Shown here: piece after piece, positions 1 through 64,000 of the stretch
How positions within the stretch are numbered: the stretch's first letter is position 1
Layout: each line of letters opens with the position of its first letter
Origin: Planctomycetota bacterium
Lineage (GTDB): Bacteria > Planctomycetota > UBA1135 > UBA2386
Direction of reading: 5' to 3'
Assembly (NCBI GenBank): GCA_947501605.1
Contig: CANMWZ010000005.1
Location: forward strand, 32,001-96,000
Length of the DNA: 64,000 nt
Position numbers and translations under genes: made by a program
The notes under the pieces: generated by a model
Seen by the model: only the letters and a program-made list of their open reading frames with translations
Database searches by the model: none
What the model was told of the DNA's origin: nothing

Positions 1-1522
1 CGAGCGCCTGCTTGACCTTGCCGTCGTCGCGCGTGCGCTTCAGCTCGTGCAGGCGCGCAACCTGTTCTTCGCGAACCACCGTGTTGTCGATCGACAGGAT
101 CTGCAACGGCTCCTTCCGGTCGGGCTTGTACTTGTTGACGCCCACGATCGTCTCCTTGCCGCTGTCGATCTGCGCCTGCCGTCGCGCGGCCGCTTGCTCG
201 ATGCGCAACTTCGGCAGCCCGCTCTCGATCGCCTTGGTCATGCCGCCGAGTGCCTCGACCTCCTGGATCAGGGCCCAGGCGCGCTGCGCCAACTGATCTG
301 TGAGCCACTCGACATAGTGCGAGCCTGCGAGCGGGTCGGCCGTGTGCGTCACGTGGCTCTCTTCCTGCAGGATCAACTGCGTGTTGCGGGCGATGCGGGC
401 AGAGAACTCCGTCGGCAGCGCCATCGCTTCGTCGAGCGAGTTGGTGTGCAGCGACTGCGTGCCGCCGAGCACCGCCGCGAGCGCTTCGAGGCACGTGCGC
501 ACGACGTTGTTGTAGGGATCCTGCGCGGCAAGCGACCATCCCGACGTCTGGCAGTGCGTGCGCAGCGCCAGCGACTTCGGGTCCTTGGCGCCAAACGCGT
601 GCACGATCTTGCTCCACAGCAAACGCGCCGCGCGCAGTTTGCAGACCTCGGTGAAGAAGTTCATGCCGATGCCGAAGAAGAACGACATGCGCGAGGCCAG
701 CTTGTCGACGTCGAGCCCGGCTTGAATGCCGGTGCGCAGGTACTCGAGCCCGTCGGCGAGCGTGTAGGCGAGTTCTTGTTCGGCGGTCGCACCGGCCTCG
801 TGCATGTGATAGCCGCTGATCGAGATCGTGTTGAACTTCGGCGTGTGTTGGCCGCAGAACGCGAAGATGTCGCGCACGATCCGCATGCTCGGTCCGGGCG
901 GGTAGATGTAGGTGTTCCGGACCATGAACTCCTTCAGGATGTCGTTCTGGATGGTCCCTTGGAGTTGCGCGAGCGGCACGCCCTGCTCCTTGCCGACCGC
1001 GAAGAACAACGCCAGCACGGGGATCACCGCACCGTTCATGGTCATCGACACCGACACCTTGCCGAGCGGGATCCGATCGAACAGCGTGCGCATGTCGAGG
1101 ATCGAGTCGATCGCCACGCCGGCCATGCCGACATCGCCGGCAACGCGCGGGTGATCACTGTCGTAGCCGCGGTGCGTGGGGAGGTCGAAGGCGACGCTGA
1201 GTCCCTGCTGCCCCTGCGCCAGCGCCTTGTGATAGAAGGCGTTGGTCTCCTTCGCGGTCGAGAAGCCTGCGTACTGGCGCACCGTCCAGGGCTTCTGTGC
1301 ATACATCGTCGCGTACGGACCGCCGAGGTAGGGGGGCAAGCCTGGTAGCGAGTGCTGGTGCGGCAGGTCCGCCGTGTCGCTCGCGGTGTAGAGCACCTTG
1401 TGGTCGATGCCGTCTGGCGAGGTCCACGGCGGCGTCTCGCCGGCGGCCCGTTGCCATTGGTCGATGCTCGTGCGCGGGAACTCGGCAAAGCCGTAGGGGA
1501 GCTGTTGGAAGTCTGGGTTCAT
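1..1522 (-). CDS. scpA: Methylmalonyl-CoA mutase, AdoCbl-dependent (3' end runs off the window)
   Basis: Absent from the ORF track; translated by hand from ATG at 1522: MNPDFQQ...[20 protein letters not shown]...[17 protein letters not shown]...[11 protein letters not shown]...[12 protein letters not shown]...[14 protein letters not shown]. The Tyr in RQYAGF marks methylmalonyl-CoA specificity. Confidence 0.95.
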
Positions 1523-1600
1523 CGGACGCGACCAATGTAGCGAGCGGGACTCGACGGCCTCAGCACGAACCCACCGTCGGCGGACCCCGGCGGGGCATCG

Positions 1601-2503
1601 TCACACCCGCCGCAGCCAGATGCTGGTGCCGATGCCCGGCGCTTCGGGCAGGGCGCGCATGCATGCCGCGGGATCGCGTTCGGCGAGGTAGGCCGGATGC
1701 AGTTCGATGACGAAGGCGCTGCTGTGCTGCAAGAGCGCGCGCAGCAGGTAGGCCTCGTTCCAGGCCCAGCGCTGCGCGACCCACTGGCGGGGATACTCGA
1801 AGGCCGCCGGGATGTCGTGGACGTGCAAGAACACGCCTCGACGCAATCGCGGCAAGACCTCGAAGAAGAGGTAGTTGACGTCGCTGCCGAGTTTGCTGAC
1901 GTGGCTCGAATCGATGAACAGGACATCGCCGGAGTCGAGTTCGAGAAACCGTTCGAGCGGCAGGTCCTGCACGCGGTGGCGTACGACCTCACAGTGCAGC
2001 AGGTCGCGCGGACTCAGCAGCGCATCGATGCGCGTCGAGTCGGGGTCGATGAAGGTCGCCTGCGTGGCGATCTCCGGATGGCGCTCTTGCGTGTCGAGAA
2101 ACACTGCCGAGGAGAAGCCCGAGCCGATCTCGATCCAGCGCCGCGGGCGAAAGTGGCGCAGCATGGCGTAGAGCACGAAGGCGTCCGCATACTGGAAGAC
2201 GGCGTTGTCCCAGTAGTAGCGTCGCCCGGCGGTCGCGTGGCGCGGGAACGCGGCGTCCTTGGCGTACGGCAGCAGTTCGCGCAGGCGTTGCCATTGCTGC
2301 GCCTCGCGCCGATCTATGCCAGGCAGTTCGCGGTCGCCGTCGCGAAAGATGTTCGCTTCGTCGCGCTGCACTTCGTCGAAGTCGGGGATCGGCGAATGGA
2401 AGTGCCCTGGCGGGAACGGGCCGATGCGCGCGTGCAGTGCGGCGAGCTCTGAGCGCAGGCGTTCGTTGTCGGCGCGCAGGCGTTCGAGTTCCGAGGGCTC
2501 CAC
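1601..2503 (-). CDS. Class I SAM-dependent methyltransferase (Methyltransf_24-like)
   Basis: Motifs IEIGSGFSS, LFIDSSHVSKLGSDV, HVHDI and WNEAYLL; short N-terminal coiled coil. Confidence 0.8.
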   Translation of the reverse strand: MEPSELERLRADNERLRSELAALHARIGPFPPGHFHSPIPDFDEVQRDEANIFRDGDRELPGIDRREAQQWQRLRELLPYAKDAAFPRHATAGRRYYWDNAVFQYADAFVLYAMLRHFRPRRWIEIGSGFSSAVFLDTQERHPEIATQATFIDPDSTRIDALLSPRDLLHCEVVRHRVQDLPLERFLELDSGDVLFIDSSHVSKLGSDVNYLFFEVLPRLRRGVFLHVHDIPAAFEYPRQWVAQRWAWNEAYLLRALLQHSSAFVIELHPAYLAERDPAACMRALPEAPGIGTSIWLRRV

Positions 2504-2507
2504 GGGA

Positions 2508-3422
2508 TCACCTTACCGCGAGGGCGGCAGTCCGGCGCTGCTGCAGAAGGTTGTCGATCGTGTAGATCGCGAGCCCGGCCCAGATGCCGGCGAAGCACAG
2601 CGCGCGCGAGGCGGGGAACGGCTCGCCGTACACGTACACGCCAAGCGCGAGTTGCACGCTCGGCGACAGGTACTGCAGGAGGCCCATCGTGGTCATGCGG
2701 ATGCGCTGTGCGCCGTAGCCGAACCACAACAGCGGGATCACAGTGACTACACCCGTGCTCGCGAGCCAGACGAGGTCGGAGGACGTTCCGCGCGAGAGGG
2801 CGCCGTCGCCATTCGCGAACCGGACGGCGAGGAAGGCCAGTGCGATCGGCGCCACGAGCAGCGTCTCGCTCGCGAGCCCGGCCAGCGCGCCGAGCTTCGA
2901 GCGCTTGCGCAGGAGGCCATAGGTGCCCCAGGTCGCCGCGAGCCCGAGCGCGAACCACGGCACGGCGCCGAACTCGATCACCATCGCGAGCACGGCGAGC
3001 GCGGCGAGGGCGATCGCGACCCCCTGCGCGGGCCGCAACCGTTCGCCGAGGACGAAGCGCCCGGCGGCGACGTTGACGAGCGGAACGAGGAAGTAGCCGA
3101 GGCTGCACTCGATCACGCGGCCGCTGTTGACGCCGATCACGTAGAGCAGCCAGTTGCTGGTCAGCAGCAGCGCGGTGAGAAAGTTGCGCAGAGCCTGCTT
3201 CGGTTCGCGCACGACGGCGAGGACGGCCTGCAGTTCGCCGCGCAGCGCGCACAGGGTCAGCAGCACGAATAGCGACCACAGACCGCGGTGGGCGATGACC
3301 TCGTACGAGTCGAGGTGCGAGAGGCGCTTCCAGAACAGCGGCACCACGCCCCAGAACAGGTAGCACGCGGCGGCGGCGAGGGCGCCACGCGCGTTCTCGG
3401 GATGGGGGGCGGGGCCGGTCAC
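2508..3422 (-). CDS. rarD: EamA/DMT family transporter RarD
   Basis: About 10 TM segments; motifs YLFWG..PLFWK, HRGLWS, SLGYFLVPL, ET, GLLQYLSP and YGEPF. Confidence 0.9.
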   Translation of the reverse strand: MTGPAPHPENARGALAAAACYLFWGVVPLFWKRLSHLDSYEVIAHRGLWSLFVLLTLCALRGELQAVLAVVREPKQALRNFLTALLLTSNWLLYVIGVNSGRVIECSLGYFLVPLVNVAAGRFVLGERLRPAQGVAIALAALAVLAMVIEFGAVPWFALGLAATWGTYGLLRKRSKLGALAGLASETLLVAPIALAFLAVRFANGDGALSRGTSSDLVWLASTGVVTVIPLLWFGYGAQRIRMTTMGLLQYLSPSVQLALGVYVYGEPFPASRALCFAGIWAGLAIYTIDNLLQQRRTAALAVR

Positions 3423-3542
3423 GGGGGGCGGGAAGGGTGGCCTTTGGGAAGGGGCGCGTCAACGGCGTGGTCGGCACCGCGAGTGAGCTATGCTGCGCCC
3501 CCTCGTTCCACCTGCAACCCGGAACACCTTGGAGTCGAATCC

Positions 3543-4883
3543 GTGAAGACCGCGTACCTGACCGCCGCCGCCCTGCTGCTCGTTCCCGCTCTCGTCGCCC
3601 AGGACCCCGCGCGTTTCGCCGCGCCCGTTCGCCTCGAGGCCGGCGCCAAGAAGCTCGGCGCCAAGTCCCTCGGCGAAGGGCGCCTCTATCCGTCCCCCGT
3701 GCTGCACGACGTGAACGGCGACGGCCTGCTCGACGTCGTCGTCGGCGACCTGCGCGGGCGCATCACGTTCGCGCTGCGCGAGAAAGGCACCGGCGCTCCG
3801 CACTTCGCCGCCGAGCAGAAGTGGATGGGCGCTGACGGCAAGGAACTCGACTTCCACAACTGGTGATGCATCGGCATGAGTCCACAGTTCGTGGACTTCG
3901 ACGCGGACGGCACGCTCGACATGGTTGCGGGCATCTTCGACGGCTCGCCGCACCTCGCGCGCGGCACCGACAAAGGGCACGCACCGCCCGAGCAGATCCT
4001 GGATCGCGACGGCGCGCGGATCGTGATGAACGCGATGTGGGACTTCGACAGCAAGCCGCCGAAGTGGGTGGAGCAGACGCGCTGTGACCCCGAGGGCGGC
4101 ATGCTGCAGCGCGGGCACATCACATCGGCCTGGGCCTTTGACTGGGACGCCGACGGCGATCTCGACCTCTTGCTGGGCGACCACGATCACGGGCAGGTGA
4201 TGCTGCGACGCAATGAGGGCAAAGCGGGCGCGCCCGCGTTCGCGACCAGAAACGAGTACGTGCGCGTCGGCGAGCAGCCGCTCGTCGTGAAGGGCACCGT
4301 CACGACGCTGCGCACGATCGACTGGGACGGCGACGGCCTTTTGGACCTGTTGGTCGGCAGCATGGGCGATGCCTATGGCGGCGGCGAGGGCGGCGGGGTC
4401 TACGTCTGCCGCAACGCCGGGGCGAAGGGCGCGCCGCGCTTTCAGCCGCCGACCGTGCTGATCGAGCCGAGCGCGCGCGGGCACAAGGATGCTGTTCGCC
4501 CCGACGCCGGCCTCTACATGGACGCAGCCGATCTCGACGGCGACTCGGACCTCGACCTCGTAGTCGGCGGCTACTCGACGTGGACGCCGGAGCCGCCCGC
4601 GCTCGACGACATGCAGAAAGCGCGCGTCGCCGAGTTGCAGAAGCAGATCGCGGGCCTCGACGAGGAGTCGCAGCGCTACTTCGAGGCCCTGCGCGAGGCA
4701 ACGAAGGGGCTCGACGACGAGGCCTACACCAAGGCCTACGCCGAGTTCCAGAAGGGCGAGGCCGGAACGGCGCGGAGCGCGCGGCAGAAGCGGCAGCAGA
4801 CGCTGCGCGAGGAACTCGAACCGCTCGTGCCGGGGATGAAGCGGCAGTCGTTCACTTGGTACTACGAGAACCTCGCGAAGTGA
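3543..4883 (+). CDS. Secreted FG-GAP/VCBS repeat protein read through an in-frame UGA (3864-3866); candidate selenoprotein, 446 aa, Sec108
   Basis: GGAG then GTG at 3543; signal peptide MKTAYLTAAALLLVPALVA-Q. ORFs ending 3866 and starting 3876 are in the same frame, joined by TGG TGA TGC ATC GGC ATG. Five DxDxDGxxD(L/V/M) repeats span both parts. Confidence 0.75.
3867..3905 (+). promoter_or_regulatory. Putative bacterial SECIS element
   Basis: Upper stem GAGUCCAC (3878-3885) pairs with GUGGACUU (3891-3898) around loop AGUUC, G at loop position 2. Lower stem UGCAUCG (3867-3873) pairs with CGACGCG (3899-3905), one mismatch. Starts immediately after the UGA. Confidence 0.6.
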
Positions 4884-5494
4884 CCGCGCGCTGGGAGCTC
4901 CTCCCGCGCGCGCAGCAGCGCGTGATGCCGTGGCAGAACGGCTTTGGCACCACGCGCCAGGTCGCGATCGATCCGCCCGATGGCTCGCTCGCCACGGGGT
5001 TTCGCTGGCGCATCAGCGTGGCAATGGTGGGGCAGGGCGGACCGTTCTCGCACCTGCCCGGCGTCGACCGTGCGCTGTGGCTCGTGCGCGGCAACGGCAT
5101 GCGGCTCGCGATGCCAGATCGCGAGGTCGTGCTCGCCGAACCGTTTGCGCGCCTCGACTTCCAAGGCGAGACGCCGATCGAGGCCGCGCTGCTCGACGGC
5201 CCGTGCGAGGACTGCAACGTGATGACGCGGCGCGGCGAGGTGGTGGCGGCAGCGCGCGTCGTGCAGCTTGCGGCGCACGAGCGACTCGGCGTCGAGAGCG
5301 CGCCACAGCAGGTGCTGCTCGTGCTCGCCGGCAGTGTGCGTGTGGAGGCGCGGGCCCTCGCGCTCGGCGAAGGGGATGCACTCCTTGTGGAGGGGGATGC
5401 CGAGTTCGCGGTCGTCGCGTCCGAGGCATCGACGGTGCTGCTGGCTGCGTTCGTGTCGCGTCGTGACTCGTTCGCGGGCGAGTTGCATCCTTAG
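4880..5494 (+). CDS. HutD/Ves family cupin protein
   Basis: MPWQNGFGTTRQVA...FRWRISVA...GPFS.LPGVDR...DCNVMTRR; GTGA overlap with the upstream stop. Confidence 0.85.
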   Translation: MTARWELLPRAQQRVMPWQNGFGTTRQVAIDPPDGSLATGFRWRISVAMVGQGGPFSHLPGVDRALWLVRGNGMRLAMPDREVVLAEPFARLDFQGETPIEAALLDGPCEDCNVMTRRGEVVAAARVVQLAAHERLGVESAPQQVLLVLAGSVRVEARALALGEGDALLVEGDAEFAVVASEASTVLLAAFVSRRDSFAGELHP

Positions 5495-5805
5495 GTGTTG
5501 GAGGAGTGCTTGCAGCTGTGGGGGATTGTGCGGTTGCCGCCGGCGATGGGGACGGGAAGCGGGGGCCACGCGGAGCCTGTGGAGCGAGGTTGCGGTCAAG
5601 GTCTCGAGAAGCTCCTTCCGTCGCTACGCATCAAGTCGATCGCGAAGACGCGACCAGTTCCGCTGCAGCTTGACGAAGGCTTGGTCGGTCGGGACGCTGA
5701 TATGCCTTCGGGTCCAATGGGGCATAGAGCGCTCTGACTTTCGGGCCCGAGGACCATCAACCATCCCGCAGCTTCCTCACGCGGGGATCGAACCCAGAAC
5801 TCGAC

Positions 5806-6981
5806 ATGATCCTTCGTACTTCCCTAGTCCTCTCCCTGTGCTCTGTGGCCGCGTTGGCGCAGACCAATCGCTCGGTGACCCTCGGTGTCGCGCCTGGCCT
5901 CGGGGTCACGTCGACCTACACGGCGGCGTATCCGACTTCGGCGGCGGGGCGCTTTGGGTTCTTCCTGCTGACGCTGCCGGAACTCACCGCGCAGCCGCTG
6001 ACGGTGCCGGGCTTCACTTCGAACGGGCTCGTGCGCGTCGACTTGAACAACCAGTTGCTGAACTCGTTCTGGTTGCTCGATGGGTCAGGGAGTCAGGGCT
6101 TCTCGGTGCCGATCCCGACGGACTACGTGTTCCAGGGGTTCTCGTTCGACGTGCAGACGGTGGACGTGGACTTTGGCGCGAGTGACCTCGCCTGGGCGGA
6201 CAATGATCTGGAGTTGACGATCGGGCAGGGGGTTGTCGGGCAGGGGCTCAACATGGTTCGGATCCCGGCGGGGACGTTCCAGATGGGGTCGCCTGAGCCG
6301 TTGAACGTAGCGCCGTTCTACAACCAGCCTAATGCACAACCCGTGCATGCCGTGACGATCACCCTTCCGTTCTGGATGGGGAAGTACGAAGTCACGCAGG
6401 CGGAGTATCAGGCGCTAATGGGCTCGAACCCCTCTGTCTGGATCGGGGCCCAGCACCCTGTGAACAACGTAGATTGGAACGACTCTGTGACTTACTGCGC
6501 GGCACTCACTGCAGTGGAGAGTGCGGCAGGGCGTGTGCCGGCTGGCTATCAGTATCGTCTGCCGACCGAGGCAGAGTGGGAGTACGCCTGCCGTGCCGGT
6601 GGCGCTACCGAGTTCAGTCACGGGCAGACTCTGGTCTGTAGTCAGGCCAACTTCAACTTCAGCACCGATTCCGTCATGTTCTGTGGGATCAATTCGATTG
6701 TCGCCGTCGGGAGTTACGCTCCGAACGGGTTCGGCCTGCACGACGTACATGGCAACGTCCAAGAGTGGTGCCTGGACGCTTGGGATGGTTCGGCGAACTA
6801 CCCCGCATCGCCAGTCTCTGATCCCTGGGTTTCTAGTGGACCGCTTCGAGTCCTCCGTGGTGGGCACGACCAGGTCTCCTCGGTGTATTGCCGCTCCGCC
6901 TATCGGCAAACAGGCCAGCCGAGCAGGGAGAACAGCACCATGGGGTTCCGGGTCGTTCTCGCCCCAGTTCTCGTCCCGTGA
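5806..6981 (+). CDS. Secreted protein with C-terminal formylglycine-generating-enzyme (SUMF1/CLec-fold) domain
   Basis: Signal peptide; motifs IPAGTFQMGS, YEVTQAEY, RLPTEAEWEYACRAG, NGFGLHDVHGNVQEWC, VLRGG and GFRVVLA. Confidence 0.9.
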   Translation: MILRTSLVLSLCSVAALAQTNRSVTLGVAPGLGVTSTYTAAYPTSAAGRFGFFLLTLPELTAQPLTVPGFTSNGLVRVDLNNQLLNSFWLLDGSGSQGFSVPIPTDYVFQGFSFDVQTVDVDFGASDLAWADNDLELTIGQGVVGQGLNMVRIPAGTFQMGSPEPLNVAPFYNQPNAQPVHAVTITLPFWMGKYEVTQAEYQALMGSNPSVWIGAQHPVNNVDWNDSVTYCAALTAVESAAGRVPAGYQYRLPTEAEWEYACRAGGATEFSHGQTLVCSQANFNFSTDSVMFCGINSIVAVGSYAPNGFGLHDVHGNVQEWCLDAWDGSANYPASPVSDPWVSSGPLRVLRGGHDQVSSVYCRSAYRQTGQPSRENSTMGFRVVLAPVLVP

Positions 6982-7110
6982 ACAGGTAGGCCGAGCCCGC
7001 GCGTTGGCGTAGGCCCGTAGGCCCGAGCGGAGCAGGGCCGGAGGTGCCGGAGCCGGAGGGCGGGCGGGCTTCGCCGGCGACCTCAGAACCCCAGTAGAGG
7101 AACAGAGAGC

Positions 7111-7281
7111 ACGCACGTGCGGCTGTTCTCGATCCGCACGGAAGGAGACGCCGATGCGCAGCAGGACCTCGACCGGTTCCTGCGCACGGCCAAGGTCCTC
7201 GCCGTCGAGAAGCGAGAAGGCTGCCTCGGTCCCTCGGGCTCGGTCTGGCCCCCCGGTGAGCTGACGAGTCCCAGTTCCTGA
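7111..7281 (+). pseudogene. Truncated fragment resembling the N-terminus of DGR-associated HRDC-domain accessory proteins
   Basis: (ACG)HVRLFSIRTEGDADAQQDLDRFLRTAKVLAVEKR...SVW then an early stop; purine-rich GAGGAACAGAGAG upstream. Similarity is from memory of the MQxxxFxI...E.LNxFLRxxxVLxVE pattern. Confidence 0.45.
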
Positions 7282-7317
7282 GCCCGGCCGAAGAACCAGC
7301 CGCGCGCCCCGCGCCGC

Positions 7318-9396
7318 TCAGTGCCGCAGCGCCGCCTTCGGCACCTCGACGAACGCCTGCCCCGGCGCCGCCCAGCGCAGCTCGAGCTCCGCGCCGCCCG
7401 TGGCGTTGAACCACACGACCTCGATCGCATGCAGGCCAGCACCGAGGGCGATCGCGCCTCGCTTCTCGATGCTGCCGTGCAAGCCGTCGTTGTCGACGAC
7501 GAGCTGGCCACCGATCCACAGCTTGCTGCCGTCGTCCGACGACAGGGCGAAGCGATAGAGCTCGTCGTCCCCGACGTCGAGGAAGCCCTGGTAGCGCAGC
7601 GCCACGTGTTCGCCCGGGTTCTTCGGCAGCGCCACCGCGGCGGTCGTGCCCCAGGTGTCGACGACGAGGGCGTTGCGGTCGTCGGGGATCTTCGTCCACT
7701 CGACCATCGAGAGCTTCGCGAACCGCAGCCCCTGGTTGTTGGCAACGGGCTCGACCGGCGGCAGTGGTTCGACCTTGGTGAACTGCTGCTCCACGATCTC
7801 GGTCGCGCGCTCCCCACCGACGAAGCTCGCGGCGCGCAGCGTGCACGACGCGTCGATGCGAACGGGACCCGCCGCGCGCGTGCTCCCTTCCGTAGGCTCC
7901 GTTCCATCGATCGTCCACGTGGTGACCGCAGTCTTGCTCTCTGACGTGATCGACGCCGTGAGCGCGTGCACGAACTGCTGCGACTCGGCCTCGATCCGCG
8001 GCGCGCGCACGACGTCGAGCCGGCCTTGCACGACCACTTCGACGACGGTCGCGATCGGATCCGGATCGGTGAGCGTCACCTCGACGAACGGCGCCGTCGG
8101 CGAGAACGGCGACATGAGACCCGCTGGCGATTGAACCCCGCGGTCGCCGAGCACGCGCACCGACGTGATCGGGTTGGTGAGCCCCTTCAGCATCAGCGCG
8201 TGGTGGCCTTTCTCGGCGTCGAACAGGTGCAGGTAGATCGTAGACGTGTCCTCTGCAACACGCACGGTGCAGCGGCCCCACGGCGTCGCGTCGAACACGT
8301 TGGCCGTCGTGCCGTGGATCGACGCACCGTTGGTCGCCATCCACGCAGCGATCTGCTGCAGTCGTTCGATGGCCTCAGGAGGGAACGAACCGTCGGCGCG
8401 CGGGCCGACGTTCAGCAGGTAGTTGCCGCCCTTGCTCGCGATGTCGACGAGGTTCTTCACGAGGGTCGCGGTCGACTTCCACTCGGTGTCGGCGGCGTTG
8501 AACCCCCAATGGCGGTTCATGGTCATGCACGACTCCCAATCGACGCCTTCGACCCCGGTCGGCGGGATCTCCTGCTCGGGCGTCGCGAAGTCGCCCTTGC
8601 TCTCGCTACTCTGCGAGAACCCCTGCATGCCGGAGCGGTGCACGTCGACGCGGTTGTTGACCAGCATCGACGGGGCGAGTTCGCGGCAGAGCTCGAACAG
8701 GCGCACACCGCGCTCGTGGTTCCAGGTCGCTTCCCATTCGCCGTCGAACCACATCACCGCGGGACGGTACTTGGTGATCACCTCGCGCACCTGCGCATGC
8801 AGGTAGCGTTCGTAGCGATCGAAGTCGGCGCCCGCGGCGCTGCGGTCCTTCGCCTCCCATGGCCGCCGCGGCAGGTAGTCGTCATGGTGCCAATCCATGA
8901 TCGAGTGGTAGGTGCAGAACACGACGCCGTGCCGTTCGCACGCGTCGGCGAGTTCGGCACAGATGTCGCGGCCGTGCGCGGTGTTCATGACATCCCATTC
9001 GGTCTCCGCGCTGTCGAAGAGACAGAAGCCGTCGTGGTGCTTGCTCGTCAGCACGAGGTACTTCATGCCGGCCTCCTTCGCGGCGCGCGCCCACGCGTCG
9101 GCGTCGAACGCGGTGGGGTTCCACTGCGACTGGAACCGGTCGTAGGTGTCGATCGGGATCTGCGCGCTGTCGCGGATCCATTCGCCGTAGTCGGTCTTGC
9201 CGCCGTACGCGCCCTGCGGGATCGCGTAGAGACCCCAGTGGACGAACATGCCGAAGCGGGCCTCGCGCCACCACGCCATGCGGTCGTCGTGGGAGGCGGG
9301 GGCTGCGGTCGGGGACGGCGGTCGCGGCGTCGTGTTCGAGTCGTGGGTCGAACAGGCCGCGAGCGCGGCGAGCAAGCACGCGAGGGGAAGGCGCAT
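7318..9396 (-). CDS. Alpha-L-fucosidase (GH29) lipoprotein with Fn3-associated and PA14 domains
   Basis: Lipobox LAAC; motifs WWREARFGMFVHWG, KHHDGF, MWFDGEW and GGNYLLNVGP; C-terminal SSDDGSKLWI...VDNDGLH (PA14). Confidence 0.92.
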   Translation of the reverse strand: MRLPLACLLAALAACSTHDSNTTPRPPSPTAAPASHDDRMAWWREARFGMFVHWGLYAIPQGAYGGKTDYGEWIRDSAQIPIDTYDRFQSQWNPTAFDADAWARAAKEAGMKYLVLTSKHHDGFCLFDSAETEWDVMNTAHGRDICAELADACERHGVVFCTYHSIMDWHHDDYLPRRPWEAKDRSAAGADFDRYERYLHAQVREVITKYRPAVMWFDGEWEATWNHERGVRLFELCRELAPSMLVNNRVDVHRSGMQGFSQSSESKGDFATPEQEIPPTGVEGVDWESCMTMNRHWGFNAADTEWKSTATLVKNLVDIASKGGNYLLNVGPRADGSFPPEAIERLQQIAAWMATNGASIHGTTANVFDATPWGRCTVRVAEDTSTIYLHLFDAEKGHHALMLKGLTNPITSVRVLGDRGVQSPAGLMSPFSPTAPFVEVTLTDPDPIATVVEVVVQGRLDVVRAPRIEAESQQFVHALTASITSESKTAVTTWTIDGTEPTEGSTRAAGPVRIDASCTLRAASFVGGERATEIVEQQFTKVEPLPPVEPVANNQGLRFAKLSMVEWTKIPDDRNALVVDTWGTTAAVALPKNPGEHVALRYQGFLDVGDDELYRFALSSDDGSKLWIGGQLVVDNDGLHGSIEKRGAIALGAGLHAIEVVWFNATGGAELELRWAAPGQAFVEVPKAALRH

Positions 9397-9572
9397 GCGG
9401 GCAAAGGGTAGCGCCGGCGGCTGCGGCAGGGCACTCTCGCGGGACGGGGCGAGCCGGGGAGCGAGCCGGCTGCCGCGTTACGACCCGGTGGGAATCCTGC
9501 CTCGTGATCCTCGTCCGAGCCCAGATCGCGGAGCCAGCCTCCGTCCACGACGTCTACGCCCGCCAACCCATC

Positions 9573-10076
9573 ATGCGAATCGTTCCCGTTGCTGCCGTCC
9601 TCATCCTCGCCACCGCCGCCGCCGTTCTCGCTAGCCACGCACCGCCCGCCGCGCGCTACGTGCCCGCCGAGATCCGCTTCGAAGGCAAGGTGATCCTGCG
9701 CGGCTCCACCAGCGACGACGGCCACCCCGACGTCGATGCCGTGTGGGACTACCAACGCGGGCAGTTGCGCTATGCAGCGACCGAGGACTTCGCGGCGCTC
9801 GGGATCGCGAACGACCAGATGGAGTGCACCCTGGAGTCGCCCGCGGCGAAGAAGGACGCGAACGGCCGAGCTGGCGCGCGCGAAGCCGAGATCGAGGTCG
9901 ACGTTCGCTACGGCGGCCAACTCAGCACGTTCGAGTTGCGCCTCGTCCGCGATCCCAACGCAGCGAACGGGGCCGAGTGGCGGATCCACGAAGACGACCT
10001 CGATCGCCTGTTCGGGAACCGCTTGATCCGCCGCGACGACGCGCGAAGGCTGCAGGATCCGGCGCGCAAGAAGTGA
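9573..10076 (+). CDS. Hypothetical exported protein
   Basis: Signal-peptide-like N-terminus MRIVPVAAVLILATAAAVLA; typical codon usage. Confidence 0.6.
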   Translation: MRIVPVAAVLILATAAAVLASHAPPAARYVPAEIRFEGKVILRGSTSDDGHPDVDAVWDYQRGQLRYAATEDFAALGIANDQMECTLESPAAKKDANGRAGAREAEIEVDVRYGGQLSTFELRLVRDPNAANGAEWRIHEDDLDRLFGNRLIRRDDARRLQDPARKK

Positions 10077-10228
10077 AATCGGGGATCCGCTGCGGGCTCC
10101 GCCGACCCTGAAGAAGTTCGCGCCCGGTCGGCGATCGCGGTTCCCTCGGCGCGCCCCGTTATCTAGCGTGTGCGGTCCCGCGGGCGCGCCGACACGAGCC
10201 GAGCCGCGGTCCCTGCCCCTTCCTCTGC

Positions 10229-11719
10229 ATGACTACTCCGCACTCGCTGTTCGCCACGCCGCGCCAGGACTTCGTCGCCGGCATCGTCGTCTTCCTCGTC
10301 GCGTTGCCCCTGTGCCTCGGCATCGCGATCGCTTCGGGTGTGCCCCCGGTCTCCGGGCTCGTCGCCGGCATCGTCGGTGGACTCGTCGTGCCGCTCGTCT
10401 CGCGCGCGCCATTGTCGGTCTGTGGCCCGGCAGCGGGACTCACGTCCATCGTTCTCTTGGAAGTGTCGAAGCTCGGTGGGCTGCCGCTGTTCTTGACCGC
10501 GGTGATGCTCGCTGGCGCGATGCAGTTCGTGATGGGCGTCGTTCGCGCCGGTCGCCTGTCGTCGCTGGTGCCGTCGTCGGTCATCAAGGGCATGCTGGCC
10601 GCGATCGGCATCACCATCGTGACCAAGCAGTTGCCCGTGGCACTCGGCGTCGATGCACCGTTGCTCGAACTGCACACGAAGTCGCCGCACGCAGGCTCGC
10701 TCCTGCTCACGGCGATCTCGCTCGTCATTCTCTACACCTGGAAGAAGACGCCGTTCGGCAAGATCGCGTTCTTGTCGCCGGCGCTGATCGTCGTCGTGCT
10801 CGCGAGTGTGCTGGCCGCACTTCTCGACGGCAATGCGACCTTCGGTCTCGCGGCGAAGGCCTATGTCGACGTCCCGCTCGGCGGCCTCACGTCGCTCGCG
10901 GATTCCGTGCCGCGCCCCGACTTCGGTGGGTTCCTGCGCACCGACGTCTGGATCGCCGCCGCGACGATCGCGGTCGTCGCGAGCATCGAGACGCTGCTCA
11001 GTCTGCAGGCCGTGGATCGCCTCGATCCCCTGCGCCGCCACAGTCCGCCCGACCGCGAACTGCTGGCCCAGGGTCTCGGCAATGCCGCGTCCGGCTTCCT
11101 CGGGGGCCTGCCGATCACGTCGGTGATCGTGCGCAGCGGCGCCAACGTCGCAGCCGGTGGCCGCGGTCGGTTGTCCGCGATCGTGCACGGCGTGCTGCTG
11201 TTCGTCGCGGTCGTGTTCGCGGCGTCGCTGCTGAACCGCATCCCGCTCGCCGCCCTCGCGGCGGTGTTGATCCAGGTCGGGCTCAATCTGTGCAAGCCCG
11301 CACTGTTCACCAGTCAGATCAAGCTCGGCATCAACCAGCTCGTTCCCTTCGTGGTGACGATCGCGGCGGTGATGGCGACCGATCTGTTGAAGGGTGTGGT
11401 CATCGGCATCCTCGTCGGTATCGCCTTCGTGCTGCGGCAGAACGCGCAGGACGCGGTAGTGGTCAGCACCGACCCGGACGGCGCGCTGCGCTTCCGTTTC
11501 CGCCGCGATGCGACGTTCATCACCAAGCCGCAGTTGTTGTCGGCGCTGGACGACGTGGCGGACGGGTCGCGCGTCGTCATCGACGCCACCGGCGAATACG
11601 TCGACCAGGACGTCAAGGAAGCGCTCGCGTTGTTCATCGACGACGGCAAGCATCGCGGCGTCCATGTGGAACTCGTCGGGATCGACCTCGGCGGAGCGAG
11701 TGCCGGCGGGGGACACTGA
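10229..11719 (+). CDS. SulP/SLC26 family anion (likely bicarbonate) transporter
   Basis: Motifs DFVAGIVVFLVALPLCLGIAIASG, GPAAGL, ELLAQGLGN and GGLPITSVIVRS; short STAS-like tail. Confidence 0.92.
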   Translation: MTTPHSLFATPRQDFVAGIVVFLVALPLCLGIAIASGVPPVSGLVAGIVGGLVVPLVSRAPLSVCGPAAGLTSIVLLEVSKLGGLPLFLTAVMLAGAMQFVMGVVRAGRLSSLVPSSVIKGMLAAIGITIVTKQLPVALGVDAPLLELHTKSPHAGSLLLTAISLVILYTWKKTPFGKIAFLSPALIVVVLASVLAALLDGNATFGLAAKAYVDVPLGGLTSLADSVPRPDFGGFLRTDVWIAAATIAVVASIETLLSLQAVDRLDPLRRHSPPDRELLAQGLGNAASGFLGGLPITSVIVRSGANVAAGGRGRLSAIVHGVLLFVAVVFAASLLNRIPLAALAAVLIQVGLNLCKPALFTSQIKLGINQLVPFVVTIAAVMATDLLKGVVIGILVGIAFVLRQNAQDAVVVSTDPDGALRFRFRRDATFITKPQLLSALDDVADGSRVVIDATGEYVDQDVKEALALFIDDGKHRGVHVELVGIDLGGASAGGGH

Positions 11720-14628
11720 TGTCGACGACGCGCGGGCCGCACTCCGGCGACCCGGTCGAAGCGGCGCTGCATCGCGCCGCGGAAGTGCTGCCCGACCAGG
11801 GCCCGATCGGCGTGTTCGTGCACCACAACACGCTGCACGCGTTCCAGCGCGAGTCGTTCCATGACGGCGTGCAACGTGGCGCATCCTTGCTCTCGGCGCG
11901 GCCCTACCTCGAGCTCGATGCGTATCGGAAGGCGTTCGCGAGCGGGCGCATCGAGGCGCAGGATCTCGAGTTCGAGCTCCGTTGCGAACTCGGCGATCGC
12001 GCCGAATCCCCGGTGCTGCTGTCGATGTCGCGGCTCGAGGTGTGGACGGCGTTGATGCTCGCCGAGGTCGACGCCACGGATGCGGTCGGGTTGGACTTCG
12101 CGATCGCCGCCGGGACCAACGGGCCGTCCCGCGACCGAGCCCTGTGGAATGCGGCGGTTCGACGCTGCGAACGCGGGCCGATGCGGACACTGCCGTTGCC
12201 GGTGGCGCCGCCGCGCCACCGCGATGCGCTGCTCTTGCTCGGTGCCGCGGACCCCGACGAGGTGGTGCACGGCGAACTCGTGCGACTGTGCTCGGCGTAT
12301 CTCGACCAAGGTCAAGCGCAGGCGGTGCTGCCGTCGCGCGACCGCGGGTTCTTCGTGGCGGTGGGCGAACTGCATCGCAGCGGCGCGCCGGTCGCGTTCG
12401 CCTGTCGACCCGCGGATCGCGATCTCGCCGACTTCGTGGCCCGCGAATGCAGTGCGCGCGAGGTGGTGGACGTGTGCCTCTCAGCCCTCGGCGTCGAGGC
12501 CTCGATGGTCGAGGACTTCGTCGTCGCGACGCTGCTTTCGCTGCGCGGTTTCGCCGGCATGGTCTCGCGTTTCGCGCGCCATCCGGAGGACGACCGGGTG
12601 CACGTGCATGCGTCGCTGCTCGACTTCCTCGCCGTGAGGCTCTGCTACGAACGGCGCATCGTCGAACGACTCTGTGCCGAGCACGGTTTGCCTGTTGCGT
12701 TCGCGGCGTTGCGACGCCGCGCGCACGACCATGCGCTCGCCACCGCACCGCGCGACGCGCGTCTCGATGCGCTGCCGCTGTTCGCCGTCGCGCACAGGGC
12801 CGGTGTCGAGCCGGATCGTGTTGCCGATCTCCCCGAGGCCGAGTTGGCGGCGCTGTGGCAAGAATCGCAGGCGGCCTCCACGGTGACGCGGCAGCGCGTG
12901 TTCCACGAAGCCTACGAACGGCGCTATCGCCGCCAGATCCTCGATGCCCTCGCGCAGCTGCGCCCGCACGCGGTTCGCGGTCCTTCGCGGCCATCGGCGC
13001 AGTTCGTCTTCTGCATCGACGAGCGCGAAGAGAGCATCCGCCGCGCGCTCGAGGAGCAGTCGCCGGAGCTCGAGACCTTCGGGGCCGCCGGCTTCTTCGG
13101 CGTGGCCATGGACTACCAAGGGCTCTACGACCGCGAGCCGGCTCCGCACGCGCCGGTCGTGGTGATTCCCGCGCACGAGGTGCACGAGTCCCCGGTGTTC
13201 ACCGAGCGCGATTGGGACGCGCTGCGACGGCGGATGCGTTCGGCGGTCCACGCCGTCGAGCGAACGACGGGCAAAGGCTCGCGCGGCCTCCTGGGCGGTG
13301 CTGGCTCGTCGCTGCTGCTCGGGCCGCTCGCTGGCGCAGCGGCTGCCGTTCGGGTCCTCGCGCCGCGATGGTCGATGATGCTGCGCGACAGCATCGAACG
13401 CTGGCTCGCACCGGTGCCGACGACGCGCCTCGTGTCGCTGCGCGGCAACGCCATCGCCCTCGACGGGCCGCGGCAGAAGCCGATCGGCTTCTCGCTCGAC
13501 GAGGCGGCGGACCGTGTGGCCAACACGCTGAAGAACCTCGGCCTCGTGCGCGACTTCGCGCCCGTCGTGGTCGTGCTCGGGCACGGCTCGACGAGCCTCA
13601 ACAACCCACACGAGTCGGCGCACGACTGTGGTGCGTGCGGCGGCCGACGCGGTGGTGCCAACGCGCGGTTGTTCGCCGAGCTTGCCAATCGGCTCGCCGT
13701 GCGTCACGCCGTGGCCGAACGCGGAGTGGAGATCCCGGACGACTGCTGGTTCGTCGGCGCGCTGCACGACACCGCGGACGACTCGGTTCGCTACTACGAC
13801 CTGCAGGCGCTGCCGTCCCATGCCGCTGCGGCGTTCGACGTCGCAGCCGCCGCGCTCGAAGACGCGCGGGCGAGGAGCGCCCACGAACGTTGCCGACGGT
13901 TCGAGCACGCGGCAGCGACGCTGACTCCCGCGCAGGCCCTGCGGCACGTCGAGGAACGAGCTCGCCACCTGGCGCAGCCGCGGCCCGAGTACGGCCACTG
14001 CACCAACGCCATCGCGGTGGTGGGGCGGCGACGGCTCACGCGCGGTCTGTTCCTCGATCGACGCGCGTTCCTCGTCAGCTACGACCCGACGGTCGACCAG
14101 GACGACGTCGTGCTCGCGCGCATCCTCGCGGCGGTCGGGCCGGTCGGCGCCGGCATCAGCCTCGAGTACTACTTCTCCTCGGTCGACAACGAGGTCTTCG
14201 GTTGCGGCACGAAGCTGCCGCACAACGTCACCGGCTTGCTCGGCGTGATCAACGGCCACCAAGGCGACCTGCGCACGGGCCTGCCGCTGCAGATGGTCGA
14301 GATCCACGAACCGATGCGGTTGTTGATGATCGTCGAGGCGACCTGCGACGCGCTGTTGCGAGTCGCGGCTCGCAACCCAGAAGTGATGGAGTTGGTGGGC
14401 AATCGCTGGGTGCAACTCGTGTCCGTGCATCCCGAGACCGGCGCGATGCACTATTTCGACAAGGCGACTTCGCAGCGCCCGGCGGGCTTCGTGCCCTACG
14501 TGCCGTCGGACGCGCCGTTGCCTACGGTGCAGACGTCTGCCGAATGGTACGAAGGGCGCAGCGAACATCTCGCGCCGGCGATCGTCGCGAGCGCGCTGCG
14601 AACCGCAGGACCTGGAGGTGTCGCGTGA
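11719..14628 (+). CDS. dabA: DUF2309 inorganic carbon transporter subunit DabA (beta-carbonic-anhydrase-like)
   Basis: Motifs LPDQGPIGVFVHHNTLHAF, FCIDEREES, GHGS, DCGACGG, AQPRPEYGH and HEPMRL; TGATG coupling to sulP. Confidence 0.92.
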   Translation: MSTTRGPHSGDPVEAALHRAAEVLPDQGPIGVFVHHNTLHAFQRESFHDGVQRGASLLSARPYLELDAYRKAFASGRIEAQDLEFELRCELGDRAESPVLLSMSRLEVWTALMLAEVDATDAVGLDFAIAAGTNGPSRDRALWNAAVRRCERGPMRTLPLPVAPPRHRDALLLLGAADPDEVVHGELVRLCSAYLDQGQAQAVLPSRDRGFFVAVGELHRSGAPVAFACRPADRDLADFVARECSAREVVDVCLSALGVEASMVEDFVVATLLSLRGFAGMVSRFARHPEDDRVHVHASLLDFLAVRLCYERRIVERLCAEHGLPVAFAALRRRAHDHALATAPRDARLDALPLFAVAHRAGVEPDRVADLPEAELAALWQESQAASTVTRQRVFHEAYERRYRRQILDALAQLRPHAVRGPSRPSAQFVFCIDEREESIRRALEEQSPELETFGAAGFFGVAMDYQGLYDREPAPHAPVVVIPAHEVHESPVFTERDWDALRRRMRSAVHAVERTTGKGSRGLLGGAGSSLLLGPLAGAAAAVRVLAPRWSMMLRDSIERWLAPVPTTRLVSLRGNAIALDGPRQKPIGFSLDEAADRVANTLKNLGLVRDFAPVVVVLGHGSTSLNNPHESAHDCGACGGRRGGANARLFAELANRLAVRHAVAERGVEIPDDCWFVGALHDTADDSVRYYDLQALPSHAAAAFDVAAAALEDARARSAHERCRRFEHAAATLTPAQALRHVEERARHLAQPRPEYGHCTNAIAVVGRRRLTRGLFLDRRAFLVSYDPTVDQDDVVLARILAAVGPVGAGISLEYYFSSVDNEVFGCGTKLPHNVTGLLGVINGHQGDLRTGLPLQMVEIHEPMRLLMIVEATCDALLRVAARNPEVMELVGNRWVQLVSVHPETGAMHYFDKATSQRPAGFVPYVPSDAPLPTVQTSAEWYEGRSEHLAPAIVASALRTAGPGGVA

Positions 14629-15977
14629 GCGAGCTGCTGGACCTGGTTCCTGGCTGCCTCGTCGCCACGATCGCAGCACCCGGGGCCGCCGTCGTGTGCG
14701 TGGCGTTGATCGCCCTCGCGTCGCGCGAGCGAACGTCGGAACGCGTGGCCCTCGTCCTCGTCGGCATCGCGCTCGCCGTGTCGCTGGCCGCCAGCGCGAT
14801 CGTTGCACTCGCTGCCTCCGGACTCTTCGGACCTGGGGTCGAAGGCGAGGTCGACTTCGGCGCGTGGCTCTCCGTCGGTAGCTACGAGGTGCCGGCCGTG
14901 CTGCTGGTCGACACGCCGGCGGTGGTGTTCTCGCTGCTGGCGGCGGCGCTGACCGCGTTGGTCGCGCGCTTCTCCAAGACCTACCTGCATCGAGAACCTG
15001 GCTTCGTGCGGTTCTACGTGCTGCTCGGCATGTTCGCCGCCGGCACGCAGTTGGTGGCCTTCGCCGGCGCGCTCGACCTCATGTTCGCCGGGTGGGAACT
15101 GCTCGGCTGGTCGTCGGCACTGTTCATCGGCTTCTTCCACGAACGCGCCGAGCCGGCGCGCTCGTCGGTGCGCGCGTTCACGACGTATCGCATCTGCGAC
15201 ATCGGCTTCCTGCTGGCGATCGTGGCGACGCACGAGCTGATCGGCTCGACGCGAATCGCTGCGCTCCCTGCTGTGGCTCTGCTGCCGACCTCGGTCACGA
15301 CGGCGATCGCCGCGATGTTCTTGTTCTCCGCGCTCGGCAAGTCGGCGCAGCTGCCGTTCTCGGGCTGGCTTCCGCGCGCGATGGAAGGGCCGACGCCGTC
15401 GAGTGCGTTGTTCTACGGCGGCGTCTCGGTGCACGCCGGTCTGTATCTCCTGCTGCGCGTCTGGCCGATGCTCGAAGCGGCCCCGGCGGTCGAGTTCGTC
15501 GGCGTCGCCATCGGTCTCTCGACCGCGGTCTACGCGACGCTCGTAGCGCGCACCAACAGCGATGCGAAGGGCACCCTCGCGCACGCGACGTTGGCGCAAG
15601 TGGGGCTCATGCTCGCCGAGATCTGCGCCGGCTATCGCGAACTGGCGCTGCTGCACCTCACCGGGCACGCGTTGTTGCGCGTCTGGCAGTACTTGCGGGC
15701 ACCGAATGCGATCCACGATGCGCATCGCATCGGGCACGAGCACGTGGTCCCCTCGTTCTTGTCCTCGTCGCGGCCGCACCTCGCGAAGAGGCTCTACGCC
15801 GCGGCGCTGCATCGGTGGCGGCTCGACGAGCGGCTCGATCGCGCGATCGCGCCGGTGCTGGGGTTGGCGCGGTGGATCGACGTCACAGAACGGCGCCTCG
15901 CCGCGTTCGTGCGCGCCGGCGACGACTCGCGAACGAACGACCGCCGCGGGCAGGATCCGCGCGGAGGGGCCTCGTGA
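14625..15977 (+). CDS. dabB: NuoL/ND5-like proton-conducting membrane subunit (DabB-like)
   Basis: Motifs GWELLG, KSAQLPFSGWLPRAMEGPTPSSA and GHALLR; GTGA overlap with dabA. Confidence 0.85.
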   Translation: MSELLDLVPGCLVATIAAPGAAVVCVALIALASRERTSERVALVLVGIALAVSLAASAIVALAASGLFGPGVEGEVDFGAWLSVGSYEVPAVLLVDTPAVVFSLLAAALTALVARFSKTYLHREPGFVRFYVLLGMFAAGTQLVAFAGALDLMFAGWELLGWSSALFIGFFHERAEPARSSVRAFTTYRICDIGFLLAIVATHELIGSTRIAALPAVALLPTSVTTAIAAMFLFSALGKSAQLPFSGWLPRAMEGPTPSSALFYGGVSVHAGLYLLLRVWPMLEAAPAVEFVGVAIGLSTAVYATLVARTNSDAKGTLAHATLAQVGLMLAEICAGYRELALLHLTGHALLRVWQYLRAPNAIHDAHRIGHEHVVPSFLSSSRPHLAKRLYAAALHRWRLDERLDRAIAPVLGLARWIDVTERRLAAFVRAGDDSRTNDRRGQDPRGGAS

Positions 15978-17092
15978 TGTTGTTCGCGGCGATCGGAGAA
16001 GCTGACGTGGCACCGTGGATCGTGTTCGCGGTCTCGGTGTCGATGTTGTTCGCCTCGACGGTGGAACAGCACGCGCGCTACACGCTGCTGCCGATGGTCT
16101 TGGTGGCGGCGCTGCTCGCGGTCGGGGTGTCGGCCGCCGACGGGATGCTCGGCTATGCCACGCTCGGGCTGGTGGCATTCGTGCACGCCGCGACCGCGGT
16201 GCGGCACAGTCGCATCGGTGCGATCTCGCTGGTGTTGGCCGGGATCTCGACCGCGGTGGCGGCGATGGCAGTCGGCAGCGATCACGTCGTCCTCGCGTTC
16301 TGGGCGTCGCTGGTCGCGATCGCGCTTCGCGCCGGCGTGATGCCGCTGCACTTCGGCGTCGTGCACCTCGGCGACAAGGTCGCGGCGCTGCAGGCGCAGC
16401 AGTTCGCCTCGACGCTGGCGCTGGTGTTCTTGCACTTGCGGTTCGTCGACCATCACCCTACGGCCTACGAGTTGGCGCCGATCCTGGTTCGCATCGGCGC
16501 GGTGGCGACGCTGTTGCCAGCACTCGCGGCCTTGGTCCAACGCGATCTGCGCGGGCTCTACCGCTGCACCGTCGCCATGCACGGCGGCATGCTGCTGGCC
16601 GCAGTCGGCGCGGCGGGCCACGGCCACTACGCCGCGGCGTTGCTGGTCTCGGTGACGACCTGCCTCGGCGTCTGCGGGTTTGGTCTGATGGTCAGCGCGC
16701 TCGAGCAGCGCGCCGGGCGCGTGTCGCTCGAAGGACTCGGCGGGCGCTTCCGCGCCTTCCCGCGCCTCGGCGCTGCGTTCGCGTTCTTCGGCGCTTGCGG
16801 CGTCGGCATGCCAGGCACGGCCGGCTTCATCGCCGACGACCTGTTCTTGCACGCCCTGTGGGAAGAGAGCGTGCTCGGCACGGTGCTGGTCGTCCTCGGC
16901 AGCGCGCTGCTCGCGGTGGCGACGATCCGCGGCTACACGCGGGTCTTCCTCGGGCCGCCGTGCGCGTCGCCCGCGCCCGACTTGCTGCTCGGCGAACGGT
17001 TGGTCGCCGCCCTGCTGGCGATCTTGTTGGTCCTGCTCGGTGTCGTGCCCAACTTGATCCTCGGCCCGGCTGCGGCCCTGCTCGGTTCCTGA
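15977..17092 (+). CDS. Short NuoM/ND4-like proton-conducting membrane subunit
   Basis: Motifs LRAGVMPLH and GMPGTAGFIADDL; many TM segments; TGATG coupling. Confidence 0.8.
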   Translation: MLFAAIGEADVAPWIVFAVSVSMLFASTVEQHARYTLLPMVLVAALLAVGVSAADGMLGYATLGLVAFVHAATAVRHSRIGAISLVLAGISTAVAAMAVGSDHVVLAFWASLVAIALRAGVMPLHFGVVHLGDKVAALQAQQFASTLALVFLHLRFVDHHPTAYELAPILVRIGAVATLLPALAALVQRDLRGLYRCTVAMHGGMLLAAVGAAGHGHYAAALLVSVTTCLGVCGFGLMVSALEQRAGRVSLEGLGGRFRAFPRLGAAFAFFGACGVGMPGTAGFIADDLFLHALWEESVLGTVLVVLGSALLAVATIRGYTRVFLGPPCASPAPDLLLGERLVAALLAILLVLLGVVPNLILGPAAALLGS

Positions 17093-17116
17093 TCGGTCCG
17101 CTAGGATCTGCCGGCG

Positions 17117-18730
17117 ATGCCCATGCCCTTGCCGCTGTGGTCCCTGAAGCCCGTCCATGCCCCCGGTGTGCCGGCCCGCGTCCCGCTCGACACTGTGCTG
17201 ACCCTCGGGCGCTCGCCGACGAACGGGCTCGCGTTCGACGCCGCTGCGTTCCCGTCTGTGTCGGCCCACCACGCGCGCATCGTGGTCGCGAGCGACGGCA
17301 CGTTGCACGTGGAGGACCTCGGTTCGAGCAACGGCACGTTCGTCAATGACGAGCGCACCGAGCGGGCCTCCCTGCGCGACGGCGATGTGCTGCGGCTCGG
17401 GCTCGACGGGCCGTCGTTCGTGGTCGAGGAACGCGGCGGCAGCGCGGTGACGACGGTGGAGCCGATCGACCTTTCGCGCCAACGGAACCACGCAGACCTG
17501 TCGCAGACCTCGGTGGTGCGGATCAAGCGCGCGCTCGGCGTGCCCGATGGTCAAGACCTCGGCCAGATGGTTGCACGCAGCGAACGCGGCACGCGCCGCG
17601 GCCTCGGCATGGCGATGGGCGCGATGCTGGTCCTCGGGGTCGGTACCGCGGTCGCCGTGCAGGCTTCGAGGCGCGGCAGCGCCGAGAAGTTTTCTTTTGA
17701 ACTCGCGCACCAACTGGCGAATGCGTCGGCGGCGCTGTCGCAGCAACGCGCCGAGTTCGACCAGCGGCACGACACCCTCAAGCTTGAACGCGAAGTGCTG
17801 AAGCAGCAACTCGACCAGTTGGCGGTGCAGGATCAGGGTGCCAAAGTCGACGTCGCGCGGTTGCGCGACGAGCTGACCGCGACCAGCACGCGCCTGCGTT
17901 CCTACGACCCCGTGAACGTCGCGGCGGCCCAGCATGCGAGCATCGGCGCGGTCCAGCGTTCGGTGGTCTTCGTCGACACGCGCGTGCGCTTGCGTCATTC
18001 GGAGTCCAAGAAGTTGCTGCGTCTCACCAAGGAGGATGCGAGCGGGCAGCAGACTGTGACACTCGACGGCGACGGCGATCCGTTCGAACGGATGAGCAGC
18101 GGGTCGGGCTTCTGCATCGACGCAGATGGCCGCATCGTGACCAACGCGCACGTCGTGCAGCCCGACGGCTACGACCACAGCTACCCGTGGGGCGAGAGTG
18201 AGAAGTTGCTGCCCGAACTGGTGCTTGCCGTGGTGTTCTCGGGTACGGACGTGGCGCACTCGGCGAAGCTCGTGCGAACCCTCGAAGGCGGCGAGCACGA
18301 TTTGGCACTGCTGCAGATCGAGCCGTTCGAAGGCATGCCGCGCTTGTCGAACTTCCGCTCTGACGCCGTCGTCCTCGAGGTGGGCACCGACGTTTATCTG
18401 CACGGCTTCCCGCTCGGCAAGGCGGCGATTCAGGACGGCAACCGCGTCTTCGCCTCGAGCTTCCGCGGCATCCTTAGCCGACAGGTCGGTTCGTGGCTGC
18501 AAGTCGATGCCGCCGTGCATCCGGGCAACAGTGGCGGCCCACTGACCGACGCGCACGGTGCGGTGTTGGGCGTCGTGACGCGCGTGCAGCGCATCGATGC
18601 AGGGGCGATCGCCCCAGCCATGGGCTACGTCATCCCGATTGCCAATGTCGCGGCTCTGCTAGCCGAGCCGCAAGCGCCGGCGACGATCAGCCCGGACGGT
18701 GCGGCCGCGACCACCGGCGCGGGGAAGTGA
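17117..18730 (+). CDS. FHA domain - TM - coiled coil - trypsin-like serine protease
   Basis: FHA motifs LGR, VSAHHA and DLGSSNGTFVN; protease motifs GSGF, TNAHVV, HDLALL and PGNSGGPL. Confidence 0.88.
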   Translation: MPMPLPLWSLKPVHAPGVPARVPLDTVLTLGRSPTNGLAFDAAAFPSVSAHHARIVVASDGTLHVEDLGSSNGTFVNDERTERASLRDGDVLRLGLDGPSFVVEERGGSAVTTVEPIDLSRQRNHADLSQTSVVRIKRALGVPDGQDLGQMVARSERGTRRGLGMAMGAMLVLGVGTAVAVQASRRGSAEKFSFELAHQLANASAALSQQRAEFDQRHDTLKLEREVLKQQLDQLAVQDQGAKVDVARLRDELTATSTRLRSYDPVNVAAAQHASIGAVQRSVVFVDTRVRLRHSESKKLLRLTKEDASGQQTVTLDGDGDPFERMSSGSGFCIDADGRIVTNAHVVQPDGYDHSYPWGESEKLLPELVLAVVFSGTDVAHSAKLVRTLEGGEHDLALLQIEPFEGMPRLSNFRSDAVVLEVGTDVYLHGFPLGKAAIQDGNRVFASSFRGILSRQVGSWLQVDAAVHPGNSGGPLTDAHGAVLGVVTRVQRIDAGAIAPAMGYVIPIANVAALLAEPQAPATISPDGAAATTGAGK

Positions 18731-18839
18731 CGGGCACTGCACTCCTCGCGGGGTGAACGGGGCTCAACAGCCCAGCAATCCCATTGGGTTCGTCGCGTTG
18801 ACCAACTGGCTGTGGTGATCCGCCACGCCGACCGTGCTC

Positions 18840-19481
18840 ATGCTGAACCCGCTGTCACCAGACACTGACGACTGCCAAGGTGCTGGCCCCGACGCGGGTT
18901 TCGCGCGCCGTGGAGCGGGGGATCACCCGATCGTTGGGTTGGTGCGTGAGCACGACGTGATCCGCCTCGGCCTCGATGCGATCGCCACCGAGAGCCTGCG
19001 CATACAGCGCAGCTTCGAGGTTCGGCTGGGCTTCTGGATGCCGGCCCTGGAGTGGCTCGAACTGTTCGTCGACCGCGACCACCACGCGCGCGAAGAGGAG
19101 GTCCTGTTCGTGTGGCTGCAAGGCGCCGGAATGCCGATGGACCGCGGCCCGCTGGCGCAGGTGGCGAAGGAGCACGAGAGGGCGCGCGCGGTGCGCGGGC
19201 GCATGGTGCAGGCGGTCGCGATCTACGACGTTCGCGGGCTGGCCGAGGCCGCGCAGGAGTACTCGGATCGATTGCGGCAGCACATGGAGGACGAGGAGCG
19301 GCTGCTGTTTCCGTTGGCGATGGAGTGCCTTGACGCGGTCGCGCTCGGGGAGCTCGTGATCCGCCTCGCCGGACATCGCGATCAGATCGGGGGTGCGATA
19401 CGCGAACGCGCGGATTGGCTTCAGCGGGAGTTGTTGGCGGGCGAGCCGTCGGGCGAGGATGGCGGGCCCGCTGTGCCGTAG
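18840..19481 (+). CDS. Hemerythrin HHE cation-binding domain protein
   Basis: Motifs LVREHDVI, HHAREEEVLF, EHERAR and HMEDEERLLFP. Confidence 0.85.
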   Translation: MLNPLSPDTDDCQGAGPDAGFARRGAGDHPIVGLVREHDVIRLGLDAIATESLRIQRSFEVRLGFWMPALEWLELFVDRDHHAREEEVLFVWLQGAGMPMDRGPLAQVAKEHERARAVRGRMVQAVAIYDVRGLAEAAQEYSDRLRQHMEDEERLLFPLAMECLDAVALGELVIRLAGHRDQIGGAIRERADWLQRELLAGEPSGEDGGPAVP

Positions 19482-19490
19482 CGGCGACTC

Positions 19491-22400
19491 TTACATGTTG
19501 CGCCGATACTGCCCGCCGACGTCGTACAGCGCCGCCGACATCTGACCGAGCGAGCACACCTTCGCCGCGGTCATCAGCTCCGCGAACACGTTCTTCCCGG
19601 CCAACGCATGTTGCTGCAGAGCCACGAGCGCCGCACTGGCTTCGGCCTCATGCCGCGCCTGGAAGGCCGCCAAGTCGTCGATCTGCGCCTTCTTCTCGTC
19701 CTCGGTCGATCGCATGACCTCGTTGACGATGTGGATCGGCGAGCCAGAGCTCGACAAGAACGTGTTCACGCCGATGACCGGCAGTTCGCCGCTCGCCTTC
19801 TTCTGCTCGTAGTGCATCGACTCTTCTTGGATGCGCGAGCGTTGGTACATCGTCTCCATCGCGCCGAGCACGCCGCCGCGTTCGCTGATGCGCAGGAACT
19901 CGGCGTACACTGCTTCTTCGACCAGGTCGGTCAGCTCTTCGATGACGAAGCTGCCTTGCAGCGGGTTCTCGTTGCGCGCGAGGCCGAGCTCCTTGTTGAT
20001 GATCAACTGGATCGCCATCGCGCGCCGCACCGAGTTCTCGGTCGGCGTCGTGATCGCCTCGTCGTAGGCGTTGGTGTGCAGCGAGTTGCAGTTGTCGTAG
20101 ATCGCGTAGAGCGCCTGCAGCGTCGTCCGGATGTCGTTGAAGTCGATCTCCTGCGCGTGCAGGGAGCGGCCCGACGTCTGGATGTGGTACTTCAGCATCT
20201 GGCTGCGCTCGTTGGCGCCGTACTTGCGCTTCATCGCGCAGGCCCAGATGCGGCGTGCGACGCGCCCGATGACCGAGTACTCCGGGTCGATGCCGTTGCT
20301 GAAGAAGAAGCTCAGGTTGGGCGCGAAGTCATCGATCGCGAGGCCCCGACTCAGGTAGTACTCGACGAACGTGAAGCCGTTGCTCAGCGTGAAGGCGAGC
20401 TGCGTGATCGGGTTCGCACCGGCCTCGGCGATGTGGTAGCCGCTGATCGAGACCGAATAGAAGTTGCGCACCTTGTTGGCGGTGAAGAACTCCTGCACGT
20501 CGCCCATCATGCGCAGGGCGAACTCGGTGCCGAAGATGCAGGTGTTCTGCGCCTGGTCTTCCTTCAGGATGTCGGCCTGCACCGTGCCGCGCACCGTTTG
20601 CAGGGTGTCTTGCGCGATCTTGTCGTAGACAGCTTTCGGGAGCACCTCGTCGCCGGTGACGCCCAAGAGCAGGGTGCCGAGTCCGTCGTTGCCGGTCGGC
20701 AGTTCAAAGCGGTAGCGCGGGCGCGGAAGCGCGCGGAACTTGGCGTCGATCTTGGCCTCGACTTCGGCGCGCAGACCGTGCGCCTCGATGTACCGCTCGC
20801 AGCGCTGATCGATCGCCGCGTTGAGGAAGAACGCGAGCAGCATCGGCGCCGGGCCGTTGATCGTCATCGACACCGACGTCACCGGGTCGCAGAGATCAAA
20901 CCCCGAGTAGAGCCGCTTGGCGTCGTCGAGCGTGCAGATCGACACGCCGGCGTTGCCGATCTTGCCGCGGATGTCCGGGCGCAGTGCTGGGTCTTCGCCG
21001 TAGAGCGTGACCGAGTCGAAGGCCGTCGACAGCCGCTTGTAGGGCTGCCCGTAGGACAGGTAGTGGAAGCGGCGGTTGGTGCGCTCCGGGCCGCCTTCGC
21101 CGGCAAACATGCGCGTCGGGTCTTCGGACACGCGCTTGAACGGATAGACGCCGGCGGTGAACGGGAAGCGGCCCGGTACGTTTTCGATCAGCAGCCAGCG
21201 CAGGCGGTCGCCGTGGCTGCGGTAGCGCGGCAGTGCGACCTTGGGGATGCGGAGGCCGGACAGCGAGGTGGTGTGGTTTGGCACCCGCACTTCGTTGCCG
21301 CGCACCGAGAACACGGTTTCGTCGGCGGCGTAGCTCTTGGCCATGCCGTCGTAGGCGGCGAGCAGTTTCTGGCACTCGACGTCGAGCAGGACGAGTTGCT
21401 GCGAGAAGGCCGCATCGAGTTCGGCTCGCGCTGCGGTTGCCGTTGCCGGCAGCATCGCCGCGGCGGCGCGCAGTTGGTGAACGCGTTCGGCCGTGTCGGC
21501 CTGAGTCTCGGCCCAGGATCGATAGGCGCGGTTTTGCTCGACGATCTCGGCGAGGTAGCGCGTGCGTTCTGCGGGCACGATGCTCGACATGGTCGGCTCG
21601 CCGATGGTGAGCGGCAAAGTGCTTTGCCACGCGCCCGGGCGGATGCGATCGAGCGCGCCGCAAAGCTGCTTGTAGAGCCTGCTCGTGCCCGGATCGGCAA
21701 ACGTCGACGCCATCGTGCCGTAGACCGGCATCGATTCGACCGGCTGGTCGAACGCCTTCTTGTTGCGTTGGTAGGCCTTGCGCACTTCGCGCAGTGCGTC
21801 CCTCGCCCCACGGCGGTCAAACTTGTTGATCGCGACCAGGTCGGCGAAGTCGAGCATGTCGATCTTCTCGAGCTGGCTCTGGGCGCCGAACTCCGGCGTC
21901 ATCACGTAGAGCGACAGGTCGGCGTGCTCGGTGATCTCGGTGTCCGACTGACCGATGCCCGAGCTTTCGAGCACGATCAAGTCAAAGTCCGCGCAGCGCA
22001 ACACGTCGAGGCCATCCTGCACCGAGTCCGACAAGGCGACGTTGGCGCGCCGGGTCGCCATCGAGCGCAAGTAGCAGCGGTCGGAGCGGATCGCATTCAT
22101 GCGAATGCGATCGCCAAGCAGCGCGCCGCCACTGCGTCGCCGCGTCGGGTCGACGCAGAGCACGCCGATGCGCATCTTCGGGAAGTCGAGCAGGAAGCGG
22201 CGCAGGAGTTCGTCGATCAGCGAGCTCTTGCCGGCGCCGCCGGTGCCAGTGATCCCGAGCACTGGGGCCACCCGTGCCAGCTTCGCGCGCCGGGCCTTTA
22301 GCTCTGGTCGATAGCGTTCTCCGTCATGCTCGACCAAGGTGATCGCGCGTGCGATCGCCGCTTGGTTCAGACTGTCGAGCTGCGGCAGTTGCGCATCGGG

Positions 22401-22904
22401 CGCGGCGACGGCGAAGTCGCAGTGCGACAACATGTCATCGACCATGCCCTGCAGCCCAAGCGTGCGGCCGTCGTCGGGCGAGTAGATGCGGGTGACGCCG
22501 TAGGCCTGCAGTTCGGCAATCTCCGCCGGCAGGATCACGCCGCCGCCGCCGCCGAACAGTTGCACGTGTTGGGCAGAGCGCGCGTCCAGCATGTCGCGCA
22601 TGTAGCGGAAGAACTCGTTGTGTCCGCCCTGGTAGGACGTGACTGCGATGCCCTGCGCATCTTCCTGGATGGCCGCGTCGACGATCTCTTGCACCGAACG
22701 GTTGTGACCGAGATGGATCACTTCCGCGCCAGACTGCTGCGCGATGCGGCGGAAGATGTGGATCGAGGCGTCGTGGCCGTCGAACAGCGCCGTCGCGGTG
22801 ATCAGCCGAATCTTGTTGTGAGCCTGAAATGGGCTCGCAGGGATCGGCGTTCCCGACGCAGCGGCATTGGCCGCCGAAGAAGGGTCTTGGGTGCGCGTCG
22901 CCAT
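19491..22904 (-). CDS. icmF: Fused isobutyryl-CoA mutase/GTPase chaperone IcmF
   Basis: B12-binding N-terminus (LFDGHDA), MeaB-like GTPase ([13 protein letters not shown]) and mutase barrel with PTRMFAGEG (Phe specificity residue); ends GGQYRRNM. Confidence 0.95.
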
Positions 22905-23056
22905 GGATCGAGTGGGGAGGAGTTATACCGACGCGTGCGGGGCATCGCCCTGCGACTTGCCGCGCAGTTCGACGCGCCCGCTCTCTTGGTTGCGCACGCA
23001 GGCTCACGGTTGCGCTGCTCGGGCATGAGCTTGCGCTACGTGGGCCTGGGTTCGCG

Positions 23057-23482
23057 CTACTCGGCTGCGGGCTCTTCGACCTCGACGATCGAGAAGTGCT
23101 GGCTCACGATCTTCCAGTCGTTGCCCAGCCTACAGACCGAGAAGGTGCAGCGACCGCCTTGTTCGTGGCCGCGCCCCTCTGGGTCTATCTGCAGCAACTT
23201 CCAGCAGCCGGCGACTGTGGCGAACTGATCCTCGAACACCTGGATGTCGATGTCGCGCAGTTCGAGTTTCACCGACTCGAGGTAACGGAACTCCTGGTCC
23301 AGCACTTCCTCGAAAGCGCCCCAGCCGCGGTCGTGCCGGCCGGACGCATCCAAGTTCTGGAACCGCTTGTCGGTCCAGAAGTGTGAACGGTAGGTCTTCA
23401 GATCGCGGCTGTTGAACGCCTGCCGCATGCTGCGGAAGAAGTCCTCCAGTTCCTTCAAGCTCTCAACGCTCATGGGGACCAT
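23057..23482 (-). CDS. NTF2/SnoaL-like (DUF4440-type) protein
   Basis: AFNSRDL...WKIVSQHFS fold signature; alternative ATG at 23473. Confidence 0.75.
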   Translation of the reverse strand: MVPMSVESLKELEDFFRSMRQAFNSRDLKTYRSHFWTDKRFQNLDASGRHDRGWGAFEEVLDQEFRYLESVKLELRDIDIQVFEDQFATVAGCWKLLQIDPEGRGHEQGGRCTFSVCRLGNDWKIVSQHFSIVEVEEPAAE

Positions 23483-23548
23483 TCGTGCTGTCAGGTGTCC
23501 TTGCGCCAGAACCCACCGTGCCGCAGCGGTGGTGCCTAGCGTCTTGTT

Positions 23549-24922
23549 TCAGCGATGGATACGGCTGTAGAGCGGCTCGTTGGCTAGCTCGTAGACCACC
23601 CTGCCGTTCACGATCGCCACTTCGACGAAGGTCCTATAGTGCATGGGATCACCATCGAGAATCAAGATGTCGGCGTCCTTGCCTGCTTCGAGGGACCCAA
23701 TTCGGTGGTCGACCCCCAGGATCTTGGCCGCGTCCAGAGTCAGAGTCCGGAGCGCCTGGCTCGACGTCATGCCGCCGCGGACGGCGAAGGCCGCGTCGAC
23801 CGTGGGCGTATTCAAGTCCATTCCCAGAAGCCCGTTGGTGCCGACACCCGCGCCACCGAACATGCCGACCGGGCAGGTTACGGCGAGTGGGATACCCGCC
23901 TGATTGCACAGCGCGGCGGAGGCGAGGTTGGAGCCGGTGCGGTCGGGGTCGGCCGGATCCGCGGGTACGCGATCTCGCGGCGACAAGATCACCATCGAGT
24001 CGGTCGCGGCGATTTCGTCGGCGCAGAGCCACGCCGACAGCGGCTTGACCAGGACCACGCCGGTGCCGAGTTCGGCCGCGATCTGCATCGCACTGCGGAT
24101 GGCATCCAGGTCGGATCCAGCCCCGGTGCGACCGCCGCCGAACGGGTTGAAGCCGCCGCCACCGAGCTGGAGCCACAGCTTGGACTTGCCGCTCAGGATG
24201 TCGAGGATCTTCTCGGTGCCGGCCGGCGCCTTTGGCGGCTTGGCAGTCGGGTCCTCAGACTTCTTGGCCAAGAAGTCCTCCTGCGCCCGTCGGTGCTCCT
24301 TGGCTTGCTTGACCAAGTCGCGGAACTTCTCACGCTCGCCGGCCGGAAGCTGCGCGTTCATGCCGAGGACGGTGCCTTCTTGCAGCACCATGTCCTCGAC
24401 CTTGCCCCAGGCGAGTTTGACCACGGCGGCATCGCCGGCGGGGGAATTGCCGCCGCGGGGGGCGCCGGCGAGGAACGACGTCACGCCCGCAGCCAGGCCC
24501 TGCTTGATCTCCGGATCGAACGGGTTGCAGCTGTCGATCCAAGGCGTGCCCCGTCCTTGGCCCATGCCGGCGCCGTAGACACAAACGAAGCCGGGGCAGA
24601 CCGTCTTGCCCTTGGCGTCGATCACGGTCGTGCCTTCTGGCAGCTCGATCTTGTGCCCGACCGCCAGGATCTTGTCGTCGCCGATGAGCACGGTGGCGCC
24701 AGTAATGCGTTGTCCGGTGCCGAGGTAGACATCGCCGCCGGTGATCGCGGTGTGCTTCTTGGGCTTGCCGTCGGTGGCCTGTGGGGCCGCCGGTTGCTCC
24801 GCGGCGGGCGAGCCACCGCCTTCGCCCTGGCCGCCGCGATTGAACCGGCCGCGGCGCTGCGCCGTGAGGTCTGGGCTCAACAGCAGCAGGGCAACGAGAC
24901 TGGCGAGGATCGGGAGTCGCAT
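23549..24922 (-). CDS. Secreted amidohydrolase-family protein A8 (metal ligands absent)
   Basis: IDAKGKTVCPGFVCVYG (no HxH); GSLEAGKDADILILDGDP; signal peptide. Confidence 0.85.
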   Translation of the reverse strand: MRLPILASLVALLLLSPDLTAQRRGRFNRGGQGEGGGSPAAEQPAAPQATDGKPKKHTAITGGDVYLGTGQRITGATVLIGDDKILAVGHKIELPEGTTVIDAKGKTVCPGFVCVYGAGMGQGRGTPWIDSCNPFDPEIKQGLAAGVTSFLAGAPRGGNSPAGDAAVVKLAWGKVEDMVLQEGTVLGMNAQLPAGEREKFRDLVKQAKEHRRAQEDFLAKKSEDPTAKPPKAPAGTEKILDILSGKSKLWLQLGGGGFNPFGGGRTGAGSDLDAIRSAMQIAAELGTGVVLVKPLSAWLCADEIAATDSMVILSPRDRVPADPADPDRTGSNLASAALCNQAGIPLAVTCPVGMFGGAGVGTNGLLGMDLNTPTVDAAFAVRGGMTSSQALRTLTLDAAKILGVDHRIGSLEAGKDADILILDGDPMHYRTFVEVAIVNGRVVYELANEPLYSRIHR

Positions 24923-24933
24923 GGTCGTAGTCC

Positions 24934-26454
24934 TCAGCGGGCCTGGGTGTCGGATTCGATCTTGCGGCCTTCGAGCCACACCGATCGGAGTTCGCTAGTG
25001 GGGTCGAGCGGATCGCTCGAGAACAGCAGTAGGTTGGCCTTCTTGCCGGCCTCGAGCGTGCCGCATTGGCTCTCGAGTCCGAGTGCCTTGCTCGGCACCA
25101 GGGTCACACCGCGCAGCGCGACGTCGCGCGGCAGTCCGGCGCGCACTTGTTCCATCAGGCGGAAGAACAACGTGCGCACGCGCGCCGGGCTGTCGCCGAG
25201 GACGAAGCCGACTTCGATGCCGGCGTCGTGGAGCGACCGCACCGGGTTCACCACGTAGCGACTGCGTGGGCGGACGCTGAGGTCGGGTGGGACGAGCACG
25301 GCTGCCTTCATCGCCTTCAGTTCGTCGATCACGAGGTCGAATGCGCCAGCCTGCGTGTCGAACGACTCCGTGCAGATCGTGCGCGAGAACGTGAGGTCCT
25401 TGCCACCAGCATGGAGCCAGTGCAGCAGGTCCGCCGCCGAGTTGAGCTGCACGATCGCCTTGTGCTTGCCTTCGATCAGGTCCGCGAGCACCTCGATGTT
25501 GGGGTCCTTCTTGTCTTCTGGCTTTGGCCCCTGCGCCTTGTCCGCTGTCGGTGCGCCCTCGGGCTTCTTGTCGTCGGCCTTCGGCGGCTCTTGCGGCTTG
25601 GGTTGCTCTGGCTTTGGTTGCTCTGGCTTGGGCTGGTCGGGCTTTGGCGGCTCCGGCTTCGGTGGCTCCGGTGGCGGCTGCGGATCGCTGGGCTTCGGCG
25701 CTTCGGCGGGTTTCGCCTCGCCACCTGGTTTGCTGCCGTCGGCGGCTTTGGCTTCCGGCTTCGGCGCTTCCTTCGGTGCCTTGCGCGCTGCCACCGCCTT
25801 GTTGGCCGCTTCGAACCCGTCCTTCAGGGCCTTCTTGACGCGCGCGTCCCGTTGCATGCCGAGGAACACGAACGCGTCGTCGTCGACGACCAGCGCCTCG
25901 AGCGTGGTGCCATCGGGCTTGAGCACCGCGCCAAACCCGGGGAACCCATCGCCTGGTGGTGTCAGCGCCAGCGTGGTGATGCCGGCGCGCAGCAGTTCGC
26001 CGAACACCTCTTGCTTGGGGTCGAGTCGCTCGGCGACCTTGGTTGCGGCGCTGTTTTGCACGCCGCGGGCGCCGCTGTCCGGCGGTGGCGTGCCTTGACC
26101 TCGGCGACCACCTCGACGCGGACCGGCCTCGACCGAAAACGTCGGCGGCGGCGAGACCAAACCGGCGCGGGAGTGCGCGCTGACGAGGCCTGGCATCAGC
26201 GTGCCGCCCTCGCAGTCAACGATGCGCGCGCCGGCGGGCGCGGCAACGTCGGCGCCGACGGCGACGATCTTGCCGTTGCGTACGACGAGCGTGCCGCGCT
26301 CGATGGGGGCGCCGCTGATCGTCAGGATGCGCGCGTTGGTGAACGCGATCGGTCGCACGTCCTGCGCGCGAAGTCCCGCGGCGCATAGGCCGAGCGCCAG
26401 CACAGCCGCGCGCAACGCGAAGCAACGGTTCCGTCGAGGGTTCGTTCGGAGCAT
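24934..26454 (-). CDS. Secreted amidohydrolase-family protein A7 (degenerate site; Pro/Lys/Glu-rich insert)
   Basis: MPGLVSAHSR; GTLEAGKKANLLLFSSDP; signal peptide. Confidence 0.85.
   Translation of the reverse strand: MLRTNPRRNRCFALRAAVLALGLCAAGLRAQDVRPIAFTNARILTISGAPIERGTLVVRNGKIVAVGADVAAPAGARIVDCEGGTLMPGLVSAHSRAGLVSPPPTFSVEAGPRRGGRRGQGTPPPDSGARGVQNSAATKVAERLDPKQEVFGELLRAGITTLALTPPGDGFPGFGAVLKPDGTTLEALVVDDDAFVFLGMQRDARVKKALKDGFEAANKAVAARKAPKEAPKPEAKAADGSKPGGEAKPAEAPKPSDPQPPPEPPKPEPPKPDQPKPEQPKPEQPKPQEPPKADDKKPEGAPTADKAQGPKPEDKKDPNIEVLADLIEGKHKAIVQLNSAADLLHWLHAGGKDLTFSRTICTESFDTQAGAFDLVIDELKAMKAAVLVPPDLSVRPRSRYVVNPVRSLHDAGIEVGFVLGDSPARVRTLFFRLMEQVRAGLPRDVALRGVTLVPSKALGLESQCGTLEAGKKANLLLFSSDPLDPTSELRSVWLEGRKIESDTQAR
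25595..25685 (-). repeat. Imperfect 15-bp coding tandem repeat (about 6 units, PKPEQ/PKPEP)
   Basis: ggcttgggttgctct / ggctttggttgctct-type units on the + strand. Confidence 0.8.
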
Positions 26455-26459
26455 CAGGA

Positions 26460-27884
26460 TCACCAAGCGGGGCGAGCGGGGTTGCGGCGATAGCAGATCG
26501 TGCCGTTCACGACGAACAGCTTGACGTGACTGCGCGGGTCGAGCGGATCGCCGCTCCACACGCCGAGGTCGGCGTCCTTGCCGACATCGAGGGAACCAAC
26601 GCGATGATCGATGCCGAGAAAGCGCGCGTTGTTGATCGTGAGGGCGCGCAGGCCGACTTCGTGCGGCAGTCCTAGTCGAACCCCCATGGCGGCCTGCAGC
26701 GTGAGCTGTTCTTGCGGCACGACCGGCGAATCGGTGTTGACGCCGATGCCGTCGCGGCCGACGCCTTTCACTTGGTCGCGCCAGCCGTCTTCGCCGTCCC
26801 AATACCAGTCGGCCATCAGGCCGCTGATCTCGTTGTAGCGCGTGTCGAAATGGTAGACGCGCGGGCCAGCGGCGATCGGCAGACCCGCTTCACGCATCTC
26901 CTGGCGCATGCGAAAGGCGTCGAATTCGCCGTGCACCACGACGGTCCAAAGACCGAGCTCGAGGCGCAGTTCCTGCAGCGTCTGCAACACGACCTGGTAG
27001 ATCTGCGTGTGCACCGACAGAGGGAACTCGTGCAGGTAGAGGCCGCGCAGCAGTTCGAGTGTCGGGTCGAACTTCGGCTTCTCGCCCTTGCCCTGCTGGA
27101 ACGCCAGGTAGGCATCGTGGTAGCGCTTGCCGTCGAGCAGCGTCGAACGGATGCCGTCGCTCATGCCCATCATGCCGGCGCCGAGGTCGCCCGAAGCGCG
27201 CTCGGGGTTTCCTGCCTGGGCGATCTTCAAGCTGCCGGGAAAGCGCACCAGCGCCTCGTCCGGGCTCCTGCCCCAAGTCTTCGTCAGGGTGCCGAAGCCG
27301 CCCATGTTCGAACCCGAGCCCGGGATGTAGAGCGCGGTCGAGACGCCGCCCGCGCGGGCCATCTGCATCTGGTCGTGTTCCAGCGTGATCAGGTCGAGGG
27401 TCCGGAACTCGGGGTTGGTCGGATGGACAGTGTCGTTGAGATCAAAGCTGGCGCTGGCGATGTGGCAGTGCGGTTCGATGAACCCAGGCACGAGCCACGC
27501 ATCGCCGCAGTCGACGACTTCGTAGCCGTCGGGCACGGCGATGTCTTTGGCGCGCCCGATCGCTTCGATCACTCCGTTCCTGGTGACCACGACGCCGTTC
27601 TCGATCGGCGGCGCGGTGATGGGCAGCACCTTCTCGGCGAAAAACACGTAGCCCGGGCTCGGTAGGCCCCGTGGGCCCCATTTCGCCACCTGATGCTCGG
27701 CCTCGGTCGCGGGGCGGTTGGGATGCCAGACATCGAGCGAGTTGCCGGTGTCCTTTGGGATCGAGCCCTTGGGAATCGGGTCGCGGCGTTCGGTCGAAGG
27801 CGTCTGTGCCCGCAGCGAGCTGATGGTCAAGGCCGCGATTGCGAACGTGAGGACGACGGCGGATCGGTAGGTCGGACGAGTCAC
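26460..27884 (-). CDS. Secreted amidohydrolase-family protein A6 (complete binuclear metal site)
   Basis: PGFIEPHCH (HxH), SLKIA (Lys), SVHTQ (His), VVHGE (His), VNTDSPV (Asp), GSLDVGKDADL; GTG start overlaps the upstream TGA. Confidence 0.9.
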   Translation of the reverse strand: MTRPTYRSAVVLTFAIAALTISSLRAQTPSTERRDPIPKGSIPKDTGNSLDVWHPNRPATEAEHQVAKWGPRGLPSPGYVFFAEKVLPITAPPIENGVVVTRNGVIEAIGRAKDIAVPDGYEVVDCGDAWLVPGFIEPHCHIASASFDLNDTVHPTNPEFRTLDLITLEHDQMQMARAGGVSTALYIPGSGSNMGGFGTLTKTWGRSPDEALVRFPGSLKIAQAGNPERASGDLGAGMMGMSDGIRSTLLDGKRYHDAYLAFQQGKGEKPKFDPTLELLRGLYLHEFPLSVHTQIYQVVLQTLQELRLELGLWTVVVHGEFDAFRMRQEMREAGLPIAAGPRVYHFDTRYNEISGLMADWYWDGEDGWRDQVKGVGRDGIGVNTDSPVVPQEQLTLQAAMGVRLGLPHEVGLRALTINNARFLGIDHRVGSLDVGKDADLGVWSGDPLDPRSHVKLFVVNGTICYRRNPARPAW

Positions 27885-30694
27885 TTTTGTACCTCGCGGT
27901 TGTCGACGGCGATCGCGCCGTTGCAGGCGACCAGCAGCACGCGGCTGCCGGGTTCGAACGGGTCTCCCGAGAACACGACGAAGTCCGCGTCGCGACCGCG
28001 CTGCAGCGAGCCGATGCGGTCGTCGAGTTGGAAGGCGCGCGCGGCATTGCTGGTGATCGCAGCGAGCGCTTGGTCTGGTGCCATGCCGTAGCGCACGGCG
28101 TAGGCCGCGTGCAGTGGCAAGAACCGCGCGCCGGCGCAGTCGCCAGTGCCGAACACGACCGGCAGGTCGAGGTCGCAGAATCGGGCGGCGGCATTCACGA
28201 GCTTGGCACCGTCCTCGCGAACCACTTCGGGTTCGAGCAGGACGGGTGGGCGGCTCTGACCCAACATGCTGCTGTCGTCGAGCAGGGCGTCGGCGCCGTG
28301 CAGCACGAACGGGAGCTTCTCGGCCGTCAACAGCGCGACGACGGCGCGGAGCGCGGCGAGGCGCTGCACGCGCACGACGAGCGCGGCGTGACCGCCGACG
28401 ACGGCGCGCATGGGTTCTTGGTTCTGGTCGACGTCCGGCTTCTTCGGTGCATCGCTGGGCTCGTCGTCGGCGAGCGCGGACGACGGCTTGCTGGTGCTGC
28501 CGCCAGTGGTCTTCGACACGCGCTTGGCTGTGAGTGGCTGGTCGCCCATGGGGCCGAGCGACAGGGTGCCGTCGAACGCATCGTCCTTGATGGTGCCTTC
28601 GATCGAGGCCGAGCCGCCCATGCCGCGGAACTCGAGCTTGAGCTTCGCTCCGTCGTAGGAGCCGGTCTCGATGCTCTGCTCCGGCAGTTCGCGTTCGCCG
28701 ATCGACATGCGGATCTTGCCGGTGACCTTCTCGCCTTGCAGTTCGAGGTCGAGCAGCACCTTGATCTGGAACCGGCCCTGAAGATCCAGCATCGCCTCCC
28801 AGGTGCCGGTGACGGGGTCCGGTTTGGCCTCCGCCTTCGGCTCGGGCGTCGGCGGCGGCGGCGCCGCTGGCTTCTTGCCCGACTTGTAATCGGCCATCGC
28901 CAGCTCCCAATCGGTCCAGGTCTTGGCGTATGCGCGCGCCCGGTCGATGGCTTCCTTCAGCGGTTTCTCGCTGTCGGGGCCGATCGCATCGAAGACCATG
29001 CGCTGCGCACAGATTGCGCGCACGAGCATGGCGTCGTGGTCGCGAGCGCCGGTCTTCACCGCCGTCACGCGCCCACTCATGAGCCCACCGTCCTTGCCCG
29101 AAGCGAGTACCGTGGTCACCCCTTGTTCGAGCGCCGCTTCGAACATCGGGTCGTCGAACGCGATCACCGTGTCGAGCGGCTGGCCGCTTGCACCGACGGG
29201 CACGCCGCTGCCTTCGCCGGCGAGACCGAGGTGGCTGTAGGCATCGACAAAGCCAGGCGTCATCACGGCGGTGGGCAGATCGACAATGCGGGCGCCGTAG
29301 GGGATCGACAGTTGTTCGCCGACGGCTTTGACGCGGCCGTTCTGCACCAGCAGCACGCCATCGCGAAACACCTTGCCGGTGCCGTCGAGGATCTTGCCGC
29401 AGCGGATCGCCAGCAGTTGGTCCTCCGTCGGCCGCTGGAAGGCGCGGTGGCCGTCGATCCAGGTGCTCTCGACCATCGTGCCGATGGCCAGCGGATCGCC
29501 ACTCAGCACGACGAAGTCGGCGTCCTTACCGGGCGCCAGCGTGCCGACGCGGTCTTGCACGCCGAGGATCGCGCTGGCATCGGCGCCAACTGCGCGCAGT
29601 GCGGCGGTAGCGGGCAGGCCGTTGCGGACCGCGAGGCCGACGGCGAGTAAGTAGTCGCGCAGCGGCGTGCCGGGCGCCGGTGCTAGGCCGACGGCCAGTC
29701 CGGCTGCGGCGGCGCGCGCGGGCGCATCGAAGTGCGCTTCGGGCAACTTCTGCGCGCGGTCTTCGCCGCCGGGATTGCTGCGGCCAAGCTGAACGGGCAG
29801 GCGAAAGACGGCGGCGAGACCCTGCTGCTTGCAGAGATCGGCGAGCGGCGCGATCTCCATCGGGTTCTCGAGCACCATCGGCATGCCGAACTCGCGCTGC
29901 AAGGTCAGGGCCCGGCGGATGTCGGCTGCGCGCCACGCCGCGGCGCGCACCGGCAGCCTGCCGGCGGCGGCCTGCGCCAGCGCCGTGCTGTCGTACTGGT
30001 TCTGAGCCGCCCCTTGCCCCTGAAGTCCGGTGGCGGTCTTCGCTTCGCGCAGCAGCGCGCGCAACTCGGCGAGCACCGCGATACGCGCAGTGGGCGTTTG
30101 GATGCGCGCGGGCAGCAGCGGGTCTTCGTCAGTCGGGTGGACCGTCGGCTCGAAGACGCGAGGCGCGTTGGTGCCGCCGTCGTCGAAGTTGAGGCGCAGG
30201 GACGCGTTCTCGCTCAGCACGCGCTGCACGAGATCGCGGCCCGCCGTCTTGACCACCGCGCCTTGGCCGGAGCACAGGCGTTGACGACCCGGCGAGAGAT
30301 AGACGGTAGTGACGCCACCCTCGAGTGCCGAGCGCAGTGGGTATTCGAAGTCGAAGCCGTCGATCGCGAGCACGTCGGGCGTGACGGCATACTCGTCGTC
30401 GCGTTCGGCGCCGAGATCGCTGTCGACCGCCACCAAGCCGGGCATCACAACCCGCCCGCTGGCGTCGACGATCGGCAGGTCGGTCGGTGCCGCGGTCTCG
30501 ATCGCCGCGATCTTGCCATTGCGCACGACCAGCCACGCATCGGCGACCGGCGGACTGCCATCGCCGCGGAGCAAGGTGCCGCAGCGCACCGCGAAGTCAC
30601 CGCTCGGCGGCGCCGGCGTCGCGGCATCCTGGGCGACGCTGGTTGGCGAGCAGAGTGCGAGCGCCGCGGTGAAGCGAAGCCACGTGCGCGACAT
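27881..30694 (-). CDS. Secreted tandem two-domain amidohydrolase-family protein A5 (both sites degenerate)
   Basis: Domain 1: MPGLVAVDSD...GTLAPGKDADFVVLSGDP. Domain 2: TPGFVDAYSH...GSLQRGRDADFVVFSGDP. Confidence 0.87.
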   Translation of the reverse strand: MSRTWLRFTAALALCSPTSVAQDAATPAPPSGDFAVRCGTLLRGDGSPPVADAWLVVRNGKIAAIETAAPTDLPIVDASGRVVMPGLVAVDSDLGAERDDEYAVTPDVLAIDGFDFEYPLRSALEGGVTTVYLSPGRQRLCSGQGAVVKTAGRDLVQRVLSENASLRLNFDDGGTNAPRVFEPTVHPTDEDPLLPARIQTPTARIAVLAELRALLREAKTATGLQGQGAAQNQYDSTALAQAAAGRLPVRAAAWRAADIRRALTLQREFGMPMVLENPMEIAPLADLCKQQGLAAVFRLPVQLGRSNPGGEDRAQKLPEAHFDAPARAAAAGLAVGLAPAPGTPLRDYLLAVGLAVRNGLPATAALRAVGADASAILGVQDRVGTLAPGKDADFVVLSGDPLAIGTMVESTWIDGHRAFQRPTEDQLLAIRCGKILDGTGKVFRDGVLLVQNGRVKAVGEQLSIPYGARIVDLPTAVMTPGFVDAYSHLGLAGEGSGVPVGASGQPLDTVIAFDDPMFEAALEQGVTTVLASGKDGGLMSGRVTAVKTGARDHDAMLVRAICAQRMVFDAIGPDSEKPLKEAIDRARAYAKTWTDWELAMADYKSGKKPAAPPPPTPEPKAEAKPDPVTGTWEAMLDLQGRFQIKVLLDLELQGEKVTGKIRMSIGERELPEQSIETGSYDGAKLKLEFRGMGGSASIEGTIKDDAFDGTLSLGPMGDQPLTAKRVSKTTGGSTSKPSSALADDEPSDAPKKPDVDQNQEPMRAVVGGHAALVVRVQRLAALRAVVALLTAEKLPFVLHGADALLDDSSMLGQSRPPVLLEPEVVREDGAKLVNAAARFCDLDLPVVFGTGDCAGARFLPLHAAYAVRYGMAPDQALAAITSNAARAFQLDDRIGSLQRGRDADFVVFSGDPFEPGSRVLLVACNGAIAVDNREVQK

Positions 30695-30696
30695 GT

Positions 30697-31992
30697 TCAC
30701 TTGCTCCCCGAGGCAGCCGCGCCGGTGCTCGATGTGTCGAGCAGATACTTCAGCCGTTGGTCCTTGCTGCGCTCGTAGACCAGTTGGCCTTCGAGGACGA
30801 CGGTCTCGACCCAAGTGGTCGCCTGCATCGGGTCACCGGTCACGATCTGCAGGTTGCCGAGCTTGCCGACTTCGAGCGTCGCGAGCTGGTCCTGCAGGCC
30901 GAGCAACTCGGCCGGCACGGTGGTGAGCGCAGCGTAGGCTGTGCTGGCGTCGATGCCTTGGCGCACGCAGGCAGCGAGCTGCCACCAGGGATACGAAGTC
31001 GGGCCGCTCTGCCCGAGGCTCAATGCGAACGGGATGCCGGCATCGGCCAACAGCTTGGCGACGCGGATCTTGGTCTCCTTGCGCGTCTCGGGGTCGGTCT
31101 CGAAGAACTCCAGCGTCTCGTCGAGCACAACGGGGTGTTTGGCGGCCTTCAGGAGGTCTACGGCGCGGTGCACTTGCGGCCCCAGCACTAGGACCAGATC
31201 GAGTTCTGTCTGCAGGCGCATGGCCTCCGGCACTTCGGCCGAGCCGGGCACATAGAGCCAACCGCGGGTCTTCTTCTGCAGCAGATCGAGCACCGGCTTC
31301 TTGGTGCGATCCCACTCTTCGGTCCACTTCTTGTCCTTGTCGATCGCACCCGACTTCTGCTCCTGTTCGAACTCGGCCTTGCGGCGGTCGAAGTCGGCGA
31401 GGTACTCGCGCGCGTCTTCGAGGGCTCGGCGCAGTTTGCGAATCTGCAGCAAGCGACCACCGCCCTGCGGTTGCAACGACAGCTTGAGCCCACTCTGGGT
31501 GCTGACGGCCATATCCTCGACCGTTCGGCCGAACGGGCGAACGACGATGCCCGAGCCGCCGAGCAGCGTCATGTTGCCGGGGATGGAATGCACGGTGCCA
31601 ATGCCCGAACGCAAGCAGTCCTCGAAGAAGGGGCTCGCCGGATCGAGTGCGTCGGAGATCTTGACGAACGCGACGTTTTCCATGCGCTCGTTGGCGCCGC
31701 GGGCACCGCCTTGGCTGTGCGCGAGGACCCAAGTTGGCAGCACGACTTTGCCGGTCGCGTCGAGGACCTTCGCTTCCCACGGCACTTCGATGTCGGCCAC
31801 GGGTCCGATCTTGGTGATGCGCCCATTCTCGATCAGCACGGTGGCGTTCTCGAGCACGGGCCCGTGCATCGTGTGCACTCGCCCGCCCTTGACCGCGATC
31901 AGGTCCTGCGCGCGCGCAGGAGCCGCGGCCAGCGCGGCGAACAGGAACGCGGACAGCGCGGTCGTTGCGACCGTTCGGCGAGTGGAGTTCAT
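30697..31992 (-). CDS. Secreted amidohydrolase-family protein A4 (degenerate site)
   Basis: LDATGKVVLPTWVLAHSQ; TLEVGKLGNLQIVTGDP; signal peptide. Confidence 0.85.
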   Translation of the reverse strand: MNSTRRTVATTALSAFLFAALAAAPARAQDLIAVKGGRVHTMHGPVLENATVLIENGRITKIGPVADIEVPWEAKVLDATGKVVLPTWVLAHSQGGARGANERMENVAFVKISDALDPASPFFEDCLRSGIGTVHSIPGNMTLLGGSGIVVRPFGRTVEDMAVSTQSGLKLSLQPQGGGRLLQIRKLRRALEDAREYLADFDRRKAEFEQEQKSGAIDKDKKWTEEWDRTKKPVLDLLQKKTRGWLYVPGSAEVPEAMRLQTELDLVLVLGPQVHRAVDLLKAAKHPVVLDETLEFFETDPETRKETKIRVAKLLADAGIPFALSLGQSGPTSYPWWQLAACVRQGIDASTAYAALTTVPAELLGLQDQLATLEVGKLGNLQIVTGDPMQATTWVETVVLEGQLVYERSKDQRLKYLLDTSSTGAAASGSK

Positions 31993-33224
31993 TGCTTGGA
32001 GGTCGTGTCGTTGCCGTTGATGACGACGGTCGTAGGAGTCGAGGCCGGATCGAATGGGTCGGTGGACCAGACGACGAAGTCTGCGTCCATGCCGGCCTCG
32101 AGGCGGCCCTTGCGCTCAGCGAGGCCGAGTAGCTTGGCCGGTTGCGAGGTGACTGCCGCGAGCGCTTGTTGGCGTCCGAGGCCGAAGCGGTGGGCGAACA
32201 TTGCTTCGCGCACGAGTTCGGTGGCGTTGGTGTTGCTGCCGGTGGTGATGACGAACGGGATGCCTCGGTCCTGCAGGTGCTTCAGGGTCGCAAAGCGCGG
32301 TTCGGCGCCGTCCTGGCCAGCCGAGCCGCCGACCGCGCTGGCACTCGGGGCGCCGACCATGACCCACACGCGCGCTTTCTGCAGTTCGTCGAGGACGAGG
32401 TACGCGTCCTGGGCCTCGTCGATCACCGGCGTGTAGCCGAACTCATCGGCGAGTCGCAGCGCCGTGCGCAGGTCCTGCTCGCTGCGCGCCGTGGTCACCA
32501 GCGGCAGCGATCCCTGCAAGACGCGGGTGAGCACCGACAGGTCGCGCTGTTCTTGCGTCGTGCGCGTCGTCTTGGTGCCGCCCTGGGTCTCGGCGATCTG
32601 CTCCTTGGCGTCGAAGAACGCGCGCCGCGCCGACCAGATGACGCCCATGCGCGAAGTCGGGCGCCGGTAGTAGATGGAGTCGACGTTGCCGCCGCGGATC
32701 GCGCGATTGCCCATCGACGGCTCGGCGCCGAGGACCAGGCGCAACGAGGCCTCGTCGCGCAGGACCATCGCCGCTGGGTCGCTGGCCCAGGTCTGCAGCA
32801 CGACCGACAGGCCGCCCATCACGCTGCGGGTGCCCGGCATCAAGTGCACGGCAGTCACTCCAGAGTTGCGGGCGCGTGCGAGGGCAGGATTCTGCGGGTC
32901 GAGGCTGTCGAGCACGCGCAGCGCTGGCGTGATCTCCGTGCTCTGCTCGTTGCCGTCGGCTTCGGCCACGCTGCCATCCCAGGCGGCGTCGATCAGGCCC
33001 GGCGTGATCACGAGGCCGTTGCACTCGACGATGCGGGCGCCGTCCGGGATCGTCGTGCTGGCGCCGCCAACGGTCTGCACGCGGCCGTTCTGGATCACCA
33101 GGACTGCGTCGGTGATGGGCGCGCGGTCCCCGGGCCACACGGTCGCGCCGCGGTAGACGACGGGCAGGTCTTGCGCGAACGCCGACGCGGCGAACAGGGC
33201 AACGGTGGTCGCAACGCGCAGCAT
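31989..33224 (-). CDS. Secreted amidohydrolase-family protein A3 (metal ligands absent)
   Basis: TPGLIDAAWD; PTSRMG; GRLEAGMDADFVVWSTDP; signal peptide. Confidence 0.85.
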   Translation of the reverse strand: MLRVATTVALFAASAFAQDLPVVYRGATVWPGDRAPITDAVLVIQNGRVQTVGGASTTIPDGARIVECNGLVITPGLIDAAWDGSVAEADGNEQSTEITPALRVLDSLDPQNPALARARNSGVTAVHLMPGTRSVMGGLSVVLQTWASDPAAMVLRDEASLRLVLGAEPSMGNRAIRGGNVDSIYYRRPTSRMGVIWSARRAFFDAKEQIAETQGGTKTTRTTQEQRDLSVLTRVLQGSLPLVTTARSEQDLRTALRLADEFGYTPVIDEAQDAYLVLDELQKARVWVMVGAPSASAVGGSAGQDGAEPRFATLKHLQDRGIPFVITTGSNTNATELVREAMFAHRFGLGRQQALAAVTSQPAKLLGLAERKGRLEAGMDADFVVWSTDPFDPASTPTTVVINGNDTTSKQ

Positions 33225-34450
33225 CACAGCGTCTCCTTGCTCTTCGGCGCCGGTTCGTTGGGCTTGGTCGCGCAAGCGCCGGCGGCGCCGAACAGCAACT
33301 GGCCGTCGCCGTAGACGGCGAGCAAACGGGAACCAAGGTCGAGGGGATCGCCGTCGAAGACGACGAAGTCGGCATCGCAGCCGCGGCGCAGCGAGCCGTG
33401 CGTCGCCGCCACGCCGCACAGTTCCGCCGGTGTGCGGGCGAGCGCAGCCAGCGCCGTCTTCTTGCTGCAACCGTGTTGCACCGCGAGCGCCGCGCTGCTG
33501 CGCGTCAAGCGAGGCGAACCAGCAAAGCAGAACGCCACGCCCCTGGCTTCGAAGCGAGCGGGGAGAGTCAGCATCTCATCGCGCAGTTCGGGGCGCAGCG
33601 GCGGCAGGATCACTGCCGCGCGCGCGGCGACGATCTCTTGGATGCAGTCAGAGGCCTCGTTGGCCCCGGCGATCACCGGCTCGATGCCGAGTTCTTTGCA
33701 GAGCGCCAGCGCCGCGAGGATCTCGGCGCGGGTGTCGGCATGCACGACGGCGCGGCGTTCGCCGCGCGCAACGGCGGCGAGCGCAACGGCCTCGGGCCCA
33801 GTCAGCGTGCCACTCTTCGCTTCGCCAAACGCGTTGCGCAACAAGTCGACTGCGCCCATCAGCGAAGTCGGCTGCCGCTCGGGATTGCGCGACGCGGCGA
33901 TCAGCGAGAACTTGGCGTAGATCTGTTCCAGGCGCAGCGAGCCCATGGATTGCGAGTCCTTGCCGCCGACCCCGGGCTCGACCAGCGCGGCGATGCCGCC
34001 GGCGACGTTGGTCGACGAGGGCGCGAGCGCGCAGCTCGTGAACCCGTGTTCGGGCAGTTGCCGCAGCATGGCGCCGGCTGGGTCAAACGCGTCGGCGGCC
34101 AGTAGGTCTGGCGTCAGCGCTACGGCGCGCTCGGCGAGGTCTTGTTCTTGGCCCAGCGTGCTGTGCGCAAGCACGAAGCCCGGCACGATCGTGGCGCGAT
34201 CGAACGCGACGATGGTGGCGCGGGCGCGGGCTTCTGGCGGGATCTCGCTGCCGAGCTGCGCCACCTTGCCGTCGCGGACCAACATCTCACCCGGTGAGAT
34301 CACGGTGTCCGGTGCGATGACCAGCGTGGCGCAGCGGACCAGCAGTTCTGGTGGTTGCTGCGCTTGCAGGGAGGCCGTCGCCGCGAGGGCCAGGAATACG
34401 AACGGCAGCAGCGCGCGGCCATTCGCCAGTGAATCTCGGGACGTCTTCAT
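33224..34450 (-). CDS. Secreted amidohydrolase-family protein A2 (degenerate site)
   Basis: VPGFVLAHST; PTSLMG; GSLRRGCDADFVVFDGDP; signal peptide. Confidence 0.85.
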   Translation of the reverse strand: MKTSRDSLANGRALLPFVFLALAATASLQAQQPPELLVRCATLVIAPDTVISPGEMLVRDGKVAQLGSEIPPEARARATIVAFDRATIVPGFVLAHSTLGQEQDLAERAVALTPDLLAADAFDPAGAMLRQLPEHGFTSCALAPSSTNVAGGIAALVEPGVGGKDSQSMGSLRLEQIYAKFSLIAASRNPERQPTSLMGAVDLLRNAFGEAKSGTLTGPEAVALAAVARGERRAVVHADTRAEILAALALCKELGIEPVIAGANEASDCIQEIVAARAAVILPPLRPELRDEMLTLPARFEARGVAFCFAGSPRLTRSSAALAVQHGCSKKTALAALARTPAELCGVAATHGSLRRGCDADFVVFDGDPLDLGSRLLAVYGDGQLLFGAAGACATKPNEPAPKSKETL

Positions 34451-36342
34451 CGCGGCTCCTTGTTCGGCTGCGTCGATTCGTACTGCACCGCGCCGGCCGA
34501 CCACACCGCGAGCACGCGGCAGTCGCTCTGCAACAAGGGCCGGTCGCAGATCAACAAGTCCGCGAGCTTGCCCTGTTGCAGCGAGCCCACGTCCTTTTGC
34601 ACGCCGAGGATCTCGGCTGGCGTAAGCGTGATGGCGCGCAGTGCAGCGCTGGCATCGAGGCCGTTGCCGACCGCAGTCGCGGCCATCAGCGGCAGGGAGC
34701 TGGCGCGGCGGCCGCTGCCACTGGCGATTGCAAAGACGACGCCGGCGTCGTGGAGCGCCTTGGGCAGAGCATCCGGTGCGAACGCCGCGAACGGTTCCGG
34801 CAGTTCCGTGGCGAAGGTGCCGGTCAGCACGCAGGCGATCGAAGCCGCGGCGAGCTCCTTGCGGACGCTTGCCGCACCGATCATGTTCTCGAACACCAAC
34901 CCGGGCACCTTCTTCGTGCGCGCCACGGCGATGCAGGCGCGGACTTCGTCGGGGCGCACGAGGTGCACGCGCAAGGGCAACGTGCCATCGAGCACCTTGA
35001 GCAGGGTGTCCTTCACTGGGTCGCGTGGGTCGGCCTTCGGATACTTGGGCCGCTCGGGTGGCTTCTCGTCGCCCTTGGCGTCGGGTTTGGCGCCAGCGTT
35101 ATCGGGCTTGGCGCCGGTGGGGAGGCCCGCGGCCGGCTTTGGCTCCTGCGGCTTTGGCGCGTCGGGCTTTGGTTGGTCGGGCTTTGGCTCCTGCGGCTTT
35201 GGCTCGTCCGGTTTCGGCTGCTCTGGCTTCGGCTGCTCTGGTTTCGGTTCTGCTGGCTTCGGTTCCGCAGGCTTTGGTTGCTCTGGCGGTGGCGACTCGG
35301 GCTTGGGTTGGTCGGGCTTGGGCGAAGGTGCCGGCTCGTCGCCGCCGGGTCGGCCGCCGCGGCGGCCACCGCGGTTCCCGCGCTGCCCAGGACCACGTGG
35401 CGCCTCGCCGCCGCCTTCGGTCCCGTCCGGAACCTTGGCGTCGGGCTTCGGCGCGTCGTCCCCGCCTGCGGCCTTCGGCGTCTCGTTCTTCGCGGCGTCC
35501 GCCTGCGCGGGCTCGTCCTTCTTGTTCTTCTTCTCGTGCCAGGCGACGTAGTCGGCGAAGTCCTTGGTGTACTTCTCCAGCGCCTTCTGCTGCTCGTCGG
35601 CCTTCTTGCGATAGTCGTCGAGCCCTTGGAACGCACCGAAGGCGCCTTCGATCGCACGCTGGCGATCGAGTGGGTGGGTGCCGGTCGGCGGGGCCGCGAG
35701 CTGCAGGCCGACACCCGCTTGCTCTTTGCCCGGCATCACCGAGAACCCGTTCTGTTTCGGCCGCACGATGGCGCCGAGGCCGGACCACGGTGTGCCGCGG
35801 CTGTTGCTGACATAGGCCGTGGTGATGCCGCTCTGGACGATGCTGTCTTCGCGATCTTGGCGCCGGCCGAGGGCTTCGGCGATCGGTGTCGCGGCGTCGG
35901 CCGAGCTGTCGTTGCGCGCGGCGTCGTCAAGAAACGCGTCCGAGCTGGCGTCGACGAGGCCGGGGTAGATGTGGGCGCCATCGAAGCGCACGGTTTCGGC
36001 GCCCTCGGGGATCTCGACTTCGCCCTGCTTGCCGACGGCGACGATGCGATCGCCGCGCACCAACACGACGCCTTCTTCGATGTCGGAAGCCGCGACCGGG
36101 TGCACGTGACTCGCCAACACCGCGACCGTGCGGACCGGTCGGCGACCGCCGCGCCGGGCCGCGGGGATCGCGGCTGGTTCCGTCGCTGCGGGCACGACGT
36201 CGGCCGGAGCTACCGGTTGTTCCGCCGCAGGCGGTGCCGGCTCCTGCGGCTTGGTTGCATCGGGCTCCTGCGCCAGCAGCGCAGTGGTGCAGAGGGGCAG
36301 GAGCCAGGCGAACAGGACCGAGGACGTCAGGTTTGGCCGCAT
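34447..36342 (-). CDS. Secreted amidohydrolase-family protein A1 (HxH absent; long low-complexity insert)
   Basis: YPGLVDASSD; GSLQQGKLADLLICDRP; signal peptide MRPNL...ALLA-Q. Confidence 0.85.
   Translation of the reverse strand: MRPNLTSSVLFAWLLPLCTTALLAQEPDATKPQEPAPPAAEQPVAPADVVPAATEPAAIPAARRGGRRPVRTVAVLASHVHPVAASDIEEGVVLVRGDRIVAVGKQGEVEIPEGAETVRFDGAHIYPGLVDASSDAFLDDAARNDSSADAATPIAEALGRRQDREDSIVQSGITTAYVSNSRGTPWSGLGAIVRPKQNGFSVMPGKEQAGVGLQLAAPPTGTHPLDRQRAIEGAFGAFQGLDDYRKKADEQQKALEKYTKDFADYVAWHEKKNKKDEPAQADAAKNETPKAAGGDDAPKPDAKVPDGTEGGGEAPRGPGQRGNRGGRRGGRPGGDEPAPSPKPDQPKPESPPPEQPKPAEPKPAEPKPEQPKPEQPKPDEPKPQEPKPDQPKPDAPKPQEPKPAAGLPTGAKPDNAGAKPDAKGDEKPPERPKYPKADPRDPVKDTLLKVLDGTLPLRVHLVRPDEVRACIAVARTKKVPGLVFENMIGAASVRKELAAASIACVLTGTFATELPEPFAAFAPDALPKALHDAGVVFAIASGSGRRASSLPLMAATAVGNGLDASAALRAITLTPAEILGVQKDVGSLQQGKLADLLICDRPLLQSDCRVLAVWSAGAVQYESTQPNKEPR
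35135..35322 (-). repeat. Imperfect 15-bp coding tandem repeat (about 12 units, PKPxx pentapeptide)
   Basis: ggctttggctcctgc / ggtttcggctgctct / ggcttcggttccgca-type units on the + strand. Confidence 0.85.
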
Positions 36343-36542
36343 GCGTACTTGGGGCGAGGAGCGGGCGCAGCGAGGAGGGTGCGGTTCTACGGACTCCGGC
36401 GCGCTTTGCGTGAAGCCTTTTTTGTGCCGCGTCATCTCGCTGCCATGGCTCCTAGTTGGGGAGCCCGCGTCTGTCCAGTCCCGGCATCGAAGTGCCGAAT
36501 GCTCGCCGTTGTCCTGCGACTCGGCCGCTCTATGCTGCGATC

Positions 36543-36833
36543 GTGACCCTCGTCGAGGTGCAGTTCGAACCAGCGGGCAAGATCGTGTTCGTCAGTCCAG
36601 GCACGACATTGCTGGCGGCGGGCACGGCGGCCGGCATCGATATCCCGTGTGGCTGTCGGCGAGGGATGTGCGGAACGGATGCGGTTGCGGTCGCACCGCA
36701 AGAGGGGATGGAGCCGCCGGGACCTGTGGAGCGCTCCACGCTCGAGCGAATGGGCCTCGAGTCAGTCTTCCGGCTGTCATGCTCGGCGCGCGTTCAATCC
36801 GGCATCGTCCGTGTCGATCTCGATCGCTTCTGA
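36543..36833 (+). CDS. 2Fe-2S ferredoxin (fer2)
   Basis: GTTLLAA...IPCGCRRGMCGTD...RLSC. Confidence 0.85.
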   Translation: MTLVEVQFEPAGKIVFVSPGTTLLAAGTAAGIDIPCGCRRGMCGTDAVAVAPQEGMEPPGPVERSTLERMGLESVFRLSCSARVQSGIVRVDLDRF

Positions 36834-36856
36834 TGTGCTGATTCTGAGGCAATGAT

Positions 36857-37477
36857 TTGACCCAACCCAGCGAGCGGCGGCGTCCCGTCCGAGAAGGCCT
36901 CGGCTTCTTCGGTACCTTCCTTGGGCAACCTGGCTCGATCGGCGCGGTGCTTCCCAGTACGCGCTACCTCGCGCGCGCGTTGGTCGGACGGCTCGAACTG
37001 CAGTCCGACGAACTGGTCGTCGAGTTCGGACCGGGAACCGGTCCGATGACCGCGGTGATCCGCGAACTGCTGCCGCCGCGCGCCAAGTACGTCGGCATCG
37101 AGTTGGAAACGAAGTTCCACACCTTGCTGGTCAAGCGCTTCCCGACGATGACGTTCCATCTGGGCAGTGCCGGTGACTTGCCCGCGATCCTGCGCGAACA
37201 CGGCTTGCCCAAGGCCATGCGCATCATCTCAGGGCTGCCCTTCGCCAGCCTGCCGGCGAAGGTCCAGGACGCCGTCGTGAATGGAGTGGTGGAGTGTCTG
37301 CATCCGGCTGGCGACTTCCGCACGTTCCAGTACATGCACGCGTATGGCATGGCCAAGGCGCGCCGGTTCCGCTCGCTGATGGATGAGCGCTTTGCGAGCT
37401 TCGAGCGCATTGGGCCGATCCTGCGCAACATGCCGCCGGCCTACGTGCTGCGCTATTGGGCTCGGCGCGACGCCTGA
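36857..37477 (+). CDS. Phospholipid/ornithine-lipid N-methyltransferase (PmtA/OlsG-like)
   Basis: Motifs [34 protein letters not shown] and RNMPPA. Confidence 0.8.
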   Translation: MTQPSERRRPVREGLGFFGTFLGQPGSIGAVLPSTRYLARALVGRLELQSDELVVEFGPGTGPMTAVIRELLPPRAKYVGIELETKFHTLLVKRFPTMTFHLGSAGDLPAILREHGLPKAMRIISGLPFASLPAKVQDAVVNGVVECLHPAGDFRTFQYMHAYGMAKARRFRSLMDERFASFERIGPILRNMPPAYVLRYWARRDA

Positions 37478-37538
37478 CCCTGAACGCTCTGCCTGCCGTA
37501 GATGAGGGGCACAGCGTGGGGTCTCGGGGCGCGAGCCG

Positions 37539-38657
37539 TCACGGAGTCGTGACCCGGATCGAGCTCGAGAACAACCACGGCGCACCGAGCTCGGTGAAGA
37601 CGACAACGCGGTAGACCCCGGCATCGGGGGCGCGCAGTTCCAGCGTCGTTCCCGTGCGCTCGACGACCACCGCCCCGTCCTTCAGTAGCTGAATGCGGCC
37701 CATGGCTGGCGTGCGCACGGCGATCGTCAACTCGGGCGCCGCTGCGACCGTCGCACCCGGAAGGTGCACGAGTGCCCCCTGCGTGGCGCGGAAGTCGAAG
37801 CCTGAACCCTCGTGGAACACATCGAACGACACGTAGGTGCGGCCGAGTTTCACCGCCTCGACGATCGCGGCTTCTTCGAGACTGCGCGCCAGCACGTGCG
37901 TGCTGATCGTGAGGAAGACCTCGGGGTAGTCGGCGATCGTCCCGCCGAGTGGACCTAGCACCTTGATGCTCGCGTGCGCGTCGCCGCCACCGACGGGCGC
38001 GAACGGGTGGCGTAGCTCCAGTTGCTCGTCCCACGCGGCGAACACCTTGGGGTCAGCGATCGCGATGTTCTCCATCAGGAAGCGAGAGGGCAGCAACAGC
38101 CCGCTGCTCAGCACCCACGCGGGGTTGGCGGTCATCGCTCCGGCGTGCAGGTTGACGATTTCCGCGCCGACGAGTCCGGGCACGTTCCAGTCCTGCCACA
38201 TCTCGGCGTGGCAGACGAGCAGGATGGCTCCCTGGCGCTGCGCTTCTTGCACCATTGCGGCGCAGTGCATCCAGCGCCGCAGCGGCCGGGTGAGCGGGAA
38301 TGCGATCACGGTGCCCTGCGGCGTGCGCAGTTCGCAGCCAACCAGGAACAAGGTGTTGCCGAGCATGCCGCGACGGCCGTCCGCGACCGACGCGTCGGTT
38401 TGGTGGTCGGTCATCACCACGAAGTCCGTGTGCGCGCGTTCGCACGCGGCCTGGATCTCCTCGAAGGTGCCTTTGCTGTCGTGCGAGAGGTAGGAGTGGC
38501 AGTGCACCATTCCTTTCCAGTCGAACAGCTTGGTGCCGTCGACGGGCAGCGGGCGTTGGCTGCGAAATCCACCGACTGGGCCTGTCATGGTCGTGAAGGC
38601 TGAGCACGACACAAGAGCCGGTAGCAGGCTCAGCAGCAGGCGAAGGAACGCGGGCAT
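37539..38657 (-). CDS. PHP-like metallohydrolase lipoprotein
   Basis: Motifs HCHSYLSHDS, MTDH and GGGDAH; lipobox-like LVSC. Confidence 0.75.
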   Translation of the reverse strand: MPAFLRLLLSLLPALVSCSAFTTMTGPVGGFRSQRPLPVDGTKLFDWKGMVHCHSYLSHDSKGTFEEIQAACERAHTDFVVMTDHQTDASVADGRRGMLGNTLFLVGCELRTPQGTVIAFPLTRPLRRWMHCAAMVQEAQRQGAILLVCHAEMWQDWNVPGLVGAEIVNLHAGAMTANPAWVLSSGLLLPSRFLMENIAIADPKVFAAWDEQLELRHPFAPVGGGDAHASIKVLGPLGGTIADYPEVFLTISTHVLARSLEEAAIVEAVKLGRTYVSFDVFHEGSGFDFRATQGALVHLPGATVAAAPELTIAVRTPAMGRIQLLKDGAVVVERTGTTLELRAPDAGVYRVVVFTELGAPWLFSSSIRVTTP

Positions 38658-38707
38658 GTACGTTGGTCGGCTAGGACGGGGGCGCGGCACGAGTCGGGCA
38701 CAACCTA

Positions 38708-39394
38708 GTGCTCGCCATCGTCGGGGCCCAGGTTGCATTGGCACCAAGACACCGCCACCATGTTCGCCCCTTGTCCGTCTCACTCCGAGTCCTTTGCCTG
38801 ATACTGCCCCTGGCGTTGTCGCTCGGCGGTTGTGCGGGGCGGACGCCTCTGCCGCACGCCGGCTCGCGTCGTCCGTTGGCACTCACTCTGCCGCACGAGG
38901 GCGACCACATCACCGATGTGCGCGTGTACTACGCCATTCCCATCTTGCAGAAGTCGTTCTTCTGGGACGGCAATAGCGAAGTCGACAGTGCAGGTCTCAG
39001 GATCCGTCAGTTGTGGCAGGTCGAGAACGATGTTGCACTGGGTGTCGGGCTGGCGGCTACGAACTGGTTTCTCGGCGGTCCCGACGTGCAGTCGATCGAG
39101 GCCGAAGGCGTTGGCCGAGCCTACGTCTACCGCAGCGACGACGACAGCTATGGCGTGTTCTGCGACGTGACCGGCGGTTTTCAGCAAGCGACGGACTCCA
39201 TTCCACCCGGCGGCACCGAGTGGAACTTCACGTTTTCCTTCGGGCCCGGCGTCGTCGTGCCGCTGCAACGAGCGCTCGACCTGCAGACTGGACTCACGTA
39301 CCACCACATCTCCAATGCACTCGGTCGCGACAGCCCGCGCAACCCGAGCCAGAACGAGGCGCAGCTCTGGATCGGACTCGCGTTCCGGTTCTGA
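38708..39394 (+). CDS. PagL-like outer-membrane acyloxyacyl hydrolase (start uncertain, probably downstream)
   Basis: Amphipathic beta strands, WNFT, YHHISNA catalytic-type motif and C-terminal Phe. Confidence 0.75.
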   Translation: MLAIVGAQVALAPRHRHHVRPLSVSLRVLCLILPLALSLGGCAGRTPLPHAGSRRPLALTLPHEGDHITDVRVYYAIPILQKSFFWDGNSEVDSAGLRIRQLWQVENDVALGVGLAATNWFLGGPDVQSIEAEGVGRAYVYRSDDDSYGVFCDVTGGFQQATDSIPPGGTEWNFTFSFGPGVVVPLQRALDLQTGLTYHHISNALGRDSPRNPSQNEAQLWIGLAFRF

Positions 39395-39520
39395 CGAGCC
39401 CGCTTTGGAGGCCCATCAGCGGTAGCGCGTCGCAGAGACGCTGCGGCCCCGACTCGAGTGGTCGCCGAGGTTGCTGCGAAGGACCGTTGCCGCTGGCTCA
39501 GGACGCAACGTGCCCGTCGC

Positions 39521-41047
39521 TCAGTGCGCGCCCTTGTAGCTGCGACAGACGAAGATGTCGGCACTGAAGACCTCGATGCCGAAGCGATCGATGTGCACCT
39601 GCTCGACCATCTCGGCGGACACGAAACGGGCGCGCATCTCGCCGACCAGTGCAGCGCGTTCGCTCGCGCGCGGCAACACGAAGATGGCGTCCTGACCGAG
39701 GTGCTGCTGCGGCGCGTCCCAGTGATCGAACTGAAGTGCCGAGTGACCGAGCGCGTTTTGGGCGAGAACTGCCTCGACCCGCGGTTCTTCGGGATGCGCT
39801 TGCTCGTGCAATCGGAGCCCGTGCGTCAGTTGTGCCGCATCCTTGTAGTCAGCAGCAAAGAAGAACACGTTGCCCTCGGTGTGGTCCTCGGGGTCGATCT
39901 TCTCCTCCCACTTCTTGGCGCACGTCGCGATCTCGGTCCAGCCGGTCCACGACGAACCGCGATGCTGGGGCCACAGGGAGATCAGCGGCGCCAGCGCAAG
40001 CAGCGGCATGGTGCAGATTGCCGCGCGGCGCGCCGACAGTGACAGTCTGGGGCGGCGGTCCTGGACGCCGCTCTCGGACCACCACCAGGCAACACCGAGC
40101 ATCAGCGGCAGGTAGGCCGGCGCGATCCAGTTCGGCTTCACCTGCATCCACATGGCGTTGGCCAGGAAGAACAGCGGCATCGGCAGCCCAAAGGCGAGTA
40201 GCCACAGCGCCCTCGGGTCGCGCTCGCCGGTGCGGGACAGCGCGCGGCGCGCGAGCCAGAGTGTCGCGAACGGCAGCATCAGCGCGATCGCCGGGTGCAG
40301 CAGGCCGAACTGGCCGCCGACGAACTGAAAGAACCAGTGCGCTGACCAGCGGGTGTTGCCGAAGCGATGGGAGGTCTGGAAACGGAACGACTCGAAGTCG
40401 TTGTGGATGTTCCACAGTACGACAGGCAGGAACACGAGCAGCGCGGTGAGGACGGCGAGCCACGGTCCCGGTCGCCGCAACTGGCGCCGCATCGGCGCGT
40501 CGAACAGCAACACAAGGACGCCGCTGAGGCCGAGGAACGCAGCGGTGTATTTGCTCAGCAAGGCACAGCCGGTGAACACGCCGGCGAGAATCCACCAGCC
40601 GAGTTTGCCGTCGCGGGCGCGCCACAAGGCTGCCATGCTCGCGAGCCAGAACAGGCACAACGGCGGGTCTGGGTTGGCGAGGAAGCGGGTCGCGATCAGC
40701 ACCGGGGCGCAGCTGCTGAACAGCAGCCAAGCGCGGACCGCATTCGCACTCGCGCCGAAGGCGCGAAGCAGGTGCATACCGACCAGCAACGTGCCGAGGC
40801 CGCACAGCATCGTCAGCAGGCGCACGCCGATGGCGCCATCGCCAAGCAGCTGCGTCCCGGTCCAGATCAGCCAAGCGACCATCGGCGGGTGATCGTAGTA
40901 CGAGCAGTCGGGGTGCTGGGCGTAGGTCCAGTAGTAGGCCTCCTGCGCAAACACCGGCATCGACAGGCTGAGCCAGATGCCGGGGAGGCAGGCCAGGAGG
41001 ATCCAGCGGAGTTCGACGTGCTCGTGGTCAGCGTTCAACGCGTGCAC
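39521..41047 (-). CDS. ArnT/PMT_2 (GT-C) membrane glycosyltransferase
   Basis: Motifs EAYYW, YYDHPPMVAW, PDPPL, LLSKYT and PVVLWN. Confidence 0.87.
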   Translation of the reverse strand: MHALNADHEHVELRWILLACLPGIWLSLSMPVFAQEAYYWTYAQHPDCSYYDHPPMVAWLIWTGTQLLGDGAIGVRLLTMLCGLGTLLVGMHLLRAFGASANAVRAWLLFSSCAPVLIATRFLANPDPPLCLFWLASMAALWRARDGKLGWWILAGVFTGCALLSKYTAAFLGLSGVLVLLFDAPMRRQLRRPGPWLAVLTALLVFLPVVLWNIHNDFESFRFQTSHRFGNTRWSAHWFFQFVGGQFGLLHPAIALMLPFATLWLARRALSRTGERDPRALWLLAFGLPMPLFFLANAMWMQVKPNWIAPAYLPLMLGVAWWWSESGVQDRRPRLSLSARRAAICTMPLLALAPLISLWPQHRGSSWTGWTEIATCAKKWEEKIDPEDHTEGNVFFFAADYKDAAQLTHGLRLHEQAHPEEPRVEAVLAQNALGHSALQFDHWDAPQQHLGQDAIFVLPRASERAALVGEMRARFVSAEMVEQVHIDRFGIEVFSADIFVCRSYKGAH

Positions 41048-41124
41048 GCTAGTCGCGCGCAGTTTCGCTGCAAACCCGCAAGGCCGGTTCCGAGGTGCTC
41101 AGCGTCAATTTCCCTTGATGCGGA

Positions 41125-41415
41125 TCAGAGCCGAGGAAGTCCGCGTCGGGCGCGCACGTCCTCCTCGATCGCTTCCGTACGCCGGATGGTGTGTTCGAGC
41201 CGCTCCTCCAGGACCGTGATGCGCAGATGGAGGTTTTTCACACGGTGGCCTGCAAACAGCGCGAGCCAGCACAGCCCGAGCGTGAACGTGAGCAGCCCGA
41301 TCTCCGGCATCTGCCAGAGCGGCAGCAGGCGGGAGGCCTCCTGTTCGAGCAGCAGGCTGGCGATGACGAGGCTGGCCATCAGCAGGTGGAACTGGCGTTC
41401 GTGCAGCGTGTGCAT
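41125..41415 (-). CDS. Small hypothetical membrane protein (2 TM + coiled coil)
   Basis: Two hydrophobic segments followed by RITVLEERLE. Confidence 0.55.
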   Translation of the reverse strand: MHTLHERQFHLLMASLVIASLLLEQEASRLLPLWQMPEIGLLTFTLGLCWLALFAGHRVKNLHLRITVLEERLEHTIRRTEAIEEDVRARRGLPRL

Positions 41416-41664
41416 GGGCGCAGTCTAGCAACCGGTCGAAGCGAGCATCCGGCTCCGGGCCGGCCCAGAGGGCCGAGTCCTGGTCGGCCGGCCGAGTTGC
41501 ACCGCCACCAGTTCGACATGGTCCTTGCGCCTGGGTCCTTGCGCCTCGGATCGCCGCGCCCTGGATGTGGCCTCGGCTCATGACCTCGCCATAGAACGGC
41601 TGCTGGTCGCCGATGGGATCGCACTTTGGCCTGGATGAGGGAGCAACCGATACAAAGGCCACGG

Positions 41665-43401
41665 ATGGCCGACGACACGAACAGCAGCAAGATGGCGATG
41701 ACGACGATCGAGGACCGAGCGCTGGCGTCCGGGTGTGCGGAGTATCTGCACGGCGCGTTCCTCGAGTACAACGCGCAGTTCCGCACGATCACGCGGCGCG
41801 CCAAGGCTCGCTTCGAGCGGCGCGACTGGCAGGGCGGGCAGCGCGATGCTGCCGAGCGGATCGACCTCTATGACGAGCACGTGAAGGCGTCGGTCGAACA
41901 CCTTCAGCAGTTGCTCGGCGAACGCTCGCGCGATCGGGGATTCTGGGTCAGTGTCAAGGCAACGTTCGTTGACGTGGTCGCGCACTATCCCGACGTCGAG
42001 TTCACCAAGACCTACTTCAGTTCGGTCACACGGCGAGTGTTCAGCACGGCGGGCGTCGACCCAGCGATCCAGTTCACCGGCGAGGAGACGATCCCGCTGC
42101 GCAACATCGACGGTCCCCTGATCGGTCGAAACTACTGCAACAGCGGTTCGCTGGAGGCGATGTTCGACACGTTGCTCGCCGACCACGAGTGGACCGTCAG
42201 TCACGCCGACCGAACGCGCTGTGCCAGCTACGTTGCCATGCAGGTCCGCGAGCACTACGCCCGCCATCTCCACGGCGACGCCGTGATCTGCGTCGATGTG
42301 CTGCCGGCGGTCTTCTACCGCGACACGCGGGCCTACGTGATCGGCAAGACCACGGGGTGGACCAACAGTTCCCCGCTCGTGATCGCCCTCGAACACACCG
42401 AGCGCGGCATCGCGGTCGACGCCGTGATTCAGACCGAGGAGGCCGTGGCGGTGATGTTTGGTTTCGCGCGGTCCTACTTCCACGTCGATCTGGAGCCAGT
42501 CGGGTCGGCCGTCGTGTTCCTCCGCAAGGTCGTGCCGCGCGAGACCGTGCACGAGCTGTTCACGATCCTCGGTCGCGCCAAACAAGGGAAGACCGAGCGT
42601 TTCCGGGGTTTGGAGCGGCACCTGCGCTTCTCGCGCGACAGCTTCGTCGTCGCCCCGGGCAAGAAGGGCATGGTGATGGCCGTGTTCACGCTGCCGTCGT
42701 ACGACGTGGTGTTCAAAGTGATCCGCGATCGCTTTCCCTTCCCCAAGGACACCTCGCACGACGAGGTGAAGCAGCACTACAAGCTGGTCGCCCGTCATGA
42801 CAAGGCGGGCCGCTTGGTCGATGCACAGGAGTTTCGCATGCTCCGCTTCGAGCGTTCGCGATTCGAGGGCAAGCTGCTCGATGAGTTGCTGACCGAGGCG
42901 GCGCGCACGACGCGCGTCGACGGGGACTCGGTGGTCATCGCCCATGCCTACATCGAGCGCCGCCTGCGGCCGCTCGATCTCTACCTGCGCGAAGTCGACC
43001 TCGACACCGCGATCCGCGCCGTTCTCGACTTCGGCCAGGCGCTGCGCGACCTCGCCGCGACCAACATCTTTCCCGGCGACATCCTGCTCAAGAACTGGGG
43101 CGTCGGGCGCACCGGGCGCGTGGTCTTCTACGACTACGACGAACTGTGTCTGCTCACCGACTGCGTGTTCCGCGACATGCCGGTTGCCGTCACCCACGAG
43201 GACGAGATGTCGGCCGAGCCGTGGTTCTCGGTCGGCGCCAACGACGTGTTCCCCGAGCAGTGGGCCGCCTTTCTCGGGATGACGCCGGCCCTGTTGGCGG
43301 CCTTCTGCGAGGAGCACGGGGAGTTGCTGACGGCCAAGTGGTGGCGCGGCATCCAGCAGCGGTTGCGCAAAGGCGAGGTGCTCGAACTGCTGCCCTATTG
43401 A
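41665..43401 (+). CDS. aceK: Isocitrate dehydrogenase kinase/phosphatase
   Basis: Motifs FGFARSYF, KQGKTE, APGKKGMVMAVF, VFKVIRD, NIFPGDILLKNWGV, VVFYDYDE and DVFPE. Confidence 0.95.
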   Translation: MADDTNSSKMAMTTIEDRALASGCAEYLHGAFLEYNAQFRTITRRAKARFERRDWQGGQRDAAERIDLYDEHVKASVEHLQQLLGERSRDRGFWVSVKATFVDVVAHYPDVEFTKTYFSSVTRRVFSTAGVDPAIQFTGEETIPLRNIDGPLIGRNYCNSGSLEAMFDTLLADHEWTVSHADRTRCASYVAMQVREHYARHLHGDAVICVDVLPAVFYRDTRAYVIGKTTGWTNSSPLVIALEHTERGIAVDAVIQTEEAVAVMFGFARSYFHVDLEPVGSAVVFLRKVVPRETVHELFTILGRAKQGKTERFRGLERHLRFSRDSFVVAPGKKGMVMAVFTLPSYDVVFKVIRDRFPFPKDTSHDEVKQHYKLVARHDKAGRLVDAQEFRMLRFERSRFEGKLLDELLTEAARTTRVDGDSVVIAHAYIERRLRPLDLYLREVDLDTAIRAVLDFGQALRDLAATNIFPGDILLKNWGVGRTGRVVFYDYDELCLLTDCVFRDMPVAVTHEDEMSAEPWFSVGANDVFPEQWAAFLGMTPALLAAFCEEHGELLTAKWWRGIQQRLRKGEVLELLPY

Positions 43402-43892
43402 GACCGCCGCGTTCGCCGCAGCCGCGGCTTTCGGCGAAGGTCCCCGCCGCTCCGGTTCTTGGTCTTGCGATCCCGAGTGACATCGAACTCCGCGTCGGCA
43501 GAGCCATCGAGGTGAACGTCTGCGTTCGCGCCGCTGCCGGGGCGCCGATCGCGGGGGCCGAAGTCTGGCTTGGCGCCGCCGCTTTGCAGCAGGAGGCCCT
43601 GCGGCGCGACCGAGTTGCCGAGCTGTTGCGACTCGCCAAGGCGGGGACGGGATCAGGGGGCGGTCGCGGTCCTGTCACCGACGCCAAAGGCTGCGCCACC
43701 TTTGCCAAGGTCCCGATGCTGGCCGGGCTGAAGGTGCATGCCGCCGACGCTGTTGGTCGTGACGGTGGGGCGCAGGTCGCACTCCCTGGCGCTGCGGATC
43801 GGGTGCGCTGCGACGGCGTGCTTCGCTGCGCAATCTTGCGATCCTGCATTTCGCGCGCGCCGCGCCGACAGGAGCCACGTAGCGTTCGCTGG

Positions 43893-44558
43893 GTGATCCC
43901 GCACGAACTCGTACGCACTGCCCAGATCCCCGGTGGAGGCGAGCTGCGTTGCTACCGCCATGACGACGCCTACCTGATCCGCGTCGACGGGATCGAGTTG
44001 ATGAGCAGTCGCGTCCACGGCTCGGAAGAAGAACTTGCGGAGCTGGCACTGAAGCGCCTCGGCCGGACGTCGCCGCGCGTGCTGATCGGCGGACTCGGCA
44101 TGGGCTACACGCTGGCTCGCACGCTGCAGCTCGTCGATGAGCACGCAGTCGTCGAAGTGGCGGAGATCTCGCCCGAGATCGTCGAGTGGAACCGCGACGT
44201 CTTTGGCCACTGCGCCGGCGATCCGTTGAAGGATCCGCGGGCCAAAGTTCTGATGAGCGACGTCGCCGAGCGCATCGGCAGCGTCAACGGGCTCTACGAC
44301 GCGATGCTGCTCGACGTCGACAACGGCCCCAACGGGCTCGTTCGACCTGACAATGATCGCATTTACAGCGCCAACGGACTCGAGCGCGCCCACAAGGCAC
44401 TGCGCCCAGGCGGCGTGCTCGCGGTTTGGTCCGCCCGCAGCGACGATCGCTTCGCCGATCGGTTGCGTCGGGGCAGTTTCGATGTGGTCGAGCACCGCGT
44501 GCGTGCCCGACGCACACGCGGCCCCGTTCGCACCATTTGGGTCGGGGCGAGGCGGTGA
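43893..44558 (+). CDS. Spermidine-synthase-like SAM-dependent methyltransferase
   Basis: Motifs ELMSSRVHGSEE, VLIGGLGMGYT, LLDVDNGP and GGVLAVWS. Confidence 0.85.
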   Translation: MIPHELVRTAQIPGGGELRCYRHDDAYLIRVDGIELMSSRVHGSEEELAELALKRLGRTSPRVLIGGLGMGYTLARTLQLVDEHAVVEVAEISPEIVEWNRDVFGHCAGDPLKDPRAKVLMSDVAERIGSVNGLYDAMLLDVDNGPNGLVRPDNDRIYSANGLERAHKALRPGGVLAVWSARSDDRFADRLRRGSFDVVEHRVRARRTRGPVRTIWVGARR

Positions 44559-44560
44559 CG

Positions 44561-44896
44561 ATGCCGAGGCAGACCTGGTCGGTCTACCTCGTTCGCAGGG
44601 CCGACGGCGCACTTTATTGCGGCATTGCCAAAGACGTGAAGGCGCGGCTCTCGACGCACGAGCGCGGCCTTGGCAGCAAAGCCCTGCGTGGGCGCGGTCC
44701 GCTGCGGCTCGTCTGGTCGCGACGCATCGGCACGCGGGCTCTGGCCCAGCGCATCGAGGCCGCGATCAAACGCTTGCCGAAGGTCGACAAAGAACGGCTC
44801 GCGGTCGAGCGCGCATTCGCAGCGCGCTGGCTTGCTCGGCAGCGGGTGGTCGGCGCGAACAACGCCAAAAGGGCACAGCCCGCGCCGATGTCGTAG
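44561..44896 (+). CDS. Small GIY-YIG nuclease (YhbQ/UPF0213-like)
   Basis: WSVYLVRRADGALYCGIAKD...R..H..G...E..IK. Confidence 0.85.
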   Translation: MPRQTWSVYLVRRADGALYCGIAKDVKARLSTHERGLGSKALRGRGPLRLVWSRRIGTRALAQRIEAAIKRLPKVDKERLAVERAFAARWLARQRVVGANNAKRAQPAPMS

Positions 44897-44905
44897 TCGC
44901 CGCGA

Positions 44906-45448
44906 TCAGACCTGCGCCGGCTCGTAGCCAGCCGCGATCCGCAACACGCCAGTCGCCGCGATCTCCTTCGCCGTGACGCCGACGCCTTGCACGTAGACGG
45001 CAATGCCGAGCATCGTCGGGCCGAGCGAGAAGGTCATGCCGCCGAAGTCGATGCCGGTGGCCACGACATAGTCGGTCTTCAACAGCGGCGGCAGCGACGG
45101 CAACTGGATCGTGTTGGGGGCTGCGGCGGCGAGCAGGATGCCGAGGAATGGCTTGTCTCCTTGGTTGGCCGCGAGCTTTGCGAACAGGTGACCATTGCGG
45201 ACGAGTCGCAGCGACACCGAGAACGGTGCGTCTGCGACCGGGTCGACGGGACGGATGTCGGGTTCGCTCGCGGCCACGTCGGCGACCGCCGCCACGGCGG
45301 CGTCGATCGGCCGCGCCGAGGGCACCTTCACGAGCGGCTCGTGCTGGCTGTTCTGCTCGGGCGCGGGCAGCGCGGCGATCTCATAGCGCTGGGCGCAGAG
45401 GGAGCTGGTCATCGAAGCGAGGAGGGCGATGGGGAGCAGGGTCTTCAT
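44906..45448 (-). CDS. Hypothetical secreted protein
   Basis: Signal peptide MKTLLPIALLASMTSSLCA-Q. Confidence 0.65.
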   Translation of the reverse strand: MKTLLPIALLASMTSSLCAQRYEIAALPAPEQNSQHEPLVKVPSARPIDAAVAAVADVAASEPDIRPVDPVADAPFSVSLRLVRNGHLFAKLAANQGDKPFLGILLAAAAPNTIQLPSLPPLLKTDYVVATGIDFGGMTFSLGPTMLGIAVYVQGVGVTAKEIAATGVLRIAAGYEPAQV

Positions 45449-45548
45449 GGCTGGATCTCGTTGGTTTGGTGTAAGCAGTCCGCTGGGGACACGCTTGCCA
45501 AGGGGAGATCGCAGCGGCACCGCAGGGTGCTGTTGACGGTTCTTGGCG

Positions 45549-46286
45549 TCAGCCGCGGACGTGCAACGTAGCCAGCAGCGCGAGATGGTCGGAGGCAGTC
45601 GCCGCCGGTGCATGGCGTATGCGGTTCAGCTCACGGACCTCGACCTCACCTCGCACGTAGAGGCTGTCGAGGGCGCGCAACGGTGCATAGGCCGGAAACG
45701 TGGCCAGCGGGCGCTGTGGTCCGCGAAATCCGTTGGGCTCGAGCAAGCGCGGGCCGAGCGTGCCCCAGACATCGTTGAAGTCGCCAGCGACCACGATCGG
45801 GGTGCGCCGGTGCAGGCCTGCGAACGGGTGCGCGGCGAGAAACTGGACCAGTTGGCGGCGACGTTCGCGTTCGCCGAGTCCGAGATGGAGGTTGAAGGCG
45901 TGGAGTGCGCGCGTGCCGGCGCCGTCCAGCGCCAGGCGTACCTCGGCATGCAAGATCGACCGCTGCTTCTTGCCAGGCTGGGTGATGTCAATGTTCTCGG
46001 TCGCGACGATCGGGAAGCGGCTGAGCACGGCGTTGCCGTACGACCCGCGCCGGACGCCGAAGCGCACGTTGACGAAGTAGCTGCGGTGGGGGAGACCGAG
46101 GAGATCCCCGAGCACGTCGACTTGGCGTTCGCCGCGGTACCACGTGCCATCTTCGGCGACTTCCTGCAGCAGCACGAGGTCGGGCGCGCAGCTCGCGATC
46201 AAGTTGGCGGTGCGTGCGGGGTCGTAACGGCGGTCGAGACCCCCGGTGCACTTGTGGATGTTCCAACTGAGGACGCGGACGAGCAT
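45549..46286 (-). CDS. Endonuclease/exonuclease/phosphatase family protein
   Basis: Motifs SWNIHK, LQEV, YGNAVLS, AGDFND, LD and SDH. Confidence 0.9.
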   Translation of the reverse strand: MLVRVLSWNIHKCTGGLDRRYDPARTANLIASCAPDLVLLQEVAEDGTWYRGERQVDVLGDLLGLPHRSYFVNVRFGVRRGSYGNAVLSRFPIVATENIDITQPGKKQRSILHAEVRLALDGAGTRALHAFNLHLGLGERERRRQLVQFLAAHPFAGLHRRTPIVVAGDFNDVWGTLGPRLLEPNGFRGPQRPLATFPAYAPLRALDSLYVRGEVEVRELNRIRHAPAATASDHLALLATLHVRG

Positions 46287-46311
46287 CGTGATACCAAGAC
46301 CCCGCTTCCGC

Positions 46312-46950
46312 TCAGTGGCAGCAGCCTCCTTGCGAAGCCAGGACACCACGCCACAGCAGCACGACGGCGGCCAGCAGCATGGCGAGGGTTTGAACGAGCT
46401 TCAGTGTGCGCGGTGACAGCCGCCGAGCCAAGGACGGAGCGTGCCACTGCGCCAGCACCAGGAGTGGCAGCGAGCCCAGTGCAAAGCCGAGCATGACGAT
46501 CGCCCCATTCGGCGCCGAGCCGGCGACCGTCGCCGCCGCGCATGCTGACCACAACAGACCGCATGGCAACAGCGGCGTGCAGACGCCGAGCAAGCCGGCT
46601 CGCAGCGTCGGCGACAGTCGGCGGCTTTTCGCAGTGGCTCGCGCCAGCAGTCGCGACAAGAACGGGATCTTCAGACTGCCGCGTTCGCCGACCAGTGCCA
46701 GCAGCACGAGGCCGATGGCGAGCACGTAGGCCACTGTCGCCGTCGGAACACCGACTTCGTGGCTGCCGAGCAAGGCGCCACTACCGCCAAGGGCGGTGCC
46801 GACTGCGGAGTACGACAGTGCTCGTCCCATCTGGTAGGCAGTGGTGGCTCGCGGACTGGCGCCGAACGCGATTGCAAGCGGCCCGCACATGCAGGCGCAG
46901 TGCACGGAGTTGGCGGCGCCGAAAATGAAACTCTCGATCAGCAGGGACAT
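46312..46950 (-). CDS. DsbD_2/TauE-like membrane protein (cbb3 biogenesis)
   Basis: Motifs SVHCACMCGPL, YQMGRALSY and LLPCGL; C-terminal CCH. Confidence 0.85.
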   Translation of the reverse strand: MSLLIESFIFGAANSVHCACMCGPLAIAFGASPRATTAYQMGRALSYSAVGTALGGSGALLGSHEVGVPTATVAYVLAIGLVLLALVGERGSLKIPFLSRLLARATAKSRRLSPTLRAGLLGVCTPLLPCGLLWSACAAATVAGSAPNGAIVMLGFALGSLPLLVLAQWHAPSLARRLSPRTLKLVQTLAMLLAAVVLLWRGVLASQGGCCH

Positions 46951-46961
46951 TGGGTCGTCGC

Positions 46962-49385
46962 ATGCGCATTCCTGCCGCGACCGTGGTGGAACGTGAAGTG
47001 CCGGGCCGGATTTCGGCGAGTCTCCCGGTGGTTGCGAAGGCCGCGACGGTCAGGTGTAAGCACTGTGGCTTGGTTGTGTCGGAAGAACGGCGCAGTTCGC
47101 CCTTCTGCTGCGCCGGTTGCGAAGCGGTTGCCGGGCTTTTGCAGCAAGAGGGGCTGCAGCAGTTCTACCTACTTGGCGGTGGATCACTCGGGTCTGTCGG
47201 CTCAGTGCCTCGCAAAGCAGTGCTCGACTGGTTGCCCGAACAGGAGCAGAAGCATCGACTCGCGGACGGCACCGTGTGTCTGCCGCTCGATGTGCAAGGG
47301 CTGCGCTGCGCTGCTTGCGTCTGGTTGCTGCAAGAAGTCTGGAAGCGGCAGGTCGGCGCGCTCGCCTTGCGTGTCGATCCGTCGATGGGGCGCGCGCTCT
47401 TGGTGTATCGGAGCGAACACGGGACTGCTGGTGCGTTCCTCGAACGCACCGCCCGCCTCGGCTACCCGATGGCTCCGGCGACGCGGACGATGCAGCGCGA
47501 CACATCGCTGTTGCTGCGCCTAGGCATCTGCTCCGCGCTCGCGATGAACGCGATGATCCTGGCGGTGTCGCAGTACTGCGGTCTCGGCGAATCGGACCCG
47601 GCACTCGACCGCTTGTTCTCGTGGGTGGCACTCGCGCTGGCGACGGGCAGCGTCGTTGTGGGCGGCCCGGTGTTCTTCAAGGCGGCGATCTCTGGCCTGC
47701 GTACGGGTGTCGTGCACATGGACTTGCCGATTTCGCTCGGCCTCTTGCTCGCCTACGCCGGTTCGATCCACGGGCAGTTCACCGGCACCGCGATGTACTA
47801 CGACACGGTGGCGATGTTCACCGCGTTGATGCTCGGCGGGCGCTTCTTGCAGCAGCGTTCGCTGCAGCGCGGTCGCGACCAGGTCCTGGCCGACGACGGT
47901 GCTGAGCACTTGCGCGTGCGACGACTCGAACACGGCTCGATCGAGAGCTGCAAGGTCACTGCGGTCGAGGTCGGCGACGAACTCGTCCTCGCGCCGGGCG
48001 ACCTCGTGCCGGTGCGGTGCAGGCTGCTGACCGAGGCGAGCTGTTCGCTCGATTGGATCAACGGCGAATCGGAGCCGCGAGCGTTTGCCGCCAACGATTC
48101 CGTGCCGGCCGGGGCCTTCGTCGCCAGTCGCCGAGCCGTGCGCATGGTCGCCGAAGCGACCTACCTGGACTCGGGTTTGGCCGAACTGCTGTCGCAGCCA
48201 CCGCCCGATCGCGAGGACCCGCATGGTCGCGTGCGCTTCTGGCAGCGCCTCGCGCGCAGCTATGTCCTCGGCGTCCTGCTGCTGGCGGCTCTCGCGGCGG
48301 CCATGTGGTCTTGGATCGACCCGCAGCGGTCGCTCCCGGTCGCGATCTCGCTGTTGGTCATCACCTGTCCGTGCGCGTTCGGGCTCGCCGCGCCGCTGGC
48401 GTTCCATCTGGCGCTTTCTGGCCTGCGGCGGCAGGGCATCTTCGTTCGAACGCGCAGCTTGCTCGACAAGCTGGCGCGCGTACGAAAGGTCGTCTTCGAC
48501 AAGACCGGCACCGTGACGCACGGCGGCCTGAGTGCGAAGGTGGTGCAGCCGGCAGTGGGCTCCTGGCGTTCCGTGCTCCTGACCATGGCGGCGTCGAGCA
48601 ACCACCCGGCGAGCCAAGCGGTGCTGCAGGCGATGGCCAGCGAAGCGGCGCACGCGGGCACCGTCTTCGATGGCGGACTCCTGGTGGAGGAGATCCCAGG
48701 CGGAGGCTTGCAGGCGGAGGTCGCGGGTCGCGTCGTGCGCCTCGGGAGCCCCTCGTTCACGGGCATTGGGCCGATCAGCGAAGCGGGGCGGGAGTGCGTC
48801 CTGGCCAGCGCTGGCGAAGTCCTCGCTCGCTACGTGCTCGAGGAGGACTTCCGCATCGGGGTGCGCGAAGAGGTCGCGATGTTGCGGGCGCGCGGACTGC
48901 AGGTGCATCTGCTCTCTGGCGATCGCAAGGACCGGGTGGCGACCGCAGCGCATCAGCTCGGGATCGATGCTGCCGCGGCGCATGGCGAAATGGCGCCCGA
49001 GCAGAAGGCCGCGTTCGTGCGCGCACTCGACGACGACGACACGCTGATGGTCGGCGATGGCATCAACGATGCGCCTGCCTTCGCGGCGGCGTTCTGCGCC
49101 GGCACGCCGGCGATGGACCGGCCGGTGCTGCCGCATCGGGCCGACTTCTTCTTTCGCGGCGCCAATGCCGGCGCGGTCTCGGCGGTGCTTGCGCTCGCGG
49201 ATCGCTACCGCAAGGTCACGCGCACCAATCTCGCACTGGCGCTGCTCTACAACACGTCCACCGTGGTGCTCGCCTTCACTGGCCACATCACGCCGCTCGC
49301 TTGCGCGGTCCTGATGCCGCTCAGCTCCATTGCGCTGATCGCGCTCACGTCGGCGCGCCTTGCGCACGAAGGCGGTCGCCGATGA
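46962..49385 (+). CDS. ccoI: P1B-type Cu-transporting ATPase CcoI/FixI (start uncertain)
   Basis: Motifs CKHC..FCCAGC, CAAC, CPC, DKTGT, HP, GDGIND and YN. Confidence 0.9.
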   Translation: MRIPAATVVEREVPGRISASLPVVAKAATVRCKHCGLVVSEERRSSPFCCAGCEAVAGLLQQEGLQQFYLLGGGSLGSVGSVPRKAVLDWLPEQEQKHRLADGTVCLPLDVQGLRCAACVWLLQEVWKRQVGALALRVDPSMGRALLVYRSEHGTAGAFLERTARLGYPMAPATRTMQRDTSLLLRLGICSALAMNAMILAVSQYCGLGESDPALDRLFSWVALALATGSVVVGGPVFFKAAISGLRTGVVHMDLPISLGLLLAYAGSIHGQFTGTAMYYDTVAMFTALMLGGRFLQQRSLQRGRDQVLADDGAEHLRVRRLEHGSIESCKVTAVEVGDELVLAPGDLVPVRCRLLTEASCSLDWINGESEPRAFAANDSVPAGAFVASRRAVRMVAEATYLDSGLAELLSQPPPDREDPHGRVRFWQRLARSYVLGVLLLAALAAAMWSWIDPQRSLPVAISLLVITCPCAFGLAAPLAFHLALSGLRRQGIFVRTRSLLDKLARVRKVVFDKTGTVTHGGLSAKVVQPAVGSWRSVLLTMAASSNHPASQAVLQAMASEAAHAGTVFDGGLLVEEIPGGGLQAEVAGRVVRLGSPSFTGIGPISEAGRECVLASAGEVLARYVLEEDFRIGVREEVAMLRARGLQVHLLSGDRKDRVATAAHQLGIDAAAAHGEMAPEQKAAFVRALDDDDTLMVGDGINDAPAFAAAFCAGTPAMDRPVLPHRADFFFRGANAGAVSAVLALADRYRKVTRTNLALALLYNTSTVVLAFTGHITPLACAVLMPLSSIALIALTSARLAHEGGRR

Positions 49386-49579
49386 GCGTCGTCCCTGTTC
49401 TGCTCTTCTGCAGCTTGGTGCTCGTGGCCTGCTCGCTCGTCTTGTTCGTGGTCTCGGCGCGGCAGGGGGACTGCCACGAGTCGGACCGCATGTGCCTCTT
49501 GCCGCTCGAGGACGATTGCGCTGCTGCGCCGACTGTCGCGAGCCAAACCGTCATTCCTGTTTCGGAGAACGTTTCATGA
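49382..49579 (+). CDS. ccoS: cbb3 oxidase assembly protein CcoS
   Basis: Single TM followed by ..RQGD...LLPLEDD; lies between ccoI and ccoN. Confidence 0.75.
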   Translation: MSVVPVLLFCSLVLVACSLVLFVVSARQGDCHESDRMCLLPLEDDCAAAPTVASQTVIPVSENVS

Positions 49580-51957
49580 TTTCGTCGACCGTGACCGAGA
49601 CCAAGACGATCGTCTACGACGACGCCGTCGTGAGGGGCTTCGTCTGGGCGTCCGTAGGCTGGGGCATCATCGGCCTCTTGGTCGGACTGCTGTGCGCGCT
49701 GCAACTCAGCTGGCCCGAACTGAACTTCGACCTGCCGTGGCTGACGTTCAGTCGCATTCGCCCGCTGCACACCAACGCGGTGGTCTTCGCCCTGGTCGGC
49801 AACATGATGTTTGCCGGCGTCTATCACAGCTCGCAGCGCTTGTTGAAGACGCGCATGGCGAGCGATCTGCTCAGCAGGGTGCACCTGTGGGGCTGGCAGT
49901 TGATCATCGTCGGCGCGGCTCTGACCCTTCCTTTTGGTATCACGCAGGGCAAGGAGTATGCGGAGCTCGAGTGGTTTCTCGACATCCTTGTCGTCGTGGT
50001 CTGGGTTGCGTTCGCGAGCAACTACTTCTGGACCCTCGGGATCAGGAACGAAAAGAACCTCTATGTGAGCATCTGGTTCTATATCTCGACGGTGATCACC
50101 ATCGCGGTGCTCTACATCGTCAACAACCTCGCGGTGCCCGTGACGGGCACAAAGAGCTACGGCGTGTTCAGCGGCGCGCAAGACGCGCTCACACAGTGGT
50201 GGTACGGGCACAACGCCGTCGCGTTCTTCCTGACGACTCCGATCCTCGGGATCATGTACTACTATCTGCCGAAGGCGGCGGACCGACCGGTGTACAGCTA
50301 CCGGCTTTCGATCGTGCACTTCTGGGCCTTGGTGTTTCTCTACATCTGGGCTGGCCCGCACCACTTGCTCAACACCGCGTTGCCGGAGTGGGCACAGTCG
50401 CTCGGCATGCTGTTCAGCCTGATGCTCTGGGCGCCGTCCTGGGGCGGCATGTTGAACGGGCTGCTGACGCTGCGGGGTGCCTGGGACAAGGTCCGCACCG
50501 ATCCGGTTCTGAAGTTCTTCGTCGCTGGCGTGACGTTCTATGGGATGGCGACCTTCGAGGGGCCGCTGCTCTCGATCAGGGCCGTCAGCGCGCTCGGTCA
50601 CTACACCGATTGGATCATCGGCCATGTGCACAGTGGTGCGCTCGGCTGGAATGGCTTCATGGCCGCTGGACTGTTCTATTGGCTGGTGCCCCGCCTCTAT
50701 GGCACGAAGCTGCACAGCACGAAGCTCGCTGACTTGCACTTCTGGCTCGGCACTGCAGGGATCCTGCTCTACGTCGCATCGATGTGGGTTGCAGGCATCA
50801 CTCAGGGCCTCATGTGGCGAGCTGAGACACCGGATGGCGGCCTCATGTATCCCAATTGGGCGGAGATCGTCGTCAAGTCGCGCGAGATGTATGCGATCCG
50901 CTGGTTTGGCGGCACGCTGTTCCTCGTGGGCTGGATCCTGATGGCCTACAACCTCGTCTGCACCGCGGTGTCGGGGAAGGCGGCCACGGTGTCGACCGAG
51001 GTCACGGTGTTGCGCCACGGAGTTGCGGTCGGCGAGCCGTCGACCTGGGGCATCCTGACCAGTCGACCGGTGATCCTGTCGGTGCTCGGGCTCGCGTCGG
51101 CCACGATGTTCGCGCTCGACAATGTCGGAGCGGCAGTGGTGGGCCTGATTGCGACTGGCGTCGTGCTCATTGGCAGTGGGATGTTGCTCGCCCGCACGAC
51201 AGCGAAGGGCAATCACAGTTGGCACGACTTGATCGAGCGGCGGCCGCTCGCGTTCTGCCTGCTGACGCTGGTGGCGGTGTTGGTGGGCGGCCTCATCGAA
51301 TTGCTGCCGGGCCTCGTGCTCGACAAAGAAGTGCCAATGACCGCGCAGGGCGAAATGTGTGTCAAGCCGTACACGGCGCTCGAACTGACCGGTCGCGACC
51401 TCTACGTCCGCGAGGGTTGCTATGTCTGCCACAGCCAGATGATCCGCCCGTTCCGCAGCGAGCAGTTGCGCTACGGCCCGCCGAGCCGCCTCGAAGAGTC
51501 GATGTGGGACCATCCGTTCCAGTGGGGCAGTAAGCGCACTGGACCTGACCTTGCCCGGGTCGGTCAGAAGGGGCTCACCGAGTCGTGGCACTGGCAGCAT
51601 CACAGCGCCCCGCGGTCGATGGTGCCCGAGTCGAACATGCCGAACTACGTGTGGCTCTACGACCAGAGCGCGAGTGTCGAAGTGGCTGCCGACAAGATGC
51701 GCGTGCTCAAGAAACTCGGTGTGCCCTACACCGACCAGGAGATCGCGAATGCCGCAGTCGACTACCGAACCCAGGCTTCGATGATCGTCGACAATCTGGT
51801 GCGTCAGGGTGTCGTCATCGCGAAGAGCGGTCAAGACCAAGCACAGGCCAAGGAGGAGGTCCGCGATCTCGAGATCACGGCGCTCATCGCCTACCTCATG
51901 CGCCTTGGCAAGAACCTCGAACCGGCGGCTCGCGTCGTCGACACGGGAGGCCGCTGA
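49576..51957 (+). CDS. ccoNO: cbb3-type cytochrome c oxidase fused subunit I/II (CcoN-CcoO)
   Basis: CcoN motifs RPLHTN, QWWYGHNAVAF, WAGPHH and GHVHSG; CcoO motifs EGCYVCHSQMIRP, WGSKRTGPDL and SNMP. Confidence 0.95.
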   Translation: MISSTVTETKTIVYDDAVVRGFVWASVGWGIIGLLVGLLCALQLSWPELNFDLPWLTFSRIRPLHTNAVVFALVGNMMFAGVYHSSQRLLKTRMASDLLSRVHLWGWQLIIVGAALTLPFGITQGKEYAELEWFLDILVVVVWVAFASNYFWTLGIRNEKNLYVSIWFYISTVITIAVLYIVNNLAVPVTGTKSYGVFSGAQDALTQWWYGHNAVAFFLTTPILGIMYYYLPKAADRPVYSYRLSIVHFWALVFLYIWAGPHHLLNTALPEWAQSLGMLFSLMLWAPSWGGMLNGLLTLRGAWDKVRTDPVLKFFVAGVTFYGMATFEGPLLSIRAVSALGHYTDWIIGHVHSGALGWNGFMAAGLFYWLVPRLYGTKLHSTKLADLHFWLGTAGILLYVASMWVAGITQGLMWRAETPDGGLMYPNWAEIVVKSREMYAIRWFGGTLFLVGWILMAYNLVCTAVSGKAATVSTEVTVLRHGVAVGEPSTWGILTSRPVILSVLGLASATMFALDNVGAAVVGLIATGVVLIGSGMLLARTTAKGNHSWHDLIERRPLAFCLLTLVAVLVGGLIELLPGLVLDKEVPMTAQGEMCVKPYTALELTGRDLYVREGCYVCHSQMIRPFRSEQLRYGPPSRLEESMWDHPFQWGSKRTGPDLARVGQKGLTESWHWQHHSAPRSMVPESNMPNYVWLYDQSASVEVAADKMRVLKKLGVPYTDQEIANAAVDYRTQASMIVDNLVRQGVVIAKSGQDQAQAKEEVRDLEITALIAYLMRLGKNLEPAARVVDTGGR

Positions 51958-52139
51958 TGTTGCGACAATGGTTGTCCGGTGCCTCGCTGCTCGACCTCCC
52001 GGTGGTCGCGATGTGCCTGTTCCTCTTCATCTTCCTTGGGGTGTTGTGGCGCGTACTGCGGCGTGACACCAAACCTGGCTACGACCGCATGGCATGCTTG
52101 CCGCTGCAGGATGACGTGGCCAACAGGAGCCTGTCATGA
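51957..52139 (+). CDS. ccoQ: cbb3 oxidase subunit CcoQ
   Basis: One TM plus YDRMACLPLQDD; gene position. Confidence 0.75.
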   Translation: MLRQWLSGASLLDLPVVAMCLFLFIFLGVLWRVLRRDTKPGYDRMACLPLQDDVANRSLS

Positions 52140-52723
52140 CTACTGGTGAACTGCGCGAACACGCGTTCGATGGCATTCAGGAGTTCGACAACCGTCTGCC
52201 CAACTGGTGGCTCTGGACGTTCTACTCCGCGTGCCTGTTCTCGATTGGCTACTGGATCTGGTTCCACACGCTCGGGGTCGGCGAATTGCCACCCGAGGCC
52301 TACATGACCGAGCAGCGCGCAGCGGCCGCGGTGATCGAGGCCGAGGCCGCCAAGAACCCCGTCACCGAGGCATCCCTCAACAAGTTGGCCAGCGAGCCTG
52401 CCGTCGTTGCTGAGGGCGAGAAGATCTTCAAGACCGCGAGTCTCTGTGCGCAATGCCACGGTCCGGACGCCAACGGCATGGTCGGTGGCGTCAACGGCGT
52501 GGGCCCGAACTTGACCGACAACCGCTGGATCCACGGCGGTTCGGCAATGGAGATCTACCGCACGATCAGCGATGGTTGGCCGGAGAAGGGCATGGCATCG
52601 TGGAAGGGCTTTGGCCCGATGTTCGTGCAGCGCTCCACCGCCTACGTGCTGTCGCTGCGTGGCAAGAACCTGCCGGGGAAGCCACCGGAAGAGGGTGCCA
52701 CGGAGTACGCCGGCGGGAAGTGA
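52136..52723 (+). CDS. ccoP: cbb3 oxidase subunit III CcoP (monohaem)
   Basis: HAFDGIQEFDNRLPNWW; single CAQCH; GPNLTD..W.HG. Confidence 0.9.
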   Translation: MTTGELREHAFDGIQEFDNRLPNWWLWTFYSACLFSIGYWIWFHTLGVGELPPEAYMTEQRAAAAVIEAEAAKNPVTEASLNKLASEPAVVAEGEKIFKTASLCAQCHGPDANGMVGGVNGVGPNLTDNRWIHGGSAMEIYRTISDGWPEKGMASWKGFGPMFVQRSTAYVLSLRGKNLPGKPPEEGATEYAGGK

Positions 52724-52772
52724 GGACTGCGACCGAAAGTCGTCCGGATCCAGTGGCGTTCGTCGATCGAAC

Positions 52773-54266
52773 ATGACCAGCGAGCAGGAGCCCTCAGCGC
52801 GGCAGAGTTCTGACTCTGGAACGGTGCCGCGTCCGACGGTGAAGACGGCCGTCGGCCGCGCACGTCGCCCCGACCTCGACACGCTGTTCAGCATCAACGA
52901 GGACGGTTCGCGCAATGCGATCCAACCAGCGGATTGCAGCGGGCGCTTTCAGCAGCGAAAGCAGGCGTTGTGGTACGTGCTCATCGGTGTCTACCTGCTG
53001 ATGCCGTGGGTCCGCATCGACGGCTACCCGGCCATCCTGATCGACATCGCGCGCCGCCATTTCCATCTGTTCGGACACACGTTCAACGCCCAGGACTTCT
53101 GGCTGGCGTTCTTCTTCGTCAGCGGCCTTGGCTTCACGTTGTTCGTGGTCGCGGCGTTGTGGGGCCGACTCTGGTGTGGCTACGCCTGCCCACAGACCGT
53201 CTTTCTCGAAGGCGTCTTCCGCCGCATCGAACGGCTGCTCGAAGGCAACGCGCCGGCGCGTGTGCGCCTGGACAAGAGCAGTCTGAATGCTCCGAAGTTG
53301 CTGCGTCGCGGCGCCAAGTTCACGATCTACCTAGCGATCTCGCTGGTCATCGCGCACTCGCTATTGGGCTACTTCATGCCCGTCGAGGAGGTTGTCGCCG
53401 CGATGACGTCGGCGCCGGGTGAGCATCTGACTGCCTTCGTGTTCGTGTGGGCGTTGACCGCGATCGTCTTCGTCAACTTCACGTGGTTTCGCGAACAGAC
53501 CTGCATCGTCGTTTGTCCCTACGGGCGCCTGCAAGGCGCGCTCTACGATCAAGACACGTTGCTCGTCGGTTACGACGAGAAGCGCGGCGAGCCACGTGGC
53601 CGAGCGGGCACGGAGAGTGCCGGCGATTGCATCGAGTGCTTCCGCTGCGTCGCGGTCTGCCCGACCGGCATCGATATTCGCAACGGCACCCAGATGGAGT
53701 GTGTCGGCTGCGCCAACTGCATCGACGCGTGTGATGACGTGATGACCAGGCTGGGCCGCGACCGTGGCCTGGTGCGCTACGACACGCAGCGCGGGTTCGA
53801 AACCGGGCGTCGGAAGTTCTGGCGGCCGCGCGTCTTTGCCTATGCGTTCTTGTGCCTGTTGGGCAGCGCGGTGTTTGCCCGCTCGGCGCTTCGCCGCACG
53901 CCGTTTGAGGCCAACGTCATCCGGCCACCTGGCTCGGCCTTCGTGGTCGAAGATGGCAGGTTGCAGAACCTCATGCAGTTGCACCTGGTCAACAAGCTGC
54001 CGACCACGGCAGTCTTTCGCGTCACGGCAGAAGGCCCGGACGGCAGTGACATCACCATTTCGCAGAGCGAACTGCTGCTCGAGAGCCTGCATGACCAGCG
54101 GATCCCGGTGGTCGTGCAGATGCCGGTGAGTGCGTTTGTCGAGGGCGCGGAGATCACGTTGCGCGTGCGCGCTGAGAGCCAGGGCGCGGCCGGATCCGAC
54201 CAGCTGCCGGCGTCGATCGAGATGGTCACCAAGGCCGCGATCCTAGGACCGAGGCAGCGCCGGTAG
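52773..54266 (+). CDS. ccoG: cbb3 accessory protein CcoG/FixG
   Basis: Motifs GRLWCGYACPQT, CIVVCPY, CIECFRCVAVCP and CVGCANCIDAC. Confidence 0.93.
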   Translation: MTSEQEPSARQSSDSGTVPRPTVKTAVGRARRPDLDTLFSINEDGSRNAIQPADCSGRFQQRKQALWYVLIGVYLLMPWVRIDGYPAILIDIARRHFHLFGHTFNAQDFWLAFFFVSGLGFTLFVVAALWGRLWCGYACPQTVFLEGVFRRIERLLEGNAPARVRLDKSSLNAPKLLRRGAKFTIYLAISLVIAHSLLGYFMPVEEVVAAMTSAPGEHLTAFVFVWALTAIVFVNFTWFREQTCIVVCPYGRLQGALYDQDTLLVGYDEKRGEPRGRAGTESAGDCIECFRCVAVCPTGIDIRNGTQMECVGCANCIDACDDVMTRLGRDRGLVRYDTQRGFETGRRKFWRPRVFAYAFLCLLGSAVFARSALRRTPFEANVIRPPGSAFVVEDGRLQNLMQLHLVNKLPTTAVFRVTAEGPDGSDITISQSELLLESLHDQRIPVVVQMPVSAFVEGAEITLRVRAESQGAAGSDQLPASIEMVTKAAILGPRQRR

Positions 54267-54393
54267 TTGCGGCCGACCGGGGCGGGGCCGATCGGTGCGG
54301 GCCGGGGGTAGACCCCCGTTGCATCGCGCCACCGCCCAGGCTACCTTGCTCCGCCCTTTCCGCCAGAACCGCCGCAAGAACGGATCCGTCCGC

Positions 54394-54615
54394 ATGGAAC
54401 AGAGCCTCCCGCAAGAGTTGGTCAAGCAGGTCGCCGGCTCATTCCGGCTAACCACCCTGCTGCAAAAGCGCGTGCGTGAATTGGTCCGCGGCCAGAAGCC
54501 GTTGTTCGAGACGCGAGAGCGCAACTACATCAAGATCGCCAGCGAGGAGCTGAAGCGCGGCTTGATCGAGCTGGTCCCCGACGAGGAAGCAAACCAGCAG
54601 TTGCCCGAACTGTGA
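54394..54615 (+). CDS. rpoZ: RNA polymerase omega subunit
   Basis: KQVAGSFRLTTLLQKRVREL..G.KPL...IASEEL..G.I. Confidence 0.8.
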   Translation: MEQSLPQELVKQVAGSFRLTTLLQKRVRELVRGQKPLFETRERNYIKIASEELKRGLIELVPDEEANQQLPEL

Positions 54616-54905
54616 CCGCCCCCCGCTGACGAAATCGTCGTTGCCCCTGCGGGGTGGCGTTCGCAGCGCGGCACCCGTCCCGCCCGCCTGCCAGTTGCGT
54701 GTGCCGCTCCAAGGGCGCCTGCGGTGCCCGAGCCCACTGGGCAGAAGCGGCAGCTAGGAGCGAGCCAACGGCGACGGCGAATTGAGACCGCTGCGCCGCG
54801 CCTCTCGTTACCTGTCGGCTTCCGTCCCAGGATGAGACCAGCGTGGGACCGCTCGGACCAAACCCCGACCACAGCGCGACGGGGCCGACTGCCGATATCG
54901 GGCAC

Positions 54906-55862
54906 ATGCATGCGCGCATCCGCCTGACCTTTGCTCCGGCCTTCTGGCTCCTGACTGCGCTCCTGCCTGCTCAGCAGGTCGGGACCAAGCCAAAGCCGAC
55001 GCCGTCCCCAGGCACGCAAAAGCCGATCGTTCCGGATGCGCCGAAGCCGGCGACCGAACCGATCAAGCCCACGACGCCGGTCGTCAGCGGTGAAGCGCCA
55101 ATGGACCGCGAGCTCGACGCCATGCGCCAGCAGCTTGTCGACGGCCGCGTCTTCCGCAGTCACGTCCGGGTGACCGTTCGCCTGAAGAACGGCAATCGCG
55201 TGAACGGCGTCGTCAAGGATGGCTTCGTCATCGAGCGCATCGATGGCATGCGCTTCGTTGGCGCTGAGGCCAGCGAAGAAGGAGCTGGCGTCCGCATCTA
55301 CACCTACAACGGCCGGCGCAACTACATCTTCATTGCCTTTGGCGAGATGGAGGAGTACCGGATCAACGCGCGACTCGACACGCAAGAGCTGGCCCTGTTC
55401 GAGCGCAAGGTGCGCGATGACGAGCAAGCAAGGCTGAAGCAACGTGCCGCGGTGGAAGGCTCACCGGCGGTGCCCGCGGTCGAGGGCGAGACCGCGCCCG
55501 ATTCGCTCCCGGTCGACCCGGCGCCAGCCGCCGAGCCAACGCCGACCACGGAGCCGATCGCGGCCACCGAGGCGCCGAAGGCTAAGCCGCCGTCGGTCAC
55601 CGACGAGCTGCAGGCCATGTTCACGCTGCTGCAGGACTACCCGCCTGCCGACGGTTGGAACGCGCAGAAGCGGGATGAGATCGCGCGCCGCAAGGCCGTG
55701 GTCGGCGCCAACCCGAGCGCGAAGGAACAGAAGTTCGTCGATTCCTTCGGTGCGTGGGAGCGGGCGTGCGCGGTCCTCGGTTCCAAGACCGAGGCGAAAG
55801 AGGCGCCGGCTGCTACCGAGTCGGCGGAGAAGAGCTCGCGCCGCGGCAAGAAGAACCGCTGA
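54906..55862 (+). CDS. Hypothetical secreted protein with Pro-rich linkers
   Basis: Signal peptide; VRLKNGNRVNG beta domain; typical codon usage. Confidence 0.7.
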   Translation: MHARIRLTFAPAFWLLTALLPAQQVGTKPKPTPSPGTQKPIVPDAPKPATEPIKPTTPVVSGEAPMDRELDAMRQQLVDGRVFRSHVRVTVRLKNGNRVNGVVKDGFVIERIDGMRFVGAEASEEGAGVRIYTYNGRRNYIFIAFGEMEEYRINARLDTQELALFERKVRDDEQARLKQRAAVEGSPAVPAVEGETAPDSLPVDPAPAAEPTPTTEPIAATEAPKAKPPSVTDELQAMFTLLQDYPPADGWNAQKRDEIARRKAVVGANPSAKEQKFVDSFGAWERACAVLGSKTEAKEAPAATESAEKSSRRGKKNR

Positions 55863-55934
55863 TCGCAAGGGCGCGGCGGAATCCGTCCACTCGACGCTTG
55901 ATCGACCGGGCCGTGGCGCAGGAAGCTCTGCGCC

Positions 55935-56852
55935 ATGCAGCGCGCATTCCTGTTCACCGGTCAGGGCTCGCAGTTCGCGGGCATGGGCAAGGACCTCGCC
56001 GAACGCTTCCCCAAGGCCCGCGAGGTCTTCGCGGCCGCGGACGAGGCCCTCGGCGAGTCGATCTCCAAGACGTGCTTTGAGGGCCCTGAGGAGGCGCTTG
56101 GACTCACGACCAACACGCAGCCAGCGACGTTGACGGTTGCGATGGCCGCCTTCGCGGCACTCGGCCAGAAGCCGGATCTTGCGGCGGGGCACAGCCTTGG
56201 TGAGTACTCGGCGTTGTGCGCGGCCGGTGCCTTTCAGTTTGCCGATGCCGTGCGCCTGGTTCGCGAACGCGGCAAGCGCATGCAGTCCGCCGTCCCGGTC
56301 GGGACTGGCGGCATGGTCGTCATGCGCAAGATGGGCCTCGACGAGGTGAAGGACCTGGTTCAGAGGGTCGACGCGGGACTTTGTGAAATCGCCAACGTCA
56401 ACGAGCCAGAGCAGATCGTGGTCAGTGGTGCCATCGCAGCGATGGACCAGCTGGTTGCCCTGGCGCCGCCGCGCAAGGCGCTGAAACTCAACGTCAGCGT
56501 GCCGTTCCACTGCTCGATGCTCAAGGCGGCGGCTGTGGGCTTTGCCGAGGTCCTGGGGCGGGTCGCGATGAAGGACCTCGCCTTCCCGGTGTGGTGCAAT
56601 GTTGACGCCACGCCCAACACGACGGCGGCCGCAGCGCGCAACGCGCTCGAACGCCAGTTCGCCGGCGCTGTCCTGTGGCAACAGACAGTCGAAGGCATGC
56701 TCGCCGCCGGCGTGCGCCACTTCGTCGAGTGCGGCCCGAAGCCGACACTCGTCAACATGGTGAAGCGCATCGCACTCGGCAAGGGAATCGACGGCGTCGA
56801 GACGGTCGCGGCGACGAATGCCGCGGAGATCGAAGCGCTCGCAACCAAGTGA
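55935..56852 (+). CDS. fabD: Malonyl-CoA:ACP transacylase
   Basis: Motifs FTGQGSQ, TQPA, GHSLGEY and VSVPFH. Confidence 0.95.
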   Translation: MQRAFLFTGQGSQFAGMGKDLAERFPKAREVFAAADEALGESISKTCFEGPEEALGLTTNTQPATLTVAMAAFAALGQKPDLAAGHSLGEYSALCAAGAFQFADAVRLVRERGKRMQSAVPVGTGGMVVMRKMGLDEVKDLVQRVDAGLCEIANVNEPEQIVVSGAIAAMDQLVALAPPRKALKLNVSVPFHCSMLKAAAVGFAEVLGRVAMKDLAFPVWCNVDATPNTTAAAARNALERQFAGAVLWQQTVEGMLAAGVRHFVECGPKPTLVNMVKRIALGKGIDGVETVAATNAAEIEALATK

Positions 56853-57841
56853 GCGACGGTATCTCGCCGCTGCGGCAAGCACTCTGGCCCTTCAGCCTCT
56901 GCTATGGAGTGGTCGCAGCACTGCGCAACCTGGCGTTCGACGCGCGGTGGCGGCGGGTGCACCGGGCCGCAACGCCTGTGCTGTCCGTCGGCAATCTGTC
57001 CGTGGGTGGCACCGGCAAGACGCCCACGGTGCTGTGGCTCTGTGAGCTGTTGCGCGCCCGCGGCGAACGCCCAGGCGTGCTGGCGCGCGGCTATGGTCGA
57101 GCGCCGGGGGCGAAGCTGAATGACGAAGGTGCGATGCTCCAGCGCCGCCTACCGTGGCTGCTGCAGGAGCAAGATCCTGACCGCGTTGCGGGTGCCGCGC
57201 GACTGTCGGCACAGGGGGCGTCGGTGATCGTGCTCGACGACGGTTTCCAGCACCGGCGACTTCATCGCGACCTCGATCTGGTCTGCGTCGACGCCGAGCT
57301 GCCGTTTGGCAACAACCAGTGCCTGCCATCCGGGGATCTGCGCGAATGGCCGGGGAGCCTGCGGCGCGCCGACCTCGTGCTGCTGACGCGCGCCGGTGCG
57401 TTGACGGCGCCGCAGCTCCTGGCGCGCGTTCGCCGCATGCGCCAACTGGCCAACAAGCCGTCGCTGCCGATCTACGCCTGTGATCACGCCCCCGTAGACT
57501 TGCTCCACCAGCCCGCTGGCACAGTGCTACCGCTGTCGCGACTCGACGGTGCAGCGGTCGTGCTGCTGACCGCGGTGGCCCGACCCGACAGCGTGCGGCG
57601 CACGGCCCAATCGCTGGGTGCCAACGTCGTCGACGAGATCCGCTACCGCGATCACCATCGCTTCACGCCCGCCGAACTCGCCGCCGCAGACGCCGCAGCG
57701 CGCACGCATTCGGCGTTGCTGCTGACGACCGAGAAGGACGATGCGCGGATGCTCGATAGCGCCCACGAGAGGTTCGTTTTGCGCATTGGGCTGCACTTCC
57801 TCGAGGGTGCGCCCACGGCTCATGATTTGGGACTGCCATGA
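56849..57841 (+). CDS. lpxK: Tetraacyldisaccharide 4'-kinase
   Basis: Motifs SVGNLSVGGTGKTP, RGYG, LDDGFQH, DHH and TTEKD. Confidence 0.93.
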   Translation: MSDGISPLRQALWPFSLCYGVVAALRNLAFDARWRRVHRAATPVLSVGNLSVGGTGKTPTVLWLCELLRARGERPGVLARGYGRAPGAKLNDEGAMLQRRLPWLLQEQDPDRVAGAARLSAQGASVIVLDDGFQHRRLHRDLDLVCVDAELPFGNNQCLPSGDLREWPGSLRRADLVLLTRAGALTAPQLLARVRRMRQLANKPSLPIYACDHAPVDLLHQPAGTVLPLSRLDGAAVVLLTAVARPDSVRRTAQSLGANVVDEIRYRDHHRFTPAELAAADAAARTHSALLLTTEKDDARMLDSAHERFVLRIGLHFLEGAPTAHDLGLP

Positions 57842-58767
57842 GAATCCGCCTTCGCCACCGTGTGGTTTACTGGCTCGGGCGCACAGCGATCGGCCTCGCG
57901 GCGATCGTGCCGCAGTGGCTCGGTTACGGCCTTGCTGCGGCGCTCGGGCGGCTCTACTTCCGCTGCAGTCGTCGCCGGCAGGACTGTGCGCTGCGGTTCT
58001 TGAAGGCCGCATACCCGGATCGAGGGGATCGCGAATTGTGGCGTCTCGGCGCGGTTGCGACCGGCAATGTGTTCAAGGTCCCGATCGATATGGCGCGGTT
58101 GACGAGCCTGCTCGCGCGCGGCGGTTCGCTACGTTCGGTCGTGGACATGAACCTGCTCGAGGGCGACTTGCCGAAGCAGCCCTACTTGGGCGTGACAGCG
58201 CATCTCGGCAGTTGGGAGATCGCCGCCGTGACGATGGCCTACCTCGCGGGCAACGCTCACTCGGTCGCGCGCGTGTTCAAGAATCCGCTGCTCGAACGGT
58301 GGATCTTGAAGAACCGGAGCATGAGTGGGCTGCACGTTCATCCGCGTCGAGGCGGCATCAAGCCACTGGCGGCCGCGTTGCGCGAGGGTGGCGTCGGGCT
58401 GCAGGTGGTCGATCAGCACCAGCGCCTGCGCGGCGTGATCGCGCCGTTTTTTGGGCGGCTGGCGAGTTGTGAACGCGCGGCCGCGAGCCTTGCTTTGCGC
58501 AGCGGCTACCCGATGGTGGTAGGGGGGGCGGTGCGCGTGGGCAAGGGTTTCCGTTTCCGCATGGTGCACGCGCCGGTGTTCGTGCCGAGGGACACGGGCG
58601 ATCGCGACGCCGACCTGCTGGCGACGGTGGTTGCGATCAACGAGCGAATGGAGGGTCTGATCCGCGCGCACCCAGAGCAGTATCTCTGGATCCACGATCG
58701 CTATCGCACGAACCTCGAAACCGACACGGGCCTCGAAACCGACACGAGCCTCGAAACCGAGCAGTAG
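57838..58767 (+). CDS. lpxL: Lipid A late acyltransferase (LpxL/HtrB family)
   Basis: Motifs HLGSWE, DQ, FFG and PEQYLWIHDRY. Confidence 0.87.
   Translation: MRIRLRHRVVYWLGRTAIGLAAIVPQWLGYGLAAALGRLYFRCSRRRQDCALRFLKAAYPDRGDRELWRLGAVATGNVFKVPIDMARLTSLLARGGSLRSVVDMNLLEGDLPKQPYLGVTAHLGSWEIAAVTMAYLAGNAHSVARVFKNPLLERWILKNRSMSGLHVHPRRGGIKPLAAALREGGVGLQVVDQHQRLRGVIAPFFGRLASCERAAASLALRSGYPMVVGGAVRVGKGFRFRMVHAPVFVPRDTGDRDADLLATVVAINERMEGLIRAHPEQYLWIHDRYRTNLETDTGLETDTSLETEQ
58713..58760 (+). repeat. 18-bp tandem repeat, about 2.7 copies (LETDT[G/S])
   Basis: cctcgaaaccgacacggg cctcgaaaccgacacgag cctcgaaaccga. Confidence 0.85.
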
Positions 58768-59031
58768 GGCTGCGCGCCGCGCCACGGTCGAAGGTCGTCG
58801 GGCGGCACGCGGCCATGGCGGGGCGATGCCGGTTCCCTCGCTCCGTCGCTCGCACACGGCGCCCGCTCTGGAGTTTGGCAGTGGCACTCGATCCTGCCCA
58901 CAGTCGCGTTGGTGGTGCTGGTCTGCACCTAGAGCGCGCTCGTCCGGTGTGCCTTCCGTCGATGCGCTGCGGTCAACTCACGCTCCATCGTGGACGCGCG
59001 GCCCTCCGTCGCGCACGATGCTGCGCTCGCG

Positions 59032-60003
59032 ATGAGCGTGTCCGACCAGAGCCCTGAATCGAGCCCCCGCCCCCTGCGCATCCGGCCGCTTGCCGAGCGC
59101 AAGAACCTCGTCGACAAGCGCGACTTCGCCAAGGTGCTGCCGCCGGCACCTGGGTTCTTGCAGTGGTTCGAGGCCCTTCCGGATATCTACGGCAGCAAGA
59201 ACCTGAAGAAGGTCGTCGACCGAATCGTCACCGCGCGCCAGCACGGCCGCGAGGTCGGCATGTCCCTCGGGGCCCACGTGCTCAAGGTCGGGCTTTCCCC
59301 GTTGCTGATCGACTTGATGCGCCGCGGCTTTGTGACCCATGTCGCGACCAACGGCGCCTCCGCGATCCACGACTGGGAGACGGCCTACCAGGGTGCCACC
59401 AGCGAGGACGTCGCCCAAAACCTGCCCGACGGCTCGTTCGGCTTTTGGCGTGAGACCTTCGCGGGCATCAACGGGGCGACCAAGCGGGCCCACCTGCGCA
59501 ACGAGGGCCTTGGCCTCGCGATCGGTCGCACGATCCTCGAGGGCGACTTGCCCTATCGGCACCTCTCGGTGTTCAGCGAAGCCGCGCGCCTTGGCATCCC
59601 GGCGACAGTTCATGTAGCCATCGGCTGCGACATCGTGCACATGGACCCGGAACTCGATGGCGCCGCACTGGGAGCCTCGACGCTGCAGGATTTCTGGATC
59701 CTCTGCGATTCCGTGGGCAAGCTCGACCAGGGCGTGTGGTTGAACATCGGCTCTGCCGTGATCATGCCCGAGGTCTTCCTCAAGGCCGTCTCGGCCGCTC
59801 GCAACCGAGGCCTCCTCGGCAACGACTTCACGACCTGCAACTTCGATATGTTGCAGCAGTACCGGGCGATGACCAATGTCGTGTCGCGGCCGCCCAAAGA
59901 GGGGCTCTCTGTGCTGGCCATGCATGAGATCGTGCTACCCCTTTTGCACCAAGCCATCCTGTGCACAGCCGAGAGCCGCGGGATGCCGATGGAGCTTCGC
60001 TGA
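59032..60003 (+). CDS. Conserved deoxyhypusine-synthase-like fold protein of unknown function
   Basis: Motifs GAHVLKVGLSP, ATNGASAIHDWE, TSEDV, G.FG.W.ET, TVHVAIGCDIVH, NIGSAVIMPEVFLKA and HEI. Confidence 0.7.
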   Translation: MSVSDQSPESSPRPLRIRPLAERKNLVDKRDFAKVLPPAPGFLQWFEALPDIYGSKNLKKVVDRIVTARQHGREVGMSLGAHVLKVGLSPLLIDLMRRGFVTHVATNGASAIHDWETAYQGATSEDVAQNLPDGSFGFWRETFAGINGATKRAHLRNEGLGLAIGRTILEGDLPYRHLSVFSEAARLGIPATVHVAIGCDIVHMDPELDGAALGASTLQDFWILCDSVGKLDQGVWLNIGSAVIMPEVFLKAVSAARNRGLLGNDFTTCNFDMLQQYRAMTNVVSRPPKEGLSVLAMHEIVLPLLHQAILCTAESRGMPMELR

Positions 60004-61472
60004 TGGACGATTCTCGTCGCCTACGTCAACTCCTCCAGGGACTGCCCAACCCGAAGATCCTCGTGGTGGGTGACCTCATCCTCGATCGCTATGCCGACGG
60101 TCGCACCAGCCGCGTCTCTCCTGAGGCGCCTGTGCTGGTCTTCGAGTTCGACAGCGAACGCTACCTCCTGGGTGGTGCGTGCAACGTTGCTGCCAACCTA
60201 CGCAACCTTGGCGCTGTTACGTCGGTTCTCGGCGTGATCGGCGAAGACGAAGCGGGGCGGACACTGCGCACTCTCCTCGGCAACGACGGCATCGACACCG
60301 AAGTGCTCGTGGTCGATCCAAAGCGGCCAACGACGCGCAAGACCCGCTATGTGGCCAAGACGGCGCAAGTGCTGCGCGTCGACGAGGAGAGCCGGGCACC
60401 GATCAGCGGCTCAACTGAGGAAGGCCTGCTCGCCGTCCTCCAACGTCGTCCGTTCCCGTGGCAGAGCATTCTGCTGAGCGACTATGGCAAGGGCGTCCTG
60501 ACGCCGCGCGTGATCCGCGCTGCGGTCGATGCGGCCAAGACCGTGGGCGGGATCGTCATCGTCGATCCCAAGGGCAAGGACTACTCGATCTACCGCGGGG
60601 TCGATCTGTTGACGCCCAATCGCGAAGAGGCCGAGGCCGCAACGGCGATCTCGATCAAGGGCAAACCCGAACTGCACCAAGCAGCAAAGCGCTTGCGCGA
60701 AGTGACCGGGATCAAGACCGTCACGATCACGCTCGGCAAGGACGGCATCTTCTACGAGAACGAAGATGGCTCGCACCGCATCCTGCCGACCGAGGCTCGG
60801 CAAGTCTTCGATGTGACCGGCGCCGGCGACACCGTCGTCGCGGTTCTCACCTTCTGTCAGACCTGCGGCGTCTCGCTGCAGGACAGCCTCGCGTTGGCGA
60901 ACATCGCTGCCAGTATCACGGTCGGCAAGTTCGGCACTTGGGCGCCAAGTCGTCAAGAAGTGATGGCGCGTCTTGGTGAACACGGCGGCACCGGGCGCAA
61001 GATCCTGACCCGAGCCGAAGCCGCGGTGGTTGCGACCCGGCTCCGGACCGAGGGGCGCCGGCTGGTGTTCACCAACGGTTGCTTCGACATCCTTCACCCT
61101 GGCCACTGCGAGTACCTGCAGAAGGCTCGCACCTATGGGGATTCGCTCATGGTCGCGGTCAACAGCGACGACAGCGTGCGGCGGCAAGAGAAGGGACCGG
61201 GTCGCCCGATCAACCCGATCGACGACCGCATGGTGGTGCTCTCCGCGCTCGCCTGCGTCGACTACGTCGTGCCGTTTGACGAGGACACGCCAAAGGGCCT
61301 GATCGAGTTGATCACGCCGCAGGTGCTAGCCAAGGGCGAGGATTGGCGCGACAAGGGCGTCGTCGGCCGTGAGTGGGTGGAAACCCACGGCGGCCAGGTC
61401 GTCCTGGTGCCACTGCGGGCCGGCAACTCGACCACTTCGATCGTCGAGCGCATCCTGAAGACACCGAAGTGA
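60003..61472 (+). CDS. hldE: Bifunctional heptose-7-phosphate kinase / heptose-1-phosphate adenylyltransferase
   Basis: Motifs RVSPEAPV, SDYGKG, DVTGAGDT and FTNGCFDILHPGH. Confidence 0.95.
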   Translation: MDDSRRLRQLLQGLPNPKILVVGDLILDRYADGRTSRVSPEAPVLVFEFDSERYLLGGACNVAANLRNLGAVTSVLGVIGEDEAGRTLRTLLGNDGIDTEVLVVDPKRPTTRKTRYVAKTAQVLRVDEESRAPISGSTEEGLLAVLQRRPFPWQSILLSDYGKGVLTPRVIRAAVDAAKTVGGIVIVDPKGKDYSIYRGVDLLTPNREEAEAATAISIKGKPELHQAAKRLREVTGIKTVTITLGKDGIFYENEDGSHRILPTEARQVFDVTGAGDTVVAVLTFCQTCGVSLQDSLALANIAASITVGKFGTWAPSRQEVMARLGEHGGTGRKILTRAEAAVVATRLRTEGRRLVFTNGCFDILHPGHCEYLQKARTYGDSLMVAVNSDDSVRRQEKGPGRPINPIDDRMVVLSALACVDYVVPFDEDTPKGLIELITPQVLAKGEDWRDKGVVGREWVETHGGQVVLVPLRAGNSTTSIVERILKTPK

Positions 61473-61576
61473 CTTCGGCGGAGCGGATCTAGTGTTTGCT
61501 CGGGTGGTGCGGGCGCGGCTATCCTGCGCAGATCCTCACGCCTTCACCTCCTCCTTCCCTCATTGGAGGCAAGCAC

Positions 61577-62089
61577 TTGGTCGTCGTTCCCCGCCGTCAG
61601 TTCATTCGCGACAAGATTCTCACCGACCGCAAGAGCTTGGCTCTGATCCTGAATGGCCTGCGCGCCCAGGGCAAGGTGGTTGTCCTGACGAACGGTGTCT
61701 ATGACTTGTTGCACGTGGGGCACGTGCGATGCCTCGAAGATGCTCGCTCTCGCGGCGACTTCCTCGTGGTCGCCGTCAACAGCGACGCCAGCACCGAGCG
61801 CGGCAAAGGCAAGGGCCATCCCGTTGTGCCCGCTGACGAGCGGATGGAAGTCGTTGCTGGCTTGGGCTTCGTCGACTACGTGACCACCTTCGACGAAGAC
61901 ACTGCCGACAAGTTGATCGAGCAGTTGAAGCCGTCGATCTACGCCAAGGGCACCGAGTACACGATCAAGACGCTGCCGGAGCGCGACACGCTGAAGAAGC
62001 TCGACATCAAGGCGATCTTCGTCGGGGACAAGAAGACGCACAGCTCGAGCAAGCTCGTGCAGAAGATCAAGAAGCGCAAGTTCGCCTGA
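61577..62089 (+). CDS. Stand-alone RfaE-domain-II-like nucleotidyltransferase
   Basis: GGAGG then TTG; motifs TNGVYDLLHVGH, VAVNSD, KG.EY and K.HSSS. Confidence 0.85.
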   Translation: MVVVPRRQFIRDKILTDRKSLALILNGLRAQGKVVVLTNGVYDLLHVGHVRCLEDARSRGDFLVVAVNSDASTERGKGKGHPVVPADERMEVVAGLGFVDYVTTFDEDTADKLIEQLKPSIYAKGTEYTIKTLPERDTLKKLDIKAIFVGDKKTHSSSKLVQKIKKRKFA

Positions 62090-62195
62090 TCGCGACCGCC
62101 GGCCGTGTTCTCGACCCGTAGTGGTGGGCTCCATACCACCGCGGTCTTCGCAGCTGCTCAAGCAGCATGCGAACGGGAGTCGAATGGCGTGAGCG

Positions 62196-63119
62196 ATGGC
62201 CGCCGGAATTGCCACGGAAACCAGACTCGGGCATCTGCCCGTGCCACTCTGCGGCCTCGCCGGTCGCGGCCCGTTGCAGTTCCCGCTGTACCTGCGGACC
62301 ACGGCGGAGACCTTGGTGCTCTATCGCGACACCAACGCGCAAATCGCCGAGGATCAGCTCGAGCGGCTGTTTCAGGAAGGCGTCCGCGAACTGTACATCC
62401 GGCCGACTGATCGAGGCGTCTACCTACACCGCGTCGAGGTCGGGCTCGCCGAGATCCTCAACGACAAGCGGGCGTCCGTTGAGCGTCGCGCGGACGTGTT
62501 GCACGGCGTCGCTGCGATGGTCGCTGACGAGGTGCTGTCGCAGCGGCTCGACCGGGACGGCCTGCAGCGAGTGCAGCGCATGCTGGTCGGCGCCAGCTCG
62601 CTGGTGTTGCGAGAGAAGGGCGCCTTCGGTGCGCTGCGCGGCATGCTCGGTGCGAGTCAGTCGCTGTCGCAACACAGTGTCAGCGTGTCGTTCTTGACGA
62701 TGGGGCTCGCGCGTCAGGTCATGGGCGCCGATCCGACGACGATGGTGCACGCTGGGCTTGGCGGCATGTTTCATGACATCGGTCGCGTCGGCAACGAAGA
62801 CCTCGACCACGACCCCGACCACACCGAGCGCGGCTACCAAACTCTGCGGCAGCTCGGGTTGCCCGTCGAGGTCGCGCAGGTGGCGTTGTCCCACCACGAG
62901 CGGTGGGATGGCACCGGTTTTCCACAGATGCTCCGCGGGCAGGCGATTCCAGCGATGGCGCGTCTGGTTGGCCTCGTCGACGTCTTCGACGAGGTCTACA
63001 GCACGCAAAAGACACCCGTCGGGGTGTTTGATGCGCTGCGCATCCTCGCCGAGGCCTACCGCGGCTGTTTCGAGGATGGCATCGCGATCCAGTTCGTCAA
63101 GCTGTTCCGCCAGGGCTGA
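62196..63119 (+). CDS. HD-GYP domain protein
   Basis: Motifs HSVSV, FHDIG, HTERG, HHERWDGTGFP and DVFD. Confidence 0.85.
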   Translation: MAAGIATETRLGHLPVPLCGLAGRGPLQFPLYLRTTAETLVLYRDTNAQIAEDQLERLFQEGVRELYIRPTDRGVYLHRVEVGLAEILNDKRASVERRADVLHGVAAMVADEVLSQRLDRDGLQRVQRMLVGASSLVLREKGAFGALRGMLGASQSLSQHSVSVSFLTMGLARQVMGADPTTMVHAGLGGMFHDIGRVGNEDLDHDPDHTERGYQTLRQLGLPVEVAQVALSHHERWDGTGFPQMLRGQAIPAMARLVGLVDVFDEVYSTQKTPVGVFDALRILAEAYRGCFEDGIAIQFVKLFRQG

Positions 63120-63237
63120 GCGGCGCCAGCAGAGGGTTGGCTCGCGCGCGAGCGGTGGTCATACTGGGCGCGAGCGGAAGGTGTTGCGCCGGGCTGTGGG
63201 ATCTCCCCTCTAGCCAGGGCTTCCACGCGAGGTGCCC

Positions 63238-64000
63238 ATGACTCTGCCCCGATTGCCTGCTCGCTTCGAACAGGTCGAAGAACTGTCGTCGACGCCACTC
63301 GAGCGCACGTTCCGCGCCGTCGACACGCTGCTGCAACGCGAAGTCCTGCTGCGGCTGCCGCCCGTCGAGGTGTGGAGCGGCTGGTCCGCCGATGTCCGCT
63401 TGCGGCTCCTGCGCGAGGCTCAGGCGCTCGCCAAGATCCAGCACGAAGGTGTCGCGTCCGTGCTGTGGGTCGAGGAGATCGAAGACGGGCTCCTCGTGGT
63501 GCAGAACCCGCCGGTTGGCGAACGGCTCGGCGACGCGCTGCAGCACGGGGCCATGACGGTCGACGCCGTGGTAGTCCTCGGCATCGAACTCGGGGAAGCC
63601 CTGGCCGCCGTGCACATGGCCAACGTGGTCCATCGCGGAGTTGGAGCGGATGCGGTGTGGATCCAGCCGAACGGCCGCGCGCGGCTCGGGGCCTTCCACT
63701 TCGCCAAGGCTCTCGACGCGCGCCTCGGCGGCTCGTCGCTGAATCACGGCTTGCGCAAGAAGCCGGGTGCCGTCGAGGAGGCCATGTGGCTGCCGCCCTA
63801 CTCGGCGCCGGAACAACTCGCGGGCAAGAGTGCCGATGCACGCGCTGACGTGTTCGCGCTCGGGTGCCTGATGTTCCGTTGCCTCACGGGCCACGATCCT
63901 CTGCTCGCGGTCGAAGGCGGCCAGATGCCCGATGTGCGGTCGGCGCGCAAGGACGTGCCGAAGGCGGTCGCGGACGTGGTCCGTCGTTGCATGTTGGTGG
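63238..64000 (+). CDS. Hanks-type Ser/Thr kinase-fold protein, predicted pseudokinase (runs off the window)
   Basis: Absent from the ORF track; translated by hand: MTLPRLPARFEQVEEL...DTLLQREVLLR...LREAQALAKIQH...VVHRGVGADAV...LGAFHFAK...YSAPEQ...ADVFALG. Confidence 0.85.
   Translation, partial: MTLPRLPARFEQVEELSSTPLERTFRAVDTLLQREVLLRLPPVEVWSGWSADVRLRLLREAQALAKIQHEGVASVLWVEEIEDGLLVVQNPPVGERLGDALQHGAMTVDAVVVLGIELGEALAAVHMANVVHRGVGADAVWIQPNGRARLGAFHFAKALDARLGGSSLNHGLRKKPGAVEEAMWLPPYSAPEQLAGKSADARADVFALGCLMFRCLTGHDPLLAVEGGQMPDVRSARKDVPKAVADVVRRCMLV

Follow-up and report, generated by a model that had tools for sequence, protein, structure and literature searches.

Two open reading frames (ORFs) that follow one another in the same frame, parted by nothing but a TGA, may represent two genes, a damaged gene, or a single gene in which the TGA is read as selenocysteine (Sec). 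This question is raised by positions 3543-4883 on the forward strand of the window, the whole 64,000-nucleotide stretch of DNA that was analysed. Translation confirmed the first-pass annotation, which had described two such ORFs here: the region forms one frame whose sole internal stop is the TGA at 3864-3866, in the context N-W-*-C-I-G, and the codon directly after it (3867-3869) does encode cysteine, as had been claimed. When read through, the frame (3543-4883, +) encodes a 446-residue FG-GAP protein, predicted to be exported and to fold into a five-bladed propeller carrying a helical hairpin, in which the adjacent pair would be U108 and C109. Most likely, the split gene is one intact gene with selenocysteine beside cysteine.

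The in-frame TGA and its conservation

The part of the frame upstream of the TGA encodes a putative signal peptide (residues 1-19; 3543-3599, +), which begins at a GTG start codon and for which cleavage is predicted after A-L-V-A. A matching hydrophobic stretch of 10 amino acids is found at the N terminus of 73 of the 74 TGA-containing family members described below, and we infer that the protein is exported. The ORF downstream of the TGA, which begins at ATG 3876, has no hydrophobic N-terminal stretch. The earlier claim that a signal is encoded in the upstream part only agrees with these features, and so does the claim of one repeat upstream and four downstream, since one DxDxDG-type motif precedes the TGA and four follow it. 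Gene callers report the downstream part (3876-4883, +; 335 residues; P0002) as a gene of its own, which is likely an annotation artefact. Protein databases also store the C-terminal part as a separate protein: the best 120 of 1265 matches were 312-363 residues long and covered 74-75% of the query. The ATG that opens this fragment, four codons after the TGA here, is present in only 36 of the 74 members.

The codon at 3864-3866 was unaltered in contigs from all four sequencing runs that covered it (three RNA and one DNA, from three studies). Samples X9 and X12 are possible sources of the assembly itself; X11 and X16 are not, but these two come from one study. Since four of four runs show TGA and no other letter, a sequencing error was rejected.

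The protein had matches in 38 of 61 related genomes; wherever a listed match extended across residue 108, it contained one TGA. When 43 loci were mapped onto this column, 40 aligned across it and 3 did not. TGA occupied the column in 35 of the aligned loci, and the remaining 5, which had other residues, were distant FG-GAP proteins of 22-30% identity. Because 35 of 40 aligned loci keep the TGA, its presence cannot be attributed to chance. After 40 further regions picked from the weaker matches had been fetched, there were 74 TGA-Cys members of 27-100% identity. This count was made with a pattern that required TGA, so the unbiased evidence is the 43-locus column mapping, a sample of 301 genomes and the later locus alignment. 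In that sample, an even one of the phylum in which six candidates were scored per genome, 83 genomes matched the family profile, its genes being systematically annotated as fragments. All listed matches that spanned the column contained one or more TGAs, and the three rows free of stops start beyond this column; a Cys version was not found in this sample, in which 67 of 67 listed matches carry TGA. Close loci that bear names point to Planctomycetota. Conservation of the TGA in homologues, which the first-pass annotation had proposed as a check, thus extends down to 27% identity, and Cys109 (3867-3869, +) is kept without exception, both in the 74 TGA members and in all 122 full-length homologues from databases.

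Individual loci showed further features. Genome G036 gave 19 matches to the protein. All 12 regions fetched from it (L057, L058, L083, L084, L086, L088, L089 and L091-L095) were TGA-Cys with the hairpin described below, and three of its copies adjoin a transposase-like gene, which we take to be of the IS630 type. Loci L015 and L060 have a frameshift just after the hairpin, and L060 also has a further frameshift and a TAG, as in a pseudogene or an assembly error. The TGA member L138 (1777-3471) carries a C-terminal extension of about 250 residues with no Pfam match beyond FG-GAP, and in P0248 a C-terminal fragment of the family is fused to a squalene-hopene cyclase-like alpha-alpha domain. In the window, an EamA transporter gene (2508-3422, -) and a Methyltransf_24 gene (1601-2503, -) lie upstream on the other strand, the former recurring in two loci of the same genus. 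A HutD-family gene (4880-5494, +), with a GTG start codon overlapping the propeller gene's stop codon, is not a recurring neighbour, and neither EamA nor HutD is conserved as a neighbour beyond the genus. Farther along, we take 5806-6981 (+) to encode a formylglycine-generating-enzyme domain protein, 7318-9396 (-) an alpha-L-fucosidase and 10229-11719 (+) a sulfate/bicarbonate transporter.

The selA, selB, selC and selD genes, for which a search had been proposed at the outset, are all present in the genome: selA, selB and selD scored above their cut-offs, and tRNA-Sec (selC) was found by ARAGORN and with an Rfam score of 79 bits. The SelD gene (G000:C4:42485), which lies directly after selA, is itself a selenoprotein gene with an in-frame TGA in a U-x-x-K motif. 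Two small ORFs, at G000:C7 (-) 58886 and G000:C31 (+) 21082, combine a C-x-x-U motif with a G-U loop hairpin and presumably encode SelW-like selenoproteins. Across the 301 phylum genomes, selA occurred in 82 of 83 family carriers versus 145 of 218 non-carriers (p = 3.9e-11); since these genomes are kin and not independent, the p value overstates the association. The sole carrier in which selA was not found, G120, has selB above cut-off, with two such matches on a single contig (G120:C294).

The downstream hairpin and the cysteine-containing homologues

Positions 3878-3898 (+) can form a SECIS-type hairpin, which the first-pass annotation had not pointed out, with an 8-bp stem and a 5-nt loop (AGUUC, 3886-3890), which starts 19 nt after the UGA and has its G at 3887. 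The model of the bacterial SECIS element (bSECIS) given in section 5 of PMC13188914 specifies a loop of 3-9 nt, a stem of 4-16 bp, G in the first two loop positions, a spacing of 16-37 nt and an MFE of at most -7.5. The hairpin lies within all of these limits (5-nt loop, 8 bp, G second, 19 nt, and -18.4 kcal/mol for 54 nt). In an alignment of 72 distinct sequences, 89.4% of cells were paired and 39 two-sided changes were counted, and none of 500 shuffles reached either figure. The covariation score of 0.223 was also reached by none of 500 shuffles, with a +1 slide close at 0.216. Two of the five alignment measures were not above shuffles (211/500 and 263/500), and the single hairpin sequence folded no better than its own shuffles (z -1.04, 31/200). 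Stronger evidence than these fold or covariation figures is the freezing of the stem codons. Among 34 close members, Ser was encoded by AGT in 23 of 23 cases, Pro by CCA in 22 of 23 and Val by GTG in 32 of 32, with the genome background (GC3-rich long ORFs) standing at 7.6%, 12.7% and 41.7%, respectively.

The hairpin also tracks the TGA. Scored as present when at least 5 of 6 core pairs and the loop G were found, it occurred in 152 of 165 TGA copies, in 2 of 25 Cys copies and at 0 of 132 equivalent positions in other blades (loci L013-L235, without duplicates and without rows gapped or partly covered at the column). The Gln encoded by the loop is kept in 74 of 74 TGA members versus 23 of 120 Cys members. 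Loop variants were seen in the TGA members L127, L128, L130, L144, L220 and L234, where the Gln codon has become an Arg or His codon or the G is shifted; these should be useful for defining what SelB recognises here.

Cysteine at the TGA column of homologues was another check proposed by the first-pass annotation, and it was borne out by a Cys-Cys subfamily. Among the best 150 matches of a profile search against 1.84 billion representatives, three were full-length members, and a search seeded with one of these yielded 341 matches, the best 120 of which include some named Pirellulales or Planctomycetaceae. Among 122 full-length proteins, 121 have C-C and one has H-C. The latter, P0258, is the sole full-length homologue with His at the Sec column, a singleton with an odd C terminus and possibly an error; it is the only oddity at this position, where no family member has TAA, TAG, Trp, Arg or Gly, which had been named in advance as contrary evidence. 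The Cys-Cys orthologues are single ORFs. A metagenome scan, from which 80 of 131 relatives were kept, gave 36 with TGC or TGT, 38 with TGA and 6 that the pattern did not parse. At the DNA level, the Cys codon was TGC in 19 and TGT in 8 of 27 distinct contexts.

The relationship between the two forms was traced on a FastTree phylogeny built from a subset of 95 rows, 64 with Sec and 31 with Cys; the trait column and the 11 residues that follow were excluded. The tree implies six Sec/Cys changes, at least five of which are forced by starred branches. Single Cys tips sit inside Sec clades, among them L192 and L228, the two Cys copies with an intact hairpin. This pattern, read from an unrooted tree in which L228 is a long branch, suggests repeated loss of Sec to Cys. 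Repeated switches with visible decay of the hairpin would make the family a clean setting in which to study why selenocysteine is retained. As some Cys-Cys orthologues belong to named isolates (for example Lacipirellula parvula, P0357), the function can also be tested without recourse to selenium genetics. From the frame, the conservation, the hairpin and the sequencing runs, we regard it as very probable that the TGA at 3864-3866 (+) is decoded as selenocysteine 108.

Predicted fold and proposed role of the Sec-Cys pair

Pfam FG-GAP models matched the protein above cut-off (70.7 and 31.4 bits), and a motif scan placed five DxDxDG-type motifs at residues 56, 118, 200, 260 and 330, in blades 1 to 5, respectively (3708-3725, 3894-3911, 4140-4157, 4320-4337 and 4530-4547, all +). 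The first codons of the blade 2 motif overlap the 3' arm of the hairpin. The loop aspartates are 88-100% conserved and probably bind calcium, in blade 1 as in the others. The predicted model is a five-bladed propeller and matches five-bladed folds best. Between two strands of blade 5 it places a helical hairpin (residues about 356-425; 4608-4817, +), which is short or absent in some members, with most of it lacking in L061-L064. Apart from the aspartate loops, U/C108 and C109 are the sole reactive residues conserved across 196 members. The first-pass annotation had set this pair on a calcium-binding loop. That part of its description did not hold, as the pair lies 10 residues before the DxDxDG motif of blade 2, at the other end of strand A. 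Judging by the topology of the model, the pair would lie on the side of the propeller facing away from the calcium-type loops, which is where the pocket is found in five-bladed propeller enzymes.

DsbD-N passes electrons from the cytoplasm to exported proteins. Among the best 120 Cys-type matches, 15 have a C-terminal domain with an invariant Y-Q-x-C-x4-C-L, a share that is inflated because the search query was itself a fusion. Pfam identifies this domain as DsbD_N in P0269, as do precomputed domain assignments for 7 of the 15, and the same fusion occurs in two TGA genes (L126, 47.4 bits; L215, 33.9 bits). An ESM Atlas cluster of 56 members, 57% of which combine FG-GAP repeats with DsbD_N, can be taken as no more than a lead. 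The window gene itself lacks the fusion, which is a minority arrangement in the family. Elsewhere in the genome lies a DsbD gene (G000:C9:77700-80060; L236 and L237), whose product has two DsbD_N domains of this C-x4-C type in tandem, a transmembrane domain and a C-terminal C-x-x-C. Since the fusions keep both DsbD-N cysteines, they point to a redox site recharged by DsbD, and they appear to favour either redox cycling of the pair or its being kept reduced.

In the mechanism that we propose, SelB bound to the hairpin just downstream would cause the UGA to be read as selenocysteine, and the product would be a single, putatively exported five-bladed propeller with adjacent Sec108 and Cys109. The pair would cycle between a reduced form and a selenium-sulfur ring, being oxidised in use and then re-reduced by DsbD, and this redox turnover would act on an envelope or extracellular substrate chosen by variable pocket residues. 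We put the probability of a DsbD-recharged redox role for the pair at roughly 0.6. A broader proposal is more tentative and falls a little short of even odds. It holds that exported five-bladed FG-GAP propellers across the phylum form a new class of selenoenzyme, in which a vicinal Sec-Cys ring at the mouth is catalytic and charged by DsbD and paralogues have diversified by substrate; selenium use would be the common and probably ancestral state, and cysteine a repeatedly derived form.

It is unlikely, but deserves first mention among the alternatives, that Sec is inserted and the reduced pair acts as an extracytoplasmic trap for soft metals or metalloids (Hg, Cu, Ag, As), with DsbD only keeping the pair reduced. 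The DsbD-N fusion would fit such a trap equally well, His and additional Cys residues occur at the corresponding place of blades 1 and 4 in some Cys-type members, and Table 1 of PMC13188914 lists several families with an adjacent CU pair whose names refer to the handling of metals or organometals (SaoL, HgcA and MbdU). However, no third ligand is conserved across the family. Moreover, no recurring metal-handling neighbour was seen among 531 clustered flanking ORFs from short flanks, and these ORFs likewise yielded no conserved gene neighbourhood that would indicate a pathway.

Still less probable is that inserted Sec and Cys109 are permanently joined in a vicinal ring against which a sugar or another ring-shaped ligand stacks, an arrangement known from some carbohydrate-active proteins; the protein would then be a lectin or a hydrolase. 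GH62 and GH43 glycoside hydrolases do share the five-bladed propeller fold predicted here, but identity to these folds is only 6-12% and there was no glycoside hydrolase Pfam match. A GH43/GH62 catalytic acid was also considered and rejected, as no acid is conserved at 85% in both subfamilies outside the loops; an acid-base mechanism of the GH43/62 kind is thus unsupported, any conserved Asp or Glu being confined to the DxDxDG loops. A permanently oxidised bond would be at odds with fusion to a reductase-type domain, and a ring with a structural role would presumably offer little reason to keep costly Sec decoding.

That the TGA is a true stop, whether through two coupled genes, a pseudogene, an assembly error or a reassigned codon, is highly improbable. 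The separately stored C-terminal part, the in-frame ATG just downstream and the frameshifted copies L015 and L060 would fit a stop, but that ATG is missing from many members, the codon was the same in all four runs, the hairpin follows the TGA and the Cys-Cys orthologues are uninterrupted. In a split gene, moreover, only the first blade would be exported, and the other four would have no signal. The gene's own stop is TGA (4881-4883), which argues against genome-wide reassignment. Least probable of all, the UGA and hairpin might serve mainly as a selenium-dependent switch, giving the full propeller only when Sec-tRNA is available, with the residue itself mattering little; failed insertion a quarter of the way in would indeed yield a one-blade fragment, and the five or more switches on the tree show that Cys can substitute, but after loss of Sec the residue is Cys in 121 of 122 full-length homologues, so that side-chain chemistry appears to be under selection.

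Comparison with known systems

The decoding proposed here resembles that of bacterial SelB/bSECIS selenoprotein genes, of which the E. coli formate dehydrogenase genes are the best-studied case. The shared features are an in-frame UGA, a hairpin within the coding region with G-U in the first two loop positions at 19 nt, a full selABCD set and the existence of Cys-containing homologues. The first-pass annotation had placed FG-GAP propellers outside the classical bacterial selenoprotein families known to it, and this was upheld by the 2026 catalogue, in which Table 1 contains no FG-GAP, VCBS or propeller family among its 119 prokaryotic selenoprotein families (PMC13188914). The motif order U-C appears in that table in only one (2Fe-2S)-binding form, GxUC. 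According to the same source, Cys homologues of selenoproteins are nearly always far more abundant (PMC13188914), whereas in the propeller family the Sec form dominates in the genomes sampled here. Such family terms were also not found in the deep-Sep text and four supplements (PMC12013277) or in the BSepDB main text (PMC13326102). Wider literature searches returned nothing relevant; the Haft papers or Deng 2026 may list the family as a candidate. NCBIfam held no family for P0001 and no selenoprotein model among the six matched by 47 Cys members. The family, absent from the selenoprotein lists checked, is very probably Sec-decoding and would combine a known decoding system with an unlisted fold, an adjacent Sec-Cys pair and a redox link that can be put to the test.

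With respect to fold, FG-GAP/VCBS repeat proteins (PF13517, PF01839), including integrin alpha heads, CRTAC1, ITFG2 and the fungal PVL/AAL2 lectins, share the DxDxDG-type loops, and the top Foldseek matches of the model were integrin alpha and CRTAC1. Integrin alpha heads have seven blades, however, and the TM score to them was only about 0.34. A seven-bladed propeller of the integrin alpha type was rejected, as five motifs are present here and the model fits five-bladed folds best. Relative to its FG-GAP/VCBS relatives, the family adds the predicted helical hairpin and the invariant U/C-C pair.

Adjacent chalcogen pairs are found in PQQ methanol dehydrogenase and, as Cys-Sec, in the tail of mammalian thioredoxin reductase. 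As in vicinal disulfide proteins, among which PMC12102755 places the arabinofuranosidase 1wd4, two neighbouring chalcogen residues could form an eight-membered ring that serves in ligand contact or redox chemistry. No sequence relationship to those proteins was found, and the present case is distinct in being a Sec-Cys pair of a bacterial FG-GAP propeller. The DsbD N-terminal domain (PF11412), with its two cysteines, is fused to both Sec and Cys members, the window gene standing unfused, and we know of no FG-GAP propeller that has been described as a DsbD substrate. With Sec inserted as proposed, a propeller type usually read as adhesin or lectin would be added to the bacterial selenoproteome; if the redox reading is also correct, FG-GAP proteins would gain a chemically active site and a link to the DsbD reducing line.

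Follow-up and report, generated by a model that had tools for sequence, protein, structure and literature searches.

The window analysed here is a 64,000-nucleotide stretch of the Planctomycetota contig CANMWZ010000005.1. On its minus strand, at positions 23549-36342, lies an operon of eight consecutive coupled genes, designated A to H, encoding nine amidohydrolase domains (Table 1). Recomputed coordinates agree with an earlier note on this DNA both in the eight adjoining minus-strand genes and in the sizes of the junctions, which from A to H measure -4, -1, -4, +2, -4, +5 and +11 nt. All eight genes match Pfam Amidohydro_1 and Amidohydro_3, gene E doing so twice. The N- and C-terminal motifs quoted for the paralogues are largely present, with deviations in D (PT for PG and GN for AD), in G (AN) and in A, which ends in DRP. 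Paralogue identity over common columns is 22-30% and the GC content of the operon, 0.67-0.70, resembles that of the rest of the window; a recent amplification or a horizontally acquired island is thereby ruled out, and the strong divergence that had already been claimed is upheld.

Table 1. Features of the operon and its neighbour, in window coordinates (ligands: residues of the six-residue metal-binding set).
Feature	Position (strand)	Description
Gene A	34447..36342 (-)	631 aa; predicted exported amidohydrolase-fold pseudoenzyme, 1/6 ligands; long Pro/Lys/Glu-rich insertion
Insertion of A	35128..35403 (-), limits approximate	residues 314-405; low-complexity, Pro-rich (EQPKP-like), masked stretch
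Gene B	33224..34450 (-)	408 aa; decayed site, 3/6 ligands
Gene C	31989..33224 (-)	411 aa; pseudoenzyme, 0/6 ligands
Gene D	30697..31992 (-)	431 aa; pseudoenzyme, only first His and Lys left
Gene E, whole	27881..30694 (-)	937 aa, two domains
Domain E1 of gene E	29435..30694 (-)	residues 1-420; pseudoenzyme, 0/6 ligands
Domain E2 of gene E	27881..29434 (-)	pseudoenzyme, 3/6 ligands; very short linker to E1
All-beta insert in E2	28511..28807 (-)	about 100 aa, eight strands
Gene F	26460..27884 (-)	474 aa, GTG start; H139, H141, K220, H292, H318, D385
Gene G	24934..26454 (-)	506 aa; pseudoenzyme, 2/6 ligands; Pro-rich insertion
Gene H	23549..24922 (-)	457 aa; pseudoenzyme, 0/6 ligands; final gene of conserved operon
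SnoaL-like protein	23057..23482 (-)	141 aa; lacks a signal peptide; lies 66 nt past H

A TIM barrel with a beta-sandwich of N- and C-terminal strands is seen in the models of F, E1 and E2 and is read from sequence for A, B, C, D, G and H. In the AlphaFold2 model of E both domains are well folded (pLDDT 88), the orientation of E1 to E2 not being fixed (pTM 0.54). The Pro-rich insertion of A is probably an extended flexible arm, a similar insertion is found in G, and the length of both differs among lineages. The all-beta insert of E2 is absent from the shorter E orthologues (about 820-840 aa); it matches no Pfam family, its atlas matches stay below 0.9, and the results of a wide fold search were taken up by E1. 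The signal peptide claimed for each gene was found in all eight by an in-house pattern test (hydrophobic N-terminus, A-x-A-type site, then Gln), and hydrophobic starts follow 626 of the 634 junctions across orthologous loci, so that every chain would be exported via Sec.

No flanking gene is conserved phylum-wide or hints at a substrate, and no linked transporter or sensor was found among the neighbours. The SnoaL-like gene is linked to the operon in 23 loci, from the taxonomic family of the source bacterium and one other; as this linkage is not phylum-wide, its product is probably not a core part of the system. A scan for promoters and terminators gave no signal above shuffled sequences. Twelve metatranscriptome runs were listed as matches, six of them with part of the operon, and in three runs from two freshwater studies 0.91, 0.80 and 0.55 of its sampled words were recovered; these matches are to contigs and possibly reflect DNA carry-over or the source sample. 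No description of a nine-domain operon of this type was found in the openly accessible literature, as covered by titles and the openings of abstracts.

Of the nine domains only F has the full ligand set, namely H-x-H after strand 1, Lys, His, His and Asp; the eight non-F domains retain 0-3 of the six residues. The same division holds across homologous operons, where 129 of 133 F domains carry all six ligands, as do 3 of 705 non-F domains, every one of them at position B (3 of 86 B orthologues). Position B is thus, by its ligands, live in some lineages and caught in the middle of its decay. Positions C and D retain invariant pocket-loop residues, the motifs of C being common to 3OOQ (see below) and F, and D is the best-conserved of the dead positions. 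F is the best-conserved member of all (mean identity 0.47 versus 0.30-0.40). In four genome pairs dN/dS was 0.08-0.36 for the dead domains and 0.06-0.20 for F, values that mark the operon positions as under purifying selection. The earlier note had set against its own proposal the case that each protein is an independently active homomer; this case is contradicted by eight of the nine domains, which are without the metal-ligand set. Automatic annotation labels such proteins 'amidohydrolase family protein', and judged by the ligands the database annotation as active amidohydrolases is wrong for eight of the nine domains.

Comparison with relatives was made on 98 loci. The order A-B-C-D-E1^E2-F(1-4)-G-H, in which ^ marks a fusion, is found in all 79 complete loci and none of the 98 is reshuffled; the other 19 are cut by a contig end (14), split (4) or without H at the locus (1). 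For six of the eight junction types the median spacing is -4 nt. Position assignment was right for 124 of 125 held-out domains, and in a tree of 885 domains the positions form complete or nearly complete clades: D 78/78, H 70/70, F 102/102, C 73/74, E2 74/75, B 71/72, A 67/68 and G 68/70. Both expectations of the earlier note, a conserved order among relatives and a clade of its own for each position, are therefore borne out. Two-F operons number 26; that ten domains might be the rule was suggested by the taxonomic order of the source bacterium, where 17 of 34 loci carry two F genes, and was weakened by the lineages outside this order, which usually have one F.

All nine positions were examined at the loci, and genome-wide co-occurrence was followed for three of them (D, F and H) in 301 Planctomycetota genomes: 74 had all three, 215 none and 12 a partial set, and F without D or H was never encountered. 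About a quarter of the sampled genomes of the phylum (74-86 of 301) thus have the system. In two genomes (G169 and G184) A-E and F-G-H are at separate places and in a third (G076) H is on another contig; going by gene content, the subunits are co-retained even after the operon has broken. Among ten distant D orthologues those carrying an organism label (two clusters) are from Planctomycetota, one A^B fusion carries the label Eisenbacteria, and a plasmid search for the operon returned only six distant single matches.

By far the closest solved relative of F is 3OOQ (phmmer E 4e-45). A profile search matched it to F with E 2e-83, the next match being at 7e-23, and the F model superposes on it with Z 46.4 (rmsd 2.5, 368 aligned residues), the next entry reaching Z 25.4; the E1 model gives Z 44.7 (rmsd 2.1, 354 aligned). 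Alignments place the H-x-H, K, H, H and D positions of F on those of 3OOQ, and F is a member of a 3OOQ-like subfamily. This entry, released in 2010, is titled 'amidohydrolase from Thermotoga maritima MSB8', with no function in the title. Entries of the cog1228 type and IadA have the fold of F at Z 23-25 (the Cc2672 carboxypeptidase 3MTW, the prolidases 3FEQ, 3MKV and 2P9B, 1ONW, and the ochratoxin hydrolase ADH3, 8IHQ). The cog1228-type enzymes and isoaspartyl dipeptidase share the binuclear site with bridging Lys and are 16-23% identical to F. They are homomers of live subunits. For such enzymes the six-residue ligand set is described in PMC13081902; two preprints on bile-salt hydrolases deal with a different, 3ICJ-like group.

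F is accordingly predicted to be a binuclear-metal amidohydrolase and the one catalytically intact subunit in the window. Its substrate most likely has an amide bond beside a free carboxylate, as in a peptide or an N-acyl-amino acid, a prediction based on the ligand set, on invariant arginines near the site and on the nearest characterised fold relatives, which are a carboxypeptidase, prolidase and isoaspartyl dipeptidase. The best scores against NCBIfam equivalogs (HutI, PhnM, Xaa-Pro dipeptidase, dihydroorotase, NagA and others) were 34-102 bits, where the cut-offs are 225-768; with no cut-off reached and an identity as low as that given above, the substrates of the relatives are not transferable to F.

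Every intact locus has E1 and E2 joined in one chain by a very short linker, and natural A^B, A^B^C and G^H fusions occur in different families. The C-D, D-E1 and F-G boundaries showed no genuine fusion; an apparent D^E1 fusion (L061) spans an assembly gap and was rejected, and one locus (L174) has a candidate E2^F single frame. In the wider family, 45 of the best 150 matches are single chains of a dead, a live and a dead domain, so that dead partners are a family habit. These three-domain proteins and the two-domain live-dead proteins have the same subfamily signal as the operon, and in both the live domain is tied covalently or genetically to dead paralogues, as it is in the operon; one split copy was found (G000:C26). 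They differ in having two or three domain types instead of nine, and their clades are separate from the operon positions except for G, whose sister group is the first dead domain of the three-domain proteins (support 0.97). B does not cluster with their live middle domain. No description of these relatives was found in the literature covered.

Taken together, the data suggest an undescribed multi-subunit periplasmic enzyme made mostly of inactive copies. On comparative genomic evidence, which is indirect, we consider it probable that the operon encodes one periplasmic hetero-oligomer related to 3OOQ of T. maritima, with a dead scaffold and an exchangeable catalytic F. Such a complex would have originated by repeated duplication of a homo-oligomeric 3OOQ-type ancestor, the dead domains reusing the ancestral oligomer interfaces as a fixed scaffold, the gene order mirroring the order of assembly and F filling the catalytic slot or slots. 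The two old F subtypes and the stand-alone F-like genes would then be exchangeable catalytic subunits, and the dead subunits may govern entry to the site, or else bind a substrate or an effector. From the ten chains of the 3OOQ entry and the 26 two-F operons, our guess is a 10-mer of eight dead subunits and two F. The proposal of a stoichiometric nine-domain set holds for the eight dead positions, which are fixed, and does not strictly hold for the live F, whose one to four copies mean that translational coupling alone cannot fix the stoichiometry. A prediction of the F + G complex, with a 67-row alignment for each, scored 0.01 against a mark of 0.32 and was counted neither way.

The missing C-D, D-E1 and F-G fusions and the two genomes whose operon is broken so that E and F are parted are also compatible with smaller modules, that is, several small heteromers (e.g. 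A-B-C, C/D-E and F-G-H) derived from dead-live-dead units, of which only the F module would be catalytic today. The fusions do group as A^B^C, E1^E2 and G^H, G has its sister in the three-domain proteins, and B, in the middle of A-B-C, is the sole dead position sometimes intact, echoing the dead-live-dead chains. This arrangement is nevertheless unlikely, since a module such as A-E, with no live domain in it, would need a use of its own, the set of D, F and H is complete in 74 of the 86 positive genomes with F never alone, and B does not group with the live middle domain of the three-domain proteins. It is improbable that the pseudoenzymes form a mainly structural polymer or scaffold of the envelope (filament, lattice or spacer) capped or remodelled by F and tethered by the Pro-rich arms. 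Eight dead domains out of nine, head-to-tail fusions with short linkers that suit a chain, and the long Pro/Lys/Glu-rich insertions of A and G would fit it; a single copy per position with 1:1 coupling would better fit a closed particle, the insertions vary in length among lineages, and it is F that is best conserved. The invariant pocket-loop residues of C and D and the purifying selection at each position could also befit independent periplasmic proteins binding various amide substrates in empty barrel pockets, plus one enzyme; we find this very improbable, since separate gain, loss and reshuffling would be expected where order and set are fixed, the fusions track the gene order, and neither transporter nor sensor is linked. 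That the nine domains are amidohydrolases each active by itself on a substrate of its own, as the annotation and the intact B copies might have it, or that they are decaying pseudogenes, is scarcely credible given the full ligand set missing in 702 of 705 non-F domains, the intact reading frames and dN/dS of at most 0.36.

A bolder form of the single hetero-oligomer, possible though doubtful, is a self-compartmentalised periplasmic hydrolase particle, in which an asymmetric cage of eight non-identical dead positions is reprogrammed by exchangeable F subunits that the operon or stand-alone genes supply. Such a particle would be the bacterial equivalent of the proteasome and exosome design, constructed on the amidohydrolase fold. 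The 3OOQ-like 10-mer might be kept, with A-B-C-D-E1 possibly laid over E2-F-F'-G-H. If this were true, the extant one-, two-, three- and nine-domain stages would make up the full path from homomer to heteromer. Whether neutral entrenchment or a new function is what makes dead paralogous subunits indispensable is a standing question that would become testable here through intermediate stages in the same family and even the same genome, through B in mid-decay and through the exchangeable F subtypes.

3OOQ is one sequence with ten identical chains in the entry and an intact site, whereas the operon has nine exported paralogous domains of which eight are dead. Heteromers derived from paralogues and containing dead subunits include the eukaryotic 20S proteasome, the exosome core, CCT, ClpP/ClpR of plastids and cyanobacteria and the CRMP hetero-tetramers of vertebrates, and highly diversified heteromers with mostly dead subunits are usually deemed a eukaryotic trait. 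In all five the copies of a homomer have diverged to take up fixed positions, of which many are inactive, and this is the principle proposed for the operon; the immunoproteasome has exchangeable catalytic subunits, as proposed for F. CRMP shares the amidohydrolase fold (4B90, Z 20.4), the folds of the other four are unlike that of the operon, and the compartments differ for all five. In distinction to these heteromers the operon is bacterial, its products appear to be exported, and it is a single colinear unit with eight different dead positions per live type; a heteromer of this kind that is bacterial, exported and provided with eight fixed positions for pseudoenzymes would surprise specialists.

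The operon is composed of eight consecutive genes, here named A to H in order of transcription; E carries two domains (E1 and E2). An earlier note had described eight minus-strand amidohydrolase paralogues with nine domains, and the coordinates, the junctions (-4, -1, -4, +2, -4, +5 and +11 nt from A to H), the Pfam matches and the signal-like starts all agree with it. The Pfam models match at the C-terminal beta-sandwich, and no product reaches an NCBIfam equivalog cut-off. By our own pattern test each product starts with a hydrophobic segment, then an A-x-A-type site with Gln directly after it. Pairwise identity of the paralogues is 22-30%, and the GC content of the operon is unremarkable.

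Genes of the operon and its surroundings in the window
Feature	Coordinates	Strand	Remark
DabA, two NADH-dehydrogenase-subunit-5-like genes, then FHA-trypsin protease, hemerythrin gene	10168-19481	+	
icmF, fused isobutyryl-CoA mutase	19491-22904	-	passes its NCBIfam cut-off
SnoaL-like gene	23057-23482	-	downstream of operon
H	23549-24922	-	amidohydrolase Pfam match
G	24934-26454	-	amidohydrolase Pfam match
F	26460-27884	-	amidohydrolase Pfam match
E	27881-30694	-	amidohydrolase Pfam match, twice
D	30697-31992	-	amidohydrolase Pfam match
C	31989-33224	-	amidohydrolase Pfam match
B	33224-34450	-	amidohydrolase Pfam match
A	34447-36342	-	amidohydrolase Pfam match
PmtA/OlsG-like methyltransferase, CehA/McbA-like metallohydrolase, PagL-like barrel, PMT-family glycosyltransferase	36857-41047		weak matches only
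Heavy-metal P-type ATPase, fused cbb3 oxidase subunits I/II (COX1 + FixO), FixG-like ferredoxin	46950-54266	+	

The genes upstream of the operon are lipid-related as far as their weak matches go, and icmF and the SnoaL-like gene follow it in most loci of the same family, not phylum-wide. DabA and its subunit-5-like partners are an inorganic-carbon pump of the DAB type; the oxidase set is a microaerobic respiration cluster.

The closest solved relative is an amidohydrolase from Thermotoga maritima MSB8 (PDB 3OOQ, 10 chains; E value 4e-45 with F and 2e-83 with the F profile). The AlphaFold2 model of F (pLDDT 92) matches it with Z 46.4 and rmsd 2.5 over 368 aligned residues, the next-best entry reaching Z 25.4; E1 gives Z 44.7. 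The operon belongs to the amidohydrolase fold and the 3OOQ-like subfamily, and, judged by sequence, only F has the six ligands of an active enzyme. Aligned to 3OOQ these are H139, H141, K220, H292, H318 and D385, the superfamily's binuclear set according to PMC13081902. The window's other eight domains (A, B, C, D, E1, E2, G, H) retain 0-3. Over all operon loci (domains above 320 residues, with an offset of one column allowed at four ligands) the six are present in 129 of 133 F domains and in 3 of 705 others, every one at B, where one additional domain has five. Since the full set sits at F, rarely at B and elsewhere never, the array is probably one enzyme and eight pseudoenzymes, with B apparently caught in the decay of its site.

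From 40 sampled relatives of the same order, operon loci were fetched from 35, covering 9 of 10 families; nothing matched in the single genome of family f4, and four further genomes, all fragmented, were left out. Phylum-wide, the D profile matched 83 of 301 genomes, 65 of them outside the order (21 families), of which 40 were fetched, picked for long contigs and family spread. We added 23 further regions and four named loci, whose labels read Planctomycetota, Planctomycetia or uncultured Singulisphaera MAGs. The order A-B-C-D-E1-E2-F-G-H was kept in all 79 complete loci of 98 (window included), and none of the 98 was reordered; of the 19 incomplete loci, 14 end with their contig, four come from two operons that each lie in two halves, and one has no H at that place. 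Conservation of order, as the earlier note expected, therefore holds, but that of copy number fails at F, present once in 49 complete loci, twice in 26, three times in 3 and four times in 1. Six of the eight junction types have a median of -4 nt when start codons are chosen heuristically. One genome (G127) has two complete nine-domain operons (L049, L169), one with A and B fused. An A-B fusion labelled Candidatus Eisenbacteria, P0099, has a B site that is nearly intact; this may mean that the operon extends outside Planctomycetota, or that the bin is mislabelled.

When domains from other families were scored with profiles made from the window's family alone, 124 of 125 were assigned to the position expected from synteny. 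A first tree split A and put two B domains outside B; in a FastTree tree of 885 domains each position forms a clade, a few rows excepted, which bears out the per-position orthology proposed earlier. Four domains of an AT-rich locus (L077) fell within the E1 clade. In the order of the window's genome F is divided into two old subtypes, either of which can be an operon's lone F. A sister clade consists of five stand-alone F-like genes, and two further lone F genes sit in operon-bearing genomes. Such intact genes apart from the operon (L036-L040, L170, L171), in genomes which also carry it, are candidate alternative catalytic subunits.

We consider it rather likely that the products assemble in the periplasm into a single hetero-oligomer, with a 3OOQ-like homomer as its ancestor. 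This putative homomer would be the source of the paralogues; the dead domains, i.e. those without the full metal site, would keep oligomer interfaces and with them fixed positions in the particle, and F, as an exchangeable subunit, would bring the chemistry. From its invariant arginines and nearest characterised fold relatives, F most likely cleaves an amide with a free carboxylate beside it, as in a peptide or an N-acyl-amino acid; no neighbouring gene naming a substrate was found at operon loci.

Stop-free fusions join A to B (L054, L073, L169 and four database proteins, one near-identical to L073), A to B and C (L067, L183 and five database proteins) and G to H (L047, P0059). E1 and E2 are fused throughout; in 24 proteins the distance from the last hairpin glycine of E1 to the first strand of E2 has a median of 18 and a minimum of 14 residues, a spacing so short that the two beta-sandwiches should be forced to touch. 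Against a simple single complex count the variable copy number of F, the lack of any real fusion across C-D, D-E1 or F-G, and the breakable point between E and F; several smaller modules in place of one particle are unlikely. An envelope scaffold built from these proteins is improbable.

D, F and H occur together in 74 of the 301 genomes, are all missing in 215 and partial in 12, and F with neither D nor H was found in none of the 301 (cut-offs set by us at 1e-70 for D, 1e-95 for F and 1e-75 for H, with five candidates per genome scored). Five partial genomes were re-searched: two had H slightly below cut-off, one a partial hit and one an operon off the contig end. As related genomes are not independent, no p-value is given. 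Two genomes (G169, G184) have A-E at one place and F-G-H at another, and G076 has H on a different contig, so retention does not come from linkage alone; that the products are independent binding proteins is very improbable. dN/dS is 0.08-0.36 in dead domains and 0.06-0.20 in F (four genome pairs). That the genes are independent enzymes or pseudogenes is scarcely credible.

Among the best 150 D-profile hits are 45 dead-live-dead single chains, 22 live-dead and 5 dead-live. The three-domain chains (P0010, P0012, P0016 and 42 others; 1100-1600 aa) are common, no description of them was found, and they can serve as a minimal model of the nine-domain operon. A smaller second array in the window's genome (L041, contig C26, about 19000-23400), a dead-live fusion followed by a dead gene, is their split form. 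Distant metagenome relatives of F are mostly single intact genes with a few live-dead pairs (second barrel His one alignment column off). Members with one, two, three and nine domain types therefore all occur in the family. Two to four members in tandem, every one intact, stand at some metagenome loci (L104-L106, L159), possibly an early stage preceding site loss.

The system is real, old and widespread, and apparently undescribed so far: no description of the nine-domain operon was found in the open literature. Paralogue-derived heteromers with dead subunits include the 20S proteasome, the exosome, CCT, ClpP/R and CRMP. The operon is a member of none of these, and it is in its proposed working principle that it resembles them.

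Follow-up and report, generated by a model that had tools for sequence, protein, structure and literature searches.

In the eukaryotic proteasome, the exosome core, plastid ClpP/ClpR and the animal CRMP tetramers, a homo-oligomer has given way to a set of fixed paralogues, most of which are inactive; heteromers of this kind are considered a eukaryotic habit. A drift from homomer to heteromer has been modelled as a neutral route (PMC11066126). In bacteria, the inactive pseudo-dihydroorotase chain of Pseudomonas aspartate transcarbamoylase (pDHO, PyrC') is described as being required for both assembly and activity of the dodecamer (PMC7053772). The binuclear peptidases and aminoacylases of COG1228 are multimeric and hold their metals with four His residues, a single Asp and a carboxylated lysine; dead subunits are not mentioned in the accessible part of the account of these enzymes (PMC10781821). 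The solved structure closest to the locus reported here is that of the Thermotoga maritima MSB8 amidohydrolase, PDB entry 3OOQ, whose title assigns no function and which contains ten chains; a benchmark of assemblies of 10-30 chains lists the entry among its dihedral complexes (10.64898/2026.08.06.736029), and from the chain number and the dihedral listing together we infer a D5 decamer.

The window analysed here is a stretch of 64,000 nucleotides from a Planctomycetota bacterium, in which eight abutting genes on the minus strand (23549-36342) encode nine amidohydrolase domains, designated A1-A4, A5a, A5b and A6-A8. It is a bacterial operon with eight dead domains, that is, domains with an incomplete metal site, and one live one. 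All nine domains match Pfam Amidohydro_1/3, A6 scoring above the PF01979 cut-off, GC3 lies between 0.82 and 0.89 across the eight genes, and the intergenic spacing from A1 to A8 is -4, -1, -4, 2, -4, 5 and 11 bases. The genes A1 (34447..36342), A2 (33224..34450), A3 (31989..33224) and A4 (30697..31992) are followed by A5 (27881..30694), a single gene in which the N-terminal A5a (29426..30694) is joined to A5b (27881..29425) through a linker of about 7 residues, and then by A6 (26460..27884), which has a GTG start, A7 (24934..26454) and A8 (23549..24922), all on the minus strand. A1 (at 35131-35400) and A7 carry long Pro/Glu/Lys low-complexity inserts, which lie in the helical region of these domains and vary between relatives. 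The insert of A5b, at approximately 28514-28807, is predicted to be all-beta with eight strands and had no Pfam match; beta-rich stretches resembling it adjoin dead domains in two other loci (L083 and L020).

Each of the eight genes begins with a predicted Sec-type signal peptide, a call based on basic charge, on hydropathy and on the presence of an A-x-A-Q motif. When relatives were counted crudely, a signal-peptide-like start was seen in 76-92% of gene-initial domains against 51% (40/78) of internal A5b domains used as a control, a weak separation. No membrane helix was found in the eight proteins (maximal 19-residue hydropathy 1.68), and no lipobox was noticed at their N-termini. A promoter and terminator scan returned 0 promoters and 10 terminators, compared with 10.3 in shuffled sequence. 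Words of 26400-36350 were contained in six metatranscriptome runs (6 of 12 listed) from three freshwater studies, at shares of 0.91, 0.80, 0.55, 0.25, 0.21 and 0.20; these matches are consistent with expression, the source being contigs, in which DNA carry-over is possible.

An earlier note on this DNA had claimed that A6 is the only one of the nine domains to keep a full metal site, and all 13 of the motifs it quoted were found in their places. The claim was borne out in the window, where the A6 ligands H139 (27470), H141 (27464), K220 (27227), H292 (27011), H318 (26933) and D385 (26732) align onto identical residues of 3OOQ, and it extended to relatives; among 933 domains, the full set of six was present in 139 of 140 A6-type domains, the exception being a frameshifted copy, and in only 3 of the 793 others, every one of them at A2, with one more having five. 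Because of this disparity, the pattern of ligands cannot be put down to chance. None of the other eight sites is complete in the window, as the note had said, although they are not uniformly blank: A2 retains three of the six ligands (H, K, H), A4 two (H, K) and A5b one, whereas A1, A3, A5a, A7 and A8 retain none. In orthologues, zero ligands were counted in 76/92 of A1, 85/106 of A5a and 83/91 of A8, and A4 retains the first histidine in 88/107 and the lysine in 93/107. A2 is partly decayed; its 97 orthologues have all six ligands in 3 cases, three or more in 31 and none or one in 57. The A2 genes with five or six ligands belong to four genomes (L056, L068, L072 and L087) and suggest that A2 was once an active subunit beside A6, since lost from most lineages.

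Alternative ligands that might rebuild the lost sites, for which the note had proposed a check, were sought as conserved His, Cys, Asp or Glu within three residues of the six positions; no dead orthogroup had more than two, in a count that omits the structural Asp preceding the HxH, and no conserved replacement set emerged. Each dead group has invariant polar or aromatic residues of its own, which are sparse in A1 and A7 and numerous in A3, A4 and A8 (in the last, W298, R316, D369, Y429 and Y444). By fold and ligands, A6 is a predicted binuclear amidohydrolase, and the eight others share its fold and lack its ligand set. In these genomes, the annotation 'imidazolonepropionase-like amidohydrolase' falls, on this reckoning, mostly on genes whose products cannot be metal enzymes.

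Each dead position is an orthogroup of its own on which purifying selection acts. A tree built from 310 domains of 34 loci resolved the nine positions into nine groups, supported at 0.95-1.0 except for A1 (0.59); when a quicker alignment was used and outside relatives were included, A6, A4 and A5a remained whole and A1, A2, A5b and A7 were partly mixed. Pairwise dN/dS was below 1 in 43/43 comparisons drawn from five genome pairs, ranging from 0.08 to 0.62, so that neutral evolution of the degenerate paralogues, the outcome that would have counted against the earlier proposal of pseudoenzymes kept by selection, was not observed and the proposal itself is supported. Against a genome of the same genus, the dead domains gave 0.20-0.38 and A6 gave 0.17. 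A6 is also the most conserved position, with a mean identity of 0.54 compared with 0.37-0.48 elsewhere.

Loci with the order A1-A2-A3-A4-A5a+A5b-A6-A7-A8 numbered 107, distributed over 106 Planctomycetota genomes besides that of the window. These were obtained by cutting 112 loci around A6 or A4 matches and leaving out five (L139-L143), which had weak A4 scores and active+dead pairs and were rejected as examples of the operon. Of the 107, 83 are complete and the incomplete ones mostly stop at contig edges; by label the order is canonical in 104/107, and in the remaining three the first gene, or a fragment of it, is labelled weakly. A6 was matched in 40/41 related genomes and A4, at 1e-25, in 104/301 genomes of the phylum; the operon was verified in 81/301 of the latter, at least a quarter of the genomes sampled, and outside the order to which the window belongs its carriers come from no fewer than 21 families, while some well-sampled families gave no match (0/17, 0/11 genomes). 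The relatives that bear names are Planctomycetota metagenome-assembled genomes, and the three named clusters among 20 distant representatives looked up were likewise Planctomycetota. Outside the phylum, an A8 orthologue was found in 2/121 genomes of the phylum of a Chthonomonadales genome, one with the whole operon in order and the other with it across two contig ends. A spread to Pseudomonadota, indicated by a Luminiphilus-labelled record, was rejected, as the record groups with a Planctomycetota genome. The operon is split in two genomes (G169 and G184), each retaining both an A1-A5 and an A6-A8 block; in one genome A8, a partial match, is located elsewhere. One genome (G127; L082 and L111) carries two complete copies, in one of which A1 and A2 are fused.

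Within the operon, the eight dead positions are constant in number and A6 alone varies, from one copy to four: among the 83 complete loci, 55 have one, 24 have two, 3 have three and 1 has four, and two of the two-copy loci carry a frameshifted copy. Genuine short-linker fusions join dead neighbours only, namely A5a+A5b at 106/106 junctions, A1+A2 in eight loci, four of which also have A2+A3, and A7+A8 in a single locus; none includes A6. Since fusion is possible only between adjacent genes and the A1+A2+A3 cases all come from one family, the lack of fusions with A6 is weak evidence. Apparent fusions in L093, L123, L136 and L041 were rejected as artefacts of N-gaps or frameshifts. In five related genomes (L057-L061), stand-alone A6-like genes, with HxH and lysine present, lie outside the operon; they are possibly additional catalytic subunits for the scaffold proposed below, and their existence may mean that A6-type proteins work without the operon.

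To place these domains among known structures, models of A6 and of the A5 protein were compared with solved entries. The A6 model (pLDDT 90.5, pTM 0.89), with the TIM barrel and beta-sandwich of the amidohydrolase superfamily, superimposed on 3OOQ with a Z of 45.1 and an rmsd of 2.4 over 368 residues, and the two also align by sequence over the length of A6 (E 4.4e-45). The ligand-free A5a fitted 3OOQ just as closely (Z 44.9; 352 residues at an rmsd of 2.1), and for both models the best structure after 3OOQ reached a Z of only 24-26. In the A5 model both domains fold (pLDDT 87.1), with a pTM of 0.53 from 32 sequences, and their relative position is not fixed. On these models, A6 and A5a belong to the 3OOQ-like subfamily, with a Z of about 45 compared with at most 24-26 for other amidohydrolases. 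We take this subfamily to be CDD cd01309. 3OOQ shares subfamily, fold and six ligands with A6, but it is the product of one gene and consists of identical active chains, whereas the operon specifies nine diverged domains, one of them active, on chains that are all predicted to be exported. The COG1228 enzymes (Cc2672/3MTW, 3MKV, 3FEQ/3N2C, PmAcy and ADH3) have the ligand set of four His, Asp and Lys in common with A6, although they match it with a Z of about 22-24 and 16-19% identity.

Simpler arrangements occur in the wider subfamily, of which 150 representatives include 38 dead+active+dead proteins and 13 two-domain fusions of an active and a dead domain; in metagenome loci, lone active genes and active+dead pairs were seen. 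The window's own genome has a second, simpler set (G000:C26:19030-23363; L083:6998-11523, minus strand), which consists of a 1,000-residue dead+active fusion, with the six ligands in the second domain, and then a dead gene. A comparison of 20 sequences per group showed that A6 retains the catalytic set together with S190, A222 and N226 of the lone active genes, but has lost other features of them. Of 25 lone active genes, at least 85% have the P-x-T-R motif; it is retained in A3 (20/20; PTSRMG in the window), A5a (19/20) and A2 (18/20) and lost in A6, where the proline is found in 0/20; similarly, an H-R-x-D-D-I stretch after H292 is lost in A6 and partly retained by A3, A5a and A2. Residues lost from A6 and retained in these dead domains may mark interfaces between subunits.

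What A6 acts upon is approached here through its active site and its neighbours. The enzyme would cleave an amide bond, using D385 as the base and a carbamylated K220 as the bridge between two metals. Enzymes acting on N-acyl amino acids and dipeptides, the substrates which the earlier note had suggested, bind the substrate carboxylate with a Tyr two residues past the beta-5 His (PMC10781821, accessible part); in A6 the corresponding stretch is H292-T-Q294, with glutamine in place of the tyrosine, and the protein scored 58.6 bits against the Xaa-Pro dipeptidase model NF051886 (cut-off 500), so the suggestion found no support. A6 also fell short of the imidazolonepropionase model, with 41.3 bits against HutI TIGR01224 (cut-off 298). 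The flanking genes gave no clue to the substrate; none is conserved across the phylum, and beside the simpler relatives no neighbour recurs in more than 6 loci.

We consider it probable, with some reserve, that the eight genes specify one periplasmic hetero-oligomer of homo-oligomeric ancestry with A6 as its exchangeable catalytic part. The nine domains would assemble after the predicted Sec export, and the ancestor would have been a homo-oligomer like T. maritima 3OOQ. Every dead domain would occupy one fixed place in the particle, supplying interfaces that A6 has lost, and A6 would be the exchangeable part because it alone ranges from one to four copies. Arrangements from the lone gene through the active+dead pair and the dead+active+dead fusion to the nine-domain operon are all extant; with one-, two- and three-domain versions alongside the operon, the origin of heteromeric complexity, by drift or for function, becomes testable in one family. 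A more exact count, in which eight dead and two A6 subunits reproduce the ten-chain architecture of 3OOQ, is tentative; against it stand the nine kinds of domain and the single A6 gene in 55/83 complete operons. Equally doubtful is the fuller picture of a proteasome-style bacterial periplasmic particle, pseudo-D5, with ten subunits, eight different pseudoenzymes and two interchangeable catalytic slots, built by stepwise heteromerisation of which the arrangements just named would be the surviving intermediates.

The note's further claim, that the dead domains are partners of one catalytic subunit, fared unevenly: synteny, the fusions and the oligomeric homologue speak for a partnership with A6, in which physical contact is putative. 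Mutual-information co-variation across all 36 position pairs (82-106 loci each) set no pair apart from the rest, the top z being 5.5-7.5 throughout. The proposed role resembles that of pDHO, an inactive chain of amidohydrolase fold that serves a complex; pDHO, however, is a single dead type, cytoplasmic and in the service of an unrelated enzyme, whereas eight dead types would here serve their own paralogue. By analogy, the arrangement would be closer to the proteasome, exosome and plastid Clp rings, membership of that class hanging on assembly. Those systems are eukaryotic or organellar and, CRMP excepted, of other folds, whereas this one, a putative assembly, is bacterial, contained in one operon and predicted to be periplasmic.

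Other explanations share some of this evidence. The dead paralogues could be individual proteins for binding or sensing in the periplasm, or several small complexes, co-expressed with A6 and forming no single particle, a reading that we regard as rather improbable; the invariant residues proper to each dead group, the unfixed packing of the A5 domains and the stand-alone A6-like genes would all suit it, but no neighbour, be it a transporter, a receptor or another gene, is conserved outside single families, and independent binding proteins tend to expand or drop out, whereas eight positions here are constant and only A6 varies. We hold it unlikely that several dead domains, A2 and A4 first, are one-metal or metal-free enzymes in a multi-step pathway: the histidine and lysine kept by most A4 genes and the occasional well-stocked A2 point in that direction, but in none of the dead groups is a replacement ligand set conserved, retention in A2 is patchy, as expected with ongoing loss, and A1, A5a and A8 are for the most part free of ligands.

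More unlikely again is a mainly structural assembly of the envelope, such as a lattice, filament or cage, with A6 activity secondary. The 8:1 excess of non-catalytic domains, the signal-peptide-like N-termini of eight genes, the Pro/Glu/Lys inserts of A1 and A7 and the extra beta domain of A5b could all be accommodated by it; the absence of a noticed lipobox and of a membrane helix speaks against it, as does the behaviour of A6, which is both the most conserved position and the one that diversifies in copy. That the eight domains are functionless, decaying duplicates has almost no chance of being correct: catalytic residues have been lost and a few frameshifts occur in metagenome-assembled loci, but the idea is refuted by dN/dS below 1 in every comparison and by the same gene order across the families sampled, and the modelled folds are predicted to be intact. 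The single hetero-oligomer is the reading we prefer. A search of the literature, from which subscription papers were largely out of reach, found no description of the operon, which is real and conserved and, as far as searched, undescribed; PMC13081988 was rejected as such a description, the part of it available dealing with another subfamily.

The surroundings of the operon in the window are varied. On the minus strand, 66 bases downstream of A8, lies a SnoaL/NTF2-like gene (23057..23482), which follows A8 in 22/107 loci; it is not a core part, because only close relatives have it there. Together with a fusion of B12-binding, MeaB and mutase domains (IcmF-like), which follows the operon in 18 loci, again of close relatives only, it occupies 19491-23482. 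Upstream of the operon, 36857-43401 holds genes for a PmtA/OlsG-like lipid methyltransferase, a CehA/McbA-like metallohydrolase, a PagL-like barrel, a PMT_2 glycosyltransferase and AceK. At 10229-17092 lies a DAB-type locus for inorganic carbon uptake, with genes for a SulP permease, for DabA and for two NuoL-like membrane proteins.
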